Part shown: positions 1 to 64,000 of the stretch, piece by piece
Numbering within the stretch: the stretch's first letter is position 1
Layout of the letters: every line of letters starts with the position of its first letter
Assembly (NCBI GenBank): GCA_039586755.1
Contig: JBDHJU010000007.1
Span: 27,876-91,875 of the forward strand
From: Gemmatimonadota bacterium
GTDB lineage: Bacteria; Gemmatimonadota; Gemmatimonadetes; Palauibacterales; KS3-K002
Length of the DNA: 64,000 bases
Reading direction: 5' to 3'
Notes under the pieces: model-generated
What the model was told of the DNA's origin: nothing
The model's database searches: none
What the model saw: the letters and a program-made list of their open reading frames with translations, nothing else
Made by a program: the position numbers and the translations under genes

Positions 1-161
1 AGGAGGGTCGGGTCGAGAAGACCGAGGATGTCGTGAAGCGCGGCGACACCGTCAAGGTCAAACTGATCTCGATCGACGACCGCGGCCGCATGCGCCTGTC
101 GCGCAAAGCGGCGATGTCGTCGGAGACTGAGCCAGAAGCGGAACCGGCCGAGCGCTCGTGA
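1..161 (+). CDS. pnp: Polynucleotide phosphorylase (PNPase), C-terminal S1 domain, 5'-truncated by window edge
   Basis: Translation ...DVVKRGDTVKVKLISIDDRGRMRLSRKAAMSSETEPEAEPAERS* matches the conserved C-terminal S1 RNA-binding tail of PNPase. Stop TGA at 159-161. Confidence 0.8.
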   Translation, partial: EGRVEKTEDVVKRGDTVKVKLISIDDRGRMRLSRKAAMSSETEPEAEPAERS

Positions 162-185
162 GGCCGAAACCGCTCGCTGAAGATA

Positions 186-222
186 AGGCCTGTCCCGCCT
201 CAAACGGGACGGGCCTTTTTTG
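186..222 (+). terminator. Rho-independent terminator downstream of pnp
   Basis: Stem AGGCCTGTCCCG / CGGGACGGGCCT (one G.U pair) with 7-nt loop, followed by a T6 run. Confidence 0.8.
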
Positions 223-238
223 CTCTGTGCGGTGACCG

Positions 239-1525
239 ATGACCGGCGCCGCCGCTGACGAGACTGTGCAGCTCGATGAGGCCGTCTTCCGGACCCAATT
301 CGACGGTGGGCCGATTGTTCTTTCCGAGCATATCTCCACCGTGCGCTCTGCGGCCGTCGGCATTTGGGTCCGTTGGGGGGCCAGCCACGATGACGCGGCG
401 AGGATGGGGTCTTCTCACCTGTTGGAGCACATGGTGTTCAAGGGGACCGAGGGGCGGACGGCTCGCCAGATCCCGCTCGAGGTGGAGGGAATCGGTGGGT
501 CGCTGGACGCCTACACGTCACGCGAGCACACGGCCTGTTACGCCAAAGTACTGGACGAGCACCTCCCCATCGCCGTGGACGTACTCGCAGACCTGGTTTT
601 CCGGCCGTTGCTGCGCGAGGAGGACTTAGAGGTCGAGCGCCGGGTGATCCTCGAGGAGATCGCCGGCGTCGACGACACACCGGAGGAGCTCGTCTTTGAT
701 CTCCACGCGCGCGCCACATGGGGCGAGCATCCCTATGGCAACCCCGTGCTCGGAACGGTGGAAACCGTCAACTCTATAACGCTCGACGACCTTCACGGCC
801 TCTGGCGCGCCGCCTACCGGCCGGGCGCCTGTGTGGTTGCCGCAGCGGGGAACGTCGAGCACGACCGAGTGCTCGAGTTGGTGACGCAGTACTTTCCTCA
901 GGTTCGAGAGCAAGTTGAGGGGCCGGGCGTTCCGCAGCCGGCTCCGTCAGGGCCGGAAGAGAGAATGGTCGAGCGCGAGACCGCGCAGGCCCACATCTGC
1001 ATGGGCGCGCCGACATTTCCGCGCAGTGATCTACGTCGTTACGGAGCGATTCTCGTCTCCACGGCCCTGGGCGGTGGCATGAGCAGCCGATTGTTCCAGC
1101 GTGTCAGGGAAGAACTGGGCCTGGCGTACGCGATCTACACCTTCCAATCGTTCTACGCCCGCGGTGGCCTGGCCGGCGTCTATATGGCGACCCGGCCCGA
1201 CAGCGCCGAGCGAGCGGTCGAGGAGGTCCGTAGCGAGCTGGGTCAGCTGTCTGGCACCGGCCTTGCAAGTGATGAGCTTGAGGCAGTCAAGAACCAGACG
1301 AAGGGGCAGGTACTACTGTCGCTGGAGTCGACATCGGCGCGGCTACAGCGTCTCGCCGGTGTGGCACTTTACGACGAACCGTACCTGACTTTGGACGAGA
1401 TTTGCGCGAAGATCGACGCGGTCGGCGAGGAGGAGGTGGCCGACCTCTGCCGGAAATACTATGCCCCTGAGCACCAGGCAGTGATCCGACTCGGCCCCGA
1501 GCCCCAAGAGGCCGAGCCCAAATAG
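239..1525 (+). CDS. M16 family zinc metallopeptidase (insulinase/pitrilysin-like)
   Basis: 428 aa. Inverted zinc-binding motif HLLEH (HxxEH) near N-terminus. Position after pnp is a conserved gene neighbourhood. Confidence 0.8.
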   Translation: MTGAAADETVQLDEAVFRTQFDGGPIVLSEHISTVRSAAVGIWVRWGASHDDAARMGSSHLLEHMVFKGTEGRTARQIPLEVEGIGGSLDAYTSREHTACYAKVLDEHLPIAVDVLADLVFRPLLREEDLEVERRVILEEIAGVDDTPEELVFDLHARATWGEHPYGNPVLGTVETVNSITLDDLHGLWRAAYRPGACVVAAAGNVEHDRVLELVTQYFPQVREQVEGPGVPQPAPSGPEERMVERETAQAHICMGAPTFPRSDLRRYGAILVSTALGGGMSSRLFQRVREELGLAYAIYTFQSFYARGGLAGVYMATRPDSAERAVEEVRSELGQLSGTGLASDELEAVKNQTKGQVLLSLESTSARLQRLAGVALYDEPYLTLDEICAKIDAVGEEEVADLCRKYYAPEHQAVIRLGPEPQEAEPK

Positions 1526-1588
1526 CTTGAGATTCGTCCGTCTTGTGCGGTTAGATATATCTGGCCCTTAACGAGCGAGGCTAGGGAG

Positions 1589-2704
1589 ATGATCGTCGGA
1601 GTACCGAAGGAGATCAAAACGGCGGAGAACCGTGTGGCCATGGTGCCGGCGGGAGCGGAGACCTTGATCGCCCACGGTCACGAGGTGCTTGTCGAGAAGG
1701 ATGCCGGTGTCGGCAGTGGCTTCGATGATGCCGCGTACAAGGCTGCCGGTGCGACGATAATCGATAACGCCGACGATGTATGGGCGGGTTCGGAGATGAT
1801 CGTGAAGGTGAAAGAACCGATCCCTGAGGAGTACCCACGCGTGAAACGGGATCATGTGATCTTCACCTACTTCCACTACGCGGCGGACGAAACGTTGACG
1901 ATGGCGATGTTGGAAAGCGGCGCGGTGACAATTGCCTATGAGACCGTCCAGCTCGATAGCGGCGAACTGCCCTTGCTCACGCCGATGAGCGAGGTTGCAG
2001 GCCGCATGGCGATTCAGGAAGGCGCGAAATACCTGGAGAAGACTTTCGGCGGCCTCGGTATCCTGCTGGGCGGAGTGCCCGGTGTGCATCCTGCAGAGGT
2101 CGCGATTCTCGGCGGCGGCGTGGTCGGCACTCAGGCCGCATGGATGGCTGCCGGCCTGGGCGCTCGCGTCACGGTCCTCGACGTCAGCTTGGAGCGGCTG
2201 CGCTATCTGGACGACGTGATGCCCAAGAACGTCGTGGGCGAGTACTCGAACCGGCACAACGTATTAGATGCGATCAAGCGCGCCGATCTCGTCGTTGGGG
2301 CAGTACTGCTGCCCGGGGCGAAGGCACCACACCTGGTCTCCAGAGCGGATCTGAAACTGATGAAGGATGGGTCGGTGATCGTTGACGTCGCCGTCGACCA
2401 GGGTGGATGCGTCGAGACCGTGAAGCCTACGACGCACGAAGACCCGACCTACGTCGTCGAAGGGGTCATCCATTACTGCGTGGCGAACATGCCCGGTGCC
2501 GTGCCGCGCACGTCGACGCTGGCGCTGACCAACGCGACCTTCTCTTACGCGCTCAAGCTAGCGGACGATGGCTGGAATAAAGCCTGCCGCGAGGATCAAG
2601 CGCTGGCGCTGGGCGTGAATACGGTCGAGTCGAAGGTTACCTGCCCCGGCGTTGCAGAGGCCTTCGGCCTGGACTACACGCCTATCGGGGAAATCCTCGG
2701 GTAG
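1589..2704 (+). CDS. ald: Alanine dehydrogenase
   Basis: 371 aa. N-terminus MIVGVPKEIKTAENRVAMVPAG and NAD-binding GGGVVG motif are typical of Ald/AlaDH. Confidence 0.85.
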   Translation: MIVGVPKEIKTAENRVAMVPAGAETLIAHGHEVLVEKDAGVGSGFDDAAYKAAGATIIDNADDVWAGSEMIVKVKEPIPEEYPRVKRDHVIFTYFHYAADETLTMAMLESGAVTIAYETVQLDSGELPLLTPMSEVAGRMAIQEGAKYLEKTFGGLGILLGGVPGVHPAEVAILGGGVVGTQAAWMAAGLGARVTVLDVSLERLRYLDDVMPKNVVGEYSNRHNVLDAIKRADLVVGAVLLPGAKAPHLVSRADLKLMKDGSVIVDVAVDQGGCVETVKPTTHEDPTYVVEGVIHYCVANMPGAVPRTSTLALTNATFSYALKLADDGWNKACREDQALALGVNTVESKVTCPGVAEAFGLDYTPIGEILG

Positions 2705-2712
2705 GAGAATCT

Positions 2713-2830
2713 GGGATTCGGGGATTCGAAGAATTGGGGATTTTGGGAGCCGGAGATCCAGAAGTGCTTCGCACGTCTGGACCTCTGCAAATCGCCGAAT
2801 CCCCGAATCCCCGAATCCCCGAATCATTGC
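2713..2830. repeat. Large imperfect palindrome built from octamer repeats: (GATTCGGG)x4 ... nested palindrome ... (CCCGAATC)x4
   Basis: 2714-2748 reads gggattcggggattcgaagaattggggattttggg. 2795-2826 reads gccgaatccccgaatccccgaatccccgaatc, the inverted complement. Centre has a nested palindrome CCAGAaGTGCttcGCACgTCTGG. Confidence 0.7.
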
Positions 2831-2951
2831 CCCCCGTGCCCACTCTGTCTACTATTGGAGGCTAGACTACCCTGTCCGCCCAACCTGGGGGGTTGTGAGG
2901 ATTTGGAAAGCCGTGGGCTCCCGCCCACCGCCGGGAGGATGAGCTGATCTC

Positions 2952-3989
2952 ATGGGTTTTGGCTGGTTCGATACTGGTAGGCTGCTCCCTGTCAACGATA
3001 TAGCTGTCGACCTGGGCACGGCCAACACGCTGATCTATGTGAAGGGCGAGGGTATCGTCCTGAACGAACCGTCGGTGGTGGCCATCGACAAGTCGAACGG
3101 GAAGGTACTCGGCGTCGGGCTGGAGGCGAAGGGCATGCTCGGCCGGACGCCCGGTGGAATCGAGGCGGTTCGCCCGCTGAAGGACGGGGTGATCGCTGAC
3201 GTAGACGTGAGCGAACTGATGCTGAGGCACTTCCTCAGGATGGTGACGGCGAAGCGCGTCTTTCGCTTGAAGCCGCGCGTGGTGATCGGAGTGCCGTCGG
3301 GGATCACCGAACTGGAACGTCGGGCCGTGCGGGCGGGTGCGCAGGCGGCGGGTGCCAAGGAAGTCTATATGGTGGCGGAGCCCATGGCCGCCGCGATCGG
3401 TGTGGGTCTACCGGTGGAGACGCCGACCGGAAACATGGTGATCGACATCGGTGGTGGCACGACCGAGATCGCCGTGATCGCTTTGGGCGGTATCGTCTCG
3501 GACACGTCGATTAGGGTGGGTGGTGACGAGATCGATGCGGCGATCGTCACCTTTTTGCGAAAGAACTACAACCTCCTTGTCGGCGAGCCGACCGCCGAAG
3601 CGATCAAGATTCAGATCGGGTCGGCCGCCCCGGTGGGCGATGAACGTGAGATGGACGTGAAAGGACGCGATCTCGTCTCCGGCATCCCTAAGACGGTGCG
3701 CATCCATTCCGAGGAGGTCAGAGAACACATCCAGGAACCGATTCAGCAGGTGGTCGAGGCGGTCCGTCGGGCGCTGGAGATCACGCCGCCCGAACTGGCC
3801 AGCGACATTGTTGATCGCGGGATCGTGATGACCGGCGGCGGCTCGCTGATCCGCGGGCTGGATCGACTCCTGCAGGAAGAAACCAACTTACCGATCCACG
3901 TGGATGAGGAACCACTGACGTGCGTAGTCCGTGGCGGCGGACGCATCCTCGACGACCTTCCCAGATACAGAGGGGTGCTGTCCAGCTGA
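2952..3989 (+). CDS. mreB: Rod shape-determining actin homolog MreB
   Basis: 345 aa. DLGTANTLIYVKGEGIVLNEPSVVAI is a near-identical N-terminal MreB signature. First gene of mreBCD-mrdA-rodA. Confidence 0.95.
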   Translation: MGFGWFDTGRLLPVNDIAVDLGTANTLIYVKGEGIVLNEPSVVAIDKSNGKVLGVGLEAKGMLGRTPGGIEAVRPLKDGVIADVDVSELMLRHFLRMVTAKRVFRLKPRVVIGVPSGITELERRAVRAGAQAAGAKEVYMVAEPMAAAIGVGLPVETPTGNMVIDIGGGTTEIAVIALGGIVSDTSIRVGGDEIDAAIVTFLRKNYNLLVGEPTAEAIKIQIGSAAPVGDEREMDVKGRDLVSGIPKTVRIHSEEVREHIQEPIQQVVEAVRRALEITPPELASDIVDRGIVMTGGGSLIRGLDRLLQEETNLPIHVDEEPLTCVVRGGGRILDDLPRYRGVLSS

Positions 3990-3994
3990 GTCAA

Positions 3995-4858
3995 TTGGGC
4001 GGGACTCCGGAGCTAAGGGCGAAACGGCCGGCGCGCCGTGACCTCTTGGCCCTCCTCTTCTTACTGCTCGGCGCAGTCGTCCTCATGACCTTGCCACACG
4101 AGCGTCAGCTTGCCTTGGCGACGGCAGTGCGTTCGACGGTTCTAGCACCGGTCCTTCGCCTCCACAGCTGGTTGTCGGACACAAGGACGGCACGCGCGAG
4201 TTTCCGGCAACTGGCGACGGAGCGCGATTCGCTGGCCGTGCAGGTGCTGGCGCTGCAGGCGGTGGAGGAGGAGAACCTGCGGCTGCGGGCATTGCTCGAG
4301 CTGGCCGAGCGTGGGAGAGACCGCTTCCGACCGGCTAACCTGACGCCGGCAGGTCGAGCCGGTGAAGGTGTGAAGCGCTCGTTCGTGCTGGATGTGGGAT
4401 CGAGCGTGGGTGTCGCGACCGACGCACCGGTAGTCGCACCCGGCGGGCTGATAGGCATCGTACGATCGGTCTTCCCAGGCCAGGCGGCCGGCGACTTCTG
4501 GACGCACCCGGATTTCCGGGTCAGCGTGATGACGACCGACGGCAGTGTATTCGGGATTATCAGACCGCTCTCTGGCACGCCCTTGGCCATGTCGCTCGAG
4601 GGTGCTCCGTTCCAGGCCGAGCTTCCCGCCGGCACCGAGCTGGTGACCTCCGGGCTGGGCGGGATCTTCCCCCGCGGTATCCCGATCGGTTGGGTCACCC
4701 GGCAGACGGCGGAAGAGGCCGGTTGGGCGAAGAGCTACCTGGTCGAGCCGGCGGTTCACCCGGACGCCGTGCGCGAGGTGATGGTGCTGGTCGAGCGTGC
4801 CGATACGCTGGATGTGACGGGCCTCTGGGAACGGCCCGAGACGGGTGACGGGCGCTGA
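3995..4858 (+). CDS. mreC: Rod shape-determining protein MreC
   Basis: ORF track gives 3920-4858 with GTG start overlapping mreB by 70 nt. Likely true start is TTG ~3995 just after the mreB stop. N-terminal TM helix LLALLFLLLGAVVLMTL and coiled-coil region. Position between mreB and mreD. Confidence 0.8.
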   Translation: MGGTPELRAKRPARRDLLALLFLLLGAVVLMTLPHERQLALATAVRSTVLAPVLRLHSWLSDTRTARASFRQLATERDSLAVQVLALQAVEEENLRLRALLELAERGRDRFRPANLTPAGRAGEGVKRSFVLDVGSSVGVATDAPVVAPGGLIGIVRSVFPGQAAGDFWTHPDFRVSVMTTDGSVFGIIRPLSGTPLAMSLEGAPFQAELPAGTELVTSGLGGIFPRGIPIGWVTRQTAEEAGWAKSYLVEPAVHPDAVREVMVLVERADTLDVTGLWERPETGDGR

Positions 4859-4860
4859 TC

Positions 4861-5334
4861 TTGGCTAAGGAAACGGGGCCCCGGTTTGGACTGGTCGGCG
4901 CCATATTGGTGCTGACGTTCTTTCATTTCGCACTCGCCCCGCTCTTCGATCGGTGGTTTGCCGGCCCGAACCTATTGCTTTGCGCGGTTCTCGTCTCGGC
5001 CCGCCAGCTGCGCCCCGGTATGGCCGCAGTGGTGGGTTTCATCCTCGGTGTTCTCGAGGATGCCATGGCCGTCAGCCACTTCGGCCTGGGGACGCTGCTG
5101 CTGGTTCTGATGGCGTACATCGGCTCGCTGACGCGGGACACGTTCGTGGGTGAGGAGCCCCTGTTCATCGGCACCTACCTGTTTGTCGGAACGTGGGTGT
5201 ACGAGACCGCGATCTTCCTGATCCTCGGGGCCAGCGGTGACCCGCTGTCTTACATCTTTCTGCGGGCTCCACTCGACGGACTCGCCACTGCTGTCATCGG
5301 GTACCTGACCTTGCCGTTCGTGAGGGCCCGATGA
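4861..5334 (+). CDS. mreD: Rod shape-determining protein MreD
   Basis: 157-aa polytopic membrane protein directly after mreC. Stop overlaps next start (ATGA). Confidence 0.75.
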   Translation: MAKETGPRFGLVGAILVLTFFHFALAPLFDRWFAGPNLLLCAVLVSARQLRPGMAAVVGFILGVLEDAMAVSHFGLGTLLLVLMAYIGSLTRDTFVGEEPLFIGTYLFVGTWVYETAIFLILGASGDPLSYIFLRAPLDGLATAVIGYLTLPFVRAR

Positions 5335-7133
5335 GGACTATCTCGCGGTCGCACCATGTGTACATCCGCGGGCGCGGACGCCTGGCACGCTGGCTGGCAC
5401 TGCTGGTCGTCATCGGCTTGGGCATCCAATTCTTCAGGGTTCAGATCCTCAAGCACACTACCTACGCGCTCCAGTCGGAGGGCAATAGAGTCCGCCAGCT
5501 CCCTGTCCCGGCGGCGCGCGGTACGATCTACGATCGCAACGGCGAGGTGATCGCGGAGAACGTGCCCGGCTACTCGATAGCCGTTCTGCCGCTCTCCATA
5601 GACTCGTTGCGCGTGGTGCTCGATGAACTGGCGCCGATACTCGAGCTGTCCGGCGAGCAGTTCGAGCGTATGGTAGAGAACTATCGTCGACACCCCAACC
5701 GCCCGATCACCGTGGCGCGGAACGCCAGCTTCGCCGAGGTCTCTGCTATCGAAGAGCGGCGCGCCCACCTGCCCGGCGGTATAGTGATCGAGGCAGCCCC
5801 GAAGCGGCTCTACACTCATAACTCGCTGCTCGCGCACGTCGTTGGCTACGTTGCAGAGATCAGCGATGCCGACCTCAGGCTCGCCGAGTTCGAGGGCTAC
5901 GAGCCGGGACAGATCGTCGGACAGACGGGCGTAGAGCGCGTCTACGATCGACTGCTCGCCGGTACTCCGGGTGTGCGATACGTGGAGGTGAGTGCGCTTG
6001 GGCGGGTGGTGGGTGAATTCAGGGGCCGCCCGATGGTGGAGCCGGTGCCTGGCCGCGACCTCCATCTGAATATCGACCTCGCGCTGCAGGAGCGTGCGGC
6101 CGAGCTGTTCCCAGACACCATGGCAGGGGCGGTCGTCGCTCTCGAGCCCAGGACCGGCGCCGTCCTCGCCATGTACAGTGCGCCGAGCTACGATCCGAAC
6201 TTATTCGTCGGTGGGTTCGAGCCGGCCGCCTGGCGTGCTCTCAACACGGACCCGGGTCAGCCGCTCTTCAATCGCGCCGTCACCGCCGCCTACGCACCGG
6301 GCTCGATATTCAAGCTCGTCATGGCCGGGATCGCGTTGAAGGAAGGTCACGCGGTGGTCGATACGAAGATGCAGATACCGTGCAGAGGCGCGCTCAGGTA
6401 CTACGACCGGGTCTTCCACGACTGGACGCCGGTGGGCCACGGCTCGCTCGACCTCCACGGCGCGATCCGCCAGAGCTGCGATGTGTACTTCTATCAGCTA
6501 GGTCTCAAGATGAGCCTGCCGGTTGTGTTGGCTGGTGTTAGGGACTTCGGAATCGGTCAGCCCACAGGTATCGATCTGCCGTCCGACATCGCCGGCGCGT
6601 TTCCGCCTGACACCACCTGGTACGACGAACGGTACGGACGCAGCGGCTGGACGAACTCGGTCGTGCTGAACCTGGCGATCGGGCAGGGCGAAAACGCTCA
6701 AAGCCCCTTGAAGATGACGCAGATCTTCGCCGCCCTGGCGAACGGCGGCACTCTCCCGACGCCCAGGGTGGCGAGGACCGGGACGGCTCCCGAACCCGCC
6801 GGATCGTTCCCACTGGATGCCGAGCAGCTGGCGGTCTTGGATAGCGCCCTCGTCGCGGTGCTGAACGAGCCGACGGGTACGGCACGCGGTTCGCGCCTGC
6901 GTGAATGGACGCTGGCAGGGAAGACCGGCACGGCTCAGAATCCGCACGGCGAGGATCACGCTTGGTTCATCGGTTTCGCTCCAGCTGAGGATCCGCAAAT
7001 CGTAGCCGCGGCGTTGGTCGAGGCCGGCGGCCACGGCTCGTCGGCCGCGGCACCGATCGTGTCGCGGCTGATCGACTTCTATCTCAGAGAGCGTGTCGCG
7101 CGTCCTGAGAGCACCGAGGTAGGGGGCGGATGA
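5331..7133 (+). CDS. mrdA: Penicillin-binding protein 2 (peptidoglycan D,D-transpeptidase MrdA)
   Basis: 600 aa. N-terminal TM. SxxK (SIFK), SxN-like and KTGTA motifs. Located between mreD and rodA. Confidence 0.9.
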   Translation: MRTISRSHHVYIRGRGRLARWLALLVVIGLGIQFFRVQILKHTTYALQSEGNRVRQLPVPAARGTIYDRNGEVIAENVPGYSIAVLPLSIDSLRVVLDELAPILELSGEQFERMVENYRRHPNRPITVARNASFAEVSAIEERRAHLPGGIVIEAAPKRLYTHNSLLAHVVGYVAEISDADLRLAEFEGYEPGQIVGQTGVERVYDRLLAGTPGVRYVEVSALGRVVGEFRGRPMVEPVPGRDLHLNIDLALQERAAELFPDTMAGAVVALEPRTGAVLAMYSAPSYDPNLFVGGFEPAAWRALNTDPGQPLFNRAVTAAYAPGSIFKLVMAGIALKEGHAVVDTKMQIPCRGALRYYDRVFHDWTPVGHGSLDLHGAIRQSCDVYFYQLGLKMSLPVVLAGVRDFGIGQPTGIDLPSDIAGAFPPDTTWYDERYGRSGWTNSVVLNLAIGQGENAQSPLKMTQIFAALANGGTLPTPRVARTGTAPEPAGSFPLDAEQLAVLDSALVAVLNEPTGTARGSRLREWTLAGKTGTAQNPHGEDHAWFIGFAPAEDPQIVAAALVEAGGHGSSAAAPIVSRLIDFYLRERVARPESTEVGGG

Positions 7134-8356
7134 GAGAGAAGGAGACGCTCCTCGTAGGGGACGGGGTCGTCCTCGCTCTAGTCGTCAGCCTCTCCGTGTT
7201 TGGCGTCGCGATGATCTTTTCGGCCGGAGAGCTCGAGGTGCCGTCCTCGGTGACCGGCATCTGGCGCAAGCAGGCGATCTGGCTTGTCGTCTCTCTGGCC
7301 GCTTTCGCCTTGACCCTCCGGGTCGCCGTTCGCTGGCTCGAATGGGTTGCACCGATCGCCTACGGTGTCGCCCTGCTGCTACTCATGGCCGTGCTCATCG
7401 TGGGAGCCGGTGACGGGCCGCGTAGCTGGATCCGCTTCGGCGCTGTGGGATTCCAGCCCTCCGAGTTCGCCAAGCTTGCTACGATACTGATGCTCGCGAA
7501 GCTCAATGCCGGCCGCGAGCGATCCCCCGAGACGCTTTGGGATCTCTGGCCCTACCTGGTGGTTGTACTCGTGCCGTTCGCCCTGGTCATGGCGGAGCCC
7601 GATCTGGGTACCGCCTCGGTATTCATCGCCATCCTGGTCGCGGCGCTCTACTGGTCGGGGCTCCCGTTCTCGAAGCTCGCTCTGTTCCTCAGCCCGCTGG
7701 TCAGCCTCGCCCTGGCTTTCTCGACCCCCCTCTGGGGTGTCTGGTTCTTGTTGCTGGTCGCCTTCCTCTACTGGACTCGCGCTTACCTGACCGAGTCGCT
7801 GGCGGTGATCTTCGCCAACGTGGCGATGGGTGTGCTCGTGCGGCCCGCCTGGGGCGGGCTGGCCGAGTACCAGAAGACCCGTATCCTGGCCTTTCTGCAA
7901 CCAGAGGCCGACCCACAGGGCGCCGGCTGGCACTTGATCCAGTCCCAGGTCGCCATCGGTTCGGGCGGGTGGCTGGGCAAAGGATTCACTCTCGGGACCC
8001 AGAAACGGCTCGCTTTCCTGCCCGAACAGCACACCGACTTCATTGTCGCAGTCTTGGGAGAGGAATTCGGGTTCGTCGGTGTTTGTCTCGTCTTGCTCTG
8101 CTTCGCCATTGTGCTCTGGCGTGTGCTGCTAATCGCCGAACGCTCCGAAGACGCTTTCGCGTCGACCGTCGTGTTCGGCGTCATCGCTCTCTGGTTCGCC
8201 CATCTAGTCGCCAACGTCGGCATGACGGTCGGGTTGCTTCCCATCACAGGTCTGCCTCTGCCATTCCTGAGCTACGGTGGCAGCTTCCTGATGATGTCGT
8301 TTGTCATGCTGGCCATCCTCCAGCGCGTCGCGATAGACACAAGGACCGGAGCATAG
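7130..8356 (+). CDS. rodA: Peptidoglycan glycosyltransferase RodA (SEDS family)
   Basis: 408 aa, about 10 TM helices, FtsW/RodA/SpoVE-type sequence. ATGA overlap with mrdA. Confidence 0.9.
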   Translation: MREKETLLVGDGVVLALVVSLSVFGVAMIFSAGELEVPSSVTGIWRKQAIWLVVSLAAFALTLRVAVRWLEWVAPIAYGVALLLLMAVLIVGAGDGPRSWIRFGAVGFQPSEFAKLATILMLAKLNAGRERSPETLWDLWPYLVVVLVPFALVMAEPDLGTASVFIAILVAALYWSGLPFSKLALFLSPLVSLALAFSTPLWGVWFLLLVAFLYWTRAYLTESLAVIFANVAMGVLVRPAWGGLAEYQKTRILAFLQPEADPQGAGWHLIQSQVAIGSGGWLGKGFTLGTQKRLAFLPEQHTDFIVAVLGEEFGFVGVCLVLLCFAIVLWRVLLIAERSEDAFASTVVFGVIALWFAHLVANVGMTVGLLPITGLPLPFLSYGGSFLMMSFVMLAILQRVAIDTRTGA

Positions 8357-8510
8357 CTGCGCCTGGCAGGAATCCTCCCACGTTTTCGGGCGGCTTCTAT
8401 CAGCGGGGGCGACACGCGCTGTTCCCGTGCCGGACACGAGGGATTGCGGGCGAGGGGGTGGTGTGAGATCTTCCAAAGTCCATCCCTTCCTCAGCATGGA
8501 GCCCCAGCAC

Positions 8511-9347
8511 ATGGCTTGGTTTCGGAAAGAAAAGAAGAAGCTGGTCAAGCAAAAGCGTGAATTGCCGGCGGACGTCTGGAAGAAGTGTGAAGGTTGTGGA
8601 GAAATCATCTACCGTGAGAAGCTGAACGAGACCGCCGGCGTCTGCGGCAAGTGCGGATACCACTTCCGCATCGGCCCAACGGACTACGCGCGCCTGTTGC
8701 TCGATGACGCGCTGGAAGACGAGTACGACTCCGAGCTGCGATCGGTCGACCCGCTGAAGTTCATCGGCCCGACGCCGTATGCGGAGCGTTACGAGCGAGC
8801 GATCAAGAAGGGTGGCACGAAGGAAGCAGTTCTCACGGGTGGTGGACATGTCGAGGGCATGCCTGTCCAGTTCGGGGTCATGGATTTCGGATTCATCGGC
8901 GGTTCGATGGGCTCGGTCGTCGGCGAGAAGATCGCACGGGTCGCGGAACGTGCTTTGGACGAAAAGAACCCATTGATAATCGTCTCGGCGTCGGGCGGCG
9001 CCCGCATGATGGAGGGTGTGCTCTCGCTGATGCAGATGGCGAAGACATCGAGCGCGCTGGGGCGGATGCACAAGTCGCGTTTGCCGTACATCTCCATCCT
9101 GACCCACCCGACCACCGGTGGTGTTACGGCCTCGTTCGCCATGCTGGGTGATGTGATCATCGCCGAGCCCGGTGCGCTGGTCGGCTTCGCCGGCCCGCGG
9201 GTCATCGAGCAGACCATCGGCCAAGAGTTGCCCGATGGGTTCCAGCGCGCCGAGTTCCTGCTCGAGCACGGCATGGTGGACATCGTGGTGCCGAGACCGG
9301 AGCTTAAGGCCACGGTTTGGAGACTTCTCCAGCATATGGTGGGATAG
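8511..9347 (+). CDS. accD: Acetyl-CoA carboxylase carboxyltransferase beta subunit
   Basis: MAWFRKEKKK...CEGCGEIIYREKL...CGKCGYHFRIG zinc-ribbon plus carboxyltransferase domain, aligns with E. coli AccD. ORF track starts at 8427. Chosen ATG 8511 aligns with the AccD N-terminus; alternative ATG at 8496. Confidence 0.9.
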   Translation: MAWFRKEKKKLVKQKRELPADVWKKCEGCGEIIYREKLNETAGVCGKCGYHFRIGPTDYARLLLDDALEDEYDSELRSVDPLKFIGPTPYAERYERAIKKGGTKEAVLTGGGHVEGMPVQFGVMDFGFIGGSMGSVVGEKIARVAERALDEKNPLIIVSASGGARMMEGVLSLMQMAKTSSALGRMHKSRLPYISILTHPTTGGVTASFAMLGDVIIAEPGALVGFAGPRVIEQTIGQELPDGFQRAEFLLEHGMVDIVVPRPELKATVWRLLQHMVG

Positions 9348-9349
9348 TA

Positions 9350-9428
9350 ACCGGTGACCGGCGACCGGTAGCCGGTGGGGACGGGCCGATTTCCACCGGC
9401 CACCGACCACTGGCTACCGAGAATCTGC
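9350..9428. repeat. REP-like palindromic element (CCGGTAGCCGGTG family), copy 1
   Basis: accggtagccggtgg..gatttccaccggccaccgaccactggctaccg: imperfect hairpin. Same family recurs at 13935-13990. Confidence 0.6.
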
Positions 9429-9485
9429 CCTACCCACAGTCCAGCTACCTCGTATAATTAGGCGCCATGTACCCAAGGTCGTGCC

Positions 9486-10784
9486 GTGACGAGCTCTGAT
9501 CTCTCGGAGCTGCTCGGGCTGCAGCCTACCGGGCAGATCCACTGGGGTCTTCGACGGACCCGTGCCATGCTGCACGGCGTCGGCCGGCCACACATGGCCT
9601 ACCGATCTGTGCACGTCGGTGGGACTAATGGCAAGGGCTCGGTGGCCGCGATGGTAGCCAGCATCTTGAATGCGGCCGGGCGGCGCGTTGGTCTGTACAC
9701 GTCCCCGCATCTTGTCGAGTTCCGAGAGCGGATCCAAGTGGATGGGCGCCCCGTCGATGAGGAGTTGCTCGGCGCGTGTGCTTCTCGGTTGCGCCCGTTC
9801 GTGAAGGAAGGCGCGACGTTCTTCGAGGCGGCTACTGCTTTGGCTTTGCTTTGTTTCGCAGAGGCCGGGGTCGATTTCGCTGTCGCGGAAGTCGGCTTGG
9901 GCGGGCGGCTGGATGCGACGAACGTCCTGCTGCCGGAGGTGGCGGCGATCACCAACGTTGCCTGGGACCATTCCGAATACCTGGGTAACACGCTGTCGGC
10001 CATCGCCGGTGAGAAGGTGGGGATAGCCAAGCCCGGGGTACCGCTGGTCCTGGGGCGTCTCGAGCCGGAGGCGGGCAGGATCATTCGAGAGACCGCGGAG
10101 CGGGTGGGTGCACCGCTTTCCCAGATCGGCTACGATGCCGGTGTGCGGCGCATCAGAATCCACAGCGACCACACCGAGTTGGAGTACGTCGGGCCCGACT
10201 CGGATGAGGCGATCTCTCTGCGTTGCCCCTTGGTCGGCTACCATCAGGCGTGGAACGTCGGGCTCGCCGCACTGGCCGTTCAGAATCTGCCCCGGCCGTG
10301 GCGGCCGGCGCCGGCCGCGGTGCAGAAGGGGATCGCGGATGTCCAATGGCCCGGCAGGTTGCAGATCGAGGAATGCGGCGACCGGACTTGGGTTCTCGAC
10401 GTTGCGCACAACGTTGTCGGTGTGGAAGCGCTCGCGCAGGCGCTCACGACTCTCGATCTGCGAGGTCCACTGGCGCTGGTGGTTGCGATCTTGGGCGATA
10501 AGCCGTGGCCCGAGATGCTACCGCCTCTGTTGGCGCTGGCAGACGTCTCGATCTTTACCGTGGCTCCGAGCTCGCCGCCCGAGAGACGTTGGGACGCATC
10601 AGAAGTGGCAGCGACTATATCGAGTTATCCGGTGGAGGTGATCGAGGATTTCGGGGCGGCTCTGCAGTACGCGTCGCAGGTCGCGTCGACCATCGTAGTG
10701 ACCGGTTCGAACCATACGGTGGGCGACGCGATGCGTGAGCTGGGCATAGCGGTCTCCTTGCTCGACACGAATAAGGTCGGATAG
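9486..10784 (+). CDS. folC: Bifunctional folylpolyglutamate synthase / dihydrofolate synthase
   Basis: 432 aa Mur-ligase fold with P-loop GGTNGKGS. Conserved accD-folC gene pair. GTG start. Confidence 0.85.
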   Translation: MTSSDLSELLGLQPTGQIHWGLRRTRAMLHGVGRPHMAYRSVHVGGTNGKGSVAAMVASILNAAGRRVGLYTSPHLVEFRERIQVDGRPVDEELLGACASRLRPFVKEGATFFEAATALALLCFAEAGVDFAVAEVGLGGRLDATNVLLPEVAAITNVAWDHSEYLGNTLSAIAGEKVGIAKPGVPLVLGRLEPEAGRIIRETAERVGAPLSQIGYDAGVRRIRIHSDHTELEYVGPDSDEAISLRCPLVGYHQAWNVGLAALAVQNLPRPWRPAPAAVQKGIADVQWPGRLQIEECGDRTWVLDVAHNVVGVEALAQALTTLDLRGPLALVVAILGDKPWPEMLPPLLALADVSIFTVAPSSPPERRWDASEVAATISSYPVEVIEDFGAALQYASQVASTIVVTGSNHTVGDAMRELGIAVSLLDTNKVG

Positions 10785-10791
10785 ATTCGCG

Positions 10792-12096
10792 ATGGTGGAA
10801 ATCAAAGGGTTGCCGGGGTTTAGGGATTTCTATCCTGAGGAGATGGCCACTCGCTCGTATTTGATGGGTGTGTGGCGTGATGTCGCACGGCGGTACGGAT
10901 TCGAGGAGTACGACGGGCCGCCGCTCGAGGCGCTGGAGCTCTACACCCGCAAGTCGGGCGAGGAGATCGTCCAGCAGGCCTACGAGTTCGAGGACAAAGG
11001 TGGGCGCCGGGTCGCGCTCAGGCCCGAGATGACGCCGACCCTGGCCCGGATGGTTGGGGCGCGGGCGGCGGCACTTCGCAAGCCCGTCCGCTGGTTCTCG
11101 GCGCCGCAGCTCTTCCGCTACGAGCGCAAGCAGCGTGGTCGCACGCGGGAGCACTTCCAGCTCAACCTGGACATCCTCGGAGAAGAGGATGTGCTGGCCG
11201 ATGCTGAATTGCTCGCCGCAGCTATCGACATCATGCGTGCCACGGGGCTCGATTCGACCCAGGTCAGGGCACGGGTCTCGGACCGCCGTGTGCTGGCGGC
11301 GATCTTCCTGCACCTCGGCGTGCCAGAGACGAAGCTCGAGTCCGTCTACGCGGTCGTCGACAAGTTGGAACGCGAGCCTCGTGAGCGACTAGATACCAGG
11401 CTAGCCGACCTCGGCCTCGAGCCGGAAACGATTGCCGGGGTGTTCGAGGCTACTGAGCTTCGGGGCATCGCCGACCTCGAGGCTCGGTTCGGCGACGTCC
11501 CGAGCGTTGCCAAGCGCGTCGCTGAACTCGCTACCTATCTCGAGCACCTCGAGAACTTGGGTGTCGTCGAGTTCGTCGATATCGATCTCTCGGTGGTTCG
11601 CGGGCTGGCCTACTATACCGGTATCGTCTTCGAGTTGTGGGACGCAGCTAGACAACTGCGCGCCATCTGTGGCGGCGGCCGCTACGACGATCTCCTGGGG
11701 TTGATCGCCGGCGTCGACCTGCCGGCACTCGGGTTCGGGATGGGCGATGTCGTGCTCACCGAGTTGCTGCGCGACCATGGGTTGCTGCCCGAGCCCGGTC
11801 GATCGCTCGACTGCTTCGTCGCCTGGCTCGGTGCCGACGGCCGCCGCCAGGCGCTGCGGGCCGCTCGAACCCTCAGGTCGGCGGGCCTGTCGGCGGTCTT
11901 CGAGTTCCGTGATCGCCGTCTCGGTAACCAGTTGAAGAGCGCCGACCAGCTGGGCGCGCGGCGCGCAGTGATCATTGGACCGCAGGAAATGGAGGCGAGC
12001 CAGGCTCGGATACGTGACATGTCGACGGGTGAAGAACGCGTCGTACCCTTGGACGAGTTGGGCGCGACGCTGGCCGCGGAGCTGGGCGATGGCTAG
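10792..12096 (+). CDS. hisS: Histidine--tRNA ligase
   Basis: 434 aa. Class II aaRS motifs. N-terminus MVEIKGLPGFRDFYPEE and GGGRYDDL motif are typical HisRS. Confidence 0.9.
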   Translation: MVEIKGLPGFRDFYPEEMATRSYLMGVWRDVARRYGFEEYDGPPLEALELYTRKSGEEIVQQAYEFEDKGGRRVALRPEMTPTLARMVGARAAALRKPVRWFSAPQLFRYERKQRGRTREHFQLNLDILGEEDVLADAELLAAAIDIMRATGLDSTQVRARVSDRRVLAAIFLHLGVPETKLESVYAVVDKLEREPRERLDTRLADLGLEPETIAGVFEATELRGIADLEARFGDVPSVAKRVAELATYLEHLENLGVVEFVDIDLSVVRGLAYYTGIVFELWDAARQLRAICGGGRYDDLLGLIAGVDLPALGFGMGDVVLTELLRDHGLLPEPGRSLDCFVAWLGADGRRQALRAARTLRSAGLSAVFEFRDRRLGNQLKSADQLGARRAVIIGPQEMEASQARIRDMSTGEERVVPLDELGATLAAELGDG

Positions 12097-12484
12097 CGGC
12101 GGCCGGCAGGCGGCGCGGCGTGCGGCGCGAAAGCCGAGTGTGCGCGAGCGCTGGGAGGCGACAGCGGTGGATGAGGACGCGGCGCTGGAAACGATGACCG
12201 ATGAGCTGCTCGACCGGGTAGTGGGCCCCGCCTGGGAACGGCTCGGTCCGTTGAGCGCTGGAGCTGTTGCGGGCAGCGTGGCTATCGTGAGCGCGAGAGG
12301 GCTGCTGCGTCGGCTATTGGGCCGGCGCTACGGCCGGATTATCAGTTGGGTGGGAGCAGTTGCACTTGTACCGGTGGCCCTCTGGCTGCTCTCTGGAGAT
12401 CCACGAGTGAGGGACACGAAGCCGCAGGCCGACGATGAGGAGACGAGCCTGCCAGACGGAGACCGAGAGAAACTCGATGGCTGA
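12089..12484 (+). CDS. Hypothetical small membrane protein
   Basis: ATG overlaps the hisS stop (GATGGCTAG). Predicted TM helix ISWVGAVALVPVALWLL. No family recognised. Confidence 0.45.
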   Translation: MASGGRQAARRAARKPSVRERWEATAVDEDAALETMTDELLDRVVGPAWERLGPLSAGAVAGSVAIVSARGLLRRLLGRRYGRIISWVGAVALVPVALWLLSGDPRVRDTKPQADDEETSLPDGDREKLDG

Positions 12485-13934
12485 AGACAAGGTGCTGACC
12501 CCGCGGAGCGAAGATTTCTCCGCTTGGTACAACGGAGTCGTCCAGCGAGCCGAGCTGGCAGGGCACTCACCGGTGCGCGGCTGCATGGTGATCCGCCCGC
12601 ACGGCTACGCGATCTGGGAGCTCATGCAGCGGGCCCTGGACGGGATGTTCAAGGCCACAGGTCACCAGAACGCCTACTTCCCGCTCTTCTTGCCCCAGAG
12701 CTTCTTGCAAAAGGAGGCCGAGCACGTCGAGGGGTTCGCGCCTGAGATCGCCTTGGTTACACACGGAGGCGGTAAGGAGCTCGAGGAGCCGCTCGTCGTG
12801 CGCCCGACGTCGGAAGCCATCATCTGGCCGATCATGGCCGACTGGATCCAGAGCTACCGTGACCTGCCGATGTTGATCAACCAGTGGGCGAACATCGTTC
12901 GCTGGGAGATGCGGACCCGGCCGTTCCTGCGGACGCTCGAGTTCCTCTGGCAGGAGGGGCACACGGCCCATGCCACTTGGGACGATGCGCAGCGCGAGAC
13001 GCTGCTGATCCTCGGGTTATACCGGCAGTTCATGGAGGAGTATATGGCCATGCCGCCGGTGACCGGGATCAAGACGGAGTGGGACAAGTTCGCCGGCGCC
13101 GACCGCACTTACGCCTGCGAGGCGATGATGCAGGACAACTGGGCGCTACAGGCGGGCACATCGCACAACCTCGGCCAGAACTTCGCCCGCGCCTTCGACG
13201 TGAAGTACCAGACGGAAGACGGCGCGCACGATTTCGTTTGGAGTACGTCCTGGGGGGTATCTACGCGCCTGGTCGGTGGTCTCGTGATGACGCACAGCGA
13301 TGACACCGGTCTCGTTCTGCCGCCGAAATTAGCTCCGATCCAGGTGGTCATTGTGCCGATCTGGAAGTCGGAAGAAGAAAAGACGCGCGTCCTGGAAGCC
13401 GGCGCGCGGCTGGAGAAGACTCTGAACGGTGATTTGCGTGTCAAGTTCGACGGCCGCGACACTCTGAACCCCGGCGCCAAGTACTACGAGTGGGAAGGGA
13501 AGGGCGTGCCCATCCGCATCGAGATCGGGCCCAAGGACCTGGCAAAACAACAGGTCATGGCGGTGTTGCGCGTCTCGAAAGATCCCAAGGCACGGAAGAT
13601 CCCGATCGCCGACGGCGATGTGGTCGCCAGAATCCCCGCGCTACTCGATGAGATGCAGGCTGCCCTGCTCGATGCAGCGCTGCGGCGGCGCGAGGAAAAC
13701 TCCTACCGTGGCGTGACCGATTACGAAGAGTTTAAGCGCATTATCTCTTCCGGCGGCGGATTCATTCACACCGGCTATTGCGGGGCCGAGGAATGCGAGA
13801 CGAAAGTCAAGGATGACACCAAGGCCACCGTTCGGGTGATACCCGATGAAGACTTCGCCAGCGACGAGGTGCCGGACAAGTGCATCTGCGGAGGGCCGGC
13901 GGAGACGGAGGTGGTTTGGGCGCGGGCGTACTGA
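12477..13934 (+). CDS. proS: Proline--tRNA ligase, archaeal/eukaryotic-type (class II, no editing insertion)
   Basis: MAEDKVLTPRSEDFSAWYNGVVQRAELA..VRGCMVIRPHGYAIWE is characteristic of the archaeal-type ProRS N-terminus. C-terminal zinc-binding CGAEECE...CICGG. Confidence 0.9.
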   Translation: MAEDKVLTPRSEDFSAWYNGVVQRAELAGHSPVRGCMVIRPHGYAIWELMQRALDGMFKATGHQNAYFPLFLPQSFLQKEAEHVEGFAPEIALVTHGGGKELEEPLVVRPTSEAIIWPIMADWIQSYRDLPMLINQWANIVRWEMRTRPFLRTLEFLWQEGHTAHATWDDAQRETLLILGLYRQFMEEYMAMPPVTGIKTEWDKFAGADRTYACEAMMQDNWALQAGTSHNLGQNFARAFDVKYQTEDGAHDFVWSTSWGVSTRLVGGLVMTHSDDTGLVLPPKLAPIQVVIVPIWKSEEEKTRVLEAGARLEKTLNGDLRVKFDGRDTLNPGAKYYEWEGKGVPIRIEIGPKDLAKQQVMAVLRVSKDPKARKIPIADGDVVARIPALLDEMQAALLDAALRRREENSYRGVTDYEEFKRIISSGGGFIHTGYCGAEECETKVKDDTKATVRVIPDEDFASDEVPDKCICGGPAETEVVWARAY

Positions 13935-13990
13935 TCGGTAGCCGGTAACCGGTAGCCAGTGTGGCCTTCACCGGCCACCGGTCACCTCTC
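13935..13990. repeat. REP-like palindromic element (CCGGTAGCCGGTG family), copy 2
   Basis: cggtagccggtaaccggtagccagtgtggccttcaccggccaccggtcacc. Shares the ACCGGTAGCC.GTG / CCACCGGCCACCG arms with 9350-9428. Confidence 0.6.
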
Positions 13991-14005
13991 GAACGAAGGG
14001 ACGGA

Positions 14006-15571
14006 ATGCTCAGCAGCACCTTACCCAAAGACCGCATACTGATCCTCGACTACGGGTCGCAGTACACCCAGCTCATCGCCCGGCGCATCCGCGAGGAACG
14101 GGTCTACTGCGAGATCCACCCGCCGACGCACCCGACCGCGTGGGTGAGGGAGTGGGGGCCCAGCGGTGTGGTTCTGTCGGGTGGGCCGGCGAGCGTCTAC
14201 GGCGACGATGTGCCTACGGCGGATGCCGAGTTGCTCGAGCTCGGCGTTCCGGTGCTCGGTATCTGCTACGGTATGCAGCTCATAGCACAGCTGGTCGGCG
14301 GTGTGGTCGAGAGCGCGACGAGGCGCGAGTACGGGCGTGCCGAACTCGAGGTCATCGAGCCCAACGACCTGTTCGACGGGTTCGCCCCTGGCGAGCGCTC
14401 CACGGTCTGGATGAGCCACGGTGACCGAGTCGAGAAAACGCCGTCCGGGTTCGAGGTACTGGCTGCGACCGACACGGTGCCGGTAGCGGCATTCCGCGGC
14501 ATTGACCGTCCCATCTTCGGCGTCCAGTTCCACCCCGAAGTCGCCCACACGGCGCGCGGCGGTGAAATCATCTCGAACTTCCTTTTCCGCGTGTGTCATT
14601 GCGAGCCGAGCTGGACGGCGGGCTCGTTCATCGAGAATCAGGTGAAAGGAATTCGCGAGCAGGTCGGCGATCGTGGGCACGTGATCTCGGGGCTGTCGGG
14701 TGGCGTCGATTCGTCGGTGGCAACCGCCCTCGTGCACCGTGCAGTCGGCGACAAGATGACGTGCATCTTCGTCGATACCGGACTGCTGCGAAAAGGCGAA
14801 CGCGATTGGGTCGCCCGCACCTTTCGTCAGCATTTGGGCATCGAGCTGCGGGTCGTAGATGCGTCCGACACGTTTATCAACCGGCTGGCGGGCGTGGAGG
14901 ACCCGGAGGAGAAGCGTCGGATCATCGGCCATACGTTCATCGAGGCGTTCGAGGGCGAAGCCCGTTCGATCGGCTCCGAGGTGCGGTTCCTCGTCCAGGG
15001 CACGCTCTATCCGGACGTCATCGAGTCGCTCTCGGTGCGCGGGCCCTCGGATACGATCAAGACTCACCACAATGTCGGTGGCCTACCCGAGGATTTGCCG
15101 TTCGAGTTGATCGAACCTCTGCGCGAGCTGTTCAAAGATGAGGTACGCCAGGTTGGACGTGAGCTCGGACTGCCCGAAGAGCTCGTCGGACGACACCCGT
15201 TCCCGGGCCCCGGACTCGCCGTTCGCGTCGTGGGCGATGTGACGCGGGAGCGACTGGCCGTACTGCGCGATTCGGATGCCATCTACCTGGAGGAGATCCG
15301 CGCCGCTGGGCTCTACGACGAGATCTGGCAGGCGTTCGCCGTCCTGCTGACCGTGCACTCGGTCGGCGTCATGGGCGATGGCCGTACCTACGAGAACGTC
15401 ATCGCGCTGCGTGCGGTGACCAGCCGGGACGGTATGACCGCCGACTGGTACCAGTTCCCTCACGAGGTACTGGGCCGGATCGCCACTCGTATTATCAATG
15501 AAGTCGCAGGAATCAATCGGGTCTGCTACGACGTGAGCTCGAAACCGCCGGCGACCATCGAATGGGAGTGA
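14006..15571 (+). CDS. guaA: GMP synthase (glutamine-hydrolysing)
   Basis: [20 protein letters not shown] GATase start, [10 protein letters not shown]-loop, C-terminus KPPATIEWE identical to E. coli GuaA. ORF track starts 13961. ATG 14006 fits the homologue N-terminus. Confidence 0.95.
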
Positions 15572-16338
15572 GCGTGGCAGCCGTCGCACTTACCGATCTG
15601 GTCACCTACCTCGACGGTTACCTCGACCTTGCCGGTGTCCCCGATTACCCCGACGCCTGGAACGGGCTGCAGGTCGAGAACAGTGGGAAGGTAGAGAAGA
15701 TTGCCGCCTGCACCGACGCTTGTCAGGCGACCTTCGAGGCGGCCGCCGCGCGGGGTGCCGATCTGCTACTCGTGCACCACGGTCTCTTTTGGGGTAAGGG
15801 CGTCACGCCGCTCACCGACCGCCGTTACCACCGCGTGCGGCAGCTGATCACAGCCGATATCGCTCTCTACTCGGCTCACCTGCCCCTCGATGCGCACCCC
15901 GAGGTCGGTAATAACATTGAGCTAGCGCGTGGGATTGGACTCGCTGTCGAGGGTGGCTTCGGCGAGTACGAGGGTCATGCGACAGGGTTCTGGGGCGAGT
16001 TGCAGGTGAGCCGCGGTGAGCTGAGCACGCGGCTGGAGAAGCTGCTGGAATCCAAACCCTTCCTGATTCCCGCCGGGCCCGAGGAAGTGCGCCGCCTCGG
16101 TGTGGTGACGGGCGGAGGCGGAGGCATAATCTCGCAGGCACACGATGCGGGGCTCGACACGTTCGTCACCGGCGAGGGACCCCATCACAGCTACTTCGAT
16201 GCTCAGGAATGGGGGCTCAACGTCTTTTTCGCCGGGCACTACGCGACGGAGACACTCGGCGTGAAAGCCCTCGCCCGCCATCTGGCTGAGAAGTTCGGGC
16301 TGGATTGGGAGTTCATCGACCATCCGACGGGGCTTTAG
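15562..16338 (+). CDS. Nif3-like dinuclear metal centre protein (YqfO/YbgI family)
   Basis: 258 aa. NGLQVEN...[12 protein letters not shown] motif typical of NIF3/DUF34. 10-nt overlap with the guaA stop. Confidence 0.75.
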
Positions 16339-16349
16339 GATGGGAATCC

Positions 16350-16491
16350 GGGAATTCGGCAATCCACGACTACTCGATTAATAGACCAATAGACGATTCG
16401 ATTTGAGAATGTGACCGCGAGAAGCCGTCGATTCCTGGTTCAGATGCTCCTTGGATCAAGACTTCAAGAAGTCATGGATTGCCGAATTCCC
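16350..16491. repeat. 142-bp element bounded by 22-bp terminal inverted repeats; fills a convergent intergenic gap
   Basis: Left arm gggaattcggcaatccacgact (16350-16371) pairs with right arm agtcatggattgccgaattccc (16470-16491), 21/22 match. About 100-bp comparatively AT-rich core. Abuts the stop codons of nif3 and the minus-strand lipoprotein. Confidence 0.65.
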
Positions 16492-16492
16492 A

Positions 16493-16909
16493 CTACCCCT
16501 CTCCCTCTTCCCCAGCCGAGTCCACCCCTTCAGGGTACCTGATCCGTTCCTCGATCTCGCTCCAGACCTCGGCAAGGTATTCGGCGTCTTCCCTATGACG
16601 GCGGCCGAATTCGAGCAGGTCGTCCTCCGTCAAGCCGCGGCGCGCGAGGATCGCGCGAGCGGCTTCCGTGGCTGCAAAGGAATCCTCGGCGAGCTCAGCT
16701 GCCAAGAGGATCTCTATGTACGTGTCGACGTACTCCTGACGGCCGATGCCGATCTGCTGGTCGTCCTCGCCGTTCCGACAGGCGGCGAGCGAGAGCAGGG
16801 CGCTCAGGGCCACTAAGGCCCCGAGCGCCCTGCGCTCGCTGCGAACCCGCGTCCGGCTCAGCGCGACGCCGCCTTCGCGTCGGCGTCCGAGTAGCGGTAG
16901 AAGAACCAC
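16493..16909 (-). CDS. Hypothetical lipoprotein
   Basis: Signal peptide with lipobox LSLAAC, acidic C-terminal region. 5' end overlaps OPT gene 3' end by ~50 nt, so true start may be an internal GTG/ATG. Confidence 0.5.
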   Translation of the reverse strand: MVLLPLLGRRREGGVALSRTRVRSERRALGALVALSALLSLAACRNGEDDQQIGIGRQEYVDTYIEILLAAELAEDSFAATEAARAILARRGLTEDDLLEFGRRHREDAEYLAEVWSEIEERIRYPEGVDSAGEEGEG

Positions 16910-18861
16910 AGGACCAGCGGGAACACCAGGAGCCCGAGCAGGCCCTGGATCAGTGGGTTACTGATGATTACCGGGAGCGTTATGTTGGCGACGATCAAGC
17001 CTGCAATGATCACCCCCATCAACGCTTCGCCGGCCACGAATCCGGAGGCCACCAGGATGCCCGTGTTCGTGGCACGCTCCATAGCGTGATCCGGGTACTT
17101 CTTCGCCATGAGGATCCTGTCGACGATCCACTTGAACACACCGCCGACGAAGATGGCGAAGGTGCTGTAGATCGGCAGGTACATGCCGACGGCGACCAGC
17201 ATCGGCGAGGGTGCCCTGACCAAGATGAGCATGACGCCGAACAACATGCCTGCCAGGAAGAGCGGCCAGACCATCTCGCCGCCGACAATGCCCTGGCTGA
17301 CCAGCGCCATGAGGCCCGCCTGCGGTGCCGGCAGCGCCAGGCTCGGGTCTGCGCCGGGTGCACCGGCGAAACCATAGGCGCGGCCCAGCAGCCAGAGCGC
17401 GACACCGAGAGCCGGTGCCGCGAAGACTACCGCGATGAGCTCACCTTTTTGCATCGATGACGGTGTGCCGCCCAAGATGTGGCCGACCTTCAGGTCCTGC
17501 ATCATGTCGCCGGCGATTCCCATGGCGCAGCATACGACGGCTGCCACACCGAGCACCGCCATCACGCCCTGGTCACCGGTCAGGCCGATGGCCACCATGA
17601 GCAGCGCCGCCAGGATCAGGGTCGTTAGCGTAAGACCGCTGATCGGGTTGTTACTGCTCCCGATCACGCCCACCAGGTAGCCGGCCACGGCGGCGAACAG
17701 GATCCCCGCCACTACCATCACGATGGCAGCGACAAACGAGCCACCGAAGCTCTCGCTGAAGTAGTAGTAGAGGACCCAGATCGGCACGAGCAGGCCGAGG
17801 ATCCCGAACACGACCCAGCGGTATCGGAGGTCCTGTTCTGTACGGTTCTCCGGTTCAGCTCCTTTTACCTGCTTGACGTCCGCCAGCACCCGGCCCATGC
17901 CGGTCAGCAGGCTCTTCCGCATGCTCCACAGCGTCCAGAAGGCGCCGACGACCATCGTCCCCACAGCCAGCGGGCGTACCATCGTCTGCCACACCACGTT
18001 CTGTGCCACGGCGGCCCAGCACGGCGCCGCTGCCTGATTGGCCGTGCACCAGGCCGGATCGGTGGCCAGGGCCACGAGGTCGCGGTTCACAAAGCCCATC
18101 ACCGGCGCCAGGCACCACCAGCCGAGAACGCCGCCTGCGAAAACCACCGCCGCCAATCGCGGGCCGATGATGTAGCCGACCCCGAGCAGGGCGGGTGATG
18201 CCGAGGGGGTGGAGAGATAGATACCGCCCGTGTACGTCTCGGTCAGGTTACCGCCGGCGACGCGGGCCTGACCCCATGACCAGAAGCCCGTCATGTTCCT
18301 GAGCAGCACGCGAACGCCGGAAGCGTTTCTGATCACCTCGAGGAACGCGGCTGTGAGGCCGGCGATCACCAGGTACTTGCCCCCGGTCGATCCTTTCTGG
18401 CCCGCCTTATGGATCTCACCCGCGGCCACCGATTCGGGGAACGGCAGCCCCGCATCCTCAACCAGCGTGCGGCGCAGGATGATGACGAAGAACACGCCGA
18501 GCATGCCGCCGATCAGCATGATCACGACGGAGAGCCCGATGTTGACGCTCTCCCAGACGCCGGCGATCACGAAAGCCGGGATCGTGAAGATCGCGCCCGC
18601 CACCAGCGCTTCGCCCACTGAGGCTGTGGTCCGTGCGACGTTCTCTTCGAGGATCGTGCCGCCCATCGGTCGCAGCATGGCCATGGCGACGACCGCCGCC
18701 GGGAAAGTCGCAGCGATCGTCAGCCCGGCCACCATGCCGATATAGGCGTTGGCCGCGCCCAGGATGACCGCCATCACTACACCGAGCACCACGGCGCGGA
18801 GCGTGAACTCCTTCATCCGCGTGTCTGCCGGTACGTAGGGGTCGTAGGGTTTCGGATCCAT
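16858..18861 (-). CDS. OPT family oligopeptide transporter
   Basis: ORF track gives 16858-19755 (965 aa), but homology starts at MDPKPYDPYVPADTRMKEFTLRAV (ATG 18859-18861) with GGAGGA RBS 7 nt upstream. About 668 aa, multi-TM OPT-like. The upstream 300 codons are a high-GC artefact overlapping the RDD gene's upstream region. Confidence 0.8.
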   Translation of the reverse strand: MDPKPYDPYVPADTRMKEFTLRAVVLGVVMAVILGAANAYIGMVAGLTIAATFPAAVVAMAMLRPMGGTILEENVARTTASVGEALVAGAIFTIPAFVIAGVWESVNIGLSVVIMLIGGMLGVFFVIILRRTLVEDAGLPFPESVAAGEIHKAGQKGSTGGKYLVIAGLTAAFLEVIRNASGVRVLLRNMTGFWSWGQARVAGGNLTETYTGGIYLSTPSASPALLGVGYIIGPRLAAVVFAGGVLGWWCLAPVMGFVNRDLVALATDPAWCTANQAAAPCWAAVAQNVVWQTMVRPLAVGTMVVGAFWTLWSMRKSLLTGMGRVLADVKQVKGAEPENRTEQDLRYRWVVFGILGLLVPIWVLYYYFSESFGGSFVAAIVMVVAGILFAAVAGYLVGVIGSSNNPISGLTLTTLILAALLMVAIGLTGDQGVMAVLGVAAVVCCAMGIAGDMMQDLKVGHILGGTPSSMQKGELIAVVFAAPALGVALWLLGRAYGFAGAPGADPSLALPAPQAGLMALVSQGIVGGEMVWPLFLAGMLFGVMLILVRAPSPMLVAVGMYLPIYSTFAIFVGGVFKWIVDRILMAKKYPDHAMERATNTGILVASGFVAGEALMGVIIAGLIVANITLPVIISNPLIQGLLGLLVFPLVLWFFYRYSDADAKAASR

Positions 18862-19129
18862 CGAGATCCTCCTCGAGGTGTGGGATTCCGCTCTGTCGGT
18901 AGTGGAGCCCACTCCCACCGCCCTCACCACCGAGCGCGCTTTCTGATTGGGTAATTGTGAAGCCGCGACAGGGTAGGACGCCGTCGGCGGCGTGTCAAGC
19001 GCGGGGGGAACCGGGCACCCCGGGGCGCTGGTTTCGAGGCCGCCGCTCCCGTATTCTAGTACGAAAGCACAGACAGCCTCGAAGTGCGCACCCCGAATGC
19101 AAGCTCCCCGGAGGAGGGCCCAATCGTAC

Positions 19130-20287
19130 ATGGCGGCTGAAGCTCGGGACCCACGTGAGACCATCACCCCCGACGCCTTCTCGGTGGCGCCGAACCTACT
19201 CGGCACACCGCTAGCCCGACCGTGGCGTAGGGGTGTCGCGATGGGGATCGACCTGCTGGCCATCGCCATCATCGCCGGATTGCGCATTTCGTGGTTCCTG
19301 TTCTTTTTCGCCCTCACGATCCTTTTCTTCCGGGCGGCCATGCGCCCGTCCGCCAGCGCACTTCGCAAGGGGACCCGCCGCACAACCTTCGGTGTGCTCG
19401 CCGCACTGGCACTGGTCGGGACGCTGATCGCCGGATACGAAGCGTTCGGCGATTTCGGCCGGCTCTCATGGATCGGCGCCGACGAATCGGCGGAGACCGA
19501 AGACGCGCAGGAACTGAGCGTTATGGATGCCTTTGGGACGGCGCGGGACGCCGTTGCGGTCCAGTCGGCTGTGTCGGCGACCGAGATGACGGATGCGGCG
19601 ACTCGACTCGGCGCGCGGCTGCAGAGCATGGGAGTCGAAGGCGCCGAGATTCGGGCCACGCTGGACGAATTGGCCGAGAGAAAGGCGGAGCCCTGGGCGC
19701 GGGATGCCATGACCGCCGCGCTGGCGAATCTGGGCCTCGAAGTGGTGGCGCTCAAACGGCAGGTTGACCCCGATTCCCTCCTCCTTGCCTACGCCGCCGC
19801 GCTGCAGGCGGGTGATTCGGCCGCCACGGGCTCGCTCCGCGAGCCGCTCGTCGATGCGATCGCTGCCGACCGCATCGAGGCGCTGGAGGGAAGAAACGAG
19901 CGGCTGGTCGCCGACAACCAAGAGCTGGAGCAACGGCTCGAGCAGGAGAGGAGCCGCGGGCTCATCAGCATGATCACAAGGATCCTGAACGAGGTCGGTA
20001 TCGAGTTCGGTTGGTCGGCCCTTTACTTCACCTTCTTACCGGTGATCTGGCGAGGACGAACGCCGGGTAAGCGTCTCTTAGGTGTGCGTATCGTGCGGCT
20101 GGATGGTAGACCGCTCGGCTGGTGGTCCGCTCTTAACCGCTTCGGCGGCTATGCCGCCTCGATCTTCACCGGCCTGCTCGGCTTCTTCGAGATGTTTTGG
20201 GACGACAACCGCCAAGCCATGCAGGACCGCATCGCCGCAACTGTGGTCGTGCGGGAGACGAGCGGCCCGGCCCGGTCGGCCGGGTAG
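19130..20287 (+). CDS. RDD family membrane protein with long central coiled-coil insertion
   Basis: ATG 19130 preceded by GGAGGAGGG. N-terminal RDD-like segment (WRRGVAMGIDLLAIAIIAGL), C-terminal half GKRLLGVRIVRLDGRPLGWWSALNRFGGY typical of RDD domains. About 200-aa charged/coiled-coil linker between them. Confidence 0.65.
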   Translation: MAAEARDPRETITPDAFSVAPNLLGTPLARPWRRGVAMGIDLLAIAIIAGLRISWFLFFFALTILFFRAAMRPSASALRKGTRRTTFGVLAALALVGTLIAGYEAFGDFGRLSWIGADESAETEDAQELSVMDAFGTARDAVAVQSAVSATEMTDAATRLGARLQSMGVEGAEIRATLDELAERKAEPWARDAMTAALANLGLEVVALKRQVDPDSLLLAYAAALQAGDSAATGSLREPLVDAIAADRIEALEGRNERLVADNQELEQRLEQERSRGLISMITRILNEVGIEFGWSALYFTFLPVIWRGRTPGKRLLGVRIVRLDGRPLGWWSALNRFGGYAASIFTGLLGFFEMFWDDNRQAMQDRIAATVVVRETSGPARSAG

Positions 20288-20411
20288 GCTACGAAACCGG
20301 AGCGGTGGGGACCCTCGTACGTTAAGATGATACAGGCCGTGCTGACCGTGCCGACTACGGTCGTGGAGGGACAGCTACTGATCACCGACCACCGGGAGTC
20401 CAGGAGGAAAA

Positions 20412-20912
20412 GTGGAAAACGAATCGGGTTCGAACGCGTCCGGACGCGGCGCGCTTGCTGAATTCAAGGATGCCGTCACCAACCTGTTCGATCAAGTGAG
20501 CAGCCAGGTGACCAGTCTCATCCCCGACCTCGGTTTCGGCCGCGAGTTCCCCAGGCACGAGCTGCGGGTCGAGGACGACGGCTACCGCGTGTTGATCGAG
20601 CTCCCGGGATTCAAGCGCGAGGAGACCGACGTATCTGTCGTCGGCCGTACCCTGACCGTCTCCGGTCAGCGCGCGCGCTTCGAGCCGCCTGCCGGTGGCC
20701 GGATGCTGCGCAGCGAGCGACCTTCGGGTGACTTCGAGCTCAACGTCCGACTTCCCTCCGAAGTAGACGCAGTCGCCGTCGTCGCCCAGATGCGAGACGG
20801 CGTTCTGGACGTGCGCTTGCCCGGACACAAAGGGGCCCGCGGGCGCAGTATCGATGTCGAAGAGGAATCCGAGAACCAGCAGGACGAACCGGGGACCCAC
20901 GCCGATGGATAG
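20412..20912 (+). CDS. Hsp20/alpha-crystallin family small heat-shock protein
   Basis: GTG start after AGGAGGA RBS. Alpha-crystallin domain pattern (..DDGYRVLIELPGFKREETDVSVVGRTLTVSGQR...DGVLDVRLPG). Confidence 0.8.
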   Translation: MENESGSNASGRGALAEFKDAVTNLFDQVSSQVTSLIPDLGFGREFPRHELRVEDDGYRVLIELPGFKREETDVSVVGRTLTVSGQRARFEPPAGGRMLRSERPSGDFELNVRLPSEVDAVAVVAQMRDGVLDVRLPGHKGARGRSIDVEEESENQQDEPGTHADG

Positions 20913-21297
20913 AATCGACAAGGACGAACTGCGCGAGGCGGAGCAGAGCGAGGCAACTAGGGAACAGCGGGAAGTTCGGGCCCGACGCCGCCGTTACGTG
21001 CGCCCGCCAGTCGACATCTACTCGACCGCGTCGGAGATGGTTGTTCTCGCCGACATGCCCGGCGTCCAGAAGGGTGACCTCGGCATAACCGTCGAGCGCG
21101 ACGAGCTCGTCCTCGAGGCCAAAGCCGCCGGCCGCGCCGAGGAGGAAAGCACGCTTCCCTGGGGGTACTACCGGCGATTCAAGCTCAAGACCGCCTTCGA
21201 TCGCGAGCGCATCGCCGCGCGACTCGAGAATGGTATCGTGCGCGTCACCCTGCCAAAGGCCGCCAGCGAACAGACGCATAAAGTAGAGGTCGACTGA
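20905..21297 (+). CDS. Hsp20/alpha-crystallin family small heat-shock protein (second tandem copy)
   Basis: MDRIDKDEL start overlaps upstream stop (ATGGATAG). ADMPGVQKGDLGITVERDELVLEA...GIVRVTLPK alpha-crystallin domain. ORF track begins 20854. Confidence 0.75.
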   Translation: MDRIDKDELREAEQSEATREQREVRARRRRYVRPPVDIYSTASEMVVLADMPGVQKGDLGITVERDELVLEAKAAGRAEEESTLPWGYYRRFKLKTAFDRERIAARLENGIVRVTLPKAASEQTHKVEVD

Positions 21298-21367
21298 CCA
21301 ATAGCGCCGGGGCCCGGCCGCTCGTCCGGGCGGGGCCCCCGTCCCGGTCCCACCCAGCGGCGCCGCA

Positions 21368-21419
21368 CTGCCGTTATGGCAGCTTTCCGTGGCACGCGAG
21401 TTGCCCCTTACTGTATAAT
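21368..21419 (+). promoter_or_regulatory. Candidate sigma54 (-24/-12) promoter TGGCACGcgagTTGC with adjacent 13-bp palindrome and overlapping TGTATAAT element, upstream of clpB
   Basis: 21390-21404 TGGCACG-N4-TTGC matches the RpoN consensus core. 21369-21381 TGCCgttatGGCA is a perfect inverted repeat. TATAAT at 21414-21419 preceded by TG. clpB ATG at 21499. Confidence 0.45.
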
Positions 21420-21498
21420 TTGATGTCTCTTCACGTCGCGCGCGCTCGAGCCGGGGCCGAGGGCGGGCGTCGCGATCAGCAGGAGGTGAGAGCGGTAG

Positions 21499-24096
21499 AT
21501 GATCTCGTTTGACCGACTGACGGTGAAGGCCGGAGAGGCGCTGCAGGCTTCGATCAGCCTGGCCAGCGGGCGGGGAAACCCTGCGGTGGAGGACATCCAT
21601 CTGCTCCAGGCGTTGCTGGACCAGGAGGGTGGTGTGGCCGGGCCGCTCTTGGGCCGTGTGGGCGTCCGCTATGAGCAGCTGGGAAAGAAGGTGAGCGAGG
21701 CGCTGGATCGACTGGCGCGCCAGGAGGGCGCGTCCGGCGCGATGCCGTCACGGGAACTGGTCCAGGTCCTGGATGAGGCGGAGAAGGAAGCGAGGGAGCT
21801 TGGCGACCAGTTCGTCTCGAGCGAGCATCTGCTGCTGGCGCTGCATTCGAAGGCGGCGAGCACGACGGGTCCGCTGCTCAAAGGCCTGGGTGCGACGCGT
21901 GAGGGTCTGTTACAGGCGATCCTGGACATGCGGGGTCCGCATCGTGTGACCGACAGGGAAGCGGAGGAAAAGTATCAGACGATTCAGAAGTTCACGATCG
22001 ACCTGACAGACATGGCGCGGCGTGGCAAGCTGGACCCGGTGATCGGGCGCGATGAGGAAATCCGGCGCGTCATGCAGGTGCTGTCGAGGCGGACGAAGAA
22101 CAACCCGGTGCTGATCGGCGAGCCCGGAGTCGGCAAGACGGCGATCGTAGAGGGCCTTGCCCAGCGCATCGTAAACGGCGACGTGCCCGAGTCTTTGAGC
22201 AACAAGCAGCTTATCCAGGTCGACATCGCGAGCATGATTGCGGGGACGAAGTATCGCGGCCAATTCGAGGAGCGCTTCAAAGCGCTACTGAAGGAGATCA
22301 CCGAGAGCGAAGGCCTGTACGTCGTCTTCATCGACGAGCTGCATACGATCGTCGGCGCCGGCGCGGCGGAGGGCGCGGTGGACGCGGGCAACATGATGAA
22401 GCCATTGCTTGCCCGCGGTCAGCTGCGTGTCGTCGGTGCGACGACGCTGAACGAGTATCGCGAGCACGTAGAGACCGACACGGCCCTGGAGCGGCGTTTC
22501 CAGCCGATCTTCACTTCGGAGCCGAGCGTCGAGGACACGGTGGGAATTCTGCGGGGCCTGAAGGAGCGCTACGAGGTTCATCACGGCGTACGGATCACCG
22601 ATGGCGCCATAGTATCGGCGGCGCGGCTTTCCAATCGCTACATCGCCGATCGGTTTTTGCCTGACAAGGCCATCGACCTAATCGACGAGGCGGCCTCGAT
22701 GCTGAGGATCGAGATCGATTCGATGCCGCTGGAGATCGACGAGGTGGAACGGCGGACCGTTCAGCTCGAGATCGAGAAGCAGGCGTTGCAGAAGGAGGAG
22801 GACAAAGAGAGCCGCAAGCGGCTGGAGCGGCTTGAAAAAGAGCTGGCCGAGCTGCGCGAGCGGTCCAGCGGTATGAAGGCGAAGTGGCAAGCCGAGAAAG
22901 AGGCGATCGAGAACATCCGTACGCTCAAGAGCCTGATCGAGAATCTGCGGGTCGACGCCGAACAGGCGACGCGGACCGGCGAGCACGGCAAGGTGGCGGA
23001 GATCGTTCACGGCAAGATCCCGGCGATGGAGAAGGAGTTGAAGGGGGCGACCGAGAAACTCGCCCGGCTCCAGGAGGAGTCACGTTACCTCAAGGAGGAA
23101 GTGACCGAGGAAGACATCGCGGCGGTCGTCTCGCGCTGGACGGGGATTCCGGTCTCCAAGATGATGGAGAGCGAGCGCGAGCGCCTCGTCCACCTCGAGG
23201 AACACCTTCACCAGCGCGTCGTCAATCAGAGTCAGGCCATCGAAGCGGTGGCCAACGCCGTGCGCCGTAACCGTGCAGGCCTGCAGGACCCCAATCGTCC
23301 GGTCGGCAGCTTCATATTCCTCGGTCCTACCGGTGTCGGTAAGACCGAGACCGCCAGGGCGCTTGCCGCGTTCCTGTTCGACGACGAGGCGGCGATGGTC
23401 CGTCTCGACATGTCGGAGTACATGGAACGCCACTCGGTGGCCCGGCTTATCGGAGCACCGCCAGGATACATCGGCTACGAGGAGGGCGGTCAGCTGACCG
23501 AGCGGGTTCGCCGGCGGCCGTACAGCGTAGTCCTGTTCGATGAGATCGAGAAGGCGCACCCCGACGTCTTCAATATCCTGTTGCAGGTGCTGGACGACGG
23601 ACGGCTCACAGACAGTCACGGTCGGACAGTGGACTTCCGCAACACCGTCCTGATCATGACCTCGAATATCGGTGGCCAGTGGATCCTCGAACCGGAGGCC
23701 GAGGGCGATTGGGAAGAGGTCGAGAAGCGCGTCTGGGAGGGTTTGCGCGCCACCTTCAGGCCCGAGTTCCTGAACCGCGTAGATGACATCATCGTTTACC
23801 AGATGCTGGGCCGCGACGAGCTGAGAAAGATCGTCGATCTGCAGCTCGGGCACGCCGGTTCGCTGCTGGCTGAACAAAAACTGACGCTCGATGTCACGGA
23901 TGCGGCACGCGACCTGATATCGGCGGAAGGTTACGAGCCCGCCTTCGGTGCCCGACCGCTGAAGCGCGCGCTCCAGCAGTTGCTCTTCAATCCGCTATCC
24001 ACAGCGGTTCTCGAGGGAACCTTCAGTGAGGGCGACAAAGTCATTGTCGATCGTCAGCCCGACGAGGACCAGCTTTCCTTCCGGAAGGCGGAGTGA
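21499..24096 (+). CDS. clpB: ATP-dependent chaperone ClpB (disaggregase)
   Basis: 865 aa. Two AAA+ modules ([16 protein letters not shown] Walker A), coiled-coil M-domain, collinear with E. coli ClpB. GGAGGTGA RBS. Confidence 0.95.
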
Positions 24097-24367
24097 ACCG
24101 GGGGATCGAAAGAACCTCGACACCTGACAGCCTACAGCCGACAATCGGTTTTCCAGCATCACCTTTACCACCGACTCTCGACGTCCGATGACCGACGGCC
24201 AGCGTCGAACCTCGAACAGCGGACGTCGAGCGTCGAACGCCGAGAAACAGCCGGTCGTCGATAACCGGCTGTCGGCTGTCGACCTGTCCCTCATTCTCTC
24301 TTTCTTCATCACGAACTGTGCGGTCGACAACCGGCCTGGTTTACTCTATTCTTGTAACGTGTTCCTG

Positions 24368-24901
24368 ATGGAAGGAATCATCATTCCCTTAACCGGGGGT
24401 CCGAAGGTGCGTAAGGCTGATCGAGTGGCGGTGTTGGCCGCGGTCCTGGTTGGACTGGGCGGCTGTGGCGGTGGTGGTGGCACCTCTTCCATCGACATGC
24501 CGGCGGGTGCGGCGAGTCCGGAGGAGGCGGTCGAAACGTTCCTCAACGCGGCCAATGAAGCGCAGGAGGCGAAAGCGGCGGGCGAATTCGAGCGGGTGCG
24601 AGTTTCGTACGAGCGGATGGCTGCCGTGTTCGGCACGGACCAGGGCTCGATCTCCAGGTCTTACCCGGAACAGGAAGTCAGGGACAGGATGATCGTGCTC
24701 GCGGCCTGCATCCGTCCGGTTAGCTTTCGCATCGTGTCATCGCCGGATTTCTCCGCCCGCGACCGAGGCGAAATGCTTGTCACGGCGGAGATCGCCCGCA
24801 CGCCGACGAACGTGACTCTGCCGTTCCGGGTCATCCTCGCCAGGGACGACCGCTGGTACATCGAACAGATTATTCTGTCGCTGCAAACGTTCGAGTGCTG
24901 A
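24368..24901 (+). CDS. Hypothetical lipoprotein
   Basis: ORF track 24188-24901. Internal ATG 24368 gives a signal peptide with lipobox (AVLVGLGGC) and Gly-rich linker. No recognised family. Confidence 0.5.
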   Translation: MEGIIIPLTGGPKVRKADRVAVLAAVLVGLGGCGGGGGTSSIDMPAGAASPEEAVETFLNAANEAQEAKAAGEFERVRVSYERMAAVFGTDQGSISRSYPEQEVRDRMIVLAACIRPVSFRIVSSPDFSARDRGEMLVTAEIARTPTNVTLPFRVILARDDRWYIEQIILSLQTFEC

Positions 24902-24939
24902 ACCGCTGCCGGCTCCGACCGTGCAGCCGAAGCGGCCGC

Positions 24940-25350
24940 CTAGCCTGCCCGTTCGCAGAGCTCGAGCAGCACTCCAAGGGTACCCCCAGGGTGGAGGAAA
25001 GCCACGCGGCGGCCGCCGGCCCCACGCCTGGGAGCTTCGCCGACGGGCGCCAGTCCCGCCGCCTGGCAGCGCTCCAGAGCGGCTTCCACGTCTGTTACCT
25101 CCAGAGCGATGTGGTGCAGGCCGGGCCCGCGCCGCTCCAGGAAGCGCCCTACGGGCGAGTCGGAGGCGGTGGGCTCGAGGAGCTCCAGCCTGGCGTCACC
25201 GAGGTCGAAGAAGGCGATCTGTACCTGTTCCGAGTCGACGACCTCGCGACCCGAGTCGGGCCGGCCCAGAACAGCGCTGTAGACGGCCACCGCCGCGTCG
25301 AGATCCTCCACGGCGATTGCCACGTGCTCGAGACGAGCCTCTAGTCCCAT
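24940..25350 (-). CDS. VOC/glyoxalase-family protein, methylmalonyl-CoA epimerase-like
   Basis: MGLEARLEHVAIAVEDLDAAVAVYSAVLG... about 137 aa, typical VOC beta-alpha-beta-beta-beta module. The 297-aa ORF in the track is a spurious 5' extension antisense to trxA. Confidence 0.7.
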   Translation of the reverse strand: MGLEARLEHVAIAVEDLDAAVAVYSAVLGRPDSGREVVDSEQVQIAFFDLGDARLELLEPTASDSPVGRFLERRGPGLHHIALEVTDVEAALERCQAAGLAPVGEAPRRGAGGRRVAFLHPGGTLGVLLELCERAG

Positions 25351-25515
25351 CGGGAACCCCTTGACACAGGTATACGTTACATCGCCGGTGCCGGGCCGGT
25401 CGGGGCCTGCCTCGGCGGCGCCAGCCCGAAGATTATGATATAATTGGTGTCGTGTGAAAGGGGCAGGCGCAGGACGCCGGTCGGCAAGGTGGGAGCGTCG
25501 GAATTGGAGAGAGTA

Positions 25516-25842
25516 ATGGGGGTCGTGAAAGAGGTCACCGACGAGACGTTCGCTGAGGAGGTAGAACAGATTGACGGTGTGGCGATGGTGGACTTCTGGG
25601 CCGCCTGGTGCGGGCCCTGTCGCCTCGTGGCGCCGATCGTCGAGGATCTGGCACACGAGTACGAGGGCCAGGTCAAAGTAGCGAAGCTCGACGTCGATGC
25701 GAGCCAGCGGACGGCGTTTCGGTTCAACATCCGGTCGATACCGAGCATCCTGTTCTTCAAGGACGGGGAGCATGTGGATACGGTGATCGGCTATGTCCCC
25801 AAGCAGGCCTTGGAACAGAAGCTCAAGCAGCACCTGGACTGA
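25516..25842 (+). CDS. trxA: Thioredoxin
   Basis: 108 aa from ATG 25516 (RBS GGAGAG). WCGPC active site. Canonical thioredoxin length and sequence. Confidence 0.9.
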   Translation: MGVVKEVTDETFAEEVEQIDGVAMVDFWAAWCGPCRLVAPIVEDLAHEYEGQVKVAKLDVDASQRTAFRFNIRSIPSILFFKDGEHVDTVIGYVPKQALEQKLKQHLD

Positions 25843-25868
25843 GGCGGCCGGGTCTGTCGATACTAACG

Positions 25869-25906
25869 GAACGCCCCTGCAGGCACTGCGGGGGCGTTTT
25901 CTCGTT
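25869..25906 (+). terminator. Rho-independent terminator after trxA
   Basis: AACGCCCC-(tgcaggcactgc)-GGGGCGTT followed by TTTTCTCGTT. Confidence 0.75.
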
Positions 25907-25955
25907 CGGCCGCTCGCCTGTTAACTTTCCTTAGGCTCTTTACGGCAGGCCACGC

Positions 25956-26810
25956 ATGACGACTGTAGGCACTCTCTATCTCATCAGCACGCCCATCGGC
26001 AATCTCGGTGATATGACGCACCGGGCCGAGTCGTCGCTGCGCGAGAGCGACATCATTCTGGCCGAAGACACCAGACGGACCCGCGTCTTGCTCGACCACT
26101 ACACGATCGAGCCGCGCTCGCTGAAATCTCTTCACCAGCATAACGAGGCCGCCCGGACGGACGAGACGCGAGCCGCCCTAGAAGCCGGCAAAACCGTGTC
26201 GCTGGTCGCCGACTCGGGTACGCCGCTCATCTCCGATCCCGGCCAGCGTCTCGTGCGGGCGGCGATCGAGGTTGGCGCCCGCGTCGTGCCTGTCCCGGGT
26301 CCGTCGGCCGCGCTGGCGGCTTTGGTAGGCTCCGGCCTCGATGTCCAGCCGTTCACTTTTTTCGGTTTCCTGCCGCGCAGCGGGCGCCGGCGCCGCGAAC
26401 TATTCGCCCAGCTCGCTACGCTTCGTCATACGGCTGTGCTGTTCGAGTCACCGCAGCGGCTGGTTGCCACCTTAGAGGAGCTTGCCGAGCAGCTGGGCCC
26501 CGAACGCGGAGTCGTGGTTGCCCGGGAACTGACGAAAATCCACGAGGAGTTTGTGAGGGGGACCCTGCTGGAAGTTACGGCATATTACAACGAGCACACA
26601 CCGTTGGGAGAGGTGGTTGTTTGTCTGGCGGCGGCGCCCGAGGCGCCGGCGGAGGAGGTCGAGGACGCTGCCCGCGCGGAGGCGCGTGTCTTGGCCGGAG
26701 CTGGTGCCACGTCGAAAGAAATCGTGCGGGCGCTGCGCGAGCGTCATGGCCTCGAGCGGAACCGCGCCTACGCGATAGCGCTCGAGGTGACGCAGGAGGA
26801 TCGGAACTGA
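25956..26810 (+). CDS. rsmI: 16S rRNA (cytidine1402-2'-O)-methyltransferase RsmI
   Basis: 284 aa. LYLISTPIGNLGDMT...ILAEDTRRTRVLL is a signature of the RsmI/YraL tetrapyrrole-methylase-fold family. Confidence 0.85.
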   Translation: MTTVGTLYLISTPIGNLGDMTHRAESSLRESDIILAEDTRRTRVLLDHYTIEPRSLKSLHQHNEAARTDETRAALEAGKTVSLVADSGTPLISDPGQRLVRAAIEVGARVVPVPGPSAALAALVGSGLDVQPFTFFGFLPRSGRRRRELFAQLATLRHTAVLFESPQRLVATLEELAEQLGPERGVVVARELTKIHEEFVRGTLLEVTAYYNEHTPLGEVVVCLAAAPEAPAEEVEDAARAEARVLAGAGATSKEIVRALRERHGLERNRAYAIALEVTQEDRN

Positions 26811-26839
26811 GGCAGAGCAGACTGGCCTGGTGTGCTGGG

Positions 26840-27511
26840 ATGGCGCTGATGCTCCACGCCGACGCGGGTCGCGCGCAGTCGCCGACGACGGCCGCGCCGA
26901 ACCCCATCCAGCCTACCATAGCGCGGCTCCATTACGACGGGGGCGGCGATTGGTACGCCAACCCATCTTCGTTACCGAACCTGCTGGAGCGAATCGCTAG
27001 AGATACGCGCCTGCCGGTTGCCGATCGTGAGGCGGTGGTCACGCCGCTGAGTCCGGACCTGCACGACTATCCTTATCTCTATATGACAGGTCATGGTAAC
27101 GTGCGGTTCGGCGAGTCGGAGGCGTCAGCGCTCCGGGCGTATCTGTTGGCGGGTGGCTTTCTACACGCGGACGACAACTACGGTATGGATGAATCGTTTC
27201 GCCGCGAGCTGCGACTCCTGTTCCCGGAGTTGGAGCTCGTGGCCGTACCATTCGACCATCCCATCTACCGAATCGTGCACGTGCTCCCCGACGGTCTGCC
27301 AAAGGTCCATGAGCACGATGGATTGCCGGCGGAAGGTCTGGGACTGTTCCACGAGGGCCGGCTCGTGGTCTTCTACAGCTATCAGTCCGACCTGGGCGAC
27401 GGCTGGGAGGATCCGCAGGTACACGACGACCCGTCCGAGGTCCGTGAGCGGGCGCTGCGGATGGGTGTGAACCTGTTCGTCTACGCCGTGGCGCAGCGCA
27501 AACCCCTATGA
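26840..27511 (+). CDS. DUF4159-like protein (class-I glutamine-amidotransferase/ThuA-like fold, predicted)
   Basis: About 223 aa. GGGDWYANPSSLPNLL...YLYMTGHGNVRFGESEASALRAYLLAGGFLHADDNYG resembles the DUF4159 consensus. ORF track begins 26621 inside rsmI; first ATG after rsmI stop is 26840. Confidence 0.6.
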   Translation: MALMLHADAGRAQSPTTAAPNPIQPTIARLHYDGGGDWYANPSSLPNLLERIARDTRLPVADREAVVTPLSPDLHDYPYLYMTGHGNVRFGESEASALRAYLLAGGFLHADDNYGMDESFRRELRLLFPELELVAVPFDHPIYRIVHVLPDGLPKVHEHDGLPAEGLGLFHEGRLVVFYSYQSDLGDGWEDPQVHDDPSEVRERALRMGVNLFVYAVAQRKPL

Positions 27512-30500
27512 AGCACCCCGCATCTTCTCCCCAGAGCCGCGTCCGCGCCCTGTGGCGGCGCGTAGCCCTGCAGCTGGGCCTAGCCGCCCTTGGCGGCGCC
27601 CTGGCGGCCGCCGGTGGCCTGCTGCTGTTGAGTTGGCTGGCCGGCTCCAGCCCGCTCTGGCAGAGGCCTTCCGTGCTACCGCTGGTGCTCTTAGCCTCGG
27701 CGTTCGCAGCAGCCGCTGCGTGGTTGGGGAGCCTTGCCCGCAGAGCATCGCGCTGGGACCGGGAGGCGGCCGCAGCGGAGATCGAAGAGCGGGTCGGTCT
27801 GCCACGCGGGTCGGTGCGCGGCGCTGTGGAGCCCGGATTGGAAAGGCCGGGTACGTCGCGCTCGCTCATCGAACTGCACCGATCGCGACTAGCGAAGGCA
27901 CTGGAGGGGTTTGGCCCGGCCGAACTGGGGAGCGCCGTGGCCCGGGCCGCGCGCGCCCAGGCAGCGGTCACGCTGACGCTGGCGCTCGTCGCGCTCGTCG
28001 CTTCCCTCGCAGTCTGGCTGGGCGCGCGGGACCAGGCGGTCACGGCATGGGCTGCCGTTCTTCGCCCCGTTCGTCACCTCTCTGCGCCACCTCTACCTCC
28101 GATCCGTCTGGATGCCGACCGCGAGATCCGCCGCGGGCGGGACCTGCGGGTGCAGGTTGAGGCAGCGTTACGCGACTCGGTGCAGTTGGCCTGGCAGCCA
28201 CGGGGCGAGGTGGTGCGGCGGCGGTGGTTGGCAATCAGCGGTGGAAGTGGAGAGGCCACAGTTCGGCGCGTCGAATCGCCACTGGCGATATGGGTGGAGG
28301 CGCCGGACGGTGCGCTCAGCGACACGTTGCGCGTCGAGACCGTCGATCCGCTTCTTCTCATCGATCTGCGCATCGATCTCCGGTTCCCTCCCCACACGCG
28401 CCGTGAGACGGAAGTGTTCTCGGACCTGCCTACCGTCATGGTGGTGCCCGAAGGCACCCGGGCCACGGTCACCGGAGTGACGACGCGACCGGTGGGGCGT
28501 GCTGTGCTCACAGCTTCCGGCGGCCGCACGATCCCGTTCGCCGTCAGCGACGCGCGCCGTTTCCGCTCATCGTTCGCGGTGACGTCGGGAACATGGGGAT
28601 GGGACATCGTCGGCTTGGGAGGAGAGGCTCTCGAAGGTGAGCCCGACTCGCTCCGTTTTCTGACCGTGCCGGACAGCGTGCCGCGGGTCCGGATAACACA
28701 TCCAGGCGTCGATACGCTTCTCAGCGTCGACATGACGCAGCCGCTACTCATCGAGGCCAGCGATGACTACGGTCTCTCTCGGGTCGAGCTCGTCAGCTGG
28801 CGTGTCTCGGCGTGGGGCGAGCGATGGCCTGAAGAGGTAGAAGCGCTGCCCAGCGGCTCTGACATGCCGCGAGCCAACCTGGCCGGCCTGGTCGATGCAC
28901 GCGGTCGCGGATTCCTGCCCGGTGATACTCTGCGCTACTTCGCCCGCGTCTACGACAACGCTCCCGATCCCCAGATCGGGGTGAGTCGTGAGTACGTACT
29001 GCGACTGCCGAGCCTGGATGAAGTCCGTGAGCGTGCCGTCGCCGACGCCCGCGACTTGGTGGAGGACGCCGAGAGCCTGGCCGAGCGGGCGCAGGAGCAT
29101 CAGGAGGCGATGCAGGCGCTTGAGCGCTCGACCGAGGTACGGCCACCGCCGGGCCAGAACCTCCTGGGGCCGGAAAAAGGTGAACGGGGCGTCGAGTTTC
29201 GCGAGACGGAGGAAGCGCGTCGTGCTCTGGAACAAGCGGAGAGGCTTTTGCAGGCCTCGCGCGAGATCTCCGAGTCACTTCGCGAGTTGCAGGAGAACAT
29301 CGAACGTGCCGGATTGAATGACGAGAGCGTGCTGGAGCGGCTGGCCGAGATCGAGTCGCTGTTCGAGCGTGTGCTGACGCCTGAACTGCAGGAGCGGTTC
29401 GATGCGCTGCGCGAAGCGCTGGTCGAGCTCGATCCGGAGCAGATCCGCGAGGCGATTCGACAGCTGAGCGAAGGCAGCGTGGATTTCCGCGCACGAGTCG
29501 AGCGCGCCGTCGAGTTGCTGCGCCGCGCGGCAATGGAGCAGGAGTTCCTGACTCTAGAGACGCAGGCGGAGGAGCTGGTCGAGGCGCAGGAAGAGCTCGC
29601 CGATGCCGTCTCCGATGCGGTAGCCGAAGCGAGCGGCGGGGAGGTCGAGGATTCGGTGGCGGGGCCGCTGGCGCGGCGCGCCGCCGAGCTTGCGGAGCAG
29701 GCGGACGAACTTTCGCGCGGGGTGGGCGAGCTGGCAGAAGAGCTGGCGGCGGCGATGGAGGAGCTGGCGGCAGAACGGGCGGGAGCGGCGGAACGCGCCG
29801 CGGCTGACGCGGCCGGATCCGACCAGCAGGCGGCCGGCGATCTGCCGAGCCGGCCAGGCGGGGCGCGGAGTGCTTCGCAGCGGGCGCTGGCACAGATGCA
29901 GCGGGCGGCCTCGGAGCTGCGGGAAGGCCGCCAGGAGATGCAGGAGGCCTGGCGCCAGGATGTGGTGGCCGCGATGGGGCGGGCCCAGGCGGAGGCGCTG
30001 GAGCTGGCGCGTCGGCAGCGCGAGCTGAACGAGCGAATGAGCTCGGTAGGTGAGCGGCGAAACTCGGATGCCATGTCCGATCAGGTCGCGATGCGCGGCG
30101 CTGTGCAGCAGGTCGAGGACCAGCTTACCGAGGTTTCGGAGACATCCTTGCTGGTCGACCCGAGGTTGGCGCAGGCGGCAGCGCAGATTGGCGCGGCGAT
30201 GGAGGAGTTGGTTAGCCAGATGGCCGATGCCAGTCGTGCCGGGCCGCCTGACTGGCGCCTGGGAGACGGCGCCAGCGAAGGGCTGGCCGAGCTGGCGTAC
30301 CGCCTGATGCAGGCCGGCGATGCGGCGGCGATGGCTCAGTCGGGCACCGGGCTCCAGGAAGCGTTGGCGCGACTCGCCCAGCTGGCCGAGCAACAGGGCG
30401 CTCTGAACCAGGAGTTGGGCGGTATGACGTTGGGCGACGCGTTGCTACGCGAACTCCAGCGCCTCGCCGGCCAGCAACGAGCTGTGGCGCAGGACCTGGG

Positions 30501-30885
30501 CGCGATCAACCAGTCGCTCGGCCCGCGCGGGCAGGTACTCGGCCAGCTCGACGCGCTGGAGAGGGAGGCCGAGGATCTGGCGCAGCAGCTCGAGCAGGGA
30601 AGGCTGGACGAAGAGATCCTCCAGCGCCAGAACAGGCTCTTCCAGCGACTGCTCGATGCGGGTCGCACCCTCGAGCAGGACGAGTTCGAGCGGGAGCGCC
30701 GTGCCGAGCGACCCGCCGACGTCGAGATACTGCGACCCGGCGAGTTACCGCCGGAGCTGCTGCGCGGTCGGGCGTTTGCACATCCGGCGAGCGACGTGCT
30801 TAGTCGGTACCCGCCAGCGATCCGCCGCCTGATCCTCGAATACTTCGACCGGCTCAACGATCGGGAGGGCTCCGGTGGCTCGTAG
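27508..30885 (+). CDS. Giant (1125 aa) membrane protein: N-terminal double-TM anchor, beta-rich middle domain, ~600-aa E/A/R/L/Q-rich coiled-coil C-terminal region
   Basis: ATGA overlap with upstream gene. Two hydrophobic helices in the first 80 aa and a third around residue 170. Residues ~520-1100 are heptad-like, low-complexity (…ERAQEHQEAMQALERSTE…AAMEELAAERAGAAERAA…). Possibly DUF4175/BatA_N-like (from memory, unverified). Confidence 0.6.
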   Translation: MKHPASSPQSRVRALWRRVALQLGLAALGGALAAAGGLLLLSWLAGSSPLWQRPSVLPLVLLASAFAAAAAWLGSLARRASRWDREAAAAEIEERVGLPRGSVRGAVEPGLERPGTSRSLIELHRSRLAKALEGFGPAELGSAVARAARAQAAVTLTLALVALVASLAVWLGARDQAVTAWAAVLRPVRHLSAPPLPPIRLDADREIRRGRDLRVQVEAALRDSVQLAWQPRGEVVRRRWLAISGGSGEATVRRVESPLAIWVEAPDGALSDTLRVETVDPLLLIDLRIDLRFPPHTRRETEVFSDLPTVMVVPEGTRATVTGVTTRPVGRAVLTASGGRTIPFAVSDARRFRSSFAVTSGTWGWDIVGLGGEALEGEPDSLRFLTVPDSVPRVRITHPGVDTLLSVDMTQPLLIEASDDYGLSRVELVSWRVSAWGERWPEEVEALPSGSDMPRANLAGLVDARGRGFLPGDTLRYFARVYDNAPDPQIGVSREYVLRLPSLDEVRERAVADARDLVEDAESLAERAQEHQEAMQALERSTEVRPPPGQNLLGPEKGERGVEFRETEEARRALEQAERLLQASREISESLRELQENIERAGLNDESVLERLAEIESLFERVLTPELQERFDALREALVELDPEQIREAIRQLSEGSVDFRARVERAVELLRRAAMEQEFLTLETQAEELVEAQEELADAVSDAVAEASGGEVEDSVAGPLARRAAELAEQADELSRGVGELAEELAAAMEELAAERAGAAERAAADAAGSDQQAAGDLPSRPGGARSASQRALAQMQRAASELREGRQEMQEAWRQDVVAAMGRAQAEALELARRQRELNERMSSVGERRNSDAMSDQVAMRGAVQQVEDQLTEVSETSLLVDPRLAQAAAQIGAAMEELVSQMADASRAGPPDWRLGDGASEGLAELAYRLMQAGDAAAMAQSGTGLQEALARLAQLAEQQGALNQELGGMTLGDALLRELQRLAGQQRAVAQDLGAINQSLGPRGQVLGQLDALEREAEDLAQQLEQGRLDEEILQRQNRLFQRLLDAGRTLEQDEFERERRAERPADVEILRPGELPPELLRGRAFAHPASDVLSRYPPAIRRLILEYFDRLNDREGSGGS

Positions 30886-32668
30886 GCTCGCCCTCGGGCT
30901 GACCGCCTGGCTGCTCCTCGCTGCTAACGCTGCAGCGCAAACCGATGAGCAGCGGCAGCAGTTCCGACAAGAGATGCGGCGGATCGAGTCGCTCGAGCGG
31001 GTGGGCCAGTGGTCGGATGCGTTAGCAGCTTTGGGCGAGCTGCTCCAGGAATGGCCTGCCGAGCCGCGCGCGCTGGCGACTGCCGTCCGCATCCATCGCC
31101 GACAGGGTACCCTGCGGAGCGTGCTGCCGGCCCTAGAGCGGGCGGTGCAAGTTGCTCCGACATCGCCGGGGCTGCGACAGCTGCAGCTCGGGGTGCTGGT
31201 CGATCTGGACCAGAAAGCACAGCTCAGGGAGGCTGGGGAGGCCTGGCTGGCTGCAGCGCCGCGATTCGAGGCCGCCTACCGTGAATACGCGATGGCGCTT
31301 CGGCGTGAGGGGTCGCTCGTCGAGGCCGAGCGAGTGTTGCGGCGCGGGATCGACTCGGTCGAGGACCCCACGACTTTGGCTTCCGAACTCGCCGACATCT
31401 ACTTGCAGCAGCGCCGCTGGGCCCTGGCTGCCGACCTCTGGGCCGTCATCCTCGAATTCTCCCCGCGCGTCGGCCGCGATATGGTCGGCTATCAGCTCGA
31501 CGCCTTGGGACCCGCTGCGCGACCCGCAGCTGAAGCGCTGCTGGCGCGGCTACCCGAAGACGGACCAGCGGAGCAGCGCGAGCTGGCGGCGGTCGCGGCC
31601 CTATACGCAGGGATACCTGGCGTCGCGCGTCAGATGGCACAGGACCTGGCCGCTGAGCTCGAAGGTCGCAAGCGCCAGGAGTTCTTGGCGCGCTTCTCGG
31701 AGGTCGCTACCGATCTGGCGCGGCCGGAGCTACTGGACTGGGCCTACCGTGAGATGCTGGGCTCGCTCGCCGCCGACACTTCCCGCTGGGATGTCGCGCG
31801 CCGCATAGTCGAATATGACTTGAGCGTCGGGGATACCGCGGCGGCAAGGAGTAATCTGGACGAATTCGTGAGGCGAGCGGAGGCGGGCACGCCAACCCAC
31901 CGCTGGGCGAGTGCTCTGCTGATCCGCATCGGCGCAGCGGCTAGTCACGCCGACGCGCGAGACATGCTCGAGGACTACGCCCGGATCTACGAGGAGGACG
32001 ACGACGACGAGTTCCACTCGCTCGTCTCAGCAGTCGCCTTGGCCAGTTTGGGACGCGGCCAACCGGAGGAAGCGGCCCGGGCCCTCGAGCTCGTCAACGA
32101 TCCCGGTGCAGATCCCACCGTCGCGACCACATTCATGCTCACGGGCGCCTATCTGGCATTCTACGGCGGCGACTACGAGGAGGCGCGCGTCGGCTTCGAG
32201 GTGGCCGCGGCTCGTCTGAGCGGAGCGGCGCGCGTCGAGGCGCTGCGTATCCTGGGGTTCCTGCGCAGCGGCAGCGGGGCAGAGCTGCAGGTCGCCGCGG
32301 CGGCCCACCGGCGTAACCTCGAGCGTGGACCGCTGGAGGCCCATGAGGAGCTGGTTCGTGGCCTCCAGCAGGCCACACCTTCGGCAGCTCGCCCGGCGCT
32401 TCTACTCTGGGCCGGTGAGCTGGCCATCGCCGGCGGTTCGCTGGACGGTGCTGAAACCGTATTGGTGCGCCTCGGTGAGCGTTTCCCGGAATCCGGCGAG
32501 GCTCCCGTCGCGATGATGATGCTGGCCGAGGCTCTGGCGCTAGACGGACGGCGCAGCGAGGCGATAGTTCTGCTGGAAGAGCTGATAATCGAGTACCCGG
32601 AGAGCGCGCTGACGCCAATCGGGCGTCGTCGGCTGGCGGAACTGCGAGAAGAGGTCCCCAGGTCATGA
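30875..32668 (+). CDS. Secreted tetratricopeptide-repeat (TPR) protein
   Basis: GTG start overlapping upstream stop by 11 nt. Signal peptide MARRLALGLTAWLLLAANAAAQ. Multiple TPR-like helical repeats along 597 aa. Confidence 0.65.
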   Translation: MARRLALGLTAWLLLAANAAAQTDEQRQQFRQEMRRIESLERVGQWSDALAALGELLQEWPAEPRALATAVRIHRRQGTLRSVLPALERAVQVAPTSPGLRQLQLGVLVDLDQKAQLREAGEAWLAAAPRFEAAYREYAMALRREGSLVEAERVLRRGIDSVEDPTTLASELADIYLQQRRWALAADLWAVILEFSPRVGRDMVGYQLDALGPAARPAAEALLARLPEDGPAEQRELAAVAALYAGIPGVARQMAQDLAAELEGRKRQEFLARFSEVATDLARPELLDWAYREMLGSLAADTSRWDVARRIVEYDLSVGDTAAARSNLDEFVRRAEAGTPTHRWASALLIRIGAAASHADARDMLEDYARIYEEDDDDEFHSLVSAVALASLGRGQPEEAARALELVNDPGADPTVATTFMLTGAYLAFYGGDYEEARVGFEVAAARLSGAARVEALRILGFLRSGSGAELQVAAAAHRRNLERGPLEAHEELVRGLQQATPSAARPALLLWAGELAIAGGSLDGAETVLVRLGERFPESGEAPVAMMMLAEALALDGRRSEAIVLLEELIIEYPESALTPIGRRRLAELREEVPRS

Positions 32669-33924
32669 GTCGGCGTTCCTCCCTAGTGCTGATCCTCGTT
32701 CTGGCCAGTGCCGGGACCGCGCAGGGCCAACATCTCCTGGCCCCGATGGACAACGAGCAATCGAATCACTTACGCGCCTATGGCCTCGCCTACTGGGTCC
32801 TGGGTCGCGGCGAGCAGGTCGAATGGCTGCTCAACTACCGTGCCGGATCGTTCCTGCTTCCTGATGCGCCCGAGGTCCGCCGCGAGGCGGCGCTCCGCGG
32901 GGTTATGATCGAGCCGGTGGGGACGTCACGTTTGGCGGCAATACGCGGCGAGATCGACGGCTCCAACATGGAGGCGGTGATCTTGGAAAAGGCACCGCGG
33001 ATCGCCGTCTACACGCCGCCCGGGTCGCAGCCGTGGGATGATGCGGTGACCCTGGCGCTTACCTACGCCGGTATCGAGTACGACGACCTATGGGACCCGG
33101 AAGTGCTGGCCGGCGAACTGAGCCGCTACGACTGGCTGCATTTGCACCACGAGGATTTCACCGGCCAGTACTCCAAGTTCTACCTGACGTACGCAGGCGC
33201 GGCCTGGCTGCAGGATGAGGTAGCCCGTAACCGCCGCGCAGCGACGGCTTTCGGGTTGCCCGACACGCCGAGTCTCAAGAAGGCGGTAGCAGTGAGAATT
33301 CGGGAGTACGTCGATGGCGGCGGCTTCCTCTTCGCCATGTGCACGGCGACGGAGACGATCGACCTGGCGTTGGCGGCGCTGGGAGTCGACATAGCGGCGA
33401 GCTATGCTGACGGAGATGCGGTCGAAGCGAACGCGAGCGCCCGACTCGACTGGGAAGCTACGTTCGCCTTCGAGGGTGCCGCGGTCTTCGCGGAGCCGGC
33501 CCTCTCGGCCTTCAGTGATATCGATGGCCACCTGGTGAATACACCCATGCGGCAGCCGCTGGGCTCGTTCCGCTTGTTCGACTTCAGCGCCACGATCGAC
33601 CCCGTTGCCACCATGCTCACCCAGAATCACGAGCGCGTGATCCGTGACTTCTACGGGCTAACCACGAGCTACCGTCGCTCGCGCCTCAAGTCTTCCATCA
33701 CCGTCCTTGCCGAAGAGCCCGGCGCGCCCTGGGTGAAGTACCTGCACGGCAACTACGGGGACGGGACCTGGACCTTCCTGGGAGGGCACGACCCCGAGGA
33801 CCCGCAGCACGTGATCGGCGATCCGCCAACCGATCTCGACCTATACCCCCATTCGCCGGGCTACCGTTTGATCCTCAACAACGTGCTGTTCCCAGCGGCC
33901 AAGAAGAAGCACCTGAAGACCTGA
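32665..33924 (+). CDS. Secreted hypothetical protein with GATase1/ThuA-like (DUF4159-related) core
   Basis: ATGA overlap with TPR gene. Signal peptide MSRRSSLVLILVLASAGTAQG. Motif RYDWLHLHHEDF...REYVDGGGFLFAMCTA parallels the DUF4159-like protein at 26840. Confidence 0.55.
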   Translation: MSRRSSLVLILVLASAGTAQGQHLLAPMDNEQSNHLRAYGLAYWVLGRGEQVEWLLNYRAGSFLLPDAPEVRREAALRGVMIEPVGTSRLAAIRGEIDGSNMEAVILEKAPRIAVYTPPGSQPWDDAVTLALTYAGIEYDDLWDPEVLAGELSRYDWLHLHHEDFTGQYSKFYLTYAGAAWLQDEVARNRRAATAFGLPDTPSLKKAVAVRIREYVDGGGFLFAMCTATETIDLALAALGVDIAASYADGDAVEANASARLDWEATFAFEGAAVFAEPALSAFSDIDGHLVNTPMRQPLGSFRLFDFSATIDPVATMLTQNHERVIRDFYGLTTSYRRSRLKSSITVLAEEPGAPWVKYLHGNYGDGTWTFLGGHDPEDPQHVIGDPPTDLDLYPHSPGYRLILNNVLFPAAKKKHLKT

Positions 33925-34050
33925 CTGGCACGCGCCTGTCGTGCCGGCTAGCTTTCATGATTACGTGTAGCTCCAGCTATCTCGCCGTCACACTAGGACA
34001 TGGCGTAGCGACACTTGGCCACCGCTGCAACTGGATCGAAGAGGGGACAG

Positions 34051-35211
34051 ATGCCCAGCTACTCAAAACAGTTTTCCAGCCTCCCGCCCTATGCGCTCGC
34101 CGACGTCCCGAAGATCAAAGCTGAACTGATCGAGAAAGGCGTTGACGTCATCGACCTGGGCGCGGGCGACGCCGACCAGATGCCGCCACCCCAGACGATA
34201 AAAGCCATTCAGGAGGCTGTCACCGAAGAACGATTCAGCCGCTACCCATTCCAGCGGGGGCTTCCCGAGTTTCGAGTCAAGATTGCCGAGTGGACGAAGC
34301 GGCGCTTCGGGGTCGACGTGGATCCGTTCGAAGAAGTGTTGCCTCTGATCGGGACGAAGGAAGGCATCGCGCACCTGCCCCTCGTTTATCTCGATCCGGG
34401 TGACGCCGCCATCATTCCGGACCCCGGCTATTACCCGTACTTCGGCGGCACGCACATGCTGGGCGCCGATGTGATCGAGGTGCCGTTGCGGCGCGAAAAC
34501 GGGTATCTGCTCGATTGGGACCAAGTGCCGAAGGAGGTGCTCAAGAAGGCCAAACTGCTGTACCTGAACTATCCGAACAACCCGACGGGCGGCGTCGCTT
34601 CCGACGCCTACTTCAAGCGTGCGATCGAGTTCTGTCACAAGCACGGTTTGCTGCTGATCAACGACAATGCCTACTCGGAGATCGCCTTTGACGGTTATAG
34701 CCCGCCAAGTGTCCTCGAGTATGAGGGAGCCCGCGAGGTGGCGGTGGAATTCCACTCGCTTTCGAAGACCTTCAACATGACCGGCTGGCGGATCGGCTGG
34801 GTAGCAGGGCAAAAGGAGACGGTTCAGGCGCTGACGAAGGTGAAGGTGTACTACGACACGGGTGTATTCCTCGCCTGCCAGGCGGCAGGAGTTGCCAGCC
34901 TGGATGTCTGGGAGGAGTTCGTACCCAAGCAGGTGGCCATCTTCCAGGAGCGCCGCGACGCCGCGGTAGAAGCGTTCCGCGAGGCCGGGTTCGAGGTCGA
35001 TTCGCCGAAGGCGACCCTGTACCTCTGGGTCCCCATCCCCGGCGGCGAGCCGGCGGTCGAGTTCGCGCGGCGGATCCTTCTGGAGTCCGGAGTGGTTCTC
35101 TTTCCAGGAACAGGGATGGGTGGCGGAGGTGAGGGGTTCTTCCGTGTTGCCCTCACGGTGCCCGCCGAACGGCTCAGGGAGGCGGCTGGGCGCGTGGCGA
35201 AAGTGCTGTAA
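34051..35211 (+). CDS. LL-diaminopimelate aminotransferase-like class I PLP aminotransferase
   Basis: MPSYSKQFSSLPPYALADV... and SKTFNMTGWRIGW (PLP-lysine region) resemble the DapL family. ORF track starts 34015. Confidence 0.7.
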   Translation: MPSYSKQFSSLPPYALADVPKIKAELIEKGVDVIDLGAGDADQMPPPQTIKAIQEAVTEERFSRYPFQRGLPEFRVKIAEWTKRRFGVDVDPFEEVLPLIGTKEGIAHLPLVYLDPGDAAIIPDPGYYPYFGGTHMLGADVIEVPLRRENGYLLDWDQVPKEVLKKAKLLYLNYPNNPTGGVASDAYFKRAIEFCHKHGLLLINDNAYSEIAFDGYSPPSVLEYEGAREVAVEFHSLSKTFNMTGWRIGWVAGQKETVQALTKVKVYYDTGVFLACQAAGVASLDVWEEFVPKQVAIFQERRDAAVEAFREAGFEVDSPKATLYLWVPIPGGEPAVEFARRILLESGVVLFPGTGMGGGGEGFFRVALTVPAERLREAAGRVAKVL

Positions 35212-35247
35212 CCGGAACAGGATGGCGCGTCTGGAGTACCAAACACA

Positions 35248-36081
35248 GTGATTCTCACGACTCTACTGCGACCGCCGGGCGCGCCACCCGAGGACGAGAC
35301 CAAGCGCGCCGTCGGACCCGATCGCCGCGTGATGCCACGGGTGCGCGAGCGGGTGCGGCGACACGAACGCGCCGTCGCCGTCGGCATGATCGCCTCGGTG
35401 CTTCTCCACGTGCTGTTCGTTCGGCTGTCACCACTAATCATCAGATACCTCGAACCGGATATCGTATACTACGTGCCGACCCCGATCGTCATGCCCGAGC
35501 AGGGGATGCGCGTGGTCGATGTGGTCGTGGTCGAGGGGCCGGTGATCGAGCCCGTGCGCGAGCCCGAGCCGGAGCAGACACCGACGGTGGAGGAGGTCGA
35601 ACCGACGCCGTACGTGAGCGCCGCCGAACGACTGCGCCCACGGGTGGGCGACTGGAGGTTGTGGCTCGTGCCGCCGATCATGCGACGCACCGATCTGACG
35701 GAGGCGGAGCGACTGGCGGAAGTCCGGGCCCGCCTTTATGCCATTCTGGAGGCCTACGACGACAGCTTGGCAGCCGAGCTGGCACGCGAAATCGAGCGCC
35801 TCGACTGGACGATCGGCGAGGAGGGTGAAGAGTGGGGGATCTCGCCGGGCAAGATCCACCTGGGTGGCATCACGTTGCCGCTCCCCCTCTACTTCGGCCT
35901 CGACCCTGCCGAGCAGCGCCGCCGCCAGGGAAGCATCGACGACTGGAACGCGATCCGGCGTCAGGCGGGCCAGGGCGCGATCAACGAGCTGTTCGATGAG
36001 CGAATCCGAGCGATCCGCGAGCGGAAGGCCCGGGAGGAGGCGGAGCAGGCGGCCAAGAAGGACACCACCGGCGGCAACTGA
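35248..36081 (+). CDS. Hypothetical single-pass membrane protein, Pro/Glu-rich
   Basis: 277 aa. One TM helix (VAVGMIASVLLHVLFV), proline-rich extracytoplasmic segment, charged C-terminus. No family recognised. Confidence 0.45.
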   Translation: MILTTLLRPPGAPPEDETKRAVGPDRRVMPRVRERVRRHERAVAVGMIASVLLHVLFVRLSPLIIRYLEPDIVYYVPTPIVMPEQGMRVVDVVVVEGPVIEPVREPEPEQTPTVEEVEPTPYVSAAERLRPRVGDWRLWLVPPIMRRTDLTEAERLAEVRARLYAILEAYDDSLAAELAREIERLDWTIGEEGEEWGISPGKIHLGGITLPLPLYFGLDPAEQRRRQGSIDDWNAIRRQAGQGAINELFDERIRAIRERKAREEAEQAAKKDTTGGN

Positions 36082-36233
36082 GGGGCTCCCCAGCCCCTGC
36101 GGCAATTGCCACATCGCCCTTTCAAGGTAAGTTACCTGCATCATTGACGAGCGCCGTCGAGGCACGTGCCATGGGATCCCGGTGCGGTCTTTGTGATGCG
36201 GTCCGCTGACGGGCAGGGACGGTTCGAGAGGCG

Positions 36234-38915
36234 ATGGCAAAGGGCAAGAAACAGAGCACAGAGCTTCCTTCCAGGTTCGATCCGCGGTCGTTCGAAGACC
36301 CGATGTATCGACGCTGGTTGGAGGGCGGCTACTTCGGGGCCGACCCGGGCAGCGCGCGGGAGACCTACGTCATCGTCATGCCGCCGCCCAACGTGACTGC
36401 CGAGCTCCATATGGGGCACGGCCTCAACAACACGATCCAGGACGTGCTGATCCGCTGGCGCCGGATGCAGGGTCGTGAGGCACTCTGGGTGCCGGGTACC
36501 GACCACGCCGGCATCGCGACACAGAACGTCGTCGAGCGTCAGCTGGCCGCCGATGGTAAGACGCGGTGGGATCTGGGTCGTGAGGCGTTCGTCGAGCGCG
36601 TTTGGGGATGGGTGCGCGAGACGGGCGGAACGATCCTCGAGCAGCTGAAGGCGATCGGCAGCTCGGCGGATTGGGATCGTACTGCTTTCACACTCGATCC
36701 AGGCCTCAGCAGAGCGGTCCGCGAAGTTTTCGTCCGCCTGTACGAGAAGGGTCTGGTCTATCGCGGCAAGTACATCGTCAACTGGTGCCCGCGCTGCGCC
36801 ACGGCACTGGCCAACGAAGAAGTGGAGCACGGGGAAGTCGAGGGCGCCCTCTACTACCAGCGCTACCCGATCGTCGGCGAGGAAGGGAAGTACCTGGTCG
36901 TGGCCACCACGCGTCCCGAGACGATGCTGGGCGACACCGCTGTGGCCATCCATCCCGACGACCATCGGCACCAGGGTCTGCTTGGTAAGAAAGCCCTGCT
37001 TCCACTGGCCGAACGAGAGATCCCGGTCATCGGTGACGATTTCGTCGACCCCGAGTTCGGTACCGGGATCGTCAAGGTGACGCCGGCGCACGATCCCAAC
37101 GACTTCGAGATCGGGCTGCGACACGACCTCGATCAGGTCGACATCTTCAACCCCGATTCCACACTCAGCGACGCGGCACCCGAACGTTTCCGTGGCATGG
37201 ACCGCTTCGCCGCCCGCGAGGCCGTGATCAAGGAGTTGGAGCAGGCCGGTCTGCTCGAGAAGACCGAAAAGCACGTGCACTCGGTGGGCCACTGCTACCG
37301 TTGCCAGACGATGGTCGAACCGCGCGTCTCCGAACAGTGGTTCGTCAAGATGGGGCCGCTGGCCGAGCCGGCGCTTGAAGCCTTCCGCAAGGGTGAGGTC
37401 CGCTTTACGCCGGAGCACTGGGGTGGCGTCTACACCGGTTGGCTCGAGAACGTTCGCGACTGGTGTATCTCGAGGCAGCTCTGGTGGGGACACCGCATTC
37501 CGGTCTGGTACTGCCGTTCCTGCGATGCGATGCTCGTGTTGCGCGACGATCCGACGACGTGCGGCGAATGCGGCAGCGATGATATCGAGCAGGACCCCGA
37601 CGTCCTCGACACCTGGTTCTCGTCCTGGCTGTGGCCCTTTAGCACGCTGGGCTGGCCCGACGAGTCCGAGGATCTAGGCAAGTTCTATCCCGGCCACACG
37701 CTGGTCACCGCGCCCGAGATCATCTTCTTCTGGGTCGCCCGCATGATTATGGCCGGCCTGGAGTTCATGGGCACGGTGCCGTTCAATGACGTCTACCTGC
37801 ACGGTACGGTCCGTGACCATGTCGGTCGGCGGATGTCGAAGTCGTTGGGTAACGGGATCGACCCGCTGGAGGTCGTCCGAATATTCGGCGCCGACGCACT
37901 CCGCTTCACCCTGATGAACGGACTCGGGATCGGCGCCGACCTGCAGCTCAACTACGAGGACCTGGAAGAGTCCTTCCACGTCGGCCGCAACTTCGGCAAC
38001 AAGATCTGGAACGCGGCCCGGCTGGCTATGCCGCACCTGGAAGGCGAAGTCGATCCCATGCCGGAGCGCGGTCGGCTTGAGCTCTCCGATCGCTGGATCC
38101 TCTCGCGGCTGAGCAGCGCGATCCGCGAGGTGACCCACGACCTCGAGCGTTTCCGTCTCCATGAGGCTGCGGCCGAGCTGTATCGTTTCTTCTGGAGCGA
38201 GCTGTGTGACTGGTACCTCGAGCTGGTGAAGCCGCGACTCTACAACGATTCCGACTCGGAAGCACGCGCCGTCGCGCGCTCGGTGCTGCGCGAAGTCCTC
38301 GACACGAGCCTCAGGCTGCTGCATCCGATCATGCCGTTCATCACCGAGGAGCTGTGGCTGCGGCTGCCGAACCGCGCTGGCGACAGCATAATGGTCTCTT
38401 CTTGGCCCGAGCCCCGGCCCGACTGGGAAGACCCGGAGGCCGAGGCCCAGCTCGACGTACTGCGCGAGATGCTGGGGGCGGTCCGCAATATTCGCAGCGA
38501 GTACAACGTCGCCCACGGCCGACAAGTCGAGGTGCGGGTGCTGGCAGCGGACGATGCGCTGCGTCGCGCGATCGCGGCCGAAGGTGAGGCGACGGTCAAG
38601 CTGGCCGGGATCAGTAGCATTTCGTTCGACGGCGAAGCTCACGGTGCCGAGGCGATGGCCGTGCTCTCGACGGGGGCCGAGGTGCACGTGCCACTGGAAG
38701 GTCTCATCGATCTCGCTCGCGAGCGGGCGCGTCTCGAGAAGCAGGCCCTCGAGCTGGAAGCGCTGGTCCAACGCTCGCGCAAGCGCCTCGGCAGCGGGGA
38801 TTTCGTCAAGAAGGCGCCCGACCACGTGGTCGAGCAAGCCCGCCAGAAGCTGCAAGGCCTCGAGGAACAGCTTGCGAAGCTCAACGAGAAGCGCAGGATC
38901 TTGGAGGGTGACTAG
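36234..38915 (+). CDS. valS: Valine--tRNA ligase
   Basis: 893 aa. HMGH (class I HIGH variant), KMSKS, CP1 editing domain, C-terminal coiled-coil typical of ValRS. Confidence 0.95.
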   Translation: MAKGKKQSTELPSRFDPRSFEDPMYRRWLEGGYFGADPGSARETYVIVMPPPNVTAELHMGHGLNNTIQDVLIRWRRMQGREALWVPGTDHAGIATQNVVERQLAADGKTRWDLGREAFVERVWGWVRETGGTILEQLKAIGSSADWDRTAFTLDPGLSRAVREVFVRLYEKGLVYRGKYIVNWCPRCATALANEEVEHGEVEGALYYQRYPIVGEEGKYLVVATTRPETMLGDTAVAIHPDDHRHQGLLGKKALLPLAEREIPVIGDDFVDPEFGTGIVKVTPAHDPNDFEIGLRHDLDQVDIFNPDSTLSDAAPERFRGMDRFAAREAVIKELEQAGLLEKTEKHVHSVGHCYRCQTMVEPRVSEQWFVKMGPLAEPALEAFRKGEVRFTPEHWGGVYTGWLENVRDWCISRQLWWGHRIPVWYCRSCDAMLVLRDDPTTCGECGSDDIEQDPDVLDTWFSSWLWPFSTLGWPDESEDLGKFYPGHTLVTAPEIIFFWVARMIMAGLEFMGTVPFNDVYLHGTVRDHVGRRMSKSLGNGIDPLEVVRIFGADALRFTLMNGLGIGADLQLNYEDLEESFHVGRNFGNKIWNAARLAMPHLEGEVDPMPERGRLELSDRWILSRLSSAIREVTHDLERFRLHEAAAELYRFFWSELCDWYLELVKPRLYNDSDSEARAVARSVLREVLDTSLRLLHPIMPFITEELWLRLPNRAGDSIMVSSWPEPRPDWEDPEAEAQLDVLREMLGAVRNIRSEYNVAHGRQVEVRVLAADDALRRAIAAEGEATVKLAGISSISFDGEAHGAEAMAVLSTGAEVHVPLEGLIDLARERARLEKQALELEALVQRSRKRLGSGDFVKKAPDHVVEQARQKLQGLEEQLAKLNEKRRILEGD

Positions 38916-38918
38916 ATC

Positions 38919-40265
38919 GTGACTAACTCCCCGCGGACCGGCGCGGCTCGTGCCAGCCTGCTCGCGGGAGGGCTCATCCTGATAACGCTGGCTTTGACCA
39001 ACCTGGAGAGTTGCGCCAACGTCCAGGCACCACCGGGCGGCCCACCGGACTCGATCCCTCCGGCCCTGATCGCCGTGTTCCCCGACAGTTACGCAGTCGT
39101 CTCCTGGACCGGAAAACGGGAAAAGGTGCGGTTCGAGTTCGACGAGCCGATCTCGGAGCAGGGCCTGCAGGTCGCCGCAATCCTCTACCCGTTCGAGCCA
39201 CGGCCCAACATCGACAAGGGAAAGCGCGAGCTGCGCGTCCGCCCCCGGGCCGGCTGGGTCGCCGACCGGCTCTACCACGTACGCGTCGAGCCGGTCGTCC
39301 AGGACCTCTTCCGCAACCGGATCGATGAGCCGATCCACCACATCATCTCTACCGGCCTGCCAGTTCCGGAGAACAGCGCCAGCGGTTCGATCTTTGATCG
39401 TATAAGAGGAGAGCGGCTGCCGAATGGCCGCATCGACTTGGTCCTGCTGCCCGACACACTCCGCTACGGTGCGATCGCCGACACCGCAGGCACGTTCAAC
39501 ATCGGCAGGCTGCCGGTGGGCGACTACTACGCCATCGGCTACGAGGACCTCAACAACAACCAGCGGGCCGACGACTTCGACCGGTCTGACACGCTTATCG
39601 TGAGCTTGGGCCAGGCCGACACCCTCGCCTTGGAGTTCCACGTCTTCAAACACGATACCCTGGGCCCCGTGCTCATGGAGGTTGAGCCCATCGACTCGCT
39701 GGTTCTCCAACTGGGCTTCGACAGCTACCTCGATCCCGAGGTGCCCACCAGGACGGAAACCATCGAAGTCCTCGCGCTGGCTGATAGCTCCCCGATCGCT
39801 CTCGACACGGTGTACCACGCCTGGCGTTACGACGTCTGGAGCGACTCCGTTCAGCAAGTGCGGCGCGAGGCCGAGGCCGCAGCTCGGGACTCAGCGGCAG
39901 CCGCACAAGCGGCTGAGGAGGCGGCGGTTGAAGAGGAAGTGGCCGAGGAAGAGGTGGCCGAGCAGGAGCCGCCGGCCGCCCGGCCGACGCCGCCGGCGGC
40001 CGAGGAAGAGGAAGAGCCGACGGAGGAGGCACAGCAGCCGGCCGTCCTGCCGGACATGCGGCTCTATGTGATCGCAACTTCGCCTATCCCGCCGGGCTCG
40101 TATCTGCTGCGCGTGTACCGCCTGATCAACCTGAGCGGCCTGGAGGCCGACAGCGAGGCGACGTTCGAACAACCCGAGCCCGAGCCGCCGCCGGCACCAG
40201 CGGAGGCGGAAGAGCCGCCCGAGGTTCCACCCGACACGGCGGGTGCCGCAGGGAGGGTACGGTGA
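38919..40265 (+). CDS. Hypothetical lipoprotein with Ig-like N-terminal domain and acidic E/A/P-rich low-complexity tail
   Basis: GTG start 4 nt after valS stop. Lipobox LESC. C-terminal AEEAAVEEEVAEEEVAEQEPP... repeats. Confidence 0.55.
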   Translation: MTNSPRTGAARASLLAGGLILITLALTNLESCANVQAPPGGPPDSIPPALIAVFPDSYAVVSWTGKREKVRFEFDEPISEQGLQVAAILYPFEPRPNIDKGKRELRVRPRAGWVADRLYHVRVEPVVQDLFRNRIDEPIHHIISTGLPVPENSASGSIFDRIRGERLPNGRIDLVLLPDTLRYGAIADTAGTFNIGRLPVGDYYAIGYEDLNNNQRADDFDRSDTLIVSLGQADTLALEFHVFKHDTLGPVLMEVEPIDSLVLQLGFDSYLDPEVPTRTETIEVLALADSSPIALDTVYHAWRYDVWSDSVQQVRREAEAAARDSAAAAQAAEEAAVEEEVAEEEVAEQEPPAARPTPPAAEEEEEPTEEAQQPAVLPDMRLYVIATSPIPPGSYLLRVYRLINLSGLEADSEATFEQPEPEPPPAPAEAEEPPEVPPDTAGAAGRVR

Positions 40266-41659
40266 GCGACGCGCGACGCGGGTTGCCGAGCGTCGATGTG
40301 CTGCTCGGTTCGCCCGAGTTCGCCGAGCTACTCGACACGTGGCCCCGGTCTCTGGTCGTCACCTCGCTACGACGCACGCTCGACGGGTTGCGTGGCGAGC
40401 TCGCGGCGGGCGATCGAACCGCCGCGCCGGAAACCGGCGAGATCGAGGAAGCGACGCGGCGCGAGCTACTGGCCAGGCAGGCCCCATCGCTTCGCCATCT
40501 GATCAACGCAACCGGCGTCCCGCTGCACACGAACCTGGGTCGCGCGCCGCTCCCGGACGCTGCCCGGGCGGCGCTAGATTCCGTCGCCCGCGGCTACAGC
40601 AACCTGGAGTACGACGTCGAGGCCGGATCGCGCGGCTCGCGACACGATCATTGTGCGGCGATCCTCGCCGAGCTCACCGGCGCCGAAGCGTCGCTCGTTG
40701 TGAACAACAACGCCGCCGCGGTCGTGCTCGCCCTCAACGAGCTGGCCCAAGGTCGGGACGTCATCGTCTCACGCGGCGAGCTGGTCGAGATCGGCGAGAC
40801 GTTCCGTGTGGCGGAGATCGTGGCGAAGAGCGGAGCGCGGGTCGTCGAGGTCGGTGCCACGAACCGGACGCACGCACGTGATTACGAGAAAGCCATAGGC
40901 GCGGAGACCGGCGCCCTACTAAAGGTGCACCGCTCCAACTTCCAACAGGCGGGATTCGTCAGCGAGGTCTCGATCGAGGAGTTGACCGCGGTGGGACACC
41001 GGCACGGCGTATCGGTGGTTCACGATCTCGGCTCCGGGATGCTGCCCGACGCCGAGCGTGCTTTCGGGTTCCCCTGGGAGCCCAACGTTCGCGCTTCGCT
41101 CGAAGCCGGGGCCGACCTCGTGACCTTCAGCGGCGACAAGCTGCTGGGCGGTCCCCAGGCTGGCATGATCCTCGGGAGCTCCGATCTCGTGACGCGTCTA
41201 CGTCGCAACCCGCTGCTCCGTGCGGTCCGGGTCGGCAAGTTGACCATCGCCGCGCTGGAGGCGACTCTAAAGCTCTGGCGCGACCTGGAGGCCGCGAGAG
41301 CCCACGTCCCGGCGCTGGCGATGATCGGCGCCGACCCGCACGCCTTGCGGGACCGGGCTGAACATCTGGCGGGGATCTTTCGCGAGCGCTGTCCGGACGC
41401 CGAGATCGAGGTGGCGGCCGACGCCGCTGAGGTCGGCGGCGGATCGTACCCGGGGCTGCAGCTCGAGACCTGGGTCCTGCGCATCGCCGTGCCCGGTCGG
41501 TCCGAGCGGGCGCTCGAGGCGGCGTGCCGCAGCGCGCGGCCGGCGGTCATCGGGCGGGTGCGAGAAGGCGCTCTCTGTCTCGACCCGCGAACCGTGCTGC
41601 CACACGAGGAAACCGAGTTCATTGATTCTGTGATCCAAGCTCTGAGGGGAGATGGATAA
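40262..41659 (+). CDS. selA: L-seryl-tRNA(Sec) selenium transferase (selenocysteine synthase)
   Basis: 465 aa. HTNLGRAPL, VNNNAAAV, VSRGELVEIG, DLGSGML, SGDKLLGGPQAG and PLP-lysine region collinear with E. coli SelA. GTGA overlap with upstream gene. Confidence 0.9.
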   Translation: MSDARRGLPSVDVLLGSPEFAELLDTWPRSLVVTSLRRTLDGLRGELAAGDRTAAPETGEIEEATRRELLARQAPSLRHLINATGVPLHTNLGRAPLPDAARAALDSVARGYSNLEYDVEAGSRGSRHDHCAAILAELTGAEASLVVNNNAAAVVLALNELAQGRDVIVSRGELVEIGETFRVAEIVAKSGARVVEVGATNRTHARDYEKAIGAETGALLKVHRSNFQQAGFVSEVSIEELTAVGHRHGVSVVHDLGSGMLPDAERAFGFPWEPNVRASLEAGADLVTFSGDKLLGGPQAGMILGSSDLVTRLRRNPLLRAVRVGKLTIAALEATLKLWRDLEAARAHVPALAMIGADPHALRDRAEHLAGIFRERCPDAEIEVAADAAEVGGGSYPGLQLETWVLRIAVPGRSERALEAACRSARPAVIGRVREGALCLDPRTVLPHEETEFIDSVIQALRGDG

Positions 41660-41669
41660 AGAGCCGATT

Positions 41670-42215
41670 ATGCAACGCGCCGCGTTTCTCGATCGCGATG
41701 GCACGATCATCGAGGAGCGCGGCGATCTGGGAGATCCGAATAGGGTCGCTCTAATTCCCGGCGCCGCCGACGCCGTCCGCCGACTCAGGGATGCGGGCCT
41801 GGTCGTCGTGCTGGTGACCAACCAATCGGGAATCGCTCGTGGCGCCTTCACACGGCAGCAGTTCGAGGCGGTCCAGGAGCGTATGCTCGATCTACTCGAC
41901 GCGTCCAATGCATCCCTGGATGACGTGTTCTATTGTCCGCACCATCCGGATGTGACGGGTCCTTGCGATTGTCGTAAACCGGCCTCCGGGATGTACCGCC
42001 GGGCGGCACAAAAGTTGTCGCTCGACCTGGCCCGCTCGTTCTACGTCGGCGATCGCTGGCGCGACGTGGCGGTCACGGAAGAGGTGGGAGGCAAACCATT
42101 CCTCCTGGCGACCGGTGCCGGAGGCCAGGGGGCGCCAGACGGCTTTGAGAAGACCAGGGACCTGGCCGAGGCGGCCGACGTCATTGTCGCCAGTCTTGAT
42201 GGAAAGGGCGCTTGA
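41670..42215 (+). CDS. gmhB: D-glycero-beta-D-manno-heptose-1,7-bisphosphate 7-phosphatase-like HAD phosphatase (GmhB/HisB-N family)
   Basis: FLDRDGTI HAD motif I, Zn-binding CPHHP...CDCRKP insertion, GDRWRD motif. Start ATG 41670 chosen because ORF-track start 41652 overlaps selA. Confidence 0.75.
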   Translation: MQRAAFLDRDGTIIEERGDLGDPNRVALIPGAADAVRRLRDAGLVVVLVTNQSGIARGAFTRQQFEAVQERMLDLLDASNASLDDVFYCPHHPDVTGPCDCRKPASGMYRRAAQKLSLDLARSFYVGDRWRDVAVTEEVGGKPFLLATGAGGQGAPDGFEKTRDLAEAADVIVASLDGKGA

Positions 42216-42231
42216 ATATCGGAGGCGAGCG

Positions 42232-42954
42232 GTGTCCAATATCCCGAGAGTAGCAGTCTTCGCGTCCGGTGGCGGGTCCAACCTGCAGTCCCTACTCGAT
42301 ACCTTCGGCGGTCCCGACGGCGGCCCCGATCCGGCCTGCCGCATCGCACTCGTCGTCAGCGATCGGCCCGATATCGGGGCGCTCGATCGAGCCGACAGGG
42401 CGGGATTGCCCAAGGCGGTGGTTCGCCCCAAGGAGTACGAGGGCAGGGAAGCGTTCGGGCAGGCGCTACTCGAGGTGCTGGGGGCGCACGAGATCGATAT
42501 CATCGCACTCGCCGGCTACCTCAAGCTCGTGCCGGAGAACGTGATCGGCGCCTACCGCGGAAAGATCATCAACATCCACCCGGGTCCGCTGCCGACCTTC
42601 GGTGGCTCCGGGATGTGGGGTCACCACGTGCACGATGCTGTGCTCGAGTCCGGTGTCGCCGTATCGGGCCCTACGATCCATTTCGTGGACGAGCGTTACG
42701 ATACCGGGCCCATCGTCGCACAGTGGCCCGTCCCCGTGCTACCCGGCGACACCGCCGATTCGCTTGCCGCCCGCGTCCTCAAGTACGAGCATCGGCTCTA
42801 TCCGGCCGTATTAGGTGCACTCGCCCGCGGCGAAATCGAGCAGCTGCCCGATGGCCGGGTGCGAAGGAGCGGTTTCACTACAGGTGACGTCGGATTTCAG
42901 TTGACCGACGAGGGGGCTTGTCTCGACAGCGTCGGGCCGGCCTGGAAACGCTAA
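42232..42954 (+). CDS. purN: Phosphoribosylglycinamide formyltransferase
   Basis: VAVFASGGGSNLQ...IINIHPGPLP...HFVDERYDTGPI are PurN signatures. GTG 42232 with GGAGG RBS; in-frame ATG at 42199 is the alternative. Confidence 0.85.
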   Translation: MSNIPRVAVFASGGGSNLQSLLDTFGGPDGGPDPACRIALVVSDRPDIGALDRADRAGLPKAVVRPKEYEGREAFGQALLEVLGAHEIDIIALAGYLKLVPENVIGAYRGKIINIHPGPLPTFGGSGMWGHHVHDAVLESGVAVSGPTIHFVDERYDTGPIVAQWPVPVLPGDTADSLAARVLKYEHRLYPAVLGALARGEIEQLPDGRVRRSGFTTGDVGFQLTDEGACLDSVGPAWKR

Positions 42955-42971
42955 ACGAAGGGGAGGGAGCT

Positions 42972-44552
42972 TTGCCACGCGCCGTGCTGAGTGTCTACGA
43001 CAAGGCGGGCATCGTCGAGTTTGCCCGCGGGCTTTCGGAACTGGGCTACCAGATCGTTTCCACCGGCGGCACCGCGCGAAAGCTGCGCGAGGCCGGGGTC
43101 GAGGTCACGGGGGTCAGTGATGTCACCGGCTTCCCCGAGATCATGGACGGGCGCGTGAAGACGCTGCACCCGGTCATCGCCGGCGGCATACTGGCGCGCC
43201 GCGGCAACAAGAGCGACATGAAAGAGCTCGCGAAGCAGAAGATCGAGCCCATCGATGTCGTGGCCGTCAACCTGTATCCGTTCGAGGAGACGATCGCCAA
43301 ACCGGACGTGACTCTCGGTGATGCACTCGAGCAGATAGACATCGGCGGACCGACCATGCTCCGCGAGGCCGCCAAGAACCATCCCGACGTGACCGTCATT
43401 TGCGATCCGGCCGATTACGATGACGCGCTGGCCAAGCTCAAGGCGGGAAAAGTCGATCTCGAGTGGCGGCGCGAACTCGCAGTCAAGGTCTTCCGTCACA
43501 CCAGCGGTTACGATTCGGCGATATCGCACTACCTGTCGAAGGGCGCCGGCGAGTTTCCGCCCGACTTCTCGGTCCGCCTACAAAAGATCCAGGACCTGCG
43601 CTACGGCGAGAACCCTGACCAGGCGGCGGCGTTCTATCGTATCGCCGACACGCCGGGAAGCAGGGGCGTTGCCTCGCTCGTTCAGCATCACGGCAAGGAA
43701 CTCTCCTACAACAACATCCTCGACCTGGACGGTGCGTTGATGTCGGTAGCGCCCTTCGCGCGCTCACAGCGACCCGCCTGCGCCGTCATCAAGCACACGA
43801 CGCCCTGCGGCATCGCCGTCGGCGATACCGTGCTCCAGTCTTATCAGCGGGCACTCTCCACAGACCCCACCAGCGCCTTCGGCTCGGTCATCGCCTTCAC
43901 CCACGAGGTCGACGGCGAAGCCGCCGAGACGCTGGCCGAGCTGTTCGTCGAGTGTGTCGTCGCACCCGGCTTCAGCGATGCCGCGATGGAGCGGCTGACC
44001 GCGAAGAAGAACCTTCGCATCCTCAGCTACCCCGACGACGTCACAGCCTACCTCGCCGACCGCGGCCACCTCGAGGGCAACCTCGAGCTGCGTGGCGTCC
44101 CCGGCGCCGCCCTCCTGCAGACTCGCTGCGACCCGCCTTGGCCCGGCGAGGACGAAGGCTGGCGTGTTGTCACCAGCCGCAAACCTACCGCCGATGAGAT
44201 GCGCGACCTCCGATTCGCCTGGGCCGCCATCTGGGGCGTCAAGTCGAACGCGATTCTCCTCGCCCGTGACGAGATGGCCATCGGCATCGGCGCCGGCCAG
44301 ATGAGCCGCGTCGACGCCTCCAAGTTGGCCGGCTTCAAGGCCCAGGAGGCCGGCCACGACCCCAAGAAGGGATGCGTCCTCGCTTCCGATGCCTTCTTCC
44401 CCTTCCGCGACGGCGTCGACGCCGCCGCCGAGGCCGGCGTCACGGCGATCGTCGAGCCCGGAGGCTCGATCCGCGACGAAGAGGTCATCGCCGCCGCCGA
44501 CGAGCACAAGCTCGCCATGGTCTTCACCGGCCGCAGGCTGTTCCGCCACTAA
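42972..44552 (+). CDS. purH: Bifunctional AICAR transformylase / IMP cyclohydrolase
   Basis: RAVLSVYDKAGIVEFARGL..STGGTA (MGS-like domain) and C-terminal AICARFT domain. TTG start after GGGAGGGAG. ORF track 42918. Confidence 0.9.
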   Translation: MPRAVLSVYDKAGIVEFARGLSELGYQIVSTGGTARKLREAGVEVTGVSDVTGFPEIMDGRVKTLHPVIAGGILARRGNKSDMKELAKQKIEPIDVVAVNLYPFEETIAKPDVTLGDALEQIDIGGPTMLREAAKNHPDVTVICDPADYDDALAKLKAGKVDLEWRRELAVKVFRHTSGYDSAISHYLSKGAGEFPPDFSVRLQKIQDLRYGENPDQAAAFYRIADTPGSRGVASLVQHHGKELSYNNILDLDGALMSVAPFARSQRPACAVIKHTTPCGIAVGDTVLQSYQRALSTDPTSAFGSVIAFTHEVDGEAAETLAELFVECVVAPGFSDAAMERLTAKKNLRILSYPDDVTAYLADRGHLEGNLELRGVPGAALLQTRCDPPWPGEDEGWRVVTSRKPTADEMRDLRFAWAAIWGVKSNAILLARDEMAIGIGAGQMSRVDASKLAGFKAQEAGHDPKKGCVLASDAFFPFRDGVDAAAEAGVTAIVEPGGSIRDEEVIAAADEHKLAMVFTGRRLFRH

Positions 44553-44560
44553 AGCGTGAA

Positions 44561-44598
44561 CCGGCCCGGCCCCGGAAACTCGGGGCCGGGCTTTTTTC
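44561..44598 (+). terminator. Rho-independent terminator after purH
   Basis: CCGGCCCGGCCCCGG-aaact-CGGGGCCGGGC followed by TTTTTTC. Confidence 0.85.
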
Positions 44599-44664
44599 GC
44601 CCTCTCCTCTTGACGGTCTACAAAAGCCGGTGCTACCTTCTGTCGAACATCTAGAGGAGACGCC

Positions 44665-45000
44665 ATGACGATCGTCAGGTCCGAGCTGCTGCAGGGGACC
44701 CTCGACATGCTGGTTCTGAAGATCCTCTCGCTCGAGCCGCTACACGGGTGGGGGATTTCGGAGCGCATCGAGCAGATGTCGGGCGAGGTCTTTCAGGTGA
44801 ATCAGGGGTCGCTCTACCCGGCGTTGCGGCGGTTGAAGCGTAAGGGGTGGATCGGTTCCGAGTGGCGGGTAACGGAAAACAACCGGCGGGCGCGCTACTA
44901 CGCCCTGACGGCATCTGGGCGCAAGCGGCTGGCGGAGGAGCGGCAGGCTTGGGCTCGTTCGTCTGCGGCGATAGAACGGATCCTGCAGGCCGGATATTGA
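44665..45000 (+). CDS. PadR family transcriptional regulator
   Basis: 111 aa. LLQGTLDMLVLKIL...HGWGI...GSLYPALRRLKRKGWI winged-helix PadR signature. GGAGGAGA RBS. Confidence 0.85.
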   Translation: MTIVRSELLQGTLDMLVLKILSLEPLHGWGISERIEQMSGEVFQVNQGSLYPALRRLKRKGWIGSEWRVTENNRRARYYALTASGRKRLAEERQAWARSSAAIERILQAGY

Positions 45001-45029
45001 AAGGGCCGGATGCGAGGAAAGGATTCCCC

Positions 45030-47672
45030 ATGAGATTGCTGGCATATGTGGTGGAGGCGTTCAACGCTCTGTTTCGGCGAGGCAGGGTGGAGGAGGAAAT
45101 GGACGAGGAGGTTCGCTTCCATCTGGAGATGGAGATCGAGAAGAACGTGCGGGCGGGTATGACGCCTGAGGAGGCGCGCCGGGTGGCGCGCGTGCGGTTC
45201 GGTGGAGTGGAGCAGGTGAAGGAGGAGGTTCGGGAGGAGAGCGGAGTGCGGTGGTTGGAGGATGCTTTGAGGGACCTTCGCTACGCCGCTCGCCAGCTTC
45301 GTCGGAACCCAGCGTTCACGGCGGTTGCGGTGCTCACACTGGCGCTGGGGATCGGGGCGAACACGGCTGTGTTCAGTGTTCTCCACAGCGTGCTCCTCTC
45401 ACCGCTGGGCTACCACGAGTCGGACAGGCTCGTGCGTATGTACCAGACTCACGAGACGTTCGGAACGGGCGTCTGGGTCTCGGGTCCGGCGTTCCTCGAT
45501 TATCGTGAGCAACTGGAAGGTGTCGAGAGCGTCGCGGCGATGTACAACTACCGCGAGATGGGATTCACGCTGACGGGCGCCGGGTCGGCGCGGCGCGTCA
45601 CCATGCTGCCGGTGAGTGCCGACTATTTCGATGTCTATCGCGTGCAACCGATCTTCGGTCGCCGGTTTGTGCGGGATGAGGAGCGAGGGTCGGCGCGTGT
45701 CGCAGTGCTGAGCCACCGGCTGTGGCAGGCGATCTCAGGGGACGCAGGATTGCTTGGGCAACGACTGGCACTGGACGGCGATCCGTACGAAGTAATCGGC
45801 GTCTTGCCGGCCGGCTTCGTCGATGTGGTGGGTGGCGATGTCGATCTCTGGGTTCCCCTGGAACTACAAGATCAGAATGCCCGGGAGAACCGTGGCAACC
45901 ATTACCTGAGCGTCGTCGGGCGGCTCGAGTCTGACGTGACGCTCGAGCAGGCGCGCTCCCGATTGATATCACTCGCCGGCAGCCAGGCGGAGCTGTATCC
46001 GAATGATCACGAAGATTGGTCGGCCGAGATGGTCCCGCTAAGGGACAATCTGGTCGGCCGCTCGCGCACGATGCTGTTTATCCTGCTCGGTGCGTCCGCT
46101 CTCGTCCTCCTCATCGCCTGCGTGAACGTGGCCAGCCTGTTCCTTTCGCGGAATGTAGCTCGCGAGCGCGAGCTGGCGGTGCGGGCGGCCATCGGTGCCG
46201 GGAGGTTCAGACTCACCCGGCAGCTCGTCACCGAGAGCTTGGTGGTCGCGCTAATCGGCGGCGTCGCCGGTCTGGCGCTGGCGCACTGGGGTGTGGAAAT
46301 ACTCCTGCCGCTGGGTTCGGACGCCGTGCCTCGCGCCCGGGAAGTCTCCTTCGATGGGACGCTCTTCGCCTTCGCGCTAGGAGTAACGCTGTTCACGGTC
46401 GTGATCTTCGGTTTGGGCCCGGCACTCCAGTTCGTCAGTCCAAGCCTGGACCGGTCGTTGCGCGAAGAATCACGCACGGGCACGGGCGGTGCCCGCAGCA
46501 GACGCTTGCGCGATGTGCTGGTGGCCAGCCAGGTGGCGCTGGCGATCCTGTTGTTGATCGGTGCGGGGCTGCTGATGCGAAGCCTGCTCAGCCTGCATGC
46601 GGTGGACCTCGGAATCGACGCGCACGACGCCATGACCTTTGAGGTCCATCTCGGTGGGCCGCGCTATGCCGACCCGGCCGCCCGGATTGCCTTCTACCGG
46701 GGATATCAGGATCGGCTGGGCGCCTACTCGGGGGTTCGGGCGGCGGGCGCCGTCTCTAAGCTTCCGGTCTCCGATGTATATAACAGCTGGACCTTCACAT
46801 ACCTGTCGGCCGCCGGCGAGGTGATGAGGCACGGTGGTTACGCCGATTTCAGAGTCATCGAAGGAGACTTCTTCCAGGCCCTGAACATCGAGTTGTTGAC
46901 CGGCCGGCGCTTCGAGCCAAACGATCACGCCGACGCTCCCTTGGCAGCAATCGTCAACCAGTCGCTGGTGCGGCGTTACTATGAGGGACGCGACCCTCTG
47001 GGTCAGCAGATCCTCCAGGACAGACGCGTCTGGACCATCGTCGGCGTCGTGGCCGACGTCGCCCACGATGGCCGGGGCAGTGTCACCAGCAAGGTTTACC
47101 TCCCACACGCACAGTTCGGTGACGATCGCAACTGGGCCCTGACCCAACTCGTCGCGGGCACAATCCCGCGCAGGGATTTGCTCGAGATCGCGCGCCAGGA
47201 GCTTCGTGCGATCGATCCGCTGTTGGTTATCCACAACCCCCGCTCGATGCGAGAAGTGAGGGCGGGCGCTATCGCGCAGGAGCGCTTCGCCTTTCTCCTG
47301 CTCGCGGTCTTCGCCGCCCTTGCCCTCTCACTCGCCGCCGTCGGCATCTACGGCGTCATGGCCTACAACGTCGGCCGGCGAACTCGCGAGTTCGGAATCC
47401 GGCTGGCACTGGGGGCTTCCGGGAACGAAGTGAAGCGCAGCGTGTTCCGCCAGGGGTCGGCCATCGTCGGCATCGGCATTCTGGGCGGTTTGGCCGGCGC
47501 CTTCCTGCTCAGCCGGCTAATCAGATCGATGCTCTTCGGGGTCGGCGCTACCGATCCGCTCACCTTCGTGCTCGTCCCCCTGGTTTTGGCCTCTGTGGCG
47601 CTACTCGCCGGCTATCTGCCTGCGCGCCGGGCAACTAAGGTTGATCCGGTGCAGGTGCTACGACAGGATTAG
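45030..47672 (+). CDS. ADOP-family (MacB/FtsX-like, duplicated) ABC transporter permease
   Basis: ATG 45030 (ORF track 44847 overlaps padR). N-terminal permease-prefix helix, NPAFTAVAVLTLALGIGANTAVFSV, two FtsX-type 4-TM modules with large periplasmic loops, ~880 aa. Confidence 0.8.
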   Translation: MRLLAYVVEAFNALFRRGRVEEEMDEEVRFHLEMEIEKNVRAGMTPEEARRVARVRFGGVEQVKEEVREESGVRWLEDALRDLRYAARQLRRNPAFTAVAVLTLALGIGANTAVFSVLHSVLLSPLGYHESDRLVRMYQTHETFGTGVWVSGPAFLDYREQLEGVESVAAMYNYREMGFTLTGAGSARRVTMLPVSADYFDVYRVQPIFGRRFVRDEERGSARVAVLSHRLWQAISGDAGLLGQRLALDGDPYEVIGVLPAGFVDVVGGDVDLWVPLELQDQNARENRGNHYLSVVGRLESDVTLEQARSRLISLAGSQAELYPNDHEDWSAEMVPLRDNLVGRSRTMLFILLGASALVLLIACVNVASLFLSRNVARERELAVRAAIGAGRFRLTRQLVTESLVVALIGGVAGLALAHWGVEILLPLGSDAVPRAREVSFDGTLFAFALGVTLFTVVIFGLGPALQFVSPSLDRSLREESRTGTGGARSRRLRDVLVASQVALAILLLIGAGLLMRSLLSLHAVDLGIDAHDAMTFEVHLGGPRYADPAARIAFYRGYQDRLGAYSGVRAAGAVSKLPVSDVYNSWTFTYLSAAGEVMRHGGYADFRVIEGDFFQALNIELLTGRRFEPNDHADAPLAAIVNQSLVRRYYEGRDPLGQQILQDRRVWTIVGVVADVAHDGRGSVTSKVYLPHAQFGDDRNWALTQLVAGTIPRRDLLEIARQELRAIDPLLVIHNPRSMREVRAGAIAQERFAFLLLAVFAALALSLAAVGIYGVMAYNVGRRTREFGIRLALGASGNEVKRSVFRQGSAIVGIGILGGLAGAFLLSRLIRSMLFGVGATDPLTFVLVPLVLASVALLAGYLPARRATKVDPVQVLRQD

Positions 47673-47705
47673 CCGGGAAAAGAACGAGCTAGCAGGGCGC
47701 TGCGA

Positions 47706-47748
47706 CAGCCCGACATCGATGCGATCGATGTCGGGCTGTTCGTCTTCG
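47706..47748 (+). terminator. Strong hairpin terminator (15-bp perfect stem, 3-nt loop)
   Basis: CAGCCCGACATCGAT-gcg-ATCGATGTCGGGCTG followed by TTCGTCTTCG. Confidence 0.7.
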
Positions 47749-47797
47749 ATGCTGCCCGAGGCTGCGCATCCCGAGAAACTCGGTTATCGTTGGTCCG

Positions 47798-48490
47798 ATG
47801 AAGAAGACGGCGAGAACCTATTATGCGGATCTCAGGGACGACTACTCCGTCAAGATCCGACAGCTGGTACCGAAGTACGATGAGATGGTCGAGTGCATCA
47901 TCCAGCTGCTGCGACTTCGTGCGCCCCACAGTCTGCTCGACATCGGAGCCGGGATCGGCAACGTGACCTGGCTGGCACTCGAGGCGCTTCCCGATGCGCG
48001 CGTCACGGCCTTGGAAGTTTCCGACGAGATGTTCCGGGAGGCGCAAGAGAATCTGAAGTCCGCCGCTAACAGGGTACGGCTCGTCCACCAGGACATGGTG
48101 GATTTCAAACCGGACGAGGGTTACGACGCGATATTCACCAACCTGGTGTTGCACAACATCGCGCCGGACAAAAGGAGGTGCGTCCTCGAGAAGGTGCACG
48201 ACTGGCTGGAACCGGCGGGGATCTTTGTCTGGGGTGACTATATACGACATGATGACGAGCGGGTGCAGGCCTACTTCGTCGAATACAGGAAGATGTTCGC
48301 ACGGGCTTCTGGCTGCCCGGAAGAACTGGTGCGGAGGAACTTCGAGAAGGAAGCGACAGACGATCATCCCCTCACGATCGAGGAAACGCTCGACGAGGCG
48401 CGGGCCGCCGGGTTCAGCCAGGCTTCCCCCGTCTGGGCCCACGACATGTTCGCCATCTGCCTGATGCACAAGACCGGAGCCCGGAGCTGA
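47798..48490 (+). CDS. Class I SAM-dependent methyltransferase
   Basis: 230 aa. LLDIGAGIGNVT motif I, acidic motif II LEVSDEM. Small-molecule MTase-like. Confidence 0.75.
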   Translation: MKKTARTYYADLRDDYSVKIRQLVPKYDEMVECIIQLLRLRAPHSLLDIGAGIGNVTWLALEALPDARVTALEVSDEMFREAQENLKSAANRVRLVHQDMVDFKPDEGYDAIFTNLVLHNIAPDKRRCVLEKVHDWLEPAGIFVWGDYIRHDDERVQAYFVEYRKMFARASGCPEELVRRNFEKEATDDHPLTIEETLDEARAAGFSQASPVWAHDMFAICLMHKTGARS

Positions 48491-48495
48491 CTCCC

Positions 48496-48753
48496 ATGGG
48501 AGGACTAATGAGACCTATCCGCCTGATCATGACCATCGCCTGCACGATCCTGGTGACCACTCTGGCATGCGAAGATTCTGCCGCTCCCGACGATGCGCCG
48601 GAGGGTCACACGGTGATCAAGGATGGGGTGGCGCACGCAACCGGCCTCGACAATCCGACCGTCAACTGCACCGCGTGCCATGGTGCTGACCTGAGAGGTG
48701 GAGACAACGGCGAGCCTTCCTGCTTCACATGCCACGGGCAGCTTTGGCCTTGA
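48496..48753 (+). CDS. Small lipoprotein with two CxxCH motifs (putative dihaem c-type cytochrome-like)
   Basis: 85 aa. Signal peptide/lipobox LVTTLAC. CTACHG and CFTCHG within 24 residues. Confidence 0.5.
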   Translation: MGGLMRPIRLIMTIACTILVTTLACEDSAAPDDAPEGHTVIKDGVAHATGLDNPTVNCTACHGADLRGGDNGEPSCFTCHGQLWP

Positions 48754-48783
48754 AGCCGGGAAGAGCGGACACGGAGGTATGAC

Positions 48784-49272
48784 ATGAGAGTCAGCAGAAG
48801 ACACTGGCACCGCCACGTGGGTCGCTTGCTGGCCGTCGCGCTCATCGCCGGCGGCGCTGACGCTCGGGCCCAAGAAGTTCAGGTCGAGCCCGAAAAGGCC
48901 GCGGCGATCCGCCAACTGCTCCGGGTTACGGAGGCTGCCTCGCTCATGGTGACATCGATCGAGACCTCGCTGCCGGTCCAGAAAGCCGCGAACCCCGAGA
49001 TACCGGACGTCTTCTGGGAGGAGTTCGCTGCCCGGCTGCGACAGGACATCGATCGCTTCATCGAGATACTGGTCCCGCTGTACGATCGGCATCTAACGCT
49101 CGACGAGATCCGGCAGCTCATCGCCTTCTATGAGAGCCCGCTCGGCAGGCGCCTGGTAGAGATACAGCCGACCCTCGCTGCGGAGAGCATGCTGGCAGGA
49201 CAGGAATGGGGTGGGCGCCTGAGCATGGAGGTGGCCGAGGACCTCAGGAAGCGGGGGATCATGATCCCCTGA
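48784..49272 (+). CDS. DUF2059-like periplasmic protein
   Basis: Signal peptide, helical. ...LTLDEIRQLIAFYESPLGRRL... resembles DUF2059. Confidence 0.55.
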   Translation: MRVSRRHWHRHVGRLLAVALIAGGADARAQEVQVEPEKAAAIRQLLRVTEAASLMVTSIETSLPVQKAANPEIPDVFWEEFAARLRQDIDRFIEILVPLYDRHLTLDEIRQLIAFYESPLGRRLVEIQPTLAAESMLAGQEWGGRLSMEVAEDLRKRGIMIP

Positions 49273-49288
49273 CGTTGCTTGACGTCTG

Positions 49289-50167
49289 GTGACGCCCATG
49301 TCCCTTGATTACAGATTTCTCGAGGTCGGCGCGTTTCCCGCCGTTTACCGAACTTTCGTTCGAGCGTTCTCCGACTACGCCCTCGACATGACCTACATGA
49401 CCGAACGGCGCATGTTCAATCGAGCGGTCAAGAACGCCATCGACTTCGAGTCCTCCGTCGCTTCCTACTCCGCTGAAGGGATGGTTGGGTTCACATTGAT
49501 CGGTCTCGATGAGTGGAAGGGCGCGCCGGCGGCCTTCGATATCGGTACGGGTGTAATCGATCGGTACCGTGGGCTGGGGGTCGCGAAGGCGATGTTCGAT
49601 TTCGCGGCGCCCCGGCTGAAGGAGAAGGGGGCGGAGCGGTTCGTGCTCGAGGTACTGCAGGAGAACGAGTCGGCGATCACGGCATACGAGAAAGCGGGCT
49701 TCGAGACCGTTCGCGAGTTCGACTGTTTCCGCTTGGACCTCGATGGCGTAACGGTCCCCGCCACAGCGCAGGATGATGTCGAGATCGGGTCTGTCGATAG
49801 AGATCGCCTGTCGGATTACGTGGATGCGCTGGACTGGCCGCCGTCTTGGGAGAACAGCTTCGCGTCGATACGCCGGATTCCCGACCAGGTGCTACTCTAC
49901 GAGGCGAGCCGCGCTGGGCAGCCCGCCGGTCTGCTGGTCTACTATCCGGGGTTGAGCTGGATCATGACGGTTCTGGTCAAGCGGTCAGAGCGCAGGCAGG
50001 GCATAGGAAGACGGTTGGTGGGGCACCTTATCGAGTGCATCCGCGATCGGGTATCGGATGTGAGGGTGGTGAACGTTCTGCGGGACGACCACGGCATGCA
50101 GAGCCTGCTGACCGGGCTGGGGTTTCGCCGCTACGTGAGCCAGTACGAGATGGAGCTTCAGCTATAG
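49289..50167 (+). CDS. GNAT family N-acetyltransferase (apparently tandem GNAT folds)
   Basis: RYRGLGVAKAMFDFAAPRLKEKGAERFVLEV acetyl-CoA-binding motif. Second half QGIGRRLVGHLIE. Confidence 0.7.
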   Translation: MTPMSLDYRFLEVGAFPAVYRTFVRAFSDYALDMTYMTERRMFNRAVKNAIDFESSVASYSAEGMVGFTLIGLDEWKGAPAAFDIGTGVIDRYRGLGVAKAMFDFAAPRLKEKGAERFVLEVLQENESAITAYEKAGFETVREFDCFRLDLDGVTVPATAQDDVEIGSVDRDRLSDYVDALDWPPSWENSFASIRRIPDQVLLYEASRAGQPAGLLVYYPGLSWIMTVLVKRSERRQGIGRRLVGHLIECIRDRVSDVRVVNVLRDDHGMQSLLTGLGFRRYVSQYEMELQL

Positions 50168-50179
50168 AGGAGGCTGGGG

Positions 50180-51652
50180 CTAGTCACGGGCGCGCATCTG
50201 ATCTCGGATCCGCTCCAACATTCTAACGGCGTTCGTGTTCTCGGGATCGAGCTCTAGCGACTTCTCGTAGTTCTCGATCGCCAACTCGAACTCACCCGCC
50301 TCCATGTAGGCCTCGCCCAGACTGTCGTAGGGATTCGAGGCATCCGGATACTCCTCTACATTCAGCTTGAATATCTCGATCGCTCCGTCGATCCGGCCGC
50401 TTCGCATCAACCGGTAGCCCAGCGTGTTCAGCGTATACTCGTGGAAGGCTTCCGGCAGGTAGCTCGCCTTCAGCTCCCGGTACGTCGCGATGCCGGCTGC
50501 CACACCCTGCTCCTCGATGGCTTGCCATACGGCCTCTCGCACCTGCCGACTTGGGGAGTCGAAACTTTCGTAGTCCAGCCAGGTGACTGCCGGGTGCTCG
50601 CCGCCCACCGTTTCGGCGAGCAGCGCTGCGAGAATGGAATGGCCGTTCTGGCTGTTGGTGAACCAGATCACCCCGACGCCGTGCTCCGGATACGTGAGGG
50701 TGTATGCCTTGTAGCCCGAGTTATCGCCCCAATGCCAGAACCCCTGCCCGCTCTCGTTTTCCTGTAAGCCGATGCCCAGGCCCCAGGTCACACCGCTGTC
50801 CACCTCGATCTGTGGTGTCAGCATCCCGGCCGCCATGCTGTCACTCAGCGCTGTGCCGTCCATCGCCGCGATCAGGAAGCGGGCGAAGTCGAGCGCAGTC
50901 GTGTGGAGAGTAGCGGCGGCGTGCCCGCGGCCGGGGCCCGGTTTCCCCTTCCGGGTCGTTTCGCCGTCCGAGTTGTGGGGCAGCGCCAGGTTCGCCTCAA
51001 AACGGTCGTCCCAGATATAGCTGCTACTCGACATCCCGAGGGGCTCGAACACCAGGCGCTCCATCAGAGCCTGCAGCGGCTCACCCGTAATGTGCATGAC
51101 CGCCCGCTGCAGGTAGCCGAACCCCTCGCCCGAATAGCTGAACTGCGAGCCCGGCTCGAAGTTGATGGTCAACTGACCCCGATTCGGTCGCCAGTTGGGA
51201 AAGCCGCTCGAATGGGTGAGAACCATCCGCGGCGTGATGAGCCTGTGCCGCTCGTCGTGGGCTATGTCCTCGTAGTCGTAGTACTCGGCGATCGGGGTGT
51301 CGAGGTCGATCAGGCCCTGATCAACCAGTTGCAGAAACGCGTAAGCGAAGACCGGCTTGCTGAGCGAGGCCGCCTCGAACACCGAGCTCGCGTCCACCGG
51401 CTCGCCGGTCTCGACATTCCGCACCCCGAAGCCGCGGCTCCAGACGATCGCGCTGTCGTTCACTATAGCCACCGAGAGCCCTGTGACCGCGCCGCTGTCC
51501 ATGAGCGCCGGGATGACGGTCTCCAGCTCGGCCAAGCGTTCCGCCTGCGTGAGGGTGGCCACGCGGTCCGATGGTTGAGCGCTGCACGATTGGACAGTCG
51601 TCAGGCCGATCAGGACGGCCAGCGCGAACGAGTACTGTCGGGTCACTGTCAT
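50180..51652 (-). CDS. Beta-lactamase-family serine hydrolase fused to C-terminal TPR domain
   Basis: ATG at 51650-51652 (MTVTRQ..., signal peptide). SxxK (ASLSKP), class C/PBP-like fold. C-terminal ~120 aa TPR-like (YKLAIENYEKSLELDPEN). Confidence 0.75.
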   Translation of the reverse strand: MTVTRQYSFALAVLIGLTTVQSCSAQPSDRVATLTQAERLAELETVIPALMDSGAVTGLSVAIVNDSAIVWSRGFGVRNVETGEPVDASSVFEAASLSKPVFAYAFLQLVDQGLIDLDTPIAEYYDYEDIAHDERHRLITPRMVLTHSSGFPNWRPNRGQLTINFEPGSQFSYSGEGFGYLQRAVMHITGEPLQALMERLVFEPLGMSSSSYIWDDRFEANLALPHNSDGETTRKGKPGPGRGHAAATLHTTALDFARFLIAAMDGTALSDSMAAGMLTPQIEVDSGVTWGLGIGLQENESGQGFWHWGDNSGYKAYTLTYPEHGVGVIWFTNSQNGHSILAALLAETVGGEHPAVTWLDYESFDSPSRQVREAVWQAIEEQGVAAGIATYRELKASYLPEAFHEYTLNTLGYRLMRSGRIDGAIEIFKLNVEEYPDASNPYDSLGEAYMEAGEFELAIENYEKSLELDPENTNAVRMLERIRDQMRARD

Positions 51653-51815
51653 GTTGACTCCCGGATTTTTTGTCAGGGGCTCAGAATCTTGGATGCCTGT
51701 GGCCACGTGAAGGTTGTAGGTCGGTTGCGCGCGAGTCGCAACCTTTGTGTCGGTATGGCTGTCTCAAGCGAGTGACACGAGCCCCACCATGCCATCTTTA
51801 AAGAGACGGAAGGAA

Positions 51816-52601
51816 ATGCCGTTCATGAAAGCGCTCCCGTTCTTCGCGCTCCTCTCAGCCCTCACGTTTGCGGTTGTCCCGGTCCCGGAATCCGCCCTCG
51901 CTCAGACGCAGACTCCCGCTCTCACCCTGGGTCAGCCCATCGAAAAGGAGCTGGCCGCCGGCGAGAGCCACAGCTACGGCGTAAACCTTGAGGCTGGGCA
52001 GTTCATGTTCGCCGTCGTCAATCAGCGGGGTATCGACGTGACCGTCGCGGTCTTCGGCCCCGAAGGCGAGCAGGTCGGCTGGTTCGACAGCCCAAACGGC
52101 GGCTATGGCATCGAGGGCGTCGGTGTGGAAGCCGAGGTTTCCGGCGCCTACCAGCTCGAGGTTCGGCCCTTCAGCGAAGATACCGAGGCCGGCCGCTACG
52201 AGATCGTGCTCGAGCGGATCCAGGCGGCGGCGACGACGCCGGAAGGCAAGGTGGACCAGCTGTTTTTCGCGTTGGACCGGCCAGGCTCGCCCGGTGTGGC
52301 GGTGGCCGTGGTAAGAGACGGCGAGGCCGTCTATCAGCGCGGCTTCGGGTTTGCGGACCTGGAGCACGGGATCCCCATCACGCCGTCGACGGTATTCGAC
52401 ATCGCCTCGGTTTCGAAGCAGTTCGCCGGTCTCGCTGTCGCCATGCTCGTGAAGGAAGGTCGAATCGATCTCGACGCCGACTACCGCGAATACCTGCCGG
52501 AGATGCCTGAGTACGAGCACCAGCGGCCGCGTCCGCAACCTGCGCTTCGAGAAGGTGGAGCGGCGTGGGCCGGCGGCCGGCGGCTAGCCGATATCGATTA
52601 G
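51816..52601 (+). CDS. Beta-lactamase-family serine hydrolase with N-terminal PPC-like beta-sandwich domain; apparently 3'-truncated (possible pseudogene)
   Basis: Signal peptide [19 protein letters not shown]. SxxK (ASVSKQ) about 70 aa before the stop. Lacks downstream YxN/KTG regions. Stop overlaps the convergent enolase-superfamily gene. Paralogous to 50180-51652. Confidence 0.5.
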
Positions 52602-53696
52602 CGGCTCGCCGAGCACATCCATGTGAGGGTCGACACCTAGCCCTGCGGCACCCGACGCGCTCATCCGTCCGTGCTGTCGCTGCGGTGCGCCTTCGGCGAT
52701 GCTCACCGTGACGTAGCTGTTGAAGTCGGTGGCGGTGAACACGAACTCGGGCGGCGTGCTGTGGGCCAGGTGGGCGATGGCGGCGGTGATGATGTCGCCG
52801 CCCCAGCTGTCCTCGATAGTCATGGCGATGCCGAGCGAGCCGAGCGAGACGCACAGGTCGCGGGCCTGCCGCGCGCGGGTCAGGCCGCCGAACTTGCTGA
52901 TCTTGATGTTCACCACGTCCATCGCCTGGTCGGCGTGGCCGCGCAGCAAGATGGGGATCCCATCGATGTTCTCGTCGAGCACGAAGGGATGGTCGGTCCG
53001 CCGGCGGATCGACAGGCACTCCTCGTAGGTGGCGCACGGCTGCTCGATGTAGACGTCGACGTCGCGCACCGCACGTACCACACGGGCCGCCTCGTGCTTG
53101 AGCCACCCCGTGTTCGCATCGGCTACCAACACGTCGCCCGGTTCCAGCACCGACCGCACGGCACGGATCCGCTCGATGTCCGACTCGGGATCGCTCCCCA
53201 CTTTCAGCTGAAAGCGCCGGTAACCCTCCGCGCGGTAGCCCGCCACCTTCGCCGCCATCTCGTCCGGCGACTCCTGCGAGATCGCCCGGTAGAGCACGAA
53301 GTCCTCGCCGTAGCGACCGCCCAGTAGCGTGCAGACGGGGAGCCCGGCGACTTTGCCCAGGATGTCCCAGCACGCCATGTCGATCGCCGACTTGACGTAG
53401 GGATGGCCCAACAGTGCGGCGTCCATGAGCCGGTTCAGGTGCTCCAGCTGCGTCGGGTCCTCGCCCAACAGGTGCGGGCCGAGCTCGGCTATGCCGGTCC
53501 GTGCCCCCTTCGCATAGGCCGGCAGGTAGAACGGACCCAGCGGGCAGACCTCGCCATGGCCGACGGCCCCTTCATCGGTCTCGACTCGCACGACCGTGCT
53601 GTCGAACACCTCAACCGACTTGCCGCCGGACCATTTGTAGCTGCCCTCGTGCAGGGGCAGGTCGACCTGGTAGGCGGCGATCCTGGTGATCTTCAT
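52584..53696 (-). CDS. Enolase-superfamily enzyme (mandelate racemase / muconate lactonizing enzyme family)
   Basis: ATG at 53694-53696 ([15 protein letters not shown]...). KVG, DANTGW, LDENI metal-ligand motifs typical of MR/MLE subgroup, ~370 aa. Confidence 0.8.
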
Positions 53697-53817
53697 CGTC
53701 GGACACTCCGTCGCTGGTCTCTGGGGCTGGGTGCAACTGATATCTAGCATCGGTTCGCCGGTCGCGCGACGGTGGTGCTATCTTGTCCAGAATTGCACCC
53801 GAAGACTGGAGAGCCAC

Positions 53818-55722
53818 ATGCGCGAGCCGACCAAGACGCGGACACGATTCAGTTTTGCTTGCACCACTCGCCTGACCGGATTCGTACTGCTCGCCGTCGC
53901 GGCGTGCGCGGACCCGGCCGCCGAGGGGCCGGACGGGATGTTCCGAGGCGGCCCAGACCACGTTGGCGTGTATCCTGGCGCGCCCGCCTCGGGGCACGGT
54001 CAGGTGGAGTGGGCCTTCCAGACCCGGGGGCCCGTTCGGGGTTCTCCGCTCGTCGACGGCGATCTGGTCCTGGTGGGGAGCGGTGATGGGCTCTTCTACG
54101 CCATCGAGCGAGCGAGCGGGGAAGAGCGGTGGCGTTTCGAGGCGGCCTCTGCGGTGCAGTCGTCGGCCGCGGTGCACGGCGGCCTCGTCTACTTAGTGGA
54201 CCGGTCGAACGTGCTCTACGCGTTGGACCGTCGCACGGGACGCGAGCGCTGGCGCGTTGCGACCGGGCCCGACAAACCCTGGGACTGGGGTCACGAGGGC
54301 TGGGACTACTTCACGTCATCACCGGCGATTGCCGGTGACCTGGTGATCGTGGGTTCGGGAGACGGCAACGTCTACGGGTTCGATGCCGCGACGGGAACCG
54401 AACGCTGGCGAGTCGTGACGGCTGGCCGGATCCGATCGTCCCCGGCGACCGCGAACGGCGTTGCCTACGTTGGAAGTGCCGACGGCTTCCTCTACGCCAT
54501 CGATCCGGAGACGGGAGAACTGAGGTGGAGCTTCGAGACCGAGGGCGCTTCCTTCAGTTCGGCCGAGTTCGGTTTCGACCGCAAGACGATCCAGTCTTCA
54601 CCCGCTGTGGCGGGAGGCAGGATCTTCTTCGGGTCGCGGGACGGGAAATTCTACGCCGTGGAAGCTTCGACCGGGGAGCTCGCCTGGCGTTTCGACCACT
54701 CGACCCCGTGGGTGGTCTCGTCCCCGGCGATCTATCAGGGCGCAGCGATCGTCGGGACCTCGGACGGACTATTCCTGCACGCAATGAACATCGAGACGGG
54801 TGAAGAGATCTGGAGGTTCGAGACCGGGGACCGCGTCTTCAGCTCGCCGGCCGTGTCGGGAGGGGTTGTCTATGTAGGGGTCCACTCGGGACGGTTCCTC
54901 GCCCTGGACGCGGCGACCGGGGCCCTGAGCTGGGAGTTGAGGTGTGGCGGTGCCGTGATGTCGTCCCCGGTCGTCCACGAGGGCCGGGCCTATTTCGGCT
55001 GCGATGACGGGTCGGTCTATGCGGTGCGACTGGAGGGCGGGCCGGCGCCACGACGCGCAGTCTACTGGGACGCCGAGCGCACGGGCTGGAACACGTTCGC
55101 TGGCCACGAGAGCGTCCGCGACTACTTCGAGTCCTGGGGCTACGAGGTGCTCGACCGATTCCAACTCGCGCGGTTCATGGAGGCATCGAACGAAGAAAGT
55201 GGCCGCAGCGTCGTCGTGTTCGCGATGGACGACCTTCCCGCTACCGTCGCGGGTGTCGCGTCGGATACGGTGCTGTTCAGGCGTTACCTCGATTCGGGAG
55301 GCAAGGTCGTCTGGTTGGGGCTGCCGCCGCTCACACTGGAGCGGGACGCCGATGGGAACATCACGGCGTTCAGCCGCGACGGCCCCGGTGCGCTACTGGG
55401 CGTGGACCACGAGCGGTACGACATGGACCAATACGCGGCCTACCCCACGCCGGAGGGTGAGGGGTGGGGGTTCAGCGATTGGTGGGTGAGCGTGTCGGGG
55501 ATCGACGTCGGTGAGGTGACGACCGCGCTCGCTCTGGACGAGAACGGCGGCGCAGCTGCCTGGGTGAAGAACTACGGTGGGCCGGCAGGCTCGGGCTTCG
55601 TATCGCTATGGGGAACGTACAGGCCGATGCCCGCTCGGTACTACGAACAGGTCCGACGCGTCGCCGAGTACGGACTCGGCAGCGCCGCGGCCGAACGTCA
55701 AAGTCCTGGAACCGCGAGATAG
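53818..55722 (+). CDS. Secreted PQQ-repeat beta-propeller protein fused to C-terminal DUF4159/ThuA-like domain
   Basis: ATG 53818 (RBS GGAGAG). Lipoprotein-like signal (LLAVAACA). Repeated LYALD/VYGFD/LYAID/FYAVE beta-propeller blades. C-terminal ~190 aa with DTVLFRRYLDSGGKVVWLG motif paralleling DUF4159-like proteins at 26840 and 32665. Confidence 0.7.
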   Translation: MREPTKTRTRFSFACTTRLTGFVLLAVAACADPAAEGPDGMFRGGPDHVGVYPGAPASGHGQVEWAFQTRGPVRGSPLVDGDLVLVGSGDGLFYAIERASGEERWRFEAASAVQSSAAVHGGLVYLVDRSNVLYALDRRTGRERWRVATGPDKPWDWGHEGWDYFTSSPAIAGDLVIVGSGDGNVYGFDAATGTERWRVVTAGRIRSSPATANGVAYVGSADGFLYAIDPETGELRWSFETEGASFSSAEFGFDRKTIQSSPAVAGGRIFFGSRDGKFYAVEASTGELAWRFDHSTPWVVSSPAIYQGAAIVGTSDGLFLHAMNIETGEEIWRFETGDRVFSSPAVSGGVVYVGVHSGRFLALDAATGALSWELRCGGAVMSSPVVHEGRAYFGCDDGSVYAVRLEGGPAPRRAVYWDAERTGWNTFAGHESVRDYFESWGYEVLDRFQLARFMEASNEESGRSVVVFAMDDLPATVAGVASDTVLFRRYLDSGGKVVWLGLPPLTLERDADGNITAFSRDGPGALLGVDHERYDMDQYAAYPTPEGEGWGFSDWWVSVSGIDVGEVTTALALDENGGAAAWVKNYGGPAGSGFVSLWGTYRPMPARYYEQVRRVAEYGLGSAAAERQSPGTAR

Positions 55723-55734
55723 GAGAGACTCGAG

Positions 55735-58164
55735 ATGGTCACTCTTTGGCAGGACGTGGTCTTGAGCGTGCGGATGTTGCGCAGGAACCCGGGATTCGGG
55801 TTTATCGCCGTGCTGACACTCGCCCTCGGCATCGGTGGGACCAGCGCGATCTTCTCTGTGGTAAACGGTGTGCTACTGAGCCCCTTTCCATACGGCGATC
55901 CGGATCGGCTGGTCGTCGTCTGGGAGCGGAACCTGAATCGCGGCCTGCCGTACATGGTCGTCTCGCCGCCCAATTACGCCGACTGGCGTGACCAGAATAA
56001 CGTGTTCGATGTGATGGGCGCGTTCAGCCGCCGTCGCTACATCCTCGAGGGCGAGGCGGAGTCGAGCGTCGTGCGCGGCGCGACCGTGACCGCCGGAATG
56101 TTCTCAGTGGTCGGCGTCTCGCCGCTATTCGGCCGGCTCTTCAACAGCGATGACGATCGTGAAGGTGGCGCCCGGGTCGTGCTGCTAAGCTACGGGAGTT
56201 GGCAGAACCGTTTCGGGGCCGACCCGGACGTGGTTGGCAGCTCGATCCGGTTGGGCGGGATACCTTACACCATCGTTGGCGTCATGCCGCAGGGGTTCGA
56301 ATTTCCGCCGCCGATAGTGCTGGAAGGTGCGATCCCCACCGAGGAAACGGAACTCTGGGTGCCGTTCGCAATGGACATGGAAGGCGGCAACCGGTCGGCT
56401 CACTTCATGACGGTGATCGCCAGGCTCAGGGATGACGTCGATCTGCGGACGGCCGACGCGGAGATGAACACCATCGCGCGTCGCCTGCAACAGGAATACC
56501 CGTCATCCAACGCCGGCTGGGACATCACCCTGACGCCGCTTGACCGCCAGGTGCTGGGCGATGTCAGTGTTCAGTTGATGATACTTCTCGGCGCCGTCGG
56601 TCTCGTACTGCTCATCGCCTGTGTCAATGTCGCCAACCTGCTGTTGGCCCGGGGCACGACGCGGCTGAAGGAGTTCGCGCTGCGCGCATCGCTGGGCGCT
56701 GGGCGTGTCCGGCTGGTGCGGCAGCTGATCACCGAGAGCCTCGGTCTGTCGTTGGTCGGCGGCCTCGCCGGCCTGGGCGTGGCGCTCTGGGGAGCGAAGG
56801 CGCTGGCCAGGCTGGGCCCGCAGGATATTCCACGCCTGGAAGGTGTGGGCCTCGACGCCAGCGTGCTGGGTTTCACGCTGCTCGTCTCGCTGCTCACCGG
56901 CGTGCTGTTCGGTCTTGCACCCGCATTCCAAGGTGCGTCGGAGAACTTGAGTCAGCGGTTGCGTGAGGCCGGGCGCGGACAGGCCGAGAGCCGGGGGAGC
57001 TCGCGCCTGCGATCAGCGCTGGTGGTGGCCGAGGTCGGCCTCTCGCTGGTGCTACTCGTCGGAGCAGGTCTGCTGATTCAGAGCTTCGTTCGCCTTAGCG
57101 GAGTCGATACCGGATTCGATGCCACGGACAGGCTGACGCTCAGGATCACGCCCCTGGAGTCACGTTACCCGGAGGACCCTCACCTCGTCGCGGCTTACAC
57201 CGAGCTCGAACGACGGTTGAATTCCACCCCCGGCATTAGAGCGGCCGGATTCATCAATAGCATCCCTCTAGCTGTGGACCGCGGCGGCACCTCCTTCACC
57301 AAGGAAGGTGAGACCGAGGTGCCGCCGAACGAGAACCGCTCGGTCAACTTCGCGGTCGTCACGCCGACGTACTTCCAGGCGATGGGGGTTCGCTTGGTGA
57401 GTGGCCGGCAGTTCAGCGAGCCCGATGGCCCGCAGGCAGAGCCCGTAGTCATTGTGAACGATGCCTTTGTGCGTGCGCACTTCCCCGACCAGGACCCGGT
57501 CGGGGTTCGGCTGGGAGTTCATGGGCAGGCTTTCCGAATCGTCGGTGTGGTAGGCGGCGTCCGCCACAATACATTGAGACACGACCCCAACCCCAGCATC
57601 TACGTAACGTACGCGCAGATTCCTTGGTCGAGGAGCATGTCGTTGGTCGTGCGCGGCGAAGAGGCCGTCGCCCTCGCTGCGGCGCGAGGCGTGCTTCGGC
57701 AATACGATCCGACGCTTCCTATCTATGATGTTCGGTCGATGGAGCAGATCCTCGGCGAGTCGCTGGCTCGCATGCGCTTCTCCACCACTCTGATGCTCGC
57801 CTTCGCGATCGTCGCCCTGCTGCTCGCCGCCGTCGGCATCTATGGGGTCATCGCCTACTCGGTCAGTCGCCGTACCCAGGAAATCGGTGTGCGGTTGGCG
57901 ATCGGCGCCCAACGTAGCGATGTGCTGCGGCTCGTGTTGGGGCAGGGTATGAGGCTCGTGGGCATCGGCATCGTGGTGGGTCTCGCCGCCGCGCTGGGGC
58001 TGTCACGATTTCTGGGGAGCTTGGTTTACGGCATTGGGACGGCCGACGTGCTTACGTTCGTGGGGGTCACACTGGTGCTGGTCGTCGCCGCGGTACTGGC
58101 ATGCTACGTTCCGGCGCGACGAGCGATGAAGGTCGATCCGGTCGAAGCACTGCGCTACGAGTAG
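55735..58164 (+). CDS. ADOP-family (MacB/FtsX-like, duplicated) ABC transporter permease, second copy
   Basis: 809 aa. NPGFGFIAVLTLALGIGGTSAIFSV N-terminal TM, two FtsX modules. Paralog of 45030-47672. Confidence 0.8.
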   Translation: MVTLWQDVVLSVRMLRRNPGFGFIAVLTLALGIGGTSAIFSVVNGVLLSPFPYGDPDRLVVVWERNLNRGLPYMVVSPPNYADWRDQNNVFDVMGAFSRRRYILEGEAESSVVRGATVTAGMFSVVGVSPLFGRLFNSDDDREGGARVVLLSYGSWQNRFGADPDVVGSSIRLGGIPYTIVGVMPQGFEFPPPIVLEGAIPTEETELWVPFAMDMEGGNRSAHFMTVIARLRDDVDLRTADAEMNTIARRLQQEYPSSNAGWDITLTPLDRQVLGDVSVQLMILLGAVGLVLLIACVNVANLLLARGTTRLKEFALRASLGAGRVRLVRQLITESLGLSLVGGLAGLGVALWGAKALARLGPQDIPRLEGVGLDASVLGFTLLVSLLTGVLFGLAPAFQGASENLSQRLREAGRGQAESRGSSRLRSALVVAEVGLSLVLLVGAGLLIQSFVRLSGVDTGFDATDRLTLRITPLESRYPEDPHLVAAYTELERRLNSTPGIRAAGFINSIPLAVDRGGTSFTKEGETEVPPNENRSVNFAVVTPTYFQAMGVRLVSGRQFSEPDGPQAEPVVIVNDAFVRAHFPDQDPVGVRLGVHGQAFRIVGVVGGVRHNTLRHDPNPSIYVTYAQIPWSRSMSLVVRGEEAVALAAARGVLRQYDPTLPIYDVRSMEQILGESLARMRFSTTLMLAFAIVALLLAAVGIYGVIAYSVSRRTQEIGVRLAIGAQRSDVLRLVLGQGMRLVGIGIVVGLAAALGLSRFLGSLVYGIGTADVLTFVGVTLVLVVAAVLACYVPARRAMKVDPVEALRYE

Positions 58165-58193
58165 ACATTCGAGCTAGGGAGAAGTGGGAGTCC

Positions 58194-58907
58194 ATGAGCA
58201 GACGGATTCAGAAGCTGGAACGGGACCTGAAGTGGCTCAAAGCCTACGCCGCGATACTGACGTGCGTGCTCGTCTTCACCGCGCTGGCGCCGCTCGGCCA
58301 ACCGGCTAGCCAAGATGGTGTTATCCGCGCACGGGGTCTGATCATCGAGGACGAGGACGGCAGGGAGAGGATCCTGCTGGGGGCTCCGATTCCCGCCGCT
58401 GCCAACCGTGTGCGCACCGACCTGGAGCGAGTCAGAGAGATCTGGGGGAGCCGCTTCGGTGAACGATACATGGAGTACTACGCGAATTACCGGAACGACA
58501 TGAACGGTCTCTTGATCCTCGACGCGAACGGCTTCGACCGGATCGCCGTTGGCGACCCGACGCCCGACCCGAACATCGGCAGGCGGATCGCGCCCGCCAC
58601 GGGGATCGAGATCAACGACGAAGAGGGGTACGAACGGACCGGGTACGGATTGTTGAAGGTCGATGGCCGGTATCGGGTGGTGCTCGGCTTGGATTCTGAC
58701 AGAGGAACAGAGGGTCTGGCGCTCTCGCTATTCGACGGCGGCAAGGTCGGGCTAACCCTGTTCGGAGAGCGCTCGCTGTTCTTGGGCAGCGCACCCCCCG
58801 GCACCATGGCTGGGGCCTCCGGCGAGTTTCACGGCCTGCGGATCAAACAGGGCGACGAAGTGAGTTACGAGATCAACGCTGCTACCGAATCGGGAGCGGA
58901 GCGCTGA
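58194..58907 (+). CDS. Hypothetical membrane-anchored protein
   Basis: ATG 58194 after GGGAG. One N-terminal TM (AAILTCVLVFTALAPL). No family recognised. Confidence 0.45.
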   Translation: MSRRIQKLERDLKWLKAYAAILTCVLVFTALAPLGQPASQDGVIRARGLIIEDEDGRERILLGAPIPAAANRVRTDLERVREIWGSRFGERYMEYYANYRNDMNGLLILDANGFDRIAVGDPTPDPNIGRRIAPATGIEINDEEGYERTGYGLLKVDGRYRVVLGLDSDRGTEGLALSLFDGGKVGLTLFGERSLFLGSAPPGTMAGASGEFHGLRIKQGDEVSYEINAATESGAER

Positions 58908-58914
58908 CGGGAGG

Positions 58915-59667
58915 CTAGCGGCTCGCGAGGCCGCCGACGATCTCGCCGCCGTCGATGATGTACGTCTGCCCGGTAATGTAGGCCGCTTCGTCCGAGGCGA
59001 GGAAGGCGAAGAGCGCGGCGACCTCTTCGGGCCGACCGTGCCGGCGCAGCGGGATCTTCGTGTTCACCTCATCGATCATCTCGGGCGTGTACTCGGCCTC
59101 CTGCATCGGCGTCATGATGTAGCCCGGACATACGGCTACGACCCGCACGTCGGGCGCCAGCTCCAGGGCCATCGAGCGCGTCAGTTCCAGCACGCCCGCT
59201 TTCGATGCGTTGTAGTCGGCGTAGAACGGGTAGCCCATGATCGCGTTGGTGGAGCCCGTGTTGATGATCACGCCGGCGCCCGCCGCCTTCATCCGCCGCG
59301 CCGCTTGCTGCGCCACGTAGAAGACGCCGTTCAGGTTCACGTCCATCACCTGGCGCCATTCCTCCACCTCGATCTCGAGAAAGTCGTGCCGGATGCTGAT
59401 GCCGGCATTGTTGATCAGCACATCGAGGCCACCGAGGATCTCGTCCAGTTCATCGAACGCACCCGCGACCGCGCCAGGATCCGAGACGTCGGCGCGGATA
59501 ACACCGGCCAGTTGCGGCAGTGTCTTCTTGATCCGCTCGCACCCGAGCTCGTCCCGGTCGAGCACGACGACCCTCGCGCCTTCGTCGATGAAGCGTTCCG
59601 CTGTCGCCGCGCCGATGCCGCTGGCACCGCCGGTGACCAGGACCCGCTTGCCATTCAAGCCGTTCAC
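58915..59667 (-). CDS. SDR family NAD(P)-dependent oxidoreductase
   Basis: TGGASGIG Rossmann motif, YxxxK catalytic motif (YNASKAG), 250 aa. Confidence 0.85.
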   Translation of the reverse strand: MNGLNGKRVLVTGGASGIGAATAERFIDEGARVVVLDRDELGCERIKKTLPQLAGVIRADVSDPGAVAGAFDELDEILGGLDVLINNAGISIRHDFLEIEVEEWRQVMDVNLNGVFYVAQQAARRMKAAGAGVIINTGSTNAIMGYPFYADYNASKAGVLELTRSMALELAPDVRVVAVCPGYIMTPMQEAEYTPEMIDEVNTKIPLRRHGRPEEVAALFAFLASDEAAYITGQTYIIDGGEIVGGLASR

Positions 59668-59676
59668 GTTCGCTCC

Positions 59677-60450
59677 TTATCCAGATCCCGCCAGGCCGCC
59701 GCCGTCGACGACCAGCGATATGCCGGTCACCGCCGAGCCGGCGTCGCCGGCCAGGTAAAGTGCCGCCTGGGCTATGTCCTCGGGCTGTGCGATGCGGCCC
59801 AGCGGCCGCTCGGCTCCTTCGGCCAGGAACTCTTCGATCGGTTCGCCTAGCTGTTCCGCCTCCTGGCGCAGCATCGGCGTATCGGTGTCGCCGGGGCAGA
59901 TGCAGTTGACGCGGATGTTCTGCGGCCCGTGGTCGAGCGCCATCGCCTTGGTCAAGAGGACCACCGCGCCCTTCGAGGCGCAATACGATGCCGCATTCCG
60001 GCCGCCCGCCAGTCCCCAGCCCGAGCCGGTGTTGATGATGGCTCCGCCGCCCGCCTTTTGCATGACCGGGATGGCGTACTTGGACATGAGGTAGATCGAT
60101 TTCACGTTCACCGCCATCACCTGGTCCCAATCGCGCTCACTGAGCTCCAGCACGCTGGCTCGGCGAATAATACCGGCGTTGTTGAACAGGATATCGAGAC
60201 CACCCAGCGCATCGACCGTGCGCTCAACCGCACGCCGGCAGTCCTCCGCCGCGCTCACGTCGCCGGCGATGAACAGGGCGCGGCCGCTCCCCTCGACGAT
60301 CTCCCGAGCGACCGATTCGCCGCCCGCCTCGTCCAGGTCCATGATCGCGACCGCCGCTCCAGCGCTCGCGAAGACTTTCGCCGTCGCTCGCCCGATCCCG
60401 GACGCGCCGCCCGTGATCAGTGCCACCTTCTCTTTCAGGACCGGTTCCAT
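59677..60450 (-). CDS. SDR family NAD(P)-dependent oxidoreductase (second tandem copy)
   Basis: ATG at 60448-60450 (MEPVLKEKVALITGGASGIG). YCASKGA catalytic motif. ORF-track 5' extension not supported. Confidence 0.85.
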   Translation of the reverse strand: MEPVLKEKVALITGGASGIGRATAKVFASAGAAVAIMDLDEAGGESVAREIVEGSGRALFIAGDVSAAEDCRRAVERTVDALGGLDILFNNAGIIRRASVLELSERDWDQVMAVNVKSIYLMSKYAIPVMQKAGGGAIINTGSGWGLAGGRNAASYCASKGAVVLLTKAMALDHGPQNIRVNCICPGDTDTPMLRQEAEQLGEPIEEFLAEGAERPLGRIAQPEDIAQAALYLAGDAGSAVTGISLVVDGGGLAGSG

Positions 60451-60490
60451 CGATTCCGCCTCACCAGAGACTGGACTCTCGCGCGGCCAA

Positions 60491-61612
60491 CTAGGTGTAG
60501 CAGGACACCCTATAGACTGCGGCCTCACGGTAGCCGGTGACAACCCTGTAGTAGCTGCAGAGGTAGAGGTCCGTTTCGACGTCGCCGGTGTCGACGAGTA
60601 GCGGCCTTCCTCTCAGCGAAGTCAACTTCTCGGGTGTCGCGACCACGATGATGTTCTCCTTGCCGACTCGCCTGATTACAGCGGGTGAGATCTGCTGGTT
60701 CCCCCTGCCGAGCAGGAAACCCTGACCCCCCACCGGCGTGAGAATCAAGCTGCACGCGGCGTCGGCCATCTGCTCGAGGAGCTCGCGCTCGCTCATGTCC
60801 TTACCGATCTGTCTCCCGCCGCGCACCATGTCGACGCCGAGCAGGCTGGCCTCCAGGCCCAGCATCTCGATGAACGGCCTGCACGTGCTTCCGGGGCCTA
60901 CGATATAGCAACGGTCATCGCTCATCGACTCAATCAGTTCCGTGGCGATGGCCATCTGCACGGCCCGTTCATCGGGCGCGCTTGCCGCTTTGGAGCCCTG
61001 CAGGAGGCGCCTGCCGTCGGGGATCGTCATGTATCCGTACAGGCGCGCAGAGAGGATTTCCCGCCGGTAATCCTCTTCGTTGATATCCATCACCTCCGCT
61101 TCCTTCACACGAGCGATCTCTCCCGCGAGAAAAGATGCCGCGACCTGACCGGCTGCGGCGGGGCTGGAAGCAAAGACAGCAGAATGGATCTTCACCCCTG
61201 CGGGAATCCCCAGGACGGTAACGGACGTGCCGATGGCGCCACACACATCCCTGGCGCTTCCGTCACCACCTGCGAACAGAAGCAGATCGACGGCTCGGTC
61301 CGCCATCTGGCGAGCGGCCCTTGCCGTGTCCTCTGGAGTCGTGCGGGGGGAAGAGCCGGATCCTATCACCTGAGGCTTTAGGCCGCATTCCGCCGCGGGC
61401 GCTTCGCCCATGACGCCGGCGAAGGTCAGAAGCACGAGGTCATCGCTGTGTGGAAGCAGCGCGGCCAAGGCCCGTTGGGCTCGCTCGTGAGCCTGCGGAA
61501 CGGCGCCGAGTCGCTCGGCCCGCTCGAGTATCTCGGGACCGTCCGTGCCCTTGAGCCCGACGGTGCCCCCCATGCCGGCTACGGGATTGACGATGAGGCC
61601 CAGGGTCTTCAT
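60491..61612 (-). CDS. ATP-NAD kinase / diacylglycerol-kinase-like family protein
   Basis: 373 aa. N-terminal LGLIVNPVAGMGG and GGDGS motifs of the NAD kinase/DAGK catalytic fold. Immediately downstream of gcvPB (14-nt gap). Confidence 0.65.
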   Translation of the reverse strand: MKTLGLIVNPVAGMGGTVGLKGTDGPEILERAERLGAVPQAHERAQRALAALLPHSDDLVLLTFAGVMGEAPAAECGLKPQVIGSGSSPRTTPEDTARAARQMADRAVDLLLFAGGDGSARDVCGAIGTSVTVLGIPAGVKIHSAVFASSPAAAGQVAASFLAGEIARVKEAEVMDINEEDYRREILSARLYGYMTIPDGRRLLQGSKAASAPDERAVQMAIATELIESMSDDRCYIVGPGSTCRPFIEMLGLEASLLGVDMVRGGRQIGKDMSERELLEQMADAACSLILTPVGGQGFLLGRGNQQISPAVIRRVGKENIIVVATPEKLTSLRGRPLLVDTGDVETDLYLCSYYRVVTGYREAAVYRVSCYT

Positions 61613-61626
61613 TGGGTGCCTGTCGG

Positions 61627-63204
61627 CTATCCCCGGATCTTAGCCGCGGCTTTGCCGTGCTTCTTGAGAAAGGCCCGCCAGGTCACGGCCCACTTTTCCG
61701 GATCATCGAAGCTGCTTTCATCGATCTTGTGCACGACACTGTTGTGCGGCGCGCGCTTGACGGTCTCCGGCTCGCTCCGCGCCTCCTGTACCACGTGCCG
61801 CAGCCCGTCCAGGTACTCGTCCAACTCGTCTTTGGAATAAGACTCCGTCGGCTCGATGGTGAAGGGCTGCGGAACGACGAACGGATGGTGGCTCTGCCAC
61901 AGGTGGAAACCGAAGTCGGCGAGGCGCAGCGTCACATCGTGGGTGTCTACACCGGTCTCCTCGTAGAGCTTTTCCCAGGAGTAGCGAACCTGCTCGATCC
62001 TTCGCTTGCCGCCCGTATAGGGTGAAGTGGCGCCGTCTATCTCCGTGATCTTCTTCAGCAGGTAGTTGTTATTGAGGACGGCGATCCTTGCCGCCTCTTT
62101 GAGGCCTTCCGCCCCCATACTGAGGATCCAGGCGTAGGCCTTCAGTATCACCGAAAAGGCCCCCCAGAAACTCCGCACCTTGCCGATCGAGTGGGGAACG
62201 TTGTAATCGAAGTAGTACCTGTCGCCAGCGAGGCCGACCAGGGGAACGGGAAGGTAATCGGCCATCTCCTCGGTTGCGCCGAGGGCTCCGGCGCCCGGGC
62301 CGCCGCACCCGTGCGGGGCGCCAAAGCTCTTGTGCAGGTTGAAGAAGCAGAGGTCGAAATCCGCCTCGCGCGCTCTGGTGATTCCCATGATGCCATTAAC
62401 GTTGGCCTGGTCATAACCGCAGATACCACCCGCCTCGTGAACCATGCCTGTGAACTCGGCGATGCGCGGATTGAAGATGCCGATATCTTCGGGGTTCGTG
62501 ATGAACAGGCCAGCAGTACGCTCCGAGACGGCTGTCTTCAACGCCTCCAGATCGGGCATCCCCTGCTCGTCGGGATAGAGGGTGATGATCTTGTATCCCT
62601 TCACCGCGGCAGCGGCAGCATCGGAAGGGTGGGAGAATATAGTGGTAATCAGCTCGTCCCTCGTTGCCGCCTCTCCTCGCACCTCGTGATACTTGTGCAT
62701 GATTGCGGCCATGGTGAGGATCGCATGCGAGCCCGAGCTGGGTTGTAGCGAGAACCTGTCCATTCCCGAAATCTCCCGAAGGAACAGATCCAGCTCGTAA
62801 ATCACTCGCAACGCACCCTGCACGGTGCTTTCGTCCTGATACGGATGGATATCCTGTGCCTGCGGCGCGGCCGCGATCTTCTCGTTGATCTTGGGATTGT
62901 ACTTGATCGTGCACGTTCCCTGGCCGATGTCCACGTTGAAGTCGGCTCCCAGGGTCTGCTGGGAAAGGCGCAGGAAATGTTTCAGCACTCGCATCTGCCC
63001 CACCTCGGGTAGGGCAGGGGGCGTCGTTCTGCGCATGTCCGCGGGGATCCTCGATAGAGCGTCGCCCACAGCGTCGGAGATCTCGAGCTCGACCTCCGGG
63101 ATGTGGACTCCTCGCTGGCCGGGAGTGCTCAGCTCGAAGATTACTTCTTCATCCCATTTCGCTTGATGGAAATTGCGGAGCCTGCTCCCCTTCTGAATCT
63201 CCAT
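61627..63204 (-). CDS. gcvPB: Glycine dehydrogenase (decarboxylating) subunit 2 (P-protein C-terminal subunit)
   Basis: 525 aa. PLP-dependent fold. N-terminal region …IFELSTPGQRG…HFLRLSQQ… resembles the GcvPB family (assigned from memory, unverified). Confidence 0.9.
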   Translation of the reverse strand: MEIQKGSRLRNFHQAKWDEEVIFELSTPGQRGVHIPEVELEISDAVGDALSRIPADMRRTTPPALPEVGQMRVLKHFLRLSQQTLGADFNVDIGQGTCTIKYNPKINEKIAAAPQAQDIHPYQDESTVQGALRVIYELDLFLREISGMDRFSLQPSSGSHAILTMAAIMHKYHEVRGEAATRDELITTIFSHPSDAAAAAVKGYKIITLYPDEQGMPDLEALKTAVSERTAGLFITNPEDIGIFNPRIAEFTGMVHEAGGICGYDQANVNGIMGITRAREADFDLCFFNLHKSFGAPHGCGGPGAGALGATEEMADYLPVPLVGLAGDRYYFDYNVPHSIGKVRSFWGAFSVILKAYAWILSMGAEGLKEAARIAVLNNNYLLKKITEIDGATSPYTGGKRRIEQVRYSWEKLYEETGVDTHDVTLRLADFGFHLWQSHHPFVVPQPFTIEPTESYSKDELDEYLDGLRHVVQEARSEPETVKRAPHNSVVHKIDESSFDDPEKWAVTWRAFLKKHGKAAAKIRG

Positions 63205-63216
63205 GAACGTGATCCC

Positions 63217-64000
63217 CTAACTCAGGTACGCGGCCAACCGACTCACCAGACGGTCGATGTCCTCTCGGGTGATGACCTCGGTCACGGCGTAGAGAGCACA
63301 TCCCTTCAGCGCCTCGAATTCGGCTCCCAGGTCGTGCCCTCCGAAGATGCCATCCGCCAAGAGCGCGCCGTTGATCTCCCGGACGCTTCTGCCTGTGGCC
63401 GAGAAGTCGACCACGAATTCTTTGAAGTGGAACGCCTTGAACCTGATCGCGACGCCGTCGAGCTCGGAGAGCCGCTTCATCGCGTACTGCGATTTCTGAA
63501 TGATGTTCTCGTTGAGCTCGCCGATGCCTGCGGGACCGAGAAGCGACAGATAGACGCCTGCCGTGATCCCGTGTAGTGCTGCGGCAGTGCCGACGAACTC
63601 CTTGCCCTTTTCTCGCACCGCGAAGGAGGTTCTTCCGTAGGACACATCGCCGAAGCCCCATTCTCCGGCTCGTTCTGTCTTGCTTATCCCGAACAGTCGC
63701 GAAGGGTACTCCATTACGTACTTTTCTTCATCGCGAGTCCCGATGAAGCCCCCCAGCGCACCGCCGAAGTGCATGTGGTTGCCGAGACTCTGGATATCAC
63801 CGCAGGCGATATCGGCGCCGTACTGGCTGGGGGGCGCCAGAACGCCCAGCGAAAGTGGGTCAACGCCCACGACGAAAACGCTGCCGTTCGCATGAAGCGC
63901 ACTGGCGATCGTGTGACCGTTCTCTTCCAGCGTGCCGAAGTACGAGGGATTCTCCAAGTACAGTCCGGCGACCGAATCGTCCAGCCGGTTGCTCAGGTCG
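63217..64000 (-). CDS. gcvPA: Glycine dehydrogenase (decarboxylating) subunit 1 (P-protein N-terminal subunit), 5' part beyond window
   Basis: C-terminal ~245 aa visible (…FGGHDLGAEFEALKGCALYAVTEVITREDIDRLVSRLAAYLS). Gene continues past position 64000. Confidence 0.85.
   Translation of the reverse strand, partial: DLSNRLDDSVAGLYLENPSYFGTLEENGHTIASALHANGSVFVVGVDPLSLGVLAPPSQYGADIACGDIQSLGNHMHFGGALGGFIGTRDEEKYVMEYPSRLFGISKTERAGEWGFGDVSYGRTSFAVREKGKEFVGTAAALHGITAGVYLSLLGPAGIGELNENIIQKSQYAMKRLSELDGVAIRFKAFHFKEFVVDFSATGRSVREINGALLADGIFGGHDLGAEFEALKGCALYAVTEVITREDIDRLVSRLAAYLS

Follow-up and report, generated by a model that had tools for sequence, protein, structure and literature searches.

The palindromic repeat array that separates the alanine dehydrogenase gene (ald) from the cell-shape gene mreB is best explained as one copy of a hypervariable family of palindromic minisatellites, grown in place, and its likeliest role is that of a 3'-end hairpin without a U-tract; we assign this reading a probability of roughly 0.55. 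The array lies near one end of a stretch of 64,000 nucleotides from a Gemmatimonadota contig, referred to herein as the window, and all coordinates are those of this stretch.

The spacer between ald and mreB is 247 nt long. The palindrome (2705-2825) occupies its first half, and its octamers run in a strict 8-nt register that, as read from the sequence, begins with the base after the ald stop codon. The features of the locus are given below, the individual repeat units having been read from the sequence.

1589-2704: ald, alanine dehydrogenase (ORF list; Pfam AlaDh_PNT_N/C; source name 'alanine dehydrogenase')
2702-2704, + strand: ald stop codon, TAG (ORF list, sequence)
2705-2749, no strand assigned: 5' G-rich arm of five to six degenerate octamers (sequence; TRF at 2713-2728, period 8; inverted-repeat search)
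2705-2712: G-arm unit GAGAATCT
2713-2720 and 2721-2728: two G-arm units GGGATTCG
2729-2736: G-arm unit AAGAATTG
2737-2744: G-arm unit GGGATTTT
From 2745: partial G-arm unit, GGGAG...
2752-2785, no strand assigned: central nested palindrome, GGAGATCCAGAAGTGC-ttc-GCACGTCTGGACCTC (sequence, folds, alignment with close relatives)
2758-2767 and 2771-2780: core of the nested palindrome, CCAGAAGTGC and GCACGTCTGG, separated by ttc (sequence)
2789-2825, no strand assigned: 3' C-rich arm of about 4.5 units (TRF, pattern search with shuffles, repeat search)
2789-2796: C-arm unit AAATCGCC
2797-2820: three C-arm units GAATCCCC
2821-2825: GAATC, the last and incomplete C-arm unit
2827-2951, + strand: mreB leader and promoter region (alignment), abutting the repeat and lying outside it
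2952-3989, + strand: mreB, first gene of mreB-mreC-mreD-PBP2-rodA (called genes with Pfam)

The products of the operon carry the Pfam domains MreB_Mbl, MreC, MreD, PBP_dimer/Transpeptidase, and FTSW_RODA_SPOVE. The Ald, MreB, and PBP2 proteins of the window share 90%-identity clusters with Gemmatimonadota MAG proteins, among them UCC82386.1 on CP070812.1; as judged from these clusters, the host is a Gemmatimonadota bacterium near MAG bin1194, of which CP070812.1 is the complete chromosome. At the start of the leader, a candidate promoter (TTGCCC-17-TACTAT, 2827-2855) was spotted by eye and lies below the threshold of the promoter scan, which found nothing on the + strand between 2300 and 3300. 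As a structured RNA the leader is unremarkable, its fold being no better than those of shuffles (z 0.07).

A preliminary description of this region, made from the sequence alone, had reported four tandem octamers mirrored by four others about a nested central palindrome. Inverted octamer arrays with such a centre are indeed present, as seen in the sequence itself, in the repeat search, and in TRF; the coordinates given were right within a few bases, but the G-rich arm comprises five to six units rather than four. The inverted-repeat search returned arms of 37 nt each (2707-2743 and 2789-2825), 81% complementary and 45 nt apart, and TRF returned 2790-2825 with a period of 8, 4.5 copies, and 96% matches. 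When the 16-mer CCCGAATCCCCGAATC was sought with up to two mismatches, five matches were obtained, all within the element, against 0.11 expected from shuffles. The tail that follows the C-rich arm on its 3' side reads CATTGCCCCCC. In six other independent assemblies from metagenomes with the same population, the element has the same length and differs by a single SNP, which rules out an assembly artefact. The number of units is likewise invariant across these seven assemblies, so that turnover cannot be fast on a population time scale.

A hairpin of more than 100 nt had been anticipated, and folding bears this out. RNA of the + strand from 2700 to 2845 folds at -73.4 kcal/mol (z -6.6) and that of the - strand at -76.0 kcal/mol (z -6.0), with none of 200 shuffles as good in either case; as DNA, the element folds at -36.6 kcal/mol (z -4.6). 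Neither strand has a terminator-like site within 2300-3300, and no U-tract follows the hairpin, so that the U-rich tract expected within 0-2 nt of the GC-rich hairpin of an intrinsic terminator is missing. This excludes a canonical intrinsic terminator, and any terminator role must be a non-canonical one. Hairpins with a T-run of the canonical kind do occur elsewhere in the window, at 185-217 and 44563-44592. The Rfam comparison that had been recommended gave no family at gathering thresholds anywhere in the window, the only hits being sub-threshold look-alikes of miRNA precursors with E values of 0.2-0.5.

Close relatives with full synteny, namely bin1194 (L204) and two more MAGs plus a Logan contig (L205-L207), keep a palindrome at the same spot between ald and mreB, which in alignment proves to be heavily remodelled. 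The octamer element is 68% identical to that of the window in L204 and 80% identical in L205, with 30-31 gapped positions, and L204 and L205 are 61.5% identical to each other. By comparison, the 125-nt mreB leader is 96.8% identical to the window and 100% identical between L204 and L205, and the coding DNA of the M16 peptidase gene, ald, mreB, and mreC is 85-93% identical to the window. No other piece of the locus is as poorly conserved as the element, and the leader is more conserved than the coding DNA that flanks it. Nonetheless, every version in these relatives folds strongly, with z values between -4.6 and -6.4. The centre has changed as well. The left half of the nested palindrome is missing in L205-L207, which have GCACTTCTGGACCTCT only; the extra 22 nt of the window are the reverse complement of the GCACTTCTGGACCTCT stretch, and the centre of L204 is unalignable. 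Such a pattern would fit an inverted duplication of 22 nt at the centre, in the lineage of the window, the direction of change being unproven.

It had also been proposed that the element is a regulatory array of the mreBCD operon. That proposal is not borne out by the contrast between an element that is 61-80% identical, with 30-nt indels, and a leader that is 96.8-100% identical, nor by the presence of such arrays beside unrelated genes; the element is not a dedicated switch of the cell-shape operon. More distant relatives, with about 72% Ald identity, point the same way. Six of them retain ald beside mreB. Two of the six have a short extra unannotated ORF in an ald-mreB spacer of 540-630 nt, and the other four have no octamer array, three of these having a GC-rich hairpin right after the stop codon. 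In L131 this hairpin has a 14-bp stem and a T-rich tail and passes the terminator scan, as does the short terminator-like hairpin of L125, with 5 bp followed by GTTTTT; in L130, a 12-bp GGGGAGGGGTCCC/GGGACCCCTCC hairpin is followed by just TTT, and it fails the scan. The spacer of the window is too diverged from those of the 72%-identity relatives for a common mreB promoter to be located. Absence from syntenic relatives at this distance, together with arrays at many unrelated loci, is essentially what the preliminary description had itself named as evidence against its reading.

The octamer arms are by no means peculiar to this site. A search with GAATCCCCGAATCCCCGAATC, conducted on one genome per species, returned at least 117 loci, while by our own estimate about 0.3 exact 21-mers would be expected by chance in 596 Gb. 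Among the matches listed, 42 loci came from nine Gemmatimonadota MAGs, 11 of them in CP070812.1 (bin1194), and the others listed were from Planctomycetota, Pseudomonadota, Actinomycetota, Bacteroidota, Acidobacteriota, and Verrucomicrobiota. From the listed Gemmatimonadota loci and the window, 20 paired copies were collected in which a G-rich array faces a C-rich one. The G-arm precedes the C-arm in all 20, the reverse order never occurring, and this order reads alike on both strands; with orthologous loci collapsed, about 16 independent sites remain (p ~1.5e-5 for arm order). Stems of the family are built of (GGGGATTC)n in the 5' arm and (GAATCCCC)n in the 3' arm. All paired copies fold into long, near-perfect hairpins of about 80-260 nt (103-280 nt when flanks of 12 nt are included in the fold), and these often enclose a variable centre in nested layers of differing octamers, such as GGGGATTC, GGGGAGGT, GAATCCGTG, and the complements of these. 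Many layers are free of G-tracts, among them GAATCCGTG/CACGGATTC and two heptamers, ACCGGTG and CGACAGC.

With neighbouring genes defined by a GC3-based gene call, 17 of the paired copies could be classified, eight lying between co-directional, seven between convergent, and two between divergent genes. Of 17 copies facing the 3' end of a gene, 10 have a stop codon within 20 nt, and several overlap one. Co-directional copies are closer to the upstream stop than to the downstream start in seven of eight cases, and copies between convergent genes take up the entire spacer. Octamer arrays adjoin unrelated genes at dozens of loci. Thus a family of such hairpins exists, with many copies per genome, at or near the 3' ends of genes.

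How such an array arises is suggested by loci at which orthologous copies can be compared. Three orthologous loci, L052, L078, and L104, have in common a central GC-rich hairpin (aggggcgcc...ggcgcccct) and carry very different arrays around it. In L104 the array is one-sided, with about seven to eight C-rich units 3' of the centre; L052 and L078 are flanked on either side by arms of differing unit types and numbers, with the upstream stop codon inside the first unit. The accD-folC spacer is empty in bin1194, holds a hairpin of ACCGGYG heptamers in the window, and holds one of GCGGTAT/GCAGTAT heptamers in L205. These comparisons favour growth in place over insertion of a finished unit, and, taken with the probable central inverted duplication at the ald-mreB site, they make slippage plus template switching the simplest account. 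A terminator-type hairpin would have come first, with the arrays growing on or around it; replication slippage would gain and lose units of 7-8 nt, and intrastrand template switching (quasi-palindrome correction) would copy changes from one arm to the other. With such arm-to-arm copying, complementarity can outlive a rapid turnover of sequence.

As to function, the transcript of ald would be expected to form, immediately downstream of its stop codon, a hairpin of roughly 40 bp. Most likely, this hairpin blocks 3'-to-5' exonucleases and/or aids factor-dependent termination, and ald transcription may thereby be insulated from the mreB operon with its separate conserved leader. The element starts right after the stop, stands where relatives have terminator hairpins, and is the only strong structure before the leader, all of which puts it in the position of a terminator. 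The earlier suggestion of a terminator or attenuator for ald is therefore the best fit by position and by the hairpins of relatives, but the missing U-tract restricts it to a non-canonical form. According to a passage in PMC13613805, citing Dar and Sorek 2018, stem-loops lacking a U-tract mark 3' ends in Streptomyces and, in E. coli, those that depend on Rho. The presence of such stem-loops at known 3' ends favours a role as a 3'-end hairpin.

A serious rival, if a less probable one, is that the element is a neutral or selfish by-product of slippage and template switching in harmless space near gene 3' ends, with no effect on the expression of ald or mreB. Template switching alone could maintain the complementarity of the arms, without selection for function. 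Fold energies show no clear strand asymmetry of the kind that would indicate selection at the RNA level: among the eight co-directional copies, the sense fold is better than the antisense fold in five, worse in two, and equal in one, and at the ald site the antisense fold is slightly stronger in the window and L204, the orthologues being mixed. It is this lack of a clear sign of RNA-level selection that keeps the neutral account a serious one. It is also in line with the low conservation of the element relative to the rest of its locus, and with arrays that vary between orthologous sites in the number and the sequence of their units and are even missing from some; moreover, no regulatory role was found for analogous repeats by Rehm et al. 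(PMC4692102). Against it, the strength of the hairpin is kept in every orthologue despite heavy turnover, copies hold the exact position of the terminator-type hairpins of relatives in a spacer without any other terminator, and those between convergent genes fill the whole spacer. Furthermore, RNA decay could hardly remain unaffected by a hairpin of some 40 bp within a transcribed 3' UTR.

There is also a small chance that a dedicated process operating across the lineage, for example hairpin-targeted template switching or a nuclease/repair system, builds strand-symmetric palindromic minisatellites of arbitrary 7-8-nt units on terminator hairpins. Its products would be bidirectional terminators or insulators that work independently of a U-tract in Gemmatimonadota and possibly in Xanthomonas, Planctomycetota, and Acidobacteriota. 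It is the invariant G-then-C order, together with differing unit types at one orthologous site, that gives such a mechanism its small chance.

Growth in place has further to be weighed against the possibility, also raised in the preliminary description, of a MITE-like insertion. The window contains three other hairpins of like construction, each after another stop codon, and one of them bears on this question.

9350-9420: hairpin of ACCGGYG heptamers
16340-16491: hairpin with GGGAATYC termini
24117-24283: hairpin of CGACAGC heptamers

The second of these is a member of a dispersed family, about 150 nt in length, whose copies share a conserved core and have GGGAATTCGGCAATCC as terminal inverted repeats. 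It recurs in other Gemmatimonadota MAGs, at loci L020, L106, L028, and L097, and such copies are sometimes followed by GAATCCCC arrays; at its site, L208 and L209 have an identical spacer length. In Ca. Kutchimonas, a repeat of about 100 nt adjoins such arrays at five or more loci. From the dispersed element and the Kutchimonas repeat, it is clear that copy-and-paste spread also occurs in this element class. Both lend something to the idea that a transposase placed a MITE or REP-like mobile element between ald and mreB, and unit arrays are indeed dispersed, as that idea holds. We nevertheless consider it improbable for the ald-mreB element. The centre of that element (2745-2790) matches nothing among the fetched loci, which amount to about 1.5 Mb of related DNA, where the octamer arms alone find matches. 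From one non-orthologous site to another, the centres of paired copies are unrelated, so that the dispersed arrays have no common core, and orthologous copies differ by stepwise remodelling in place and not by presence or absence of a unit. Finally, the sequence at the ends of the element contains neither a target-site duplication nor any other flanking direct repeat.

A G-quadruplex or i-motif element, in DNA or RNA, in which four-tract arms fold into quadruplexes and thereby influence transcription or replication around the mreB promoter, is more doubtful still. The general formula (GGGGATTC)n fits a G-quadruplex motif, the minus-strand arm is predicted to form one when folded in isolation, and the analogous GGGAATC and GGGGAYT repeats form G-quadruplexes and i-motifs in vitro and prefer four units (PMC4692102). 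Yet the strict motif (G3+ with loops of 1-7 nt) is absent from both arms of the ald-mreB element, for which a relaxed quadruplex would need loops of 12 nt on the + strand and 9 nt on the - strand. When the whole element was folded with quadruplexes allowed, the hairpin was retained, at -73 and -76 kcal/mol, and many layers of the family hairpins have no G-tracts at all.

Very unlikely indeed is an eight-site array that binds a multimeric protein, or a cluster of GANTC methylation sites, in control of mreBCD-mrdA-rodA. The units are regularly spaced by 8 nt and lie directly upstream of the highly conserved leader, and the GANTC cluster is the densest in the window (seven sites in 125 nt, where the mean is 0.46). 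But the units are not conserved at the site even between close relatives, the same arrays flank unrelated genes, a period of 8 nt places successive sites on different faces of the helix, and the 72%-identity relatives keep the operon without the array. Elsewhere in the window, GANTC shows no avoidance and no enrichment (observed/expected 0.94), and a CcrM-type methylation cluster was rejected as a by-product of the unit sequence. Other candidates were set aside as well: a Rho-loading (rut) role of the C-rich arm, since unpaired Gemmatimonadota arrays show no strand bias relative to the flanking genes (four with the C-rich and six with the G-rich strand in the sense orientation); an integron attC site, since the RYYYAAC and GTTRRRY cores are absent from the ends and the neighbours are housekeeping genes in conserved synteny; and a retron, of which the sequence lacks the core motifs and the gene context the partner genes.

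With the tempting but wrong lead of a special regulatory array for the cell-shape operon removed, the element can be placed in a recognisable class. The comparison of orthologues indicates that hairpins are rebuilt in place at the 3' ends of genes while the adjoining DNA stays constant. If these hairpins terminate transcription or stabilise RNA without U-tracts, predictors will miss terminators in this phylum. Their hypervariability might make them useful as strain markers, and it is likely to be a source of assembly breaks.

Several known systems resemble the element in part. Intrinsic terminators share with it a stable hairpin right after the stop codon, and relatives have a canonical one at the same site; in addition, the copies that fill the spacer between convergent genes are reminiscent of bidirectional terminators. 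Unlike intrinsic terminators, the element has no U-tract on either strand, and its stem measures about 40 bp as against the usual 5-14 bp. REP, BIME, and REPIN elements of Enterobacteria and Pseudomonas are, like the present family, extragenic palindromes in many copies that are concentrated between convergent genes and at gene 3' ends. A REP is a conserved stretch of about 35 nt bearing a 5' GTAG, which is associated with a RAYT transposase and occurs in hundreds of near-identical copies, and REP/BIME RNA protects upstream mRNA from 3' exonucleases. The ald-mreB family differs in that it is built of tandem 8-nt units with centres unrelated between sites, and there is no conserved non-array sequence between copies. 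A MITE is expected to have internal sequence in common with its other copies, and no such sequence was found in about 1.5 Mb of related DNA.

Tandem heptamers are a second point of reference. In heterocystous cyanobacteria, the heptanucleotide units known as STRR (e.g. CCCCAGT) are amplified in tandem. Such units can reportedly lengthen helix P12 of RNase P RNA, as Vioque is said to have found in 1997. STRR and TAACTGA heptamers form tandem arrays of 7-nt units scattered through intergenic DNA, a single genome having many types of unit (MacGregor 2015, PMC4679880), and STRR are also mentioned in passing elsewhere (PMC2858038). They occur in the wider set of phyla, Cyanobacteria and Bacteroidota, where heptamer arrays were also seen in the present analysis. 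Unlike the ald-mreB element, STRR and TAACTGA repeats are mostly direct arrays, those of TAACTGA often lying just upstream of start codons; they have other units and a 7-nt period, and they are not described as palindromes that abut stop codons. With its 8-nt unit and its Gemmatimonadota host, the ald-mreB element falls outside STRR.

The closest described system is a class of G-rich, quadruplex-forming repeats reported by Rehm et al. 2015 (PMC4692102), the unit being GGGAATC in Xanthomonas and GGGGA(C/T)T in Nostoc. Of these repeats, 89-93% are intergenic, and four units are the commonest number (PMC4692102). They lie near the 5' neighbouring ORF or less than 50 nt from a stop codon, at a mean distance from the 5' ORF of 28 nt in Xanthomonas, and most of them are transcribed (PMC4692102). 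Each genome contains 70-75 convergent inverted pairs with the potential to form stem-loops or cruciforms, and length and sequence vary greatly between close species (PMC4692102). They have no tie to gene functions or IS elements, and no function was identified for them (PMC4692102).

In keeping with that description, the ald-mreB element is intergenic, begins 1 nt after a stop codon, and consists of 5-6 plus about 4.5 units in convergent arms, G-rich and then C-rich. It differs in having a unit of 8 nt (GGGGATTC) instead of 7, in its host phylum, Gemmatimonadota, in the multilayered hairpins of its family, which reach about 260 nt around a central hairpin, and in the lack of a strict G-quadruplex motif in the ald-mreB copy. 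Neither GGGAATC nor GATTCCC occurs within 2705-2825, which places the element outside the strict definition of Rehm et al. (at least 14 bp of 7-nt GGGAATC units). Literature searches returned no text with the 16-mer array and no paper linking Gemmatimonadota with G-quadruplex repeats, and the bare octamers matched primers only. The ald-mreB element is thus an 8-nt variant, in Gemmatimonadota, of the G-rich repeats of Rehm et al., so that a little-studied phylum carries its own version of the unexplained inverted repeats of Xanthomonas and Nostoc.

Among seven assemblies of the palindrome between ald and mreB, the sole polymorphism is a G-to-C change in L003, an assembly of the window's own population, which falls at the position matching window 2722 and turns the GGGG of the second perfect G-arm unit into GGCG; no differences in unit number were seen among the seven. 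The mreB leader lies directly 3' of this palindrome, and further repeats and hairpins occur at four other sites:

Window 2827-2951, mreB leader, 125 nt.
Window 2827-2855, candidate promoter-like TTGCCC-17-TACTAT in the leader, picked out by eye.
Just 5' of the mreB ATG, two-codon ATG-AGC-TGA in the leader, likewise by eye.
Window 9350-9420, heptamer hairpin 3' of an accD-like gene, with four ACCGGYG against four facing CCACCGG-type heptamers.
Window 16340-16491, ~150-nt element bounded by terminal inverted repeats GGGAATTCGGCAATCC / GGATTGCCGAATTCCC.
Window 24117-24283, long inverted structure 3' of the clpB stop codon, with CGACAGC-type heptamers on the left and GCTGTCG heptamers on the right.
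Window 47705-47739, perfect 16-bp palindrome ACAGCCCGACATCGAT-gcg-ATCGATGTCGGGCTGT, 3' of a gene end.

When the window was compared with its close relatives bin1194 and L205, the leader was 96.8-100% identical, whereas the flanking coding DNA was only 86-93% identical. Judged from these alignments, the leader is under stronger constraint than the genes on either side. Its predicted fold is nothing unusual (z 0.07), and it has no Rfam match.

The hairpin 3' of the accD-like gene differs among the same genomes: the orthologous site of bin1194 (L204 17716-17790) is empty, and that of L205 (17722-17865) holds a hairpin built from another heptamer, with GCGGTAT/GCAGTAT facing CCGCACA. The strong 3'-end hairpin at 47705-47739 is followed by an only weakly T-rich tail, TCGTCTTCG, and a scan for canonical terminators made no call there.

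The element at 16340-16491, with a NIF3-family gene on one side and a hypothetical gene in convergent orientation on the other, is MITE-like. Further members of its family, which is dispersed and shares a conserved core, occur in other Gemmatimonadota MAGs (L020, L106, L028, and L097), and in those MAGs GAATCCCC arrays sometimes follow the right end. In Ca. Kutchimonas denitrificans, a ~100-nt repeat (GAATCCGCTTCCACAATTCGGAGAGAACT...) present at at least five loci of one genome with 82-92% identity also adjoins GAATCCCC arrays (contigs L031, L060, L087, L099, and L118). Such recurrence shows that some array-bearing elements spread as units. Among L007-L123, the loci from Planctomycetota, Acidobacteriota, and Bacteroidota (such as L034 3744-3832, L037 2271-2396, and L050 117-174) contain numerous additional tandem arrays of 7-nt units, unrelated in sequence, with unit types including TGAGCTT x12.6, GTCAGTG/CTGACCA pairs, and CGCGAGG x8.3. 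The density of period-7 arrays in these loci is ~3 times that of control Ald loci, and minisatellites with 7- or 8-nt units seem to characterize the three phyla in general.

The inner stem of the clpB structure is formed by CTCGACGTCCG/CGGACGTCGAG. Paired copies of the octamer family, the Gemmatimonadota hairpins after stop codons, carry the G-rich arm 5' and the C-rich arm 3'; in the clpB structure, in contrast, the C-rich arm is 5', and its polarity is thus reversed relative to that family.

Follow-up and report, generated by a model that had tools for sequence, protein, structure and literature searches.

A degenerate foldback repeat between two convergent genes belongs to an undescribed family of small hairpin-forming repeats in Gemmatimonadota

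In the 64-kb stretch of Gemmatimonadota DNA analysed here (the window), a NIF3/DUF34 gene and an ORF for a lipoprotein-like protein converge on an intergenic gap that is taken up by a palindromic element (Table 1). The element fills this gap much as the initial annotation had described: 11 nt separate it from the NIF3 stop codon, and on its far side a single nucleotide precedes the minus-strand ORF's stop codon (16493-16495). This ORF carries a lipobox-like LSLAAC motif, and a Pfam search of its product returned no match. The window is 91% coding, and the gap that holds the element is its lowest-GC intergenic gap.

Table 1. Coordinates of the repeats, their parts and the flanking genes, numbered from the first nucleotide of the window.
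Feature	Position	Strand	Basis or remark
Inverted GGGGATTCG 8-mer arrays around a small central hairpin	2707..2825	.	8-nt periodicity; orthologous-site comparison
NIF3/DUF34 gene	15562..16338	+	PF01784, E = 2.3e-57
Extra 8-mer GGGAATCC adjoining the left terminus	16342..16349	.	
Family A foldback repeat, degenerate yet complete, 142 nt	16350..16491	.	Profile match, alignment A1, hairpin fold
Left terminal inverted repeat GGGAATTCGGCAATCCACGACT, corresponding to the family-wide kept terminus GGGAATTCGGCAATCCAYGA	16350..16371	+	
Left arm, degenerate 8-nt modules ACTACTCG ATTAATAG ACCAATAG ...	16372..16406	.	Lag-8 self-identity 0.52
Central stem-loop, GC-richer, the most variable part of the family	16407..16435	.	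Folds; gapped variable columns of A1
Right arm modules, strongly decayed	16436..16469	.	Own-arm complementarity 0.55, lowest among 18 copies
Right terminal inverted repeat, minus-strand reading GGGAATTCGGCAATCCATGACT	16470..16491	-	1 mismatch versus left
Convergent lipoprotein-like ORF, 138 aa	16493..16909	-	Final codons look like the outer end of family B

Read from left to right, the element runs GGGAATTCGGCAATCCACGACT ... AGTCATGGATTGCCGAATTCCC. Its 22-nt termini are complementary at 21 of 22 positions, which confirms the inverted termini of the 142-nt palindrome, and complementarity extends inward to 28 nt at 89%. In the predicted fold, the entire 142 nt form one long imperfect hairpin, with a folding energy of -59.6 kcal/mol on the plus strand (z = -5.6) and -72.5 kcal/mol on the minus strand (z = -7.6). 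GC content is 47% for the element and 45% for its core; the core is thus AT-rich, as had been noted, although the background against which this is to be read is the window average of 64.7% and not the 68% initially given. Within the window, the element is single-copy: matches to its terminal 22-mer with up to three mismatches comprise these two termini only, where shuffled sequences lead one to expect none. An identical element is present on an independent contig, from a near-identical strain that differs at 3 of 3,777 nt, which rules out an assembly artefact.

Beyond the window, this sequence has many relatives. When one genome per species was scanned with a 19-nt terminus, 37 loci were retrieved, 30 of them in metagenome-assembled genomes (MAGs) of Gemmatimonadota. 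Genuine copies account for 28 of these 30, and the seven matches outside the phylum are about as many as chance would produce. At least six Gemmatimonadota genomes contain the termini, and 12 loci reside on a single complete chromosome of 4.8 Mb (CP070812.1). As 8-kb pieces were examined per genome, all copy numbers are lower bounds, and fetching copies by an exact terminus biases the sample toward intact ends. The suspicion that the element belongs to a family of small palindromes was therefore well founded, and with respect to the copy number, which had been named as a check, it proves to be multi-copy rather than single-copy. The resulting catalogue comprises 24 copies with both termini, 18 of which are full-length (120-149 nt) and align end to end (alignment A1). 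A profile built from these 18 recovers all of them; the window copy matches over model positions 1-138 (nhmmer, E = 2.8e-32, in a model built with this copy), and its two ends carry 0 and 1 mismatches to its own 22-mer and 1 and 0 to the family 20-mer, which establishes its membership. A metagenome collection contributed about nine further real loci, mostly at sites already known. Scanning viral contigs for similar elements yielded none, a plasmid collection contained nothing like them, and a BLAST search of 5,426 complete E. coli genomes with the family consensus gave no match at E <= 0.01. Likewise, searching the literature by sequence string or by topic, we found nothing published for Gemmatimonadota. 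The repeats, hereafter family A, are an undescribed family of small hairpin-forming repeats in one group of Gemmatimonadota.

The aligned copies display a three-part anatomy: kept outer termini (GGGAATTCGGCAATCCAYGA), arms composed of degenerate 8-nt units (for instance ACTAATTG, ACTACTTG and AATACTCG), and a GC-rich central stem-loop of varying length. Periodicity of the arms is pronounced, with a family-wide self-identity of 0.534 at a lag of 8 nt (z = 27) and recurring signals at lags of 16 nt (z = 16) and 24 nt (z = 11), and the window copy shares this feature (lag-8 identity 0.52). Of 62 positions, 57 are the same in the consensus left arm and in the reverse complement of its right-hand counterpart, which implies that the ancestor was a near-perfect palindrome.

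Where do the copies reside? As many as 21 of the 24 start 0-28 nt past a stop codon, mostly within 12 nt, and occasionally a copy supplies the last codons of the preceding gene. Seven sit in convergent gaps and one in a divergent gap, while in same-direction pairs the next start codon follows 19-318 nt away, where a start was called outside the element. Ten of the adjoining genes are housekeeping genes, examples being those for QueG, PolX, Fpg, DeoC, MlaD and FTCD. Orthologous sites are occupied in different species-level genomes, with neighbouring proteins 74-99% identical, and the orientation of the element relative to the adjoining gene is mixed (4 versus 7). Within one orthologous pair (L019/L026), it lies the other way round with respect to the conserved flank. 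Copies are spaced 16-600 kb apart. On CP070812.1 (bin1194), 11 of the 12 retrieved copies fall within 2.77-4.26 Mb (P about 0.001), and four copies on this chromosome lie within 96 kb. Such clustering is not predicted by, and runs against, a simple ancient random dispersal. Assigning copies to replichores by the GC skew of 8-kb blocks gave a signal that was too noisy.

Several observations speak to the age of the family and the manner of its decay. Interiors of family A copies are on average 0.67 identical, with a within-genome maximum of 0.78, and identities between the window copy and the others range from 0.67 to 0.71; it is the most degenerate of the 18 aligned copies. The complementarity of an arm to its own partner (0.688) compares with 0.691-0.701 across copies, and RNAalifold detected no covariation (term +0.64), so that neither comparison revealed compensatory changes maintaining the hairpin. 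Since own arms pair no better than arms taken from different copies and covariation is absent, the two arms have drifted independently from a palindromic ancestor. In three orthologous pairs, the elements are more similar than four-fold sites (0.88 versus 0.61, 0.82 versus 0.66 and 0.85 versus 0.63), as purifying selection would have it. This explanation was rejected, because the excess vanishes against alignable intergenic DNA: within the same genome pairs, identity is 0.75 for elements, 0.73 for third codon positions and 0.80 for other intergenic DNA, the latter baseline comprising BLAST-alignable DNA only and hence being biased upward. An element-specific constraint is thus not demonstrated by these figures. 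The ends have fared somewhat better. Divergence is ~8% in the terminal arm that was not used in retrieval and ~16% in the interior arms, and between the window and one relative (L039) the non-coding terminal nucleotides are identical at 27 of 27 positions, as compared to 0.65 at four-fold sites. We regard the better-kept termini as a mild, unexplained excess over the interior. Together with the conservation of some orthologous pairs, they could reflect host-level selection or gene conversion instead of pure decay.

Copies have not only drifted, they have also been shortened and exchanged. In four orthologous pairs, a full copy of 129-140 nt in one species has as its counterpart in the other a symmetric stub, 34, 37, 45 or 51 nt long, made up of the termini only, and the 34-nt stub is the exact product of a deletion between two symmetric CATG microhomologies. 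The window's own NIF3 site tells a similar story. In relatives whose NIF3 protein is 87-88% identical, the gap measures 32 or 26 nt and contains TGGGAATCCGGG-AAT-CCCGAATTCCCA or TGGGAATTCCCGAATTCCCA; these relatives were found through the NIF3 protein and thus had not been selected for the repeat. Some matches to the profile share the family A body, not its termini. They constitute a sister family, B, with ends GGAGGTAGGGAGCGCT...AGCGCTCCCTACCTCC and modules of the form TTGAnnnn as in family A, and full family B elements occupy the same NIF3 gap in three relatives (NIF3 87%, 83% and 77% identical). The NIF3 tree is close to a star, in which A-bearing and B-bearing genomes are scattered among one another, and its outgroup carries B. 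Around the family A copy of the window, outer bases like those of B survive at either end: GATGGGA... on the left, a start that follows the NIF3 stop codon also in relatives with family B, and, on the right, ...CCCACTACCCCTC, a stretch that takes in the ORF's stop codon and final codons. Searching the window for the family B terminus gave a chance-level match only. With B-like outer bases in place and B in the outgroup, the simplest history is one in which B came first, and family A probably later replaced the interior of an ancestral family B element in this gap. The 8-mer GGGAATCC next to the left terminus is either a duplicated terminal unit or a leftover outer end of that older family B element. 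A third palindromic family, C (AGGTCGCTGAAA...TTTCAGCGACCT), was encountered five times, in each case inside a family A copy. Among relatives that keep the same downstream ORF, every one has some hairpin or palindrome in the NIF3 gap, be it an A stub or family B.

A second repeat in the window bears on this turnover. The initial annotation had proposed a kinship between the element and a repeat at 2713-2830, upstream of mreB. We find this repeat to begin 3 nt past the alanine dehydrogenase stop codon and to lie 127 nt upstream of mreB, and the GGGGATTCG / CGAATCCCC units exist as claimed, at 2713-2825. A search of the window with the family A profile left it undetected. Its lag-8 identity amounts to 0.74, units of the GGGGATTCG or GGGAATTC type adjoin family A termini in the window and at three other loci (L014, L001 and L010), and similar 8-mer arrays occur in other intergenic gaps of genomes that bear family A. 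In a close relative (L072, Ald 92% identical), the occupant of the ald-mreB gap is a family A element that the profile detects at E = 2e-19 and that has family C nested within it, and its right terminus continues into CCCCGAGTC and CCCCGATCC units that align with the CCCCGAATC array of the window. The shared periodicity, the abutting units, the similar arrays elsewhere and the occupant of the orthologous gap in L072 together indicate that the two window elements are related, in agreement with the proposed kinship; the 2707-2825 repeat is probably a rearranged derivative of family A.

What, if anything, does the element do for its host? It might have been selected as a bidirectional terminator or a stabiliser of mRNA 3' ends for NIF3 and the convergent ORF, or its termini might be candidate binding sites for a DNA- or RNA-binding protein of the host, its nature as a repeat then being secondary. 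Copies do sit directly past stop codons, the NIF3 gap has retained a hairpin or palindrome in every relative with the same downstream ORF, the termini are unchanged relative to L039 where four-fold sites are not, several orthologs exceed four-fold sites, and the gap offers no other terminator-like site besides this hairpin, which is a strong one on either strand (z = -5.6 and -7.6). However, a scan of positions 15900-17000 for the intrinsic terminator consensus returned none. The hairpin stems are AT-rich inside, and on both strands the flank that follows the hairpin is AACA; lacking a U-tract, the element is not a canonical intrinsic terminator, and the earlier idea of a bidirectional terminator does not hold for this kind. 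Neither compensatory changes nor an excess of own-arm pairing accompany the hairpin, and its conservation is not above that of other alignable intergenic DNA. Moreover, stubs of 26-51 nt and families swapped at the same site argue that no particular sequence is required. Across the family, orientation is mixed, as mentioned, and RNA stability shows no bias with respect to the strand of the adjoining gene (p = 0.51). Host selection as the primary explanation therefore appears to us possible, yet unlikely.

Alternatively, the element might owe its existence to a particular mode of transposition. Direct repeats in the manner of a target-site duplication, which had been suggested as a check, were not found at boundary offsets 0-8: flanks of the same copy resemble mismatched flanks in direct-repeat length, and the flank consensus (tGwT-element-AACA) only prolongs the palindrome. 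An all-versus-all comparison of 160 neighbouring ORFs uncovered no recurrent protein family and no transposase-like paralogue beside the copies, nor did we see a clean pair of filled and empty sites, young near-identical copies or an autonomous partner. Of the proposal that the window harbours members of a family of mobile or structural palindromes, the family thus stands; direct signs of current or recent mobility were not seen, as no target-site duplications were found, interiors within a genome are at most 78% identical and no transposase was found nearby.

A hairpin doublet of the REPIN type, moved as single-stranded DNA by a single-copy RAYT (Y1/HUH) and persisting vertically, would account for much of this. 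Foldback structure, extragenic location, absence of target-site duplications, long persistence at orthologous sites and better-kept termini all match published REPIN features (PMC3116915, PMC5581495), and GTAG/CTAC tetranucleotides recur in the modules. Yet no Y1/RAYT match was obtained in ~350 kb around the copies—a weak test, as the YafM query was approximate—and none of the neighbouring proteins recurs. REPINs commonly show compensatory changes across the hairpin, according to PMC3116915; family A shows none. In addition, few copies were retrieved (at least 12 per genome), and the arms are 8-nt arrays instead of two discrete REP units. We consider a true REPIN to be distinctly unlikely.

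A classical MITE, that is, a deletion derivative of an insertion sequence (IS) with a DDE transposase that is mobilised in trans via its terminal inverted repeats, would likewise be small, non-coding, multi-copy and intergenic with terminal inverted repeats of 20-22 nt, and one composite copy (L011) is indeed flanked by a 7-bp direct repeat, ATTAGAT. Flanking direct repeats are, however, not in excess under any boundary definition, and no IS bounded by GGGAATTCGGCAATCC termini turned up at any of the 60 loci that were retrieved, nor did the collections of viruses, plasmids and E. coli genomes contain one or anything similar; a recurrent transposase-like neighbour is missing as well. Furthermore, sister families that share a body, not termini, represent the reverse of what defines transposase-dependent MITE families. 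This origin therefore strikes us as very doubtful.

For the element to be a small non-coding RNA gene, as also raised initially, or a cis-regulatory RNA is highly improbable. In favour of such an RNA, the predicted structure is stable, and more so on the minus strand (-72.5 versus -59.6 kcal/mol). Nevertheless, an Rfam scan of 1.2 kb around the window copy had no match at the gathering score, the only overlap with the element being FAM13A-AS1_2 at 13.5 bits against a threshold of 38 (E = 5.6), and 12 other family A loci gave no match at the gathering threshold. There is no promoter-like site at the window element, no covariation and no orientation bias, and the difference between strands is unrelated to gene orientation across the family. 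Lastly, integron attC sites are imperfect palindromes of 57-141 nt just past the cassette ORF, with core sites of the form RYYYAAC ... GTTRRRY. An attC identity, which the size, imperfect palindromy, post-stop-codon position and frequent GTT-...-AAC flanks would fit, was rejected and has practically no chance of being correct, because GTT and AAC stand in the opposite arrangement to that in attC and the copies, 16-600 kb apart, form no cassette arrays and have syntenic housekeeping neighbours without an integrase.

Taken together, the window element is likely an old, decaying and vertically inherited copy of a non-autonomous foldback repeat, family A. Its membership in the family, its anatomy, context, age and pattern of decay and the history of the site are plain from the comparisons above, and they suggest the following course of events. 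Family A, typically 120-150 nt long, would be confined to a clade of Gemmatimonadales. Its ancestral unit would have been a near-perfect palindrome with termini GGGAATTCGGCAATCCAYGA, about five degenerate 8-nt units of the TTGAnTAn type per arm and, at its centre, a stem-loop rich in GC. Copies would have spread to many intergenic sites, nearly always directly past stop codons, while the species sampled here had yet to separate; afterwards, they would have been inherited vertically, each arm drifting on its own in place. Being a long palindrome, a copy would be prone to symmetric central deletion, leaving stubs of 26-51 nt, and sister families—B with the same body and other termini (GGAGGTAGGGAGCGCT...), C with a different sequence—would insert into or replace resident copies. 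Dispersal might have relied on a process that does not duplicate its target and has a preference for hairpins or pre-existing palindromes at the 3' ends of genes. Such a process would account for the closeness to stop codons, for sites being used repeatedly and for nested elements. As for the present, the element appears to exert no sequence-specific action. As the only strong hairpin between two convergent genes, it may passively mark or stabilise the 3' ends of their transcripts.

A bolder reading, to which we assign a low probability, is that the three families might, together with the GGGRATTC 8-mer arrays, form a foldback system of 8-bp repeats specific to Gemmatimonadota, whose members home to 3'-end hairpins and overwrite one another by means of duplication-free hairpin-DNA machinery, or else that the termini might have been co-opted by the host as putative binding sites for a chromosome-domain-specific protein. 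If true, such co-opted termini would explain why 11 of the 12 family A copies retrieved from one chromosome lie within 1.5 Mb.

Under the favoured reading of an old, decaying foldback repeat, family A is an intergenic repeat of an ordinary bacterial kind, and neither a new gene or RNA nor a defence system. Proteobacteria, neisseriae and pneumococci are familiar hosts of short palindromic repeats between genes; Gemmatimonadota, on the other hand, are a widespread and poorly studied phylum. The practical worth of recognising such repeats lies in the fact that they break metagenome assemblies, can be mistaken for the ends of ORFs and are usable as markers of lineages. Moreover, a convergent gap of some 30 nt occupied by two sister families and their stubs, among species with NIF3 proteins 83-88% identical to that of the window, constitutes a clean natural record of long palindromes being gained, trimmed and replaced.

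How does family A compare with established repeat systems? Insertion into REP elements, as by IS1397/ISKpn1 into BIMEs, involves autonomous IS with transposases and defined target positions in REP loops. The resemblance is that new elements are repeatedly found inside resident palindromes (C in A five times; remains of B around A), while in the present families resident and newcomer alike are short and non-coding, with insertion points that differ from case to case. Eukaryotic Foldback (FB) transposons are of kilobase scale, with a known transposase in some copies; family A is like them in architecture only, that is, in inverted arms of tandem short subrepeats with variable arm length. Correia elements (NEMIS) of Neisseria span ~100-155 nt with terminal inverted repeats of ~26 nt, duplicate a TA target and contain an IHF site. 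Like family A, they adjoin genes, come in length variants owing to internal deletions and would form long hairpins when transcribed; unlike them, family A has no visible target duplication and gives no evidence of RNase III processing or promoter creation.

Closer parallels exist with ERIC/IRU sequences of enterobacteria, which are reportedly (Hulton 1991, Sharples & Lloyd 1990, Wilson & Sharp 2006) imperfect intergenic palindromes of ~127 nt. Both are often found within or at the ends of transcription units, and both are old and mostly immobile, with length variants that arose by internal deletions and insertions. Unlike ERIC, family A belongs to another phylum and is without BLAST matches in the E. 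coli genomes; to our knowledge, the arms of ERIC sequences lack an 8-nt period, and no exchange of sister families at a given site has been described for them. The REPIN/REP elements of Pseudomonas and Enterobacteria with their RAYTs (PMC3116915, PMC3337134, PMC5581495) resemble family A in being extragenic hairpins of ~100-150 nt whose outer segments are better conserved than their variable centre, without target-site duplication, vertically inherited and long persistent at orthologous positions. In contrast to REPINs, a RAYT was not found near ~30 copies of family A, compensatory changes are absent, and the sequence is unlike that of E. coli repeats; moreover, the arms are arrays of degenerate 8-nt repeats, and the observed copy number is much lower. 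Family A works most like REPINs and ERIC-type elements while departing from each in a tested feature, and is best filed as a new family within the known class of small palindromic intergenic repeats (REPIN/ERIC/MITE-like), with a somewhat unusual architecture of 8-nt-repeat arms and alternative termini on a shared body.

On the complete 4.8-Mb chromosome CP070812.1, copies of family A, the foldback repeats that mostly follow stop codons and carry conserved inverted termini and arms of 8-nt units, are strongly clustered: an arc of 1.49 Mb contains 11 of the 12 retrieved copies (P about 0.001), and a stretch of 96 kb contains four (P about 0.013). Such clustering could reflect local hopping, some domain effect or a bias in the retrieval. 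At an orthologous site shared by two loci (L019:6525-6670 and L026:7002-7147), the elements match better in reverse complement (identity 0.88-0.89, above 0.74-0.77 otherwise), the left flanks are 0.90 identical and the right flanks are unrelated. Together, this suggests an in-situ inversion, or a rearrangement that broke at the element.

Family A has two palindromic sister families. Family B shares its 8-nt TTGAnnnn modules and ends in GGAGGTAGGGAGCGCT...AGCGCTCCCTACCTCC; it is kept at orthologous sites in two loci (L007 and L010), and in three relatives it fills the convergent gap between the NIF3 gene and the 138-aa lipoprotein-like ORF. The right terminus of family B provides the downstream ORF with its stop codon and final codons. 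Family C, the third palindromic family (AGGTCGCTGAAA...GGGGACCCCGGCGCC...TTTCAGCGACCT), was found five times, in every case nested within a family A copy (5/5). A convincing flanking duplication is seen in one copy alone, the 323-nt composite of this kind in L011, which has the 7-bp direct repeat ATTAGAT on both flanks (5330-5341 and 5665-5671); the junctions of its family C insert read TTAA|C...G|TTAA, which may be a 4-bp duplication.

In the window, a palindrome of GGGGATTCG 8-mer arrays occupies the alanine dehydrogenase-mreB gap. The matching site in a close relative (L072:2623-2962) carries a family A element with family C nested inside it, and in a more distant relative (L073) the site is reduced to a degenerate remnant of ~38 nt. 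Related genomes also have the 8-mer GGGRATTC in tandem arrays whose units are direct rather than inverted, located in other intergenic gaps; one such array measures ~110 nt, and a convergent gap contains another.

Coordinates of repeats, hairpins and the OPT call (L-numbers, retrieved loci of ~8 kb from related genomes)
Feature	Location	Context
Family A copies, CP070812.1	0.22 and 2.77-4.26 Mb	loci L006-L037
Family B copies	L007:5052-5195, L010:6975-7125, L042:3266-3385, L044:2276-2416, L047:1759-1915	
Family C copies	L004:~4070-4120, L011:5462-5631, L017:1683-1754, L066:7712-7774, L072:2734-2921	
8-mer palindrome	window 2707-2825	alanine dehydrogenase-mreB
Direct GGGRATTC arrays	L002:2752-2860, L032:3343-3378	
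24-nt inverted repeat	window 16788-16840	N-terminal region of 138-aa ORF
OPT transporter ORF call	window 16858-19755	
Long imperfect palindrome	window 24134-24279	gene boundary
16-bp hairpin	window 47705-47739	same-direction intergenic gap

Within the 138-aa ORF, an inverted repeat of 24 nt, 92% complementary around a loop of 5 nt, falls in the overlap with the long OPT ORF call. Rfam matches in this region are weak and sub-threshold (e.g. Scr3920 scores 26.9 bits, where the gathering score is 88) and appear to be chance hits. The mechanically called OPT transporter ORF, which overlaps the 138-aa ORF, spans 965 aa; since its orthologues are called at 641-671 aa, the real start probably lies well downstream of the listed TTG.

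Elsewhere in the window, an imperfect palindrome of ~146 nt has ACAGCCGACAATCGGTT / AACCGGCTGTCGGCTGT as its outer arms and a further arm pair of 24 nt inside them, and shows no sequence kinship to families A-C. A hairpin with a fully paired 16-bp stem and a loop of 3 nt, ACAGCCCGACATCGAT-GCG-ATCGATGTCGGGCTGT, followed by TTCGTCTTCG, looks like an ordinary terminator; conventional hairpins thus do follow some genes in this genome.

Follow-up and report, generated by a model that had tools for sequence, protein, structure and literature searches.

The window, i.e. the whole 64-kb stretch of DNA analyzed here, carries on its forward strand a clpB gene coding for a protein of 865 aa (21499..24096), with the Pfam domains Clp_N, AAA, AAA_lid_9, AAA_2 and ClpB_D2-small. 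Two hsp20 genes (20412-20912 and 20905-21297, forward strand, Pfam HSP20) lie upstream of the clpB promoter region; all three genes are confirmed by Pfam and by public gene calls. JGI metagenome contigs, the longest being 257 kb, encode an identical ClpB protein. Its nearest named relatives share 90-95% identity with it and carry the label Gemmatimonadota or Gemmatimonadetes bacterium.

The forward strand reads CA-CTGCC-GTTAT-GGCAG-CTTTCCG-TGGCACG-CGAG-TTGCC-CCTTAC-TGTATAAT at positions 21366-21419. The most upstream component is an inverted repeat, CTGCC-GTTAT-GGCAG (21368..21382, forward strand), with conserved arms, which represents a putative site for a dimeric regulator and is centered at about -41 relative to the predicted transcription start. 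An earlier note on this DNA had described a perfect 13-bp inverted repeat; an inverted repeat is present, but it is not perfect, being made of the 5-bp arms CTGCC and GGCAG around a 5-nt spacer, GTTAT, that is not palindromic. A gap of 8 nt (CTTTCCGT, 21383..21390, forward strand), T-rich in most family members, leads from the repeat to the GG of a -24 element, TGGCACG (21390..21396, forward strand, GG at 21391-92), which matches the sigma-54 consensus. The -12 element, GTTGCC (21400..21405, forward strand, GC at 21403-04), follows with its GC 10 nt from the GG. Both are contained in TGGCACGCGAGTTGC (21390-21404, forward strand), which confirms the sigma-54 motif with correct GG/GC spacing that had been noted there, as well as its distance of about 95 nt from the clpB start codon: 94 nt separate the C of the GC from the ATG at 21499. 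TTGC is followed by a C, at a position where the sigma-54 consensus has A or T.

From the geometry of sigma-54 promoters, transcription would start at 21415..21417 (forward strand), 11-13 nt past the C of the GC. The predicted 5' leader is thus about 83 nt long (21416..21498, forward strand) and harbors a Shine-Dalgarno motif, AGGAGG (21481-86, forward strand), both as read from the sequence. Close to the predicted start lies TGTATAAT (21412..21419, forward strand), which includes a TATAAT hexamer and had been described as an extended -10-like element; the element exists, but its TG directly abuts the TATAAT, so that there is no TGnTATAAT. The TTGCCC located 7 nt ahead of it, with no usable -35, was found as described.

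The full consensus TGGCAC-N5-TTGC is seen twice in the 64-kb window, against 0.09 expected. The search for further consensus sites that the earlier note had proposed, here covering the 64 kb, thus did yield one more site (1252-1266), but it lies within an ORF and was taken as a chance match. TGCC-N5-GGCA alone occurs once (1.47 expected), i.e. at chance level, and the significance of the repeat therefore comes solely from its conservation. The composite CTGCC-N5-GGC-N10-GGCAY-N5-TTGC is single in the window, with up to two mismatches allowed (0.04 expected), and is missing from both hsp20 genes. TATAAT has three copies in this 64% GC window, against 1.86 expected.

An automatic scan of 20200-21600 for sigma-70 promoters and terminators gave nothing relevant on the forward strand. 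The window has no match to CIRCE or to the sigma-32 promoter TTGAAA-N13-16-CCCCAT, and its only match to HAIR is at chance level and far from clpB. Concerning RNA-based control, the 95-nt clpB leader folds no better than shuffled sequences (z = 0.01) and has no Rfam match. The repeat was also considered as an hsp20 terminator, an RNA hairpin or a thermometer, and these roles were rejected from the folding of 21295-21366 (z = 0.51) and 21360-21412 (z = 0.23) with respect to shuffled sequences.

Conservation within the clade of the window

Six relatives were picked by ClpB identity alone, namely L117 (96%) and L210 to L214 (95, 90, 87, 84 and 81%, respectively). The gene order RDD-hsp20-hsp20-clpB is common to L210-L214. 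Complete chromosomes exist for two close relatives, CP070812.1 (95% ClpB identity) and CP070815.1 (90%). In the alignment of the hsp20-clpB spacers (seven sequences of 200-300 nt, 81-100% ClpB identity), only four blocks ahead of the ribosome-binding site are invariant, all on the forward strand: TGCC (21369-72), GGCAG (21378-82), TGGCAC (21390-95) and GTTGCC (21400-05). The bases between the blocks are less constrained. The 5-nt spacer inside the repeat varies across the clade (GTTAT, AGATC, AGACT, AAAGT), and the 5 nt between the -24 and -12 blocks also vary in the two most distant members. The base at -26 is T in this clade. With respect to L117, a conserved island of 47 nt (21364..21410, forward strand) that holds the entire promoter signal is 100% identical, and both of its flanks have diverged. 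The alignment shows two separately constrained elements, one of which would be an inverted repeat of the kind bound by proteins and the other a -24/-12 promoter. The main reading of the earlier note, a sigma-54-type clpB promoter, is supported by the invariance of the -24/-12 blocks and of their spacing in the seven clade members, and it alone stands up to the comparison. TATAAT is confined to the population of the window and is missing in all six relatives.

Distribution of the signal at loci fetched by protein similarity

A total of 80 clpB loci from species-representative genomes were collected by protein similarity, 11 from Gemmatimonadota and 69 from other phyla. TGCC-N5-GGC is found in the 250 nt preceding clpB in 9 of the 11 Gemmatimonadota loci and in 4 of the 69 others, and the full composite (repeat, fixed gap and GG-N10-GC) in 5 of the 11 Gemmatimonadota loci, against 0 of 69 in the other phyla. 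Matches to CTGCC-N5-GGCAG in loci outside Gemmatimonadota and in coding regions have GC-rich spacers and were taken as chance. The composite is also present in all four dnaK loci of Gemmatimonadales and HR33 that were fetched by protein identity; for example, the element ahead of dnaK in bacterium HR33 reads CTGCC-ATTTT-GGCAT-CTAAGGCT-GGTAC-GCAGC-TTGCA.

The repeat is separated from the GG by 8 nt in nearly all cases, among them the window, L006-L010, L201 and L207-209; in L003 and L214 the distance is 9 nt. The -24 and -12 elements show variants in Gemmatimonadota loci that were not selected by pattern (GGTAT, GGTAC and GGCAT; GTGC and GAGC). These are tolerated by the sigma-54 consensus, which favours a sigma-54 element. 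Three loci (L004, L005 and L043) carry the repeat ahead of clpB with no recognizable -24/-12, indicating that the two parts are separable. A single repeat is found in the window and at the dnaK loci; L192 has two ahead of hsp20, spaced 63 bp apart, and L043 has three at intervals of 41-42 bp. That the repeat is bound by a dimeric DNA-binding protein is suggested by its conserved arms, its variable spacer and the in-phase arrangement of these multiple copies.

Leader lengths provide a further constraint on the position of the promoter. In 12 of 25 clpB orthologues, the ATG lies only 13-16 nt past TTGC, with no Shine-Dalgarno motif and no -10-like hexamer in between. In these orthologues the transcript start must fall inside the gap, exactly as the -12 element predicts and in keeping with a -12-type geometry only, and the clpB mRNA is predicted to have a leader of 2-5 nt, i.e. 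to be effectively leaderless. The clade of the window differs in this respect, with its clpB leader of about 83 nt and a good Shine-Dalgarno motif. At dnaK the leader is constant at 55-57 nt in 21 of 24 loci, and no consensus structure was found in the dnaK leaders.

A putative chaperone regulon in metagenome contigs

Metagenome contigs were scanned with CTGCC-N5-GGC-N10-GGCAY-N5-TTGC, which gave at least 121 sites in at least 120 loci. This set was chosen by pattern; the independent evidence consists of the positions that the pattern leaves unconstrained, the downstream genes, and the loci fetched by protein. Around half of the sites among the matches listed sit directly upstream of dnaK, grpE-dnaJ, clpB, hsp20 or groES. 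The 107 downstream ORFs of these listed matches include 18 coding for GrpE, 17 for Hsp70, 16 for ClpB and 2 for Hsp20, and closer inspection of the same matches adds one GroES and one further GrpE; at the grpE loci that bear the composite, grpE is followed by dnaJ. No non-chaperone family recurs among the 107 ORFs. Most of the other matches listed fall inside long ORFs, with GC-rich spacers, which is what background would give.

The free positions separate the two groups of listed matches. An A follows GGC in 47 of the 52 chaperone-linked sites and in 24 of the 65 remaining ones, and the central base of the spacer is A or T in all 52 chaperone-linked sites, against 34 of 65 in the rest. T is enriched at -32 to -30 among the matches listed. 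The base at -26, T in the consensus, is T in 6 of the 52 chaperone-linked sites listed and is mostly G or C in Gemmatimonadales. All chaperone-linked matches listed that could be assigned belong to Gemmatimonadota (Gemmatimonadales, Gemmatimonadaceae and Longimicrobium). Within this phylum the same promoter type is thus found at dnaK, grpE-dnaJ, clpB, hsp20 and at least one groES, pointing to clpB of the window as a putative member of a phylum-wide protein-quality-control regulon of the heat-shock type.

Sigma-54 and candidate regulators

Signature peptides of rpoN and of enhancer-binding protein genes were searched in the 64-kb window and within 4 kb on either side of the related clpB loci, and none were found. 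Neither the window nor any of the 200 fetched loci encodes an RpoN box, and GAFTGA-type proteins are absent from the window and from the surroundings of the related chaperone loci. The sole enhancer-binding protein in the 200 loci is that of L180, one of the at least 120 loci with the motif; it has an FHA domain and lies beside a type II/IV secretion ATPase, and L180 probably represents a match of the pattern to an unrelated sigma-54 promoter. No transcription-factor gene was found beside the grpE-dnaJ, dnaK or clpB loci, where the neighbors are genes coding for CinA, a rhomboid protease, an HtrA-like protease, PhoU and SelB-like proteins. Sigma-54 and enhancer-binding proteins are carried by a member of the phylum, Gemmatimonas aurantiaca T-27 (PMC3372290, Table 1; PMC3162934, supplement).

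Proposed promoter architecture and alternative explanations

The 37-bp signal at 21368-21404 is likely a two-part clpB promoter, in which a sigma-54 -24/-12 element is combined with a repeat for a dimeric regulator of chaperone genes, as part of a phylum-wide regulon. TGGCAC-N5-TTGC would be read by the sigma-54 (RpoN) holoenzyme, and RNA polymerase would be held in a closed complex at -24/-12 before transcribing from near 21416. By analogy with all known sigma-54 promoters, an AAA+ enhancer-binding activator would be required. CTGCC-N5-GGCAG, 8 nt upstream of the -24 GG, would be bound by a dimeric regulator that serves chaperone genes specifically. In view of the rigid spacing (8 nt, rarely 9), the bound regulator may contact the holoenzyme or the activator directly, with no DNA loop. 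The set of genes concerned suggests that the inducing signal would be protein-folding stress.

The main rival to this scheme is that the repeat is the operator of a stress-released repressor that blocks the holoenzyme, or its activator, at the same sigma-54 promoter, following a logic like that of HrcA-CIRCE or HspR-HAIR, a possible arrangement that we regard as doubtful. The presence of the repeat with no -24/-12 at clpB of L004, L005 and L043 suits an operator that is independent of the promoter, dimeric repressors typically have sites in which the arms are conserved and the spacer is free, and chaperone regulons lacking sigma-32 are mostly repressor-controlled in known bacteria. However, a repressor needs overlap with the promoter and not a fixed distance, whereas the gap is 8 (rarely 9) nt at dnaK, grpE, clpB and hsp20 in several families and the repeat lies outside the -24/-12 core with no overlap; sigma-54 promoters are moreover already silent when the activator is absent, so that nothing calls for a repressor in addition. 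As the rigid 8-nt gap speaks against a looping enhancer as well as against a simple roadblock, we favour the repeat as a putative docking site of the activator. More specifically, we propose tentatively, and at somewhat less than even chance, that the core chaperones of Gemmatimonadota (dnaK, grpE-dnaJ, clpB, hsp20 and some groES) are expressed via sigma-54 with a dedicated activator that sits on the single repeat at about -41 and remodels the holoenzyme with no loop. It is very improbable that the repeat is instead a general extension of the sigma-54 promoters of this phylum, read by the holoenzyme itself through the alpha C-terminal domain or sigma-54. The spacing is rigid, as such an extension would have it, and in 560 kb of Gemmatimonadota DNA each intergenic GG[CT]A[CT]-N5-TTGC is accompanied by the repeat or a degenerate copy, but this sample is biased, all of it having been collected around chaperone genes. 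The repeat also stands with no -24/-12 in the three loci named above, and only chaperones recur among the 107 genes downstream of the matches listed.

Two further explanations place the promoter outside the -24/-12 match. The 37-bp composite could be read as four GGCA/TGCC half-sites (TGCC-N5-GGCA and GGCA-N7-TGCC) for a transcription factor, the promoter being located elsewhere. In the window the -24/-12 indeed reads GGCAC-N5-TTGCC, an imperfect inverted repeat of the tetramer of the upstream repeat, and the consensus T at -26 is missing from most Gemmatimonadales sites. Nevertheless, TTGC can be followed by any base (A, T, G or C in L201 and L207-209; C in only 30 of the 52 sites listed) and the fourth half-site, TGCC, is therefore not conserved, while GGTAT and GGTAC break the GGCA half-site and still fit the sigma-54 consensus. 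As the short-gap orthologues also have no other promoter signal between the element and the ATG, we consider this arrangement very improbable. The last candidate, raised as a fallback in the earlier note, is a sigma-70-type promoter with TGTATAAT (21412-19) as its extended -10, the repeat as its operator and a coincidental -24/-12 match. TATAAT is a rare hexamer in the window and is intergenic here, 80 nt ahead of the clpB ATG. Its TG is misspaced, abutting the hexamer, and the -35 is absent; TATAAT is lost in the six clade relatives, including that with 96% ClpB identity, while the -24/-12 blocks are invariant; and the 13-16 nt between TTGC and ATG in 12 of 25 orthologues leave no room for a -10 hexamer. 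Its restriction to the population of the window leads us to reject the sigma-70 alternative, the chance that it is correct being extremely small.

Comparison with known chaperone promoters

Sigma-54-dependent stress or chaperone genes with a dedicated enhancer-binding activator include ibpB and psp in E. coli and lonD, with HsfA/HsfB, in Myxococcus xanthus. These cases concern single genes or operons and not the core dnaK/grpE/clpB set, and their activator sites lie from tens to more than 100 bp upstream, whereas the Gemmatimonadota repeat abuts the -24 element. The repeat resembles the enhancers (UAS) of the NtrC family, for example TGCACC-N5-GGTGCA, in having arms of 5-6 bp and a 5-bp spacer, which suits a dimer with a Fis-type helix-turn-helix. 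It differs from them in that classical UAS are multiple, distant (around 70-150 bp) and flexible in position, while the Gemmatimonadota repeat is usually single and fixed at 8 nt from the GG. An observation that runs against the main reading is that enhancer-binding proteins usually act via a loop from 70-150 bp upstream and would not typically be expected at a site abutting the -24 element. The Gemmatimonadota signal is also similar to HrcA-CIRCE and HspR-HAIR, in which an inverted repeat conserved within a lineage is the hallmark of its chaperone regulon. However, CIRCE (TTAGCACTC-N9-GAGTGCTAA) and HAIR (CTTGAGT-N7-ACTCAAG) both differ from CTGCC-N5-GGCAG, and they accompany sigma-70-type promoters with no fixed distance to a -24 element.

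A close likeness is found in Flavobacterium psychrophilum, where sigma-54-type (SM4) promoters with mapped transcription starts are present at groES-groEL, lon, dnaK, grpE-dnaJ, htpG, skp, clpB and a rhomboid protease gene (PMC9723704). This bacterium belongs to the same FCB superphylum, and its SM4 promoters likewise place the -24/-12 directly upstream of core chaperone genes. A clpB gene driven by sigma-54 thus has a precedent, and the earlier statement that it would be unusual holds for Proteobacteria and Firmicutes but not in view of the mapped counterparts in F. psychrophilum (PMC9723704). Some differences are nevertheless apparent. The -12 block of F. psychrophilum is TTGA or CTGA, against TTGC in Gemmatimonadota, and CTGCC-N5-GGCAG is not evident in its groES, clpB and skp promoters, its lon promoter showing a weak resemblance only (TGCCAAAAGG, 21 nt before the GG) (PMC9723704). 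Moreover, the 5' ends of F. psychrophilum are mapped, whereas those of the Gemmatimonadota promoters are predicted.

In addition, a 2025 survey based on a position weight matrix only reported for Bacteroidota and Planctomycetota that predicted sigma-54 promoters are enriched upstream of chaperone genes, the enriched set being GroEL/ES, IbpA, GrpE, DnaJ, DnaK, COG0542 (Clp ATPases) and Lon (PMC12316311). Gemmatimonadota are not mentioned in the text of that survey, and the upstream repeat is not described there (PMC12316311). The literature searched for sigma-54 or RpoN in Gemmatimonadota/Gemmatimonadetes contained nothing on chaperone promoters; the one paper naming Gemmatimonadota together with sigma54 deals with biosynthetic gene clusters of a peatland community. 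The fixed upstream repeat and a chaperone regulon spanning Gemmatimonadota appear undescribed.

Significance

Heat sensing in bacteria outside Proteobacteria and Firmicutes is poorly known, and in the FCB superphylum sigma-54-type chaperone promoters have been mapped. The signal found here is a phylum-wide DNA signal that is sharply defined, with two separable parts in a rigid geometry, and it lies ahead of the best-understood stress genes. Gemmatimonadota are abundant in soils and have cultured members (Gemmatimonas). In the window, clpB may be annotated with a stress promoter of its own, separate from the upstream hsp20 pair, and the same signal could help to annotate the chaperone regulons of Gemmatimonadota across thousands of metagenome-assembled genomes. 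If the tentative proposal of a dedicated activator on the single repeat is true, these bacteria would have an enhancer-less sigma-54 promoter architecture together with a new kind of bacterial heat-shock sensor.

Predicted transcript leaders of clpB and dnaK

The composite element consists of an inverted repeat, CTGCC-N5-GGCAG, followed by a sigma-54-type -24/-12 element. In 12 Gemmatimonadota loci (L006, L103, L105, L110, L122, L139, L148, L150, L155, L177, L193 and L194), the clpB ATG lies just 13-16 nt past the -12 block TTGC with no Shine-Dalgarno sequence, which implies leaderless or near-leaderless clpB mRNAs from a putative sigma-54-type promoter. The dnaK leaders (L082, L084, L125, L141, L146, L173, L207-L209 and other dnaK loci) have a constant length of 55-57 nt after TTGC, with an invariant GCATC block in their middle and a conserved TGCGACG around the predicted start; no consensus RNA structure was predicted for them. 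In four Gemmatimonadales loci (L201 and L207-L209), a rhomboid protease gene is divergent from dnaK, the composite promoter sits in the 130-180-nt region separating the two, and an HtrA-like protease gene lies 3' of dnaK. A rhomboid protease also figures in the list of sigma-54 promoters of Flavobacterium (PMC9723704).

Variants of the composite element

The lon promoter of Flavobacterium psychrophilum, aTGCCAAAAGGATTTTCTTTATGGCACAATCCTTGAC, carries TGCC-AAAAG-G 21 nt ahead of the -24 GG (PMC9723704 Table S2), a sequence similar to the left half of the element seen in Gemmatimonadota, whereas the groES and clpB promoters of this species instead have in common a TGTC 18 nt ahead of GG (PMC9723704). 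The repeat also occurs without the promoter element: upstream of a Longimicrobiales clpB (L043, 3868-3965) lie three identical copies of CTGCCAAAATGGCAG, spaced by 41-42 bp, none of which is followed by a -24/-12 element, with a weak TGGCACGAATCTTTC farther upstream. This is the same putative operator, differently arranged.

One 1003-nt contig of 51% GC (L169) bears two oppositely directed composite promoters, one at 45-81 on the plus strand and the second on the minus strand, with a third CTGCCAAAATGGCA nearby; the ORFs downstream of these composites gave no Pfam match. In L180, a composite-like site at 9989-10025 (CTGCC-AGATC-GGCGG-N8-GGCAC-GGTCG-TTGC) is followed 13 nt later by an ATG and lies between a divergent gene for an FHA-domain sigma-54 activator and one for a type II/IV secretion ATPase. 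This site may represent an unrelated sigma-54 promoter, or else a regulon member of a non-chaperone kind.

Other promoter-like sequences in the window

TGGCAC-N5-TTGC is matched exactly once more, by TGGCACCGGCCTTGC (1252-1266, plus strand), within the ORF 239-1525 and about 270 nt ahead of its stop; this copy has no inverted repeat upstream and is probably due to chance. The sole exact TGnTATAAT of the window (TGATATAAT, 25436-25444, plus strand), against 0.07 expected by chance, falls within a long minus-strand ORF of the glyoxalase family (24940-25833).

Upstream of the first hsp20 gene, GAAACC-N17-CGTA (20293-20319, plus strand) looks like an ECF-sigma-type promoter, and the GCGAAACC and CTCGTA blocks of this candidate element are kept in most of the six aligned clade members. 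Given this conserved element, the hsp20 pair and clpB seem to depend on different promoter classes.

Follow-up and report, generated by a model that had tools for sequence, protein, structure and literature searches.

Four consecutive + strand genes of a Gemmatimonadota bacterium overlap start to stop, and they raise the question of whether their products work as one envelope system and which of them might carry an activity. As a preliminary description had stated, none of the four has a characterised function. The whole stretch of DNA analysed, called the window here, is 64,000 nucleotides long. The four genes (g1 to g4) and the features next to them are located as follows.

25956-26810, + strand: rsmI-like methyltransferase gene (context; Pfam TP_methylase, 4.5e-33)
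26840-27511, + strand: g1, DUF4159 protein, 223 aa counted from the ATG
27508-30885, + strand: g2, 1125 aa, predicted inner-membrane protein of a probable divergent DUF4175 type
30875-32668, + strand: g3, 597 aa, secreted TPR protein
32665-33924, + strand: g4, 419 aa, secreted protein with a core of class I GATase/ThuA-like type, from a family that has no name
33925-33947, + strand: G+C-rich hairpin directly 3' of the g4 stop codon, which may be a weak terminator

Both the coordinates and the overlapping junctions were verified in the sequence: the g1/g2 and g3/g4 junctions read ATGA (27508-27511 and 32665-32668), and the GTG start of g3 at 30875 precedes the g2 stop TAG at 30883-30885, which makes an overlap of 11 nt. 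Overlaps of 4 nt were found in 2 of the 12 adjacent gene pairs in the first 16 kb of the window; since they are common in this genome, the coupling of g1 to g4 is the mark of an operon and nothing unusual. Tight packing, with start-stop overlaps or very short gaps, is retained in the cassettes of relatives, and the gene order trx-rsmI-DUF4159 is kept across Gemmatimonadota. At the downstream end, the 61-nt segment 33915-33975 folded with -19.3 kcal/mol (z = -1.25), shuffled sequences being equally good, and the terminator scan did not call the hairpin.

The assignment of g1 to DUF4159 was borne out by Pfam PF13709 (6.8e-65; 218.8 bits, the cut-off being 25.9), with g1 spanning profile positions 1-201 of 202 as a full-length member. 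Residues 35-217 matched PDB 4i66 (Hoch_4089) in phmmer at 7.3e-15, and structural evidence has put DUF4159 into the class I glutaminase clan (PMC4702930). The motif GGFLHADD lies at aa 105-112 of g1, and in its GATase1-like fold Asp112 stands at the site of the putative nucleophile Cys of g4. Because Asp replaces this Cys, g1 is probably a non-catalytic, exported binding subunit of the GATase fold. The motif pair said to be shared by the first and last proteins does exist (LRAYLLAGGFLHADD in g1, IREYVDGGGFLFAMC in g4), and the sequence similarity between the two proteins is weak (hhalign probability 31%).

A signal peptide is nearly absent from g1 if the ATG at 26840 is the start, and most g1 homologs carry one. 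In relatives the g1 start codon overlaps the rsmI stop, 4 nt before it, and full signal peptides are encoded. The corresponding feature of the window is the following.

26807-26839, + strand: g1 possibly extended 5' to a CTG start codon, which overlaps the rsmI stop in the string CTGA

GGAGGA is found at 26795-26800, 6 nt ahead of this CTG, and initiation there could give g1 the full signal peptide MRQSRLAWCAGMALMLHADAGRA, followed by QS. Since the g1 start of relatives overlaps the rsmI stop and CTG 26807 sits at the same place in the window, the 29-bp gap previously described between rsmI and g1 is probably a 4-nt overlap.

The g2 protein was divided into three regions.

27568-28029, + strand: membrane anchor with three TM segments (Kyte-Doolittle scan, window copy plus 24 homologs)
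28075-29007, + strand: beta-rich region, aa ~190-500, predicted periplasmic (alignments)
29008-30882, + strand: Glu/Ala/Arg/Leu-rich region, aa ~501-1125, presumed helical (composition)

The hydrophobic segments (aa 21-46, 54-77 and ~147-174) are all conserved in the family, so that the double-TM anchor originally proposed gives way to three TM segments. Its suggested likeness to BatA_N/TIGR02226 was not upheld either, with zero matches to PF07584 or TIGR02226 in Pfam and NCBIfam; the genuine BatA-like protein of the Gemmatirosa cluster discussed below matched PF07584 at 1.2e-18. The N-terminus contains 5 K+R and 0 D+E, and an Arg-rich loop of about 70 residues (aa 78-148), predicted to be cytoplasmic, separates TM2 from TM3; by the positive-inside rule, this loop would be cytoplasmic and about 950 residues would be periplasmic. 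The beta-rich region contains the conserved motifs VPDSxPxV, ARDDxGL and PGDTLRYF, and the C-terminal module is also conserved and terminates in RRLILEYFDRLN. The C-terminal half is presumed, by its composition, to be helical or coiled-coil, and a PDB profile search with g2 returned mostly designed coiled coils, helical bundles and apolipophorin-III.

The window copy of g2 had zero Pfam matches at E<=0.1 and none to NCBIfam TIGR02302. DUF4175 (PF13779) was detected in 4 of 21 g2 relatives at 14-25 bits, under the gathering cut-off of 27.3 bits, these sub-threshold matches starting in the beta-rich region and covering profile positions ~157-337. Cassette orthologs from other phyla exceeded the cut-off (60.6, 38.1, 30.0 and 29.9 bits), and phmmer linked the window copy to these DUF4175-scoring orthologs at 6e-41 to 3e-49. 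Since these homologs exceed the cut-off, g2 of the window is probably a divergent DUF4175 protein, by this transitive link only and missed by the Pfam and NCBIfam models themselves. Proteins of the DUF4175/TIGR02302 type begin with two to three TM segments, after which comes an extracytoplasmic stretch that is very long and of low complexity, an architecture matched by the three N-terminal TM segments and long Glu/Ala/Arg-rich tail (aa 500-1125) of g2. The sole studied DUF4175-domain protein found in a literature search, Acinetobacter AdvA, is much smaller than g2; it is a cell-division protein with a reported N-terminal DUF4175 domain and two predicted TM helices (PMC7481262).

Signal peptides were found in both g3 (MARRLALGLTAWLLLAANAAA, followed by Q) and g4 (MSRRSSLVLILVLASAGTAQG, followed by Q), in agreement with the export first proposed for them. 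The TPR nature of g3 was supported by Pfam TPR_14, TPR_6 and TPR_19; its YbgF/BamD-like TPR matches in NCBIfam were weak and sub-threshold, with the C-terminus matching YbgF/CpoB at 1e-8 (35.8 bits, below the cut-off of 90.1). An inner-membrane anchor, a long Glu/Ala-rich helical periplasmic region and a periplasmic TPR protein are also features of Tol-Pal/CpoB-type assemblies that span the periplasm, a likeness of architecture alone that does not imply homology.

The most conserved member of the cassette is g4, which looks like an exported enzyme. Its model contains a class I glutamine-amidotransferase/ThuA-like core, in which ~200 of the 419 residues align structurally with a query-normalised TM-score of at most 0.36. 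The protein also has two large insertions and, at its N-terminus, an additional alpha/beta domain. By its export, added domain and insertions it differs from peptidase C26/gamma-glutamyl hydrolase, PuuD/SpuA and ThuA-like/GATase1_like proteins. No profile match to GATase, ThuA, GATase1_like or Peptidase_C26 was found in Pfam/NCBIfam at E<=0.1, and a sequence search against PDB gave zero matches. Two sites in g4 are of particular interest.

33340-33342, + strand: codon of Cys226, the putative nucleophile (read in the sequence)
33787-33798, + strand: His375-Asp-Pro-Glu378, C-terminal to strand 367-372

Among 82 orthologs, Cys226, H375, D376 and P377 are 100% conserved and E378 is 99% conserved; Cys226 is placed between strand 221-225 and helix 227-237. 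His375-Glu378 may correspond to the HPE motif known from class I amidotransferases, and the sequence pattern with the predicted secondary structure suggests that Cys226, His375 and Glu378 may form a catalytic triad. For comparison, the window's own GuaA carries canonical GICYG and FHPE motifs, and hhalign produced no alignment between g4 and its amidotransferase domain. To our knowledge, the ThuA-like proteins, which are the top structural neighbours of g4, lack such a Cys. The Cys-His-Glu pattern is fully conserved in g4 and absent from g1, and for this reason g4 is the likely enzyme. The basic C-terminus KKKHLKT is also conserved. This Cys-His-Glu pattern had not been remarked on in the preliminary description.

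The earlier idea of a MoxR-less, vWA-less relative of Bat-type systems was supported by a megaplasmid cluster of Gemmatirosa kalamazoonensis, itself a member of Gemmatimonadota, in which paralogs of g1 (DUF4159, 3.9e-46) and g2 (9e-51 with the g2 alignment profile A2) come first and last around MoxR-DUF58-BatA/vWA and in which g3-g4 is lacking. The BatA/vWA protein of this cluster is also GATase1_like. No MoxR (AAA_3), DUF58 or vWA was found among the 34 large ORFs scanned in the 64-kb window or in the Pfam-scanned flanks of cassettes in other phyla. Mutants of MoxR/Bat clusters show envelope, morphology or aerotolerance defects by a mechanism that is not known (PMC5700661, PMC3557215). Bat clusters, including cmdA-D/RL3499-RL3502 of Rhizobium leguminosarum, likewise encode membrane-anchored, TPR and GATase1-like proteins; compared with the canonical cluster, the cassette lacks the MoxR ATPase, DUF58, vWA and BatA_N and has g3 and g4 as additions.

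Among loci with at least 6.2 kb of upstream sequence, the order g1-g2-g3-g4 was found in 29 of 31 from Gemmatimonadota and in 8 of 24 from outside the phylum. Full cassettes were likewise found in Marinimicrobia, Eisenbacteria, Krumholzibacteriota and unclassified genomes; their flanks vary (SecDF, an AI-2E transporter, unassigned ORFs), and neither trx nor rsmI adjoins cassettes outside Gemmatimonadota. A Latescibacterota locus contains g2-g3-g4 without g1, and DUF6785 adjoins a g2-g3-g4 locus outside Gemmatimonadota. Within Gemmatimonadota, g2 is inverted and ~9 kb off in one genome (L023) and g1 is missing from another. In many loci g3 is directly upstream of g4, including Calditrichaceae and other loci without g1-g2, and g4 is solitary in Bacteroidota, Kapabacteria, Ignavibacteria and Zixibacteria loci. 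Adjacency of the four genes is thus conserved across phyla, as their description as one system had supposed, but they are not an indivisible unit; the displaced g2, the missing g1 and the occurrence of g4 or g3-g4 alone mean that the modules can work apart.

We tentatively favour, at somewhat less than even likelihood, a two-module envelope cassette of Gemmatimonadota and several FCB-group phyla, with g1-g2 as scaffold and g3-g4 as enzyme. In the first module, the DUF4159/DUF4175 pair that elsewhere flanks MoxR-DUF58-BatA/vWA, g2 would be anchored in the inner membrane by its three TM segments, extend beta-rich domains and then a long helical region into the periplasm, and build a periplasmic scaffold with g1. 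In the second, g3 would serve as a periplasmic TPR adaptor docking g4 on the scaffold, while g4 itself would act on an amide or gamma-glutamyl-type bond of an envelope component, hydrolysing or transferring it via a thioester intermediate, a MoxR ATPase or vWA partner not being required.

It is also possible, though rather improbable, that two unrelated functions share one transcript, g1-g2 being accessory to a Bat-type MoxR/DUF58/vWA system whose genes lie elsewhere in the genome, and g3-g4 being a periplasmic enzyme that works independently with a TPR protein as partner. The modules do part in nature (g4 or g3-g4 can occur alone, and g2 is displaced in L023), and the g1/g2 paralogs sit with MoxR-DUF58-BatA without g3-g4, but the same order and close packing recur amid unrelated flanks in several unclassified genomes and in no fewer than three named phyla, and the MoxR/vWA genes to be served are missing from the window and the scanned flanks. 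We consider unlikely a Bat 'aerotolerance'-type role in which g4 is a binding or structural protein like the BatA GATase1_like domain and its Cys is structural or redox-active, perhaps linked to the thioredoxin encoded upstream: trx and rsmI are not beside the cassette outside Gemmatimonadota, no sequence similarity was found between g4 and the BatA-like protein, and the strand-Cys-helix arrangement, His-x-Pro-Glu and many extremely conserved polar residues typify active sites. Finally, GenBank and RefSeq name g4 orthologs asparagine synthetase B in thousands of entries, a name with practically no chance of being right, as g4 has a signal peptide, a class I type fold and no Ntn amidotransferase or Asn_synthase match in Pfam/NCBIfam. 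Asparagine synthetase B is a cytoplasmic protein of N-terminal class II (Ntn) amidotransferase and Asn_synthase domains.

MoxR/Bat-type envelope clusters are widespread, and the present cassette retains DUF4159 and DUF4175, which are among their least understood parts, while it sheds the ATPase and vWA parts and gains a strongly conserved, exported g4 predicted to be probably catalytic. If the parts cooperate, g4 would offer an assayable activity and the cassette a simpler system to dissect. More speculatively, and with little confidence, g4 may represent an undescribed family of exported Cys-His-Glu amidohydrolases/transferases that is near-universal in FCB-group bacteria, mislabelled AsnB and acts on an envelope component, being TPR-mounted on a DUF4175/DUF4159 scaffold in Gemmatimonadota and allied phyla. 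If true, this would be the first biochemical handle on DUF4159/DUF4175/Bat-type clusters, in a MoxR-free version. For Gemmatimonadota, Bacteroidota and uncultured phyla related to them, the asparagine synthetase B label may lead metabolic reconstructions astray. Type IX secretion was not supported for g4 of the window, which ends in ...AAKKKHLKT and in which Por_Secre_tail was not found; this domain (PF18962) is present in 6 of the 7 g4 relatives of ~500 aa.

The four plus-strand open reading frames of the cassette were all found exactly as the preliminary description had given them:

26840-27511, plus strand: g1, DUF4159 protein, 223 aa
27508-30885, plus strand: g2, giant membrane protein, 1125 aa
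30875-32668, plus strand: g3, TPR protein, 597 aa
32665-33924, plus strand: g4, GATase-fold protein, 419 aa

Its start-stop junctions were also read as described, with ATGA at 27508 and 32665 and g3 starting on a GTG at 30875, an 11-nt overlap with g2 that includes its stop codon, and the packing is kept in relatives as overlaps of 4-17 nt or gaps of ~10 nt. Such overlaps occur often in the genome (2 of 12 neighbouring gene pairs in the first 16 kb of the window), so those of the cassette mark an operon and are nothing unusual. The window has a GC content of ~65%, its closest relatives are Gemmatimonadota, and it is a housekeeping region containing clpB, trxA, rsmI, valS, selA, purH, a PBP2/RodA pair and tRNA synthetases. 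The promoter scan gave 3 promoter-like sites (expectation 1.2 ± 1.1), all of them away from the cassette, and the terminator scan gave fewer sites than expected; neither contained a usable signal, and the hairpin directly 3' of g4 folded no better than shuffles.

The relationship of the cassette to the Bat/MoxR-type clusters was revealed by a g2 ortholog query, which matched the 1.1-Mb megaplasmid of Gemmatirosa kalamazoonensis (NZ_CP007129.1, plasmid 1, 725555-750478). An unannotated cluster is present at coordinates 2464-14985 of this locus, in the following order:

gene 1: TPR protein, with a weak, sub-threshold Peptidase_MA-like match
gene 2: DUF4159 protein (3.9e-46)
gene 3: MoxR AAA_3 ATPase (1.3e-59)
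gene 4: DUF58 protein (5.3e-41)
gene 5: BatA_N + vWA protein, with a weak, sub-threshold GATase1_like match
gene 6: 1268-aa g2 paralog (9e-51 with the g2 profile A2; DUF4175, 26 bits)
position 7: MacB-like permeases, three genes of MacB/FtsX type

This gene order showed a canonical MoxR/vWA cluster of the same phylum to be bracketed by DUF4159 on one side and DUF4175 on the other. Bacteroides (Bat), Leptospira, Borrelia and Rhizobium (cmdA-D) have clusters of this kind, with envelope and aerotolerance phenotypes and no known mechanism (PMC5700661; PMC3557215). The cassette in the window keeps the two bracketing genes, whereas the ATPase/DUF58/vWA core is missing and g3 and g4 are added. In the 64-kb window, the scan of 34 large ORFs detected no MoxR, DUF58 or vWA gene, and the earlier reading of the cassette as a vWA-less, MoxR-less relative of Bat agreed with both the window and the megaplasmid. 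Two of its components were already known as DUF families, and the MoxR/Bat-type envelope cluster is known as a kind, though not understood; our results tie DUF4159 and DUF4175 to a MoxR-less cassette. Full-text searches found no paper describing the cassette or the g4 family.

In Pfam and NCBIfam, g2 of the window had no match. DUF4175 matches lay just under the threshold of 27.3 bits in 4 of 21 family members, while the positional orthologs of g2 in the same cassette of other phyla scored 60.6, 38.1, 30.0 and 29.9 bits; with these cassette orthologs above threshold, g2 is probably a divergent DUF4175-type protein. The double-TM BatA_N-like anchor proposed for it was rejected, since neither BatA_N nor TIGR02226 matched in Pfam or NCBIfam, and three conserved hydrophobic segments were found instead (aa 21-46, 54-77 and 147-174). 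Together with the positively charged N-terminus, the three segments indicate an N-in topology, which would place a loop of ~70 residues in the cytoplasm and ~950 residues in the periplasm. Within the periplasmic part, a beta-rich stretch (aa ~190-500) precedes one that is rich in Glu/Ala/Arg/Leu, presumably helical, and carries a conserved C-terminal module. The best PDB sequence matches of profile A2 were designed coiled coils and helical bundles. A homology search for canonical DUF4175 proteins with the beta-domain profile A4 gave 22 hits, mostly short and none labelled DUF4175, and full-text searches of the DUF4175 literature returned nothing relevant except AdvA.

The g1 product is a full-length DUF4159 protein (6.8e-65), related to Hoch_4089 (PDB 4i66; 7.3e-15), which is solved but uncharacterised. 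The assignment of DUF4159 to the class I glutaminase clan by Pfam was based on structure alone (PMC4702930), and full-text searches for DUF4159 found nothing beyond that paper. Most g1 homologs carry a clear signal peptide; the product from ATG 26840 begins MALMLHADAGRA, which is too short for one. In two relatives (L082, L083) the DUF4159 gene starts with a TTG 4 nt before the end of rsmI, and in two others (L087, L088) it starts at the same 4-nt overlap. At this TTG position the window reads TCG, and its rsmI stop codon is overlapped (CTGA) by CTG 26807, which lies 6 nt after GGAGGA (region 26795-26840); a start there would restore the full signal peptide MRQSRLAWCAGMALMLHADAGRA|QS. The true start of g1 is thus probably CTG 26807 and not ATG 26840, and g1 would be translationally coupled to rsmI by this overlap, which is more likely than the 29-bp gap described before. 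The anatomy of both proteins is corrected in this way, that of g2 by its three TM segments and probable DUF4175 type and that of g1 by the proposed start codon. As for the core said to be common to g1 and g4, a shared LRxYLxxGGFL strand could be aligned, but the alignment around it was weak (hhalign probability 31%, P = 5e-4); g1 Asp112 occupies the position of g4 Cys226. A solitary DUF4159 gene with 47% identity to g1 was also observed on Corynebacterium crudilactis pCRULAC1 (NZ_CP015623.1, 11980-12597), adjoining a dihydrofolate reductase gene within an IS26/Tn3/ISVsa3 mosaic with aph/sul2 resistance genes, a setting and host that are odd for the family.

A TPR match in Pfam and a signal-peptide-like N-terminus fit the description of g3 as a secreted TPR protein. 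Its likeness to the TPR domains of YbgF and BamD was generic and sub-threshold, and no similarity to the TPR protein of the canonical cluster was detected by BLASTP. Two apparent fusions were discarded. That of g3 and g4 in P0281 lacks the N-terminal 94 residues of g4 and seems to have arisen from faulty gene calling on a fragment; the long stop-to-stop HemN-TPR ORF at locus L058 probably comprises two neighbouring genes in one frame, as separate ORFs encode the HemN-like and TPR proteins at locus L044.

We tentatively favour a two-module periplasmic assembly, in which g2 would be an inner-membrane-anchored scaffold extending into the periplasm, g1 a non-catalytic GATase-fold subunit joined to g2 as in the MoxR-linked paralogous clusters, g3 a TPR adaptor, and g4 the catalytic subunit, possibly an amidohydrolase or transferase that depends on Cys and acts on an amide bond in the envelope. 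The model builds on established gene identities, fold, residue conservation and synteny, and within it the topology, complex formation and catalysis are putative. The main alternative, which we regard as unlikely, is that the modules are functionally independent and have only a transcript in common, with g1 and g2 serving a MoxR system encoded elsewhere. Bearing on both readings are the loci of g4 relatives, scanned with one genome per species (at least 598 loci, of which the best 80 were taken).

Genes upstream of g4 at those of the best 80 (of at least 598) loci with at least 6.2 kb of upstream sequence
Gemmatimonadota (31 loci): g1-g2-g3, 29; g2-g3 only, 1; g3 only, 1; none, 0
Other phyla (24 loci): g1-g2-g3, 8; g2-g3 only, 1; g3 only, 3; none, 12

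The adjacency was kept at 29 of 31 loci in Gemmatimonadota and at one third (8/24) of those elsewhere, the latter in Krumholzibacteriota, Eisenbacteria, Marinimicrobia, an 'FCB group' genome and two unlabelled genomes; the full set was also found at two loci with shorter upstream sequence, L052 (labelled Limnocylindrales) and L059 (Marinimicrobia). The g2-g3 locus outside Gemmatimonadota is from Latescibacterota, with a DUF6785 protein and a type IX cargo protein upstream. Among the three g3-only loci of other phyla, g3 lies directly upstream of g4 in Calditrichaceae and an unlabelled genome, and the third (L078, Kapabacteria) has a weak TPR match alone, not adjoining g4. At the loci without g1-g3, from Bacteroidota, Kapabacteria, Ignavibacteria, Zixibacteria and unlabelled genomes, g4 is surrounded by unrelated ORFs that vary by locus. 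Upstream flanks of the full cassettes outside Gemmatimonadota also vary (SecDF, AI-2E transporter, ORFs without Pfam match), and no MoxR, DUF58 or vWA gene was present in the flanks scanned there. Within Gemmatimonadota the wider order glyoxalase/trxA/rsmI-cassette-aminotransferase is inherited; at L023 (CP070792.1) g3-g4 are kept with a g2 fragment on the opposite strand ~9 kb downstream, and at L006 (JBDHAD010000025.1) g1 is absent and rsmI runs straight into g2.

The g4 relatives among the best 80 of at least 598 loci came from Gemmatimonadota, Bacteroidota (Pedobacter, Chryseobacterium, Flavobacteriales), Kapabacteria, Ignavibacteria, Chlorobiota, Calditrichaceae, Cloacimonadota, Latescibacterota, Zixibacteria, Marinimicrobia, Eisenbacteria and Krumholzibacteriota, essentially the FCB group. 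The family comprises more than 8000 clusters at 90% identity and 1485 at 50% identity, and g4 had no match in Pfam, NCBIfam or, with profiles A1 and A3, PDB sequences. Orthologs are named 'asparagine synthetase B' or 'hypothetical protein' in GenBank and RefSeq; the former was rejected owing to the absence of an Asn_synthase/class II domain, the signal peptide and the class I type fold. With close homologs as the sole input the C-terminal half was modelled poorly, which a more diverse alignment corrected. In Foldseek the query-normalised TM-score was at most 0.36 and no solved protein covered the whole chain; the extra parts are an N-terminal alpha/beta domain (aa ~23-107) and insertions at aa ~165-217 and ~240-345. 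No alignment to the GuaA amidotransferase domain of the window was obtained with hhalign.

Among 82 orthologs from several phyla, 83 of the 419 positions of g4 were at least 98% conserved. Cys226 (100%) lies between strand 221-225 and helix 227-237, in what the model suggests is the usual 'nucleophile elbow' arrangement, and His375-Asp-Pro-Glu378 (99-100%) follows strand 367-372 and resembles an HPE motif; Cys226, His375 and Glu378 may form the catalytic triad. H35, H159, H162, E163, D164, H322 and H382 are also invariant. A non-catalytic or redox g4 with a Bat-like role is rather improbable, and no similarity of g4 to the BatA-like protein of the canonical cluster was detected by BLASTP. In the two-module assembly g4 would act outside the cytoplasm, and the family clearly does so, since a C-terminal sorting domain for type IX secretion is present in 6 of 7 relatives that are ~500 aa long. 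With its orthologs, g4 represents a highly conserved, exported, probably enzymatic FCB-group family that is misannotated. Its basic C-terminus ...KKKxLKT-COOH (residues 414-419, window 33904-33921) is conserved across phyla (K418 98%, T419 99% of the 82 orthologs); in the type IX-tailed relatives a similar K-rich motif ending in KT is internal, before the sorting domain. A distant g4-like domain (residues ~211-535) was also seen in the 697-aa metagenomic protein P0371, as a fusion with an N-terminal membrane segment resembling Tad/TadE (Flp pilus assembly).

Other ORFs in the window were observed as well. A 277-aa ORF after the aminotransferase gene (35248-36081) has one hydrophobic segment and no Pfam match, and many Gemmatimonadota loci have a relative of it a few kb 3' of g4. 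A 448-aa ORF without Pfam match (38919-40265) directly follows valS and overlaps the selA start (40262) by 4 nt. Two divergently oriented beta-lactamase-family ORFs are located at 50180-51706 (minus strand) and 51747-52601 (plus strand); one is a fusion with C-terminal TPR repeats, and the match of the other is limited to the first ~90 of 329 Pfam profile positions.
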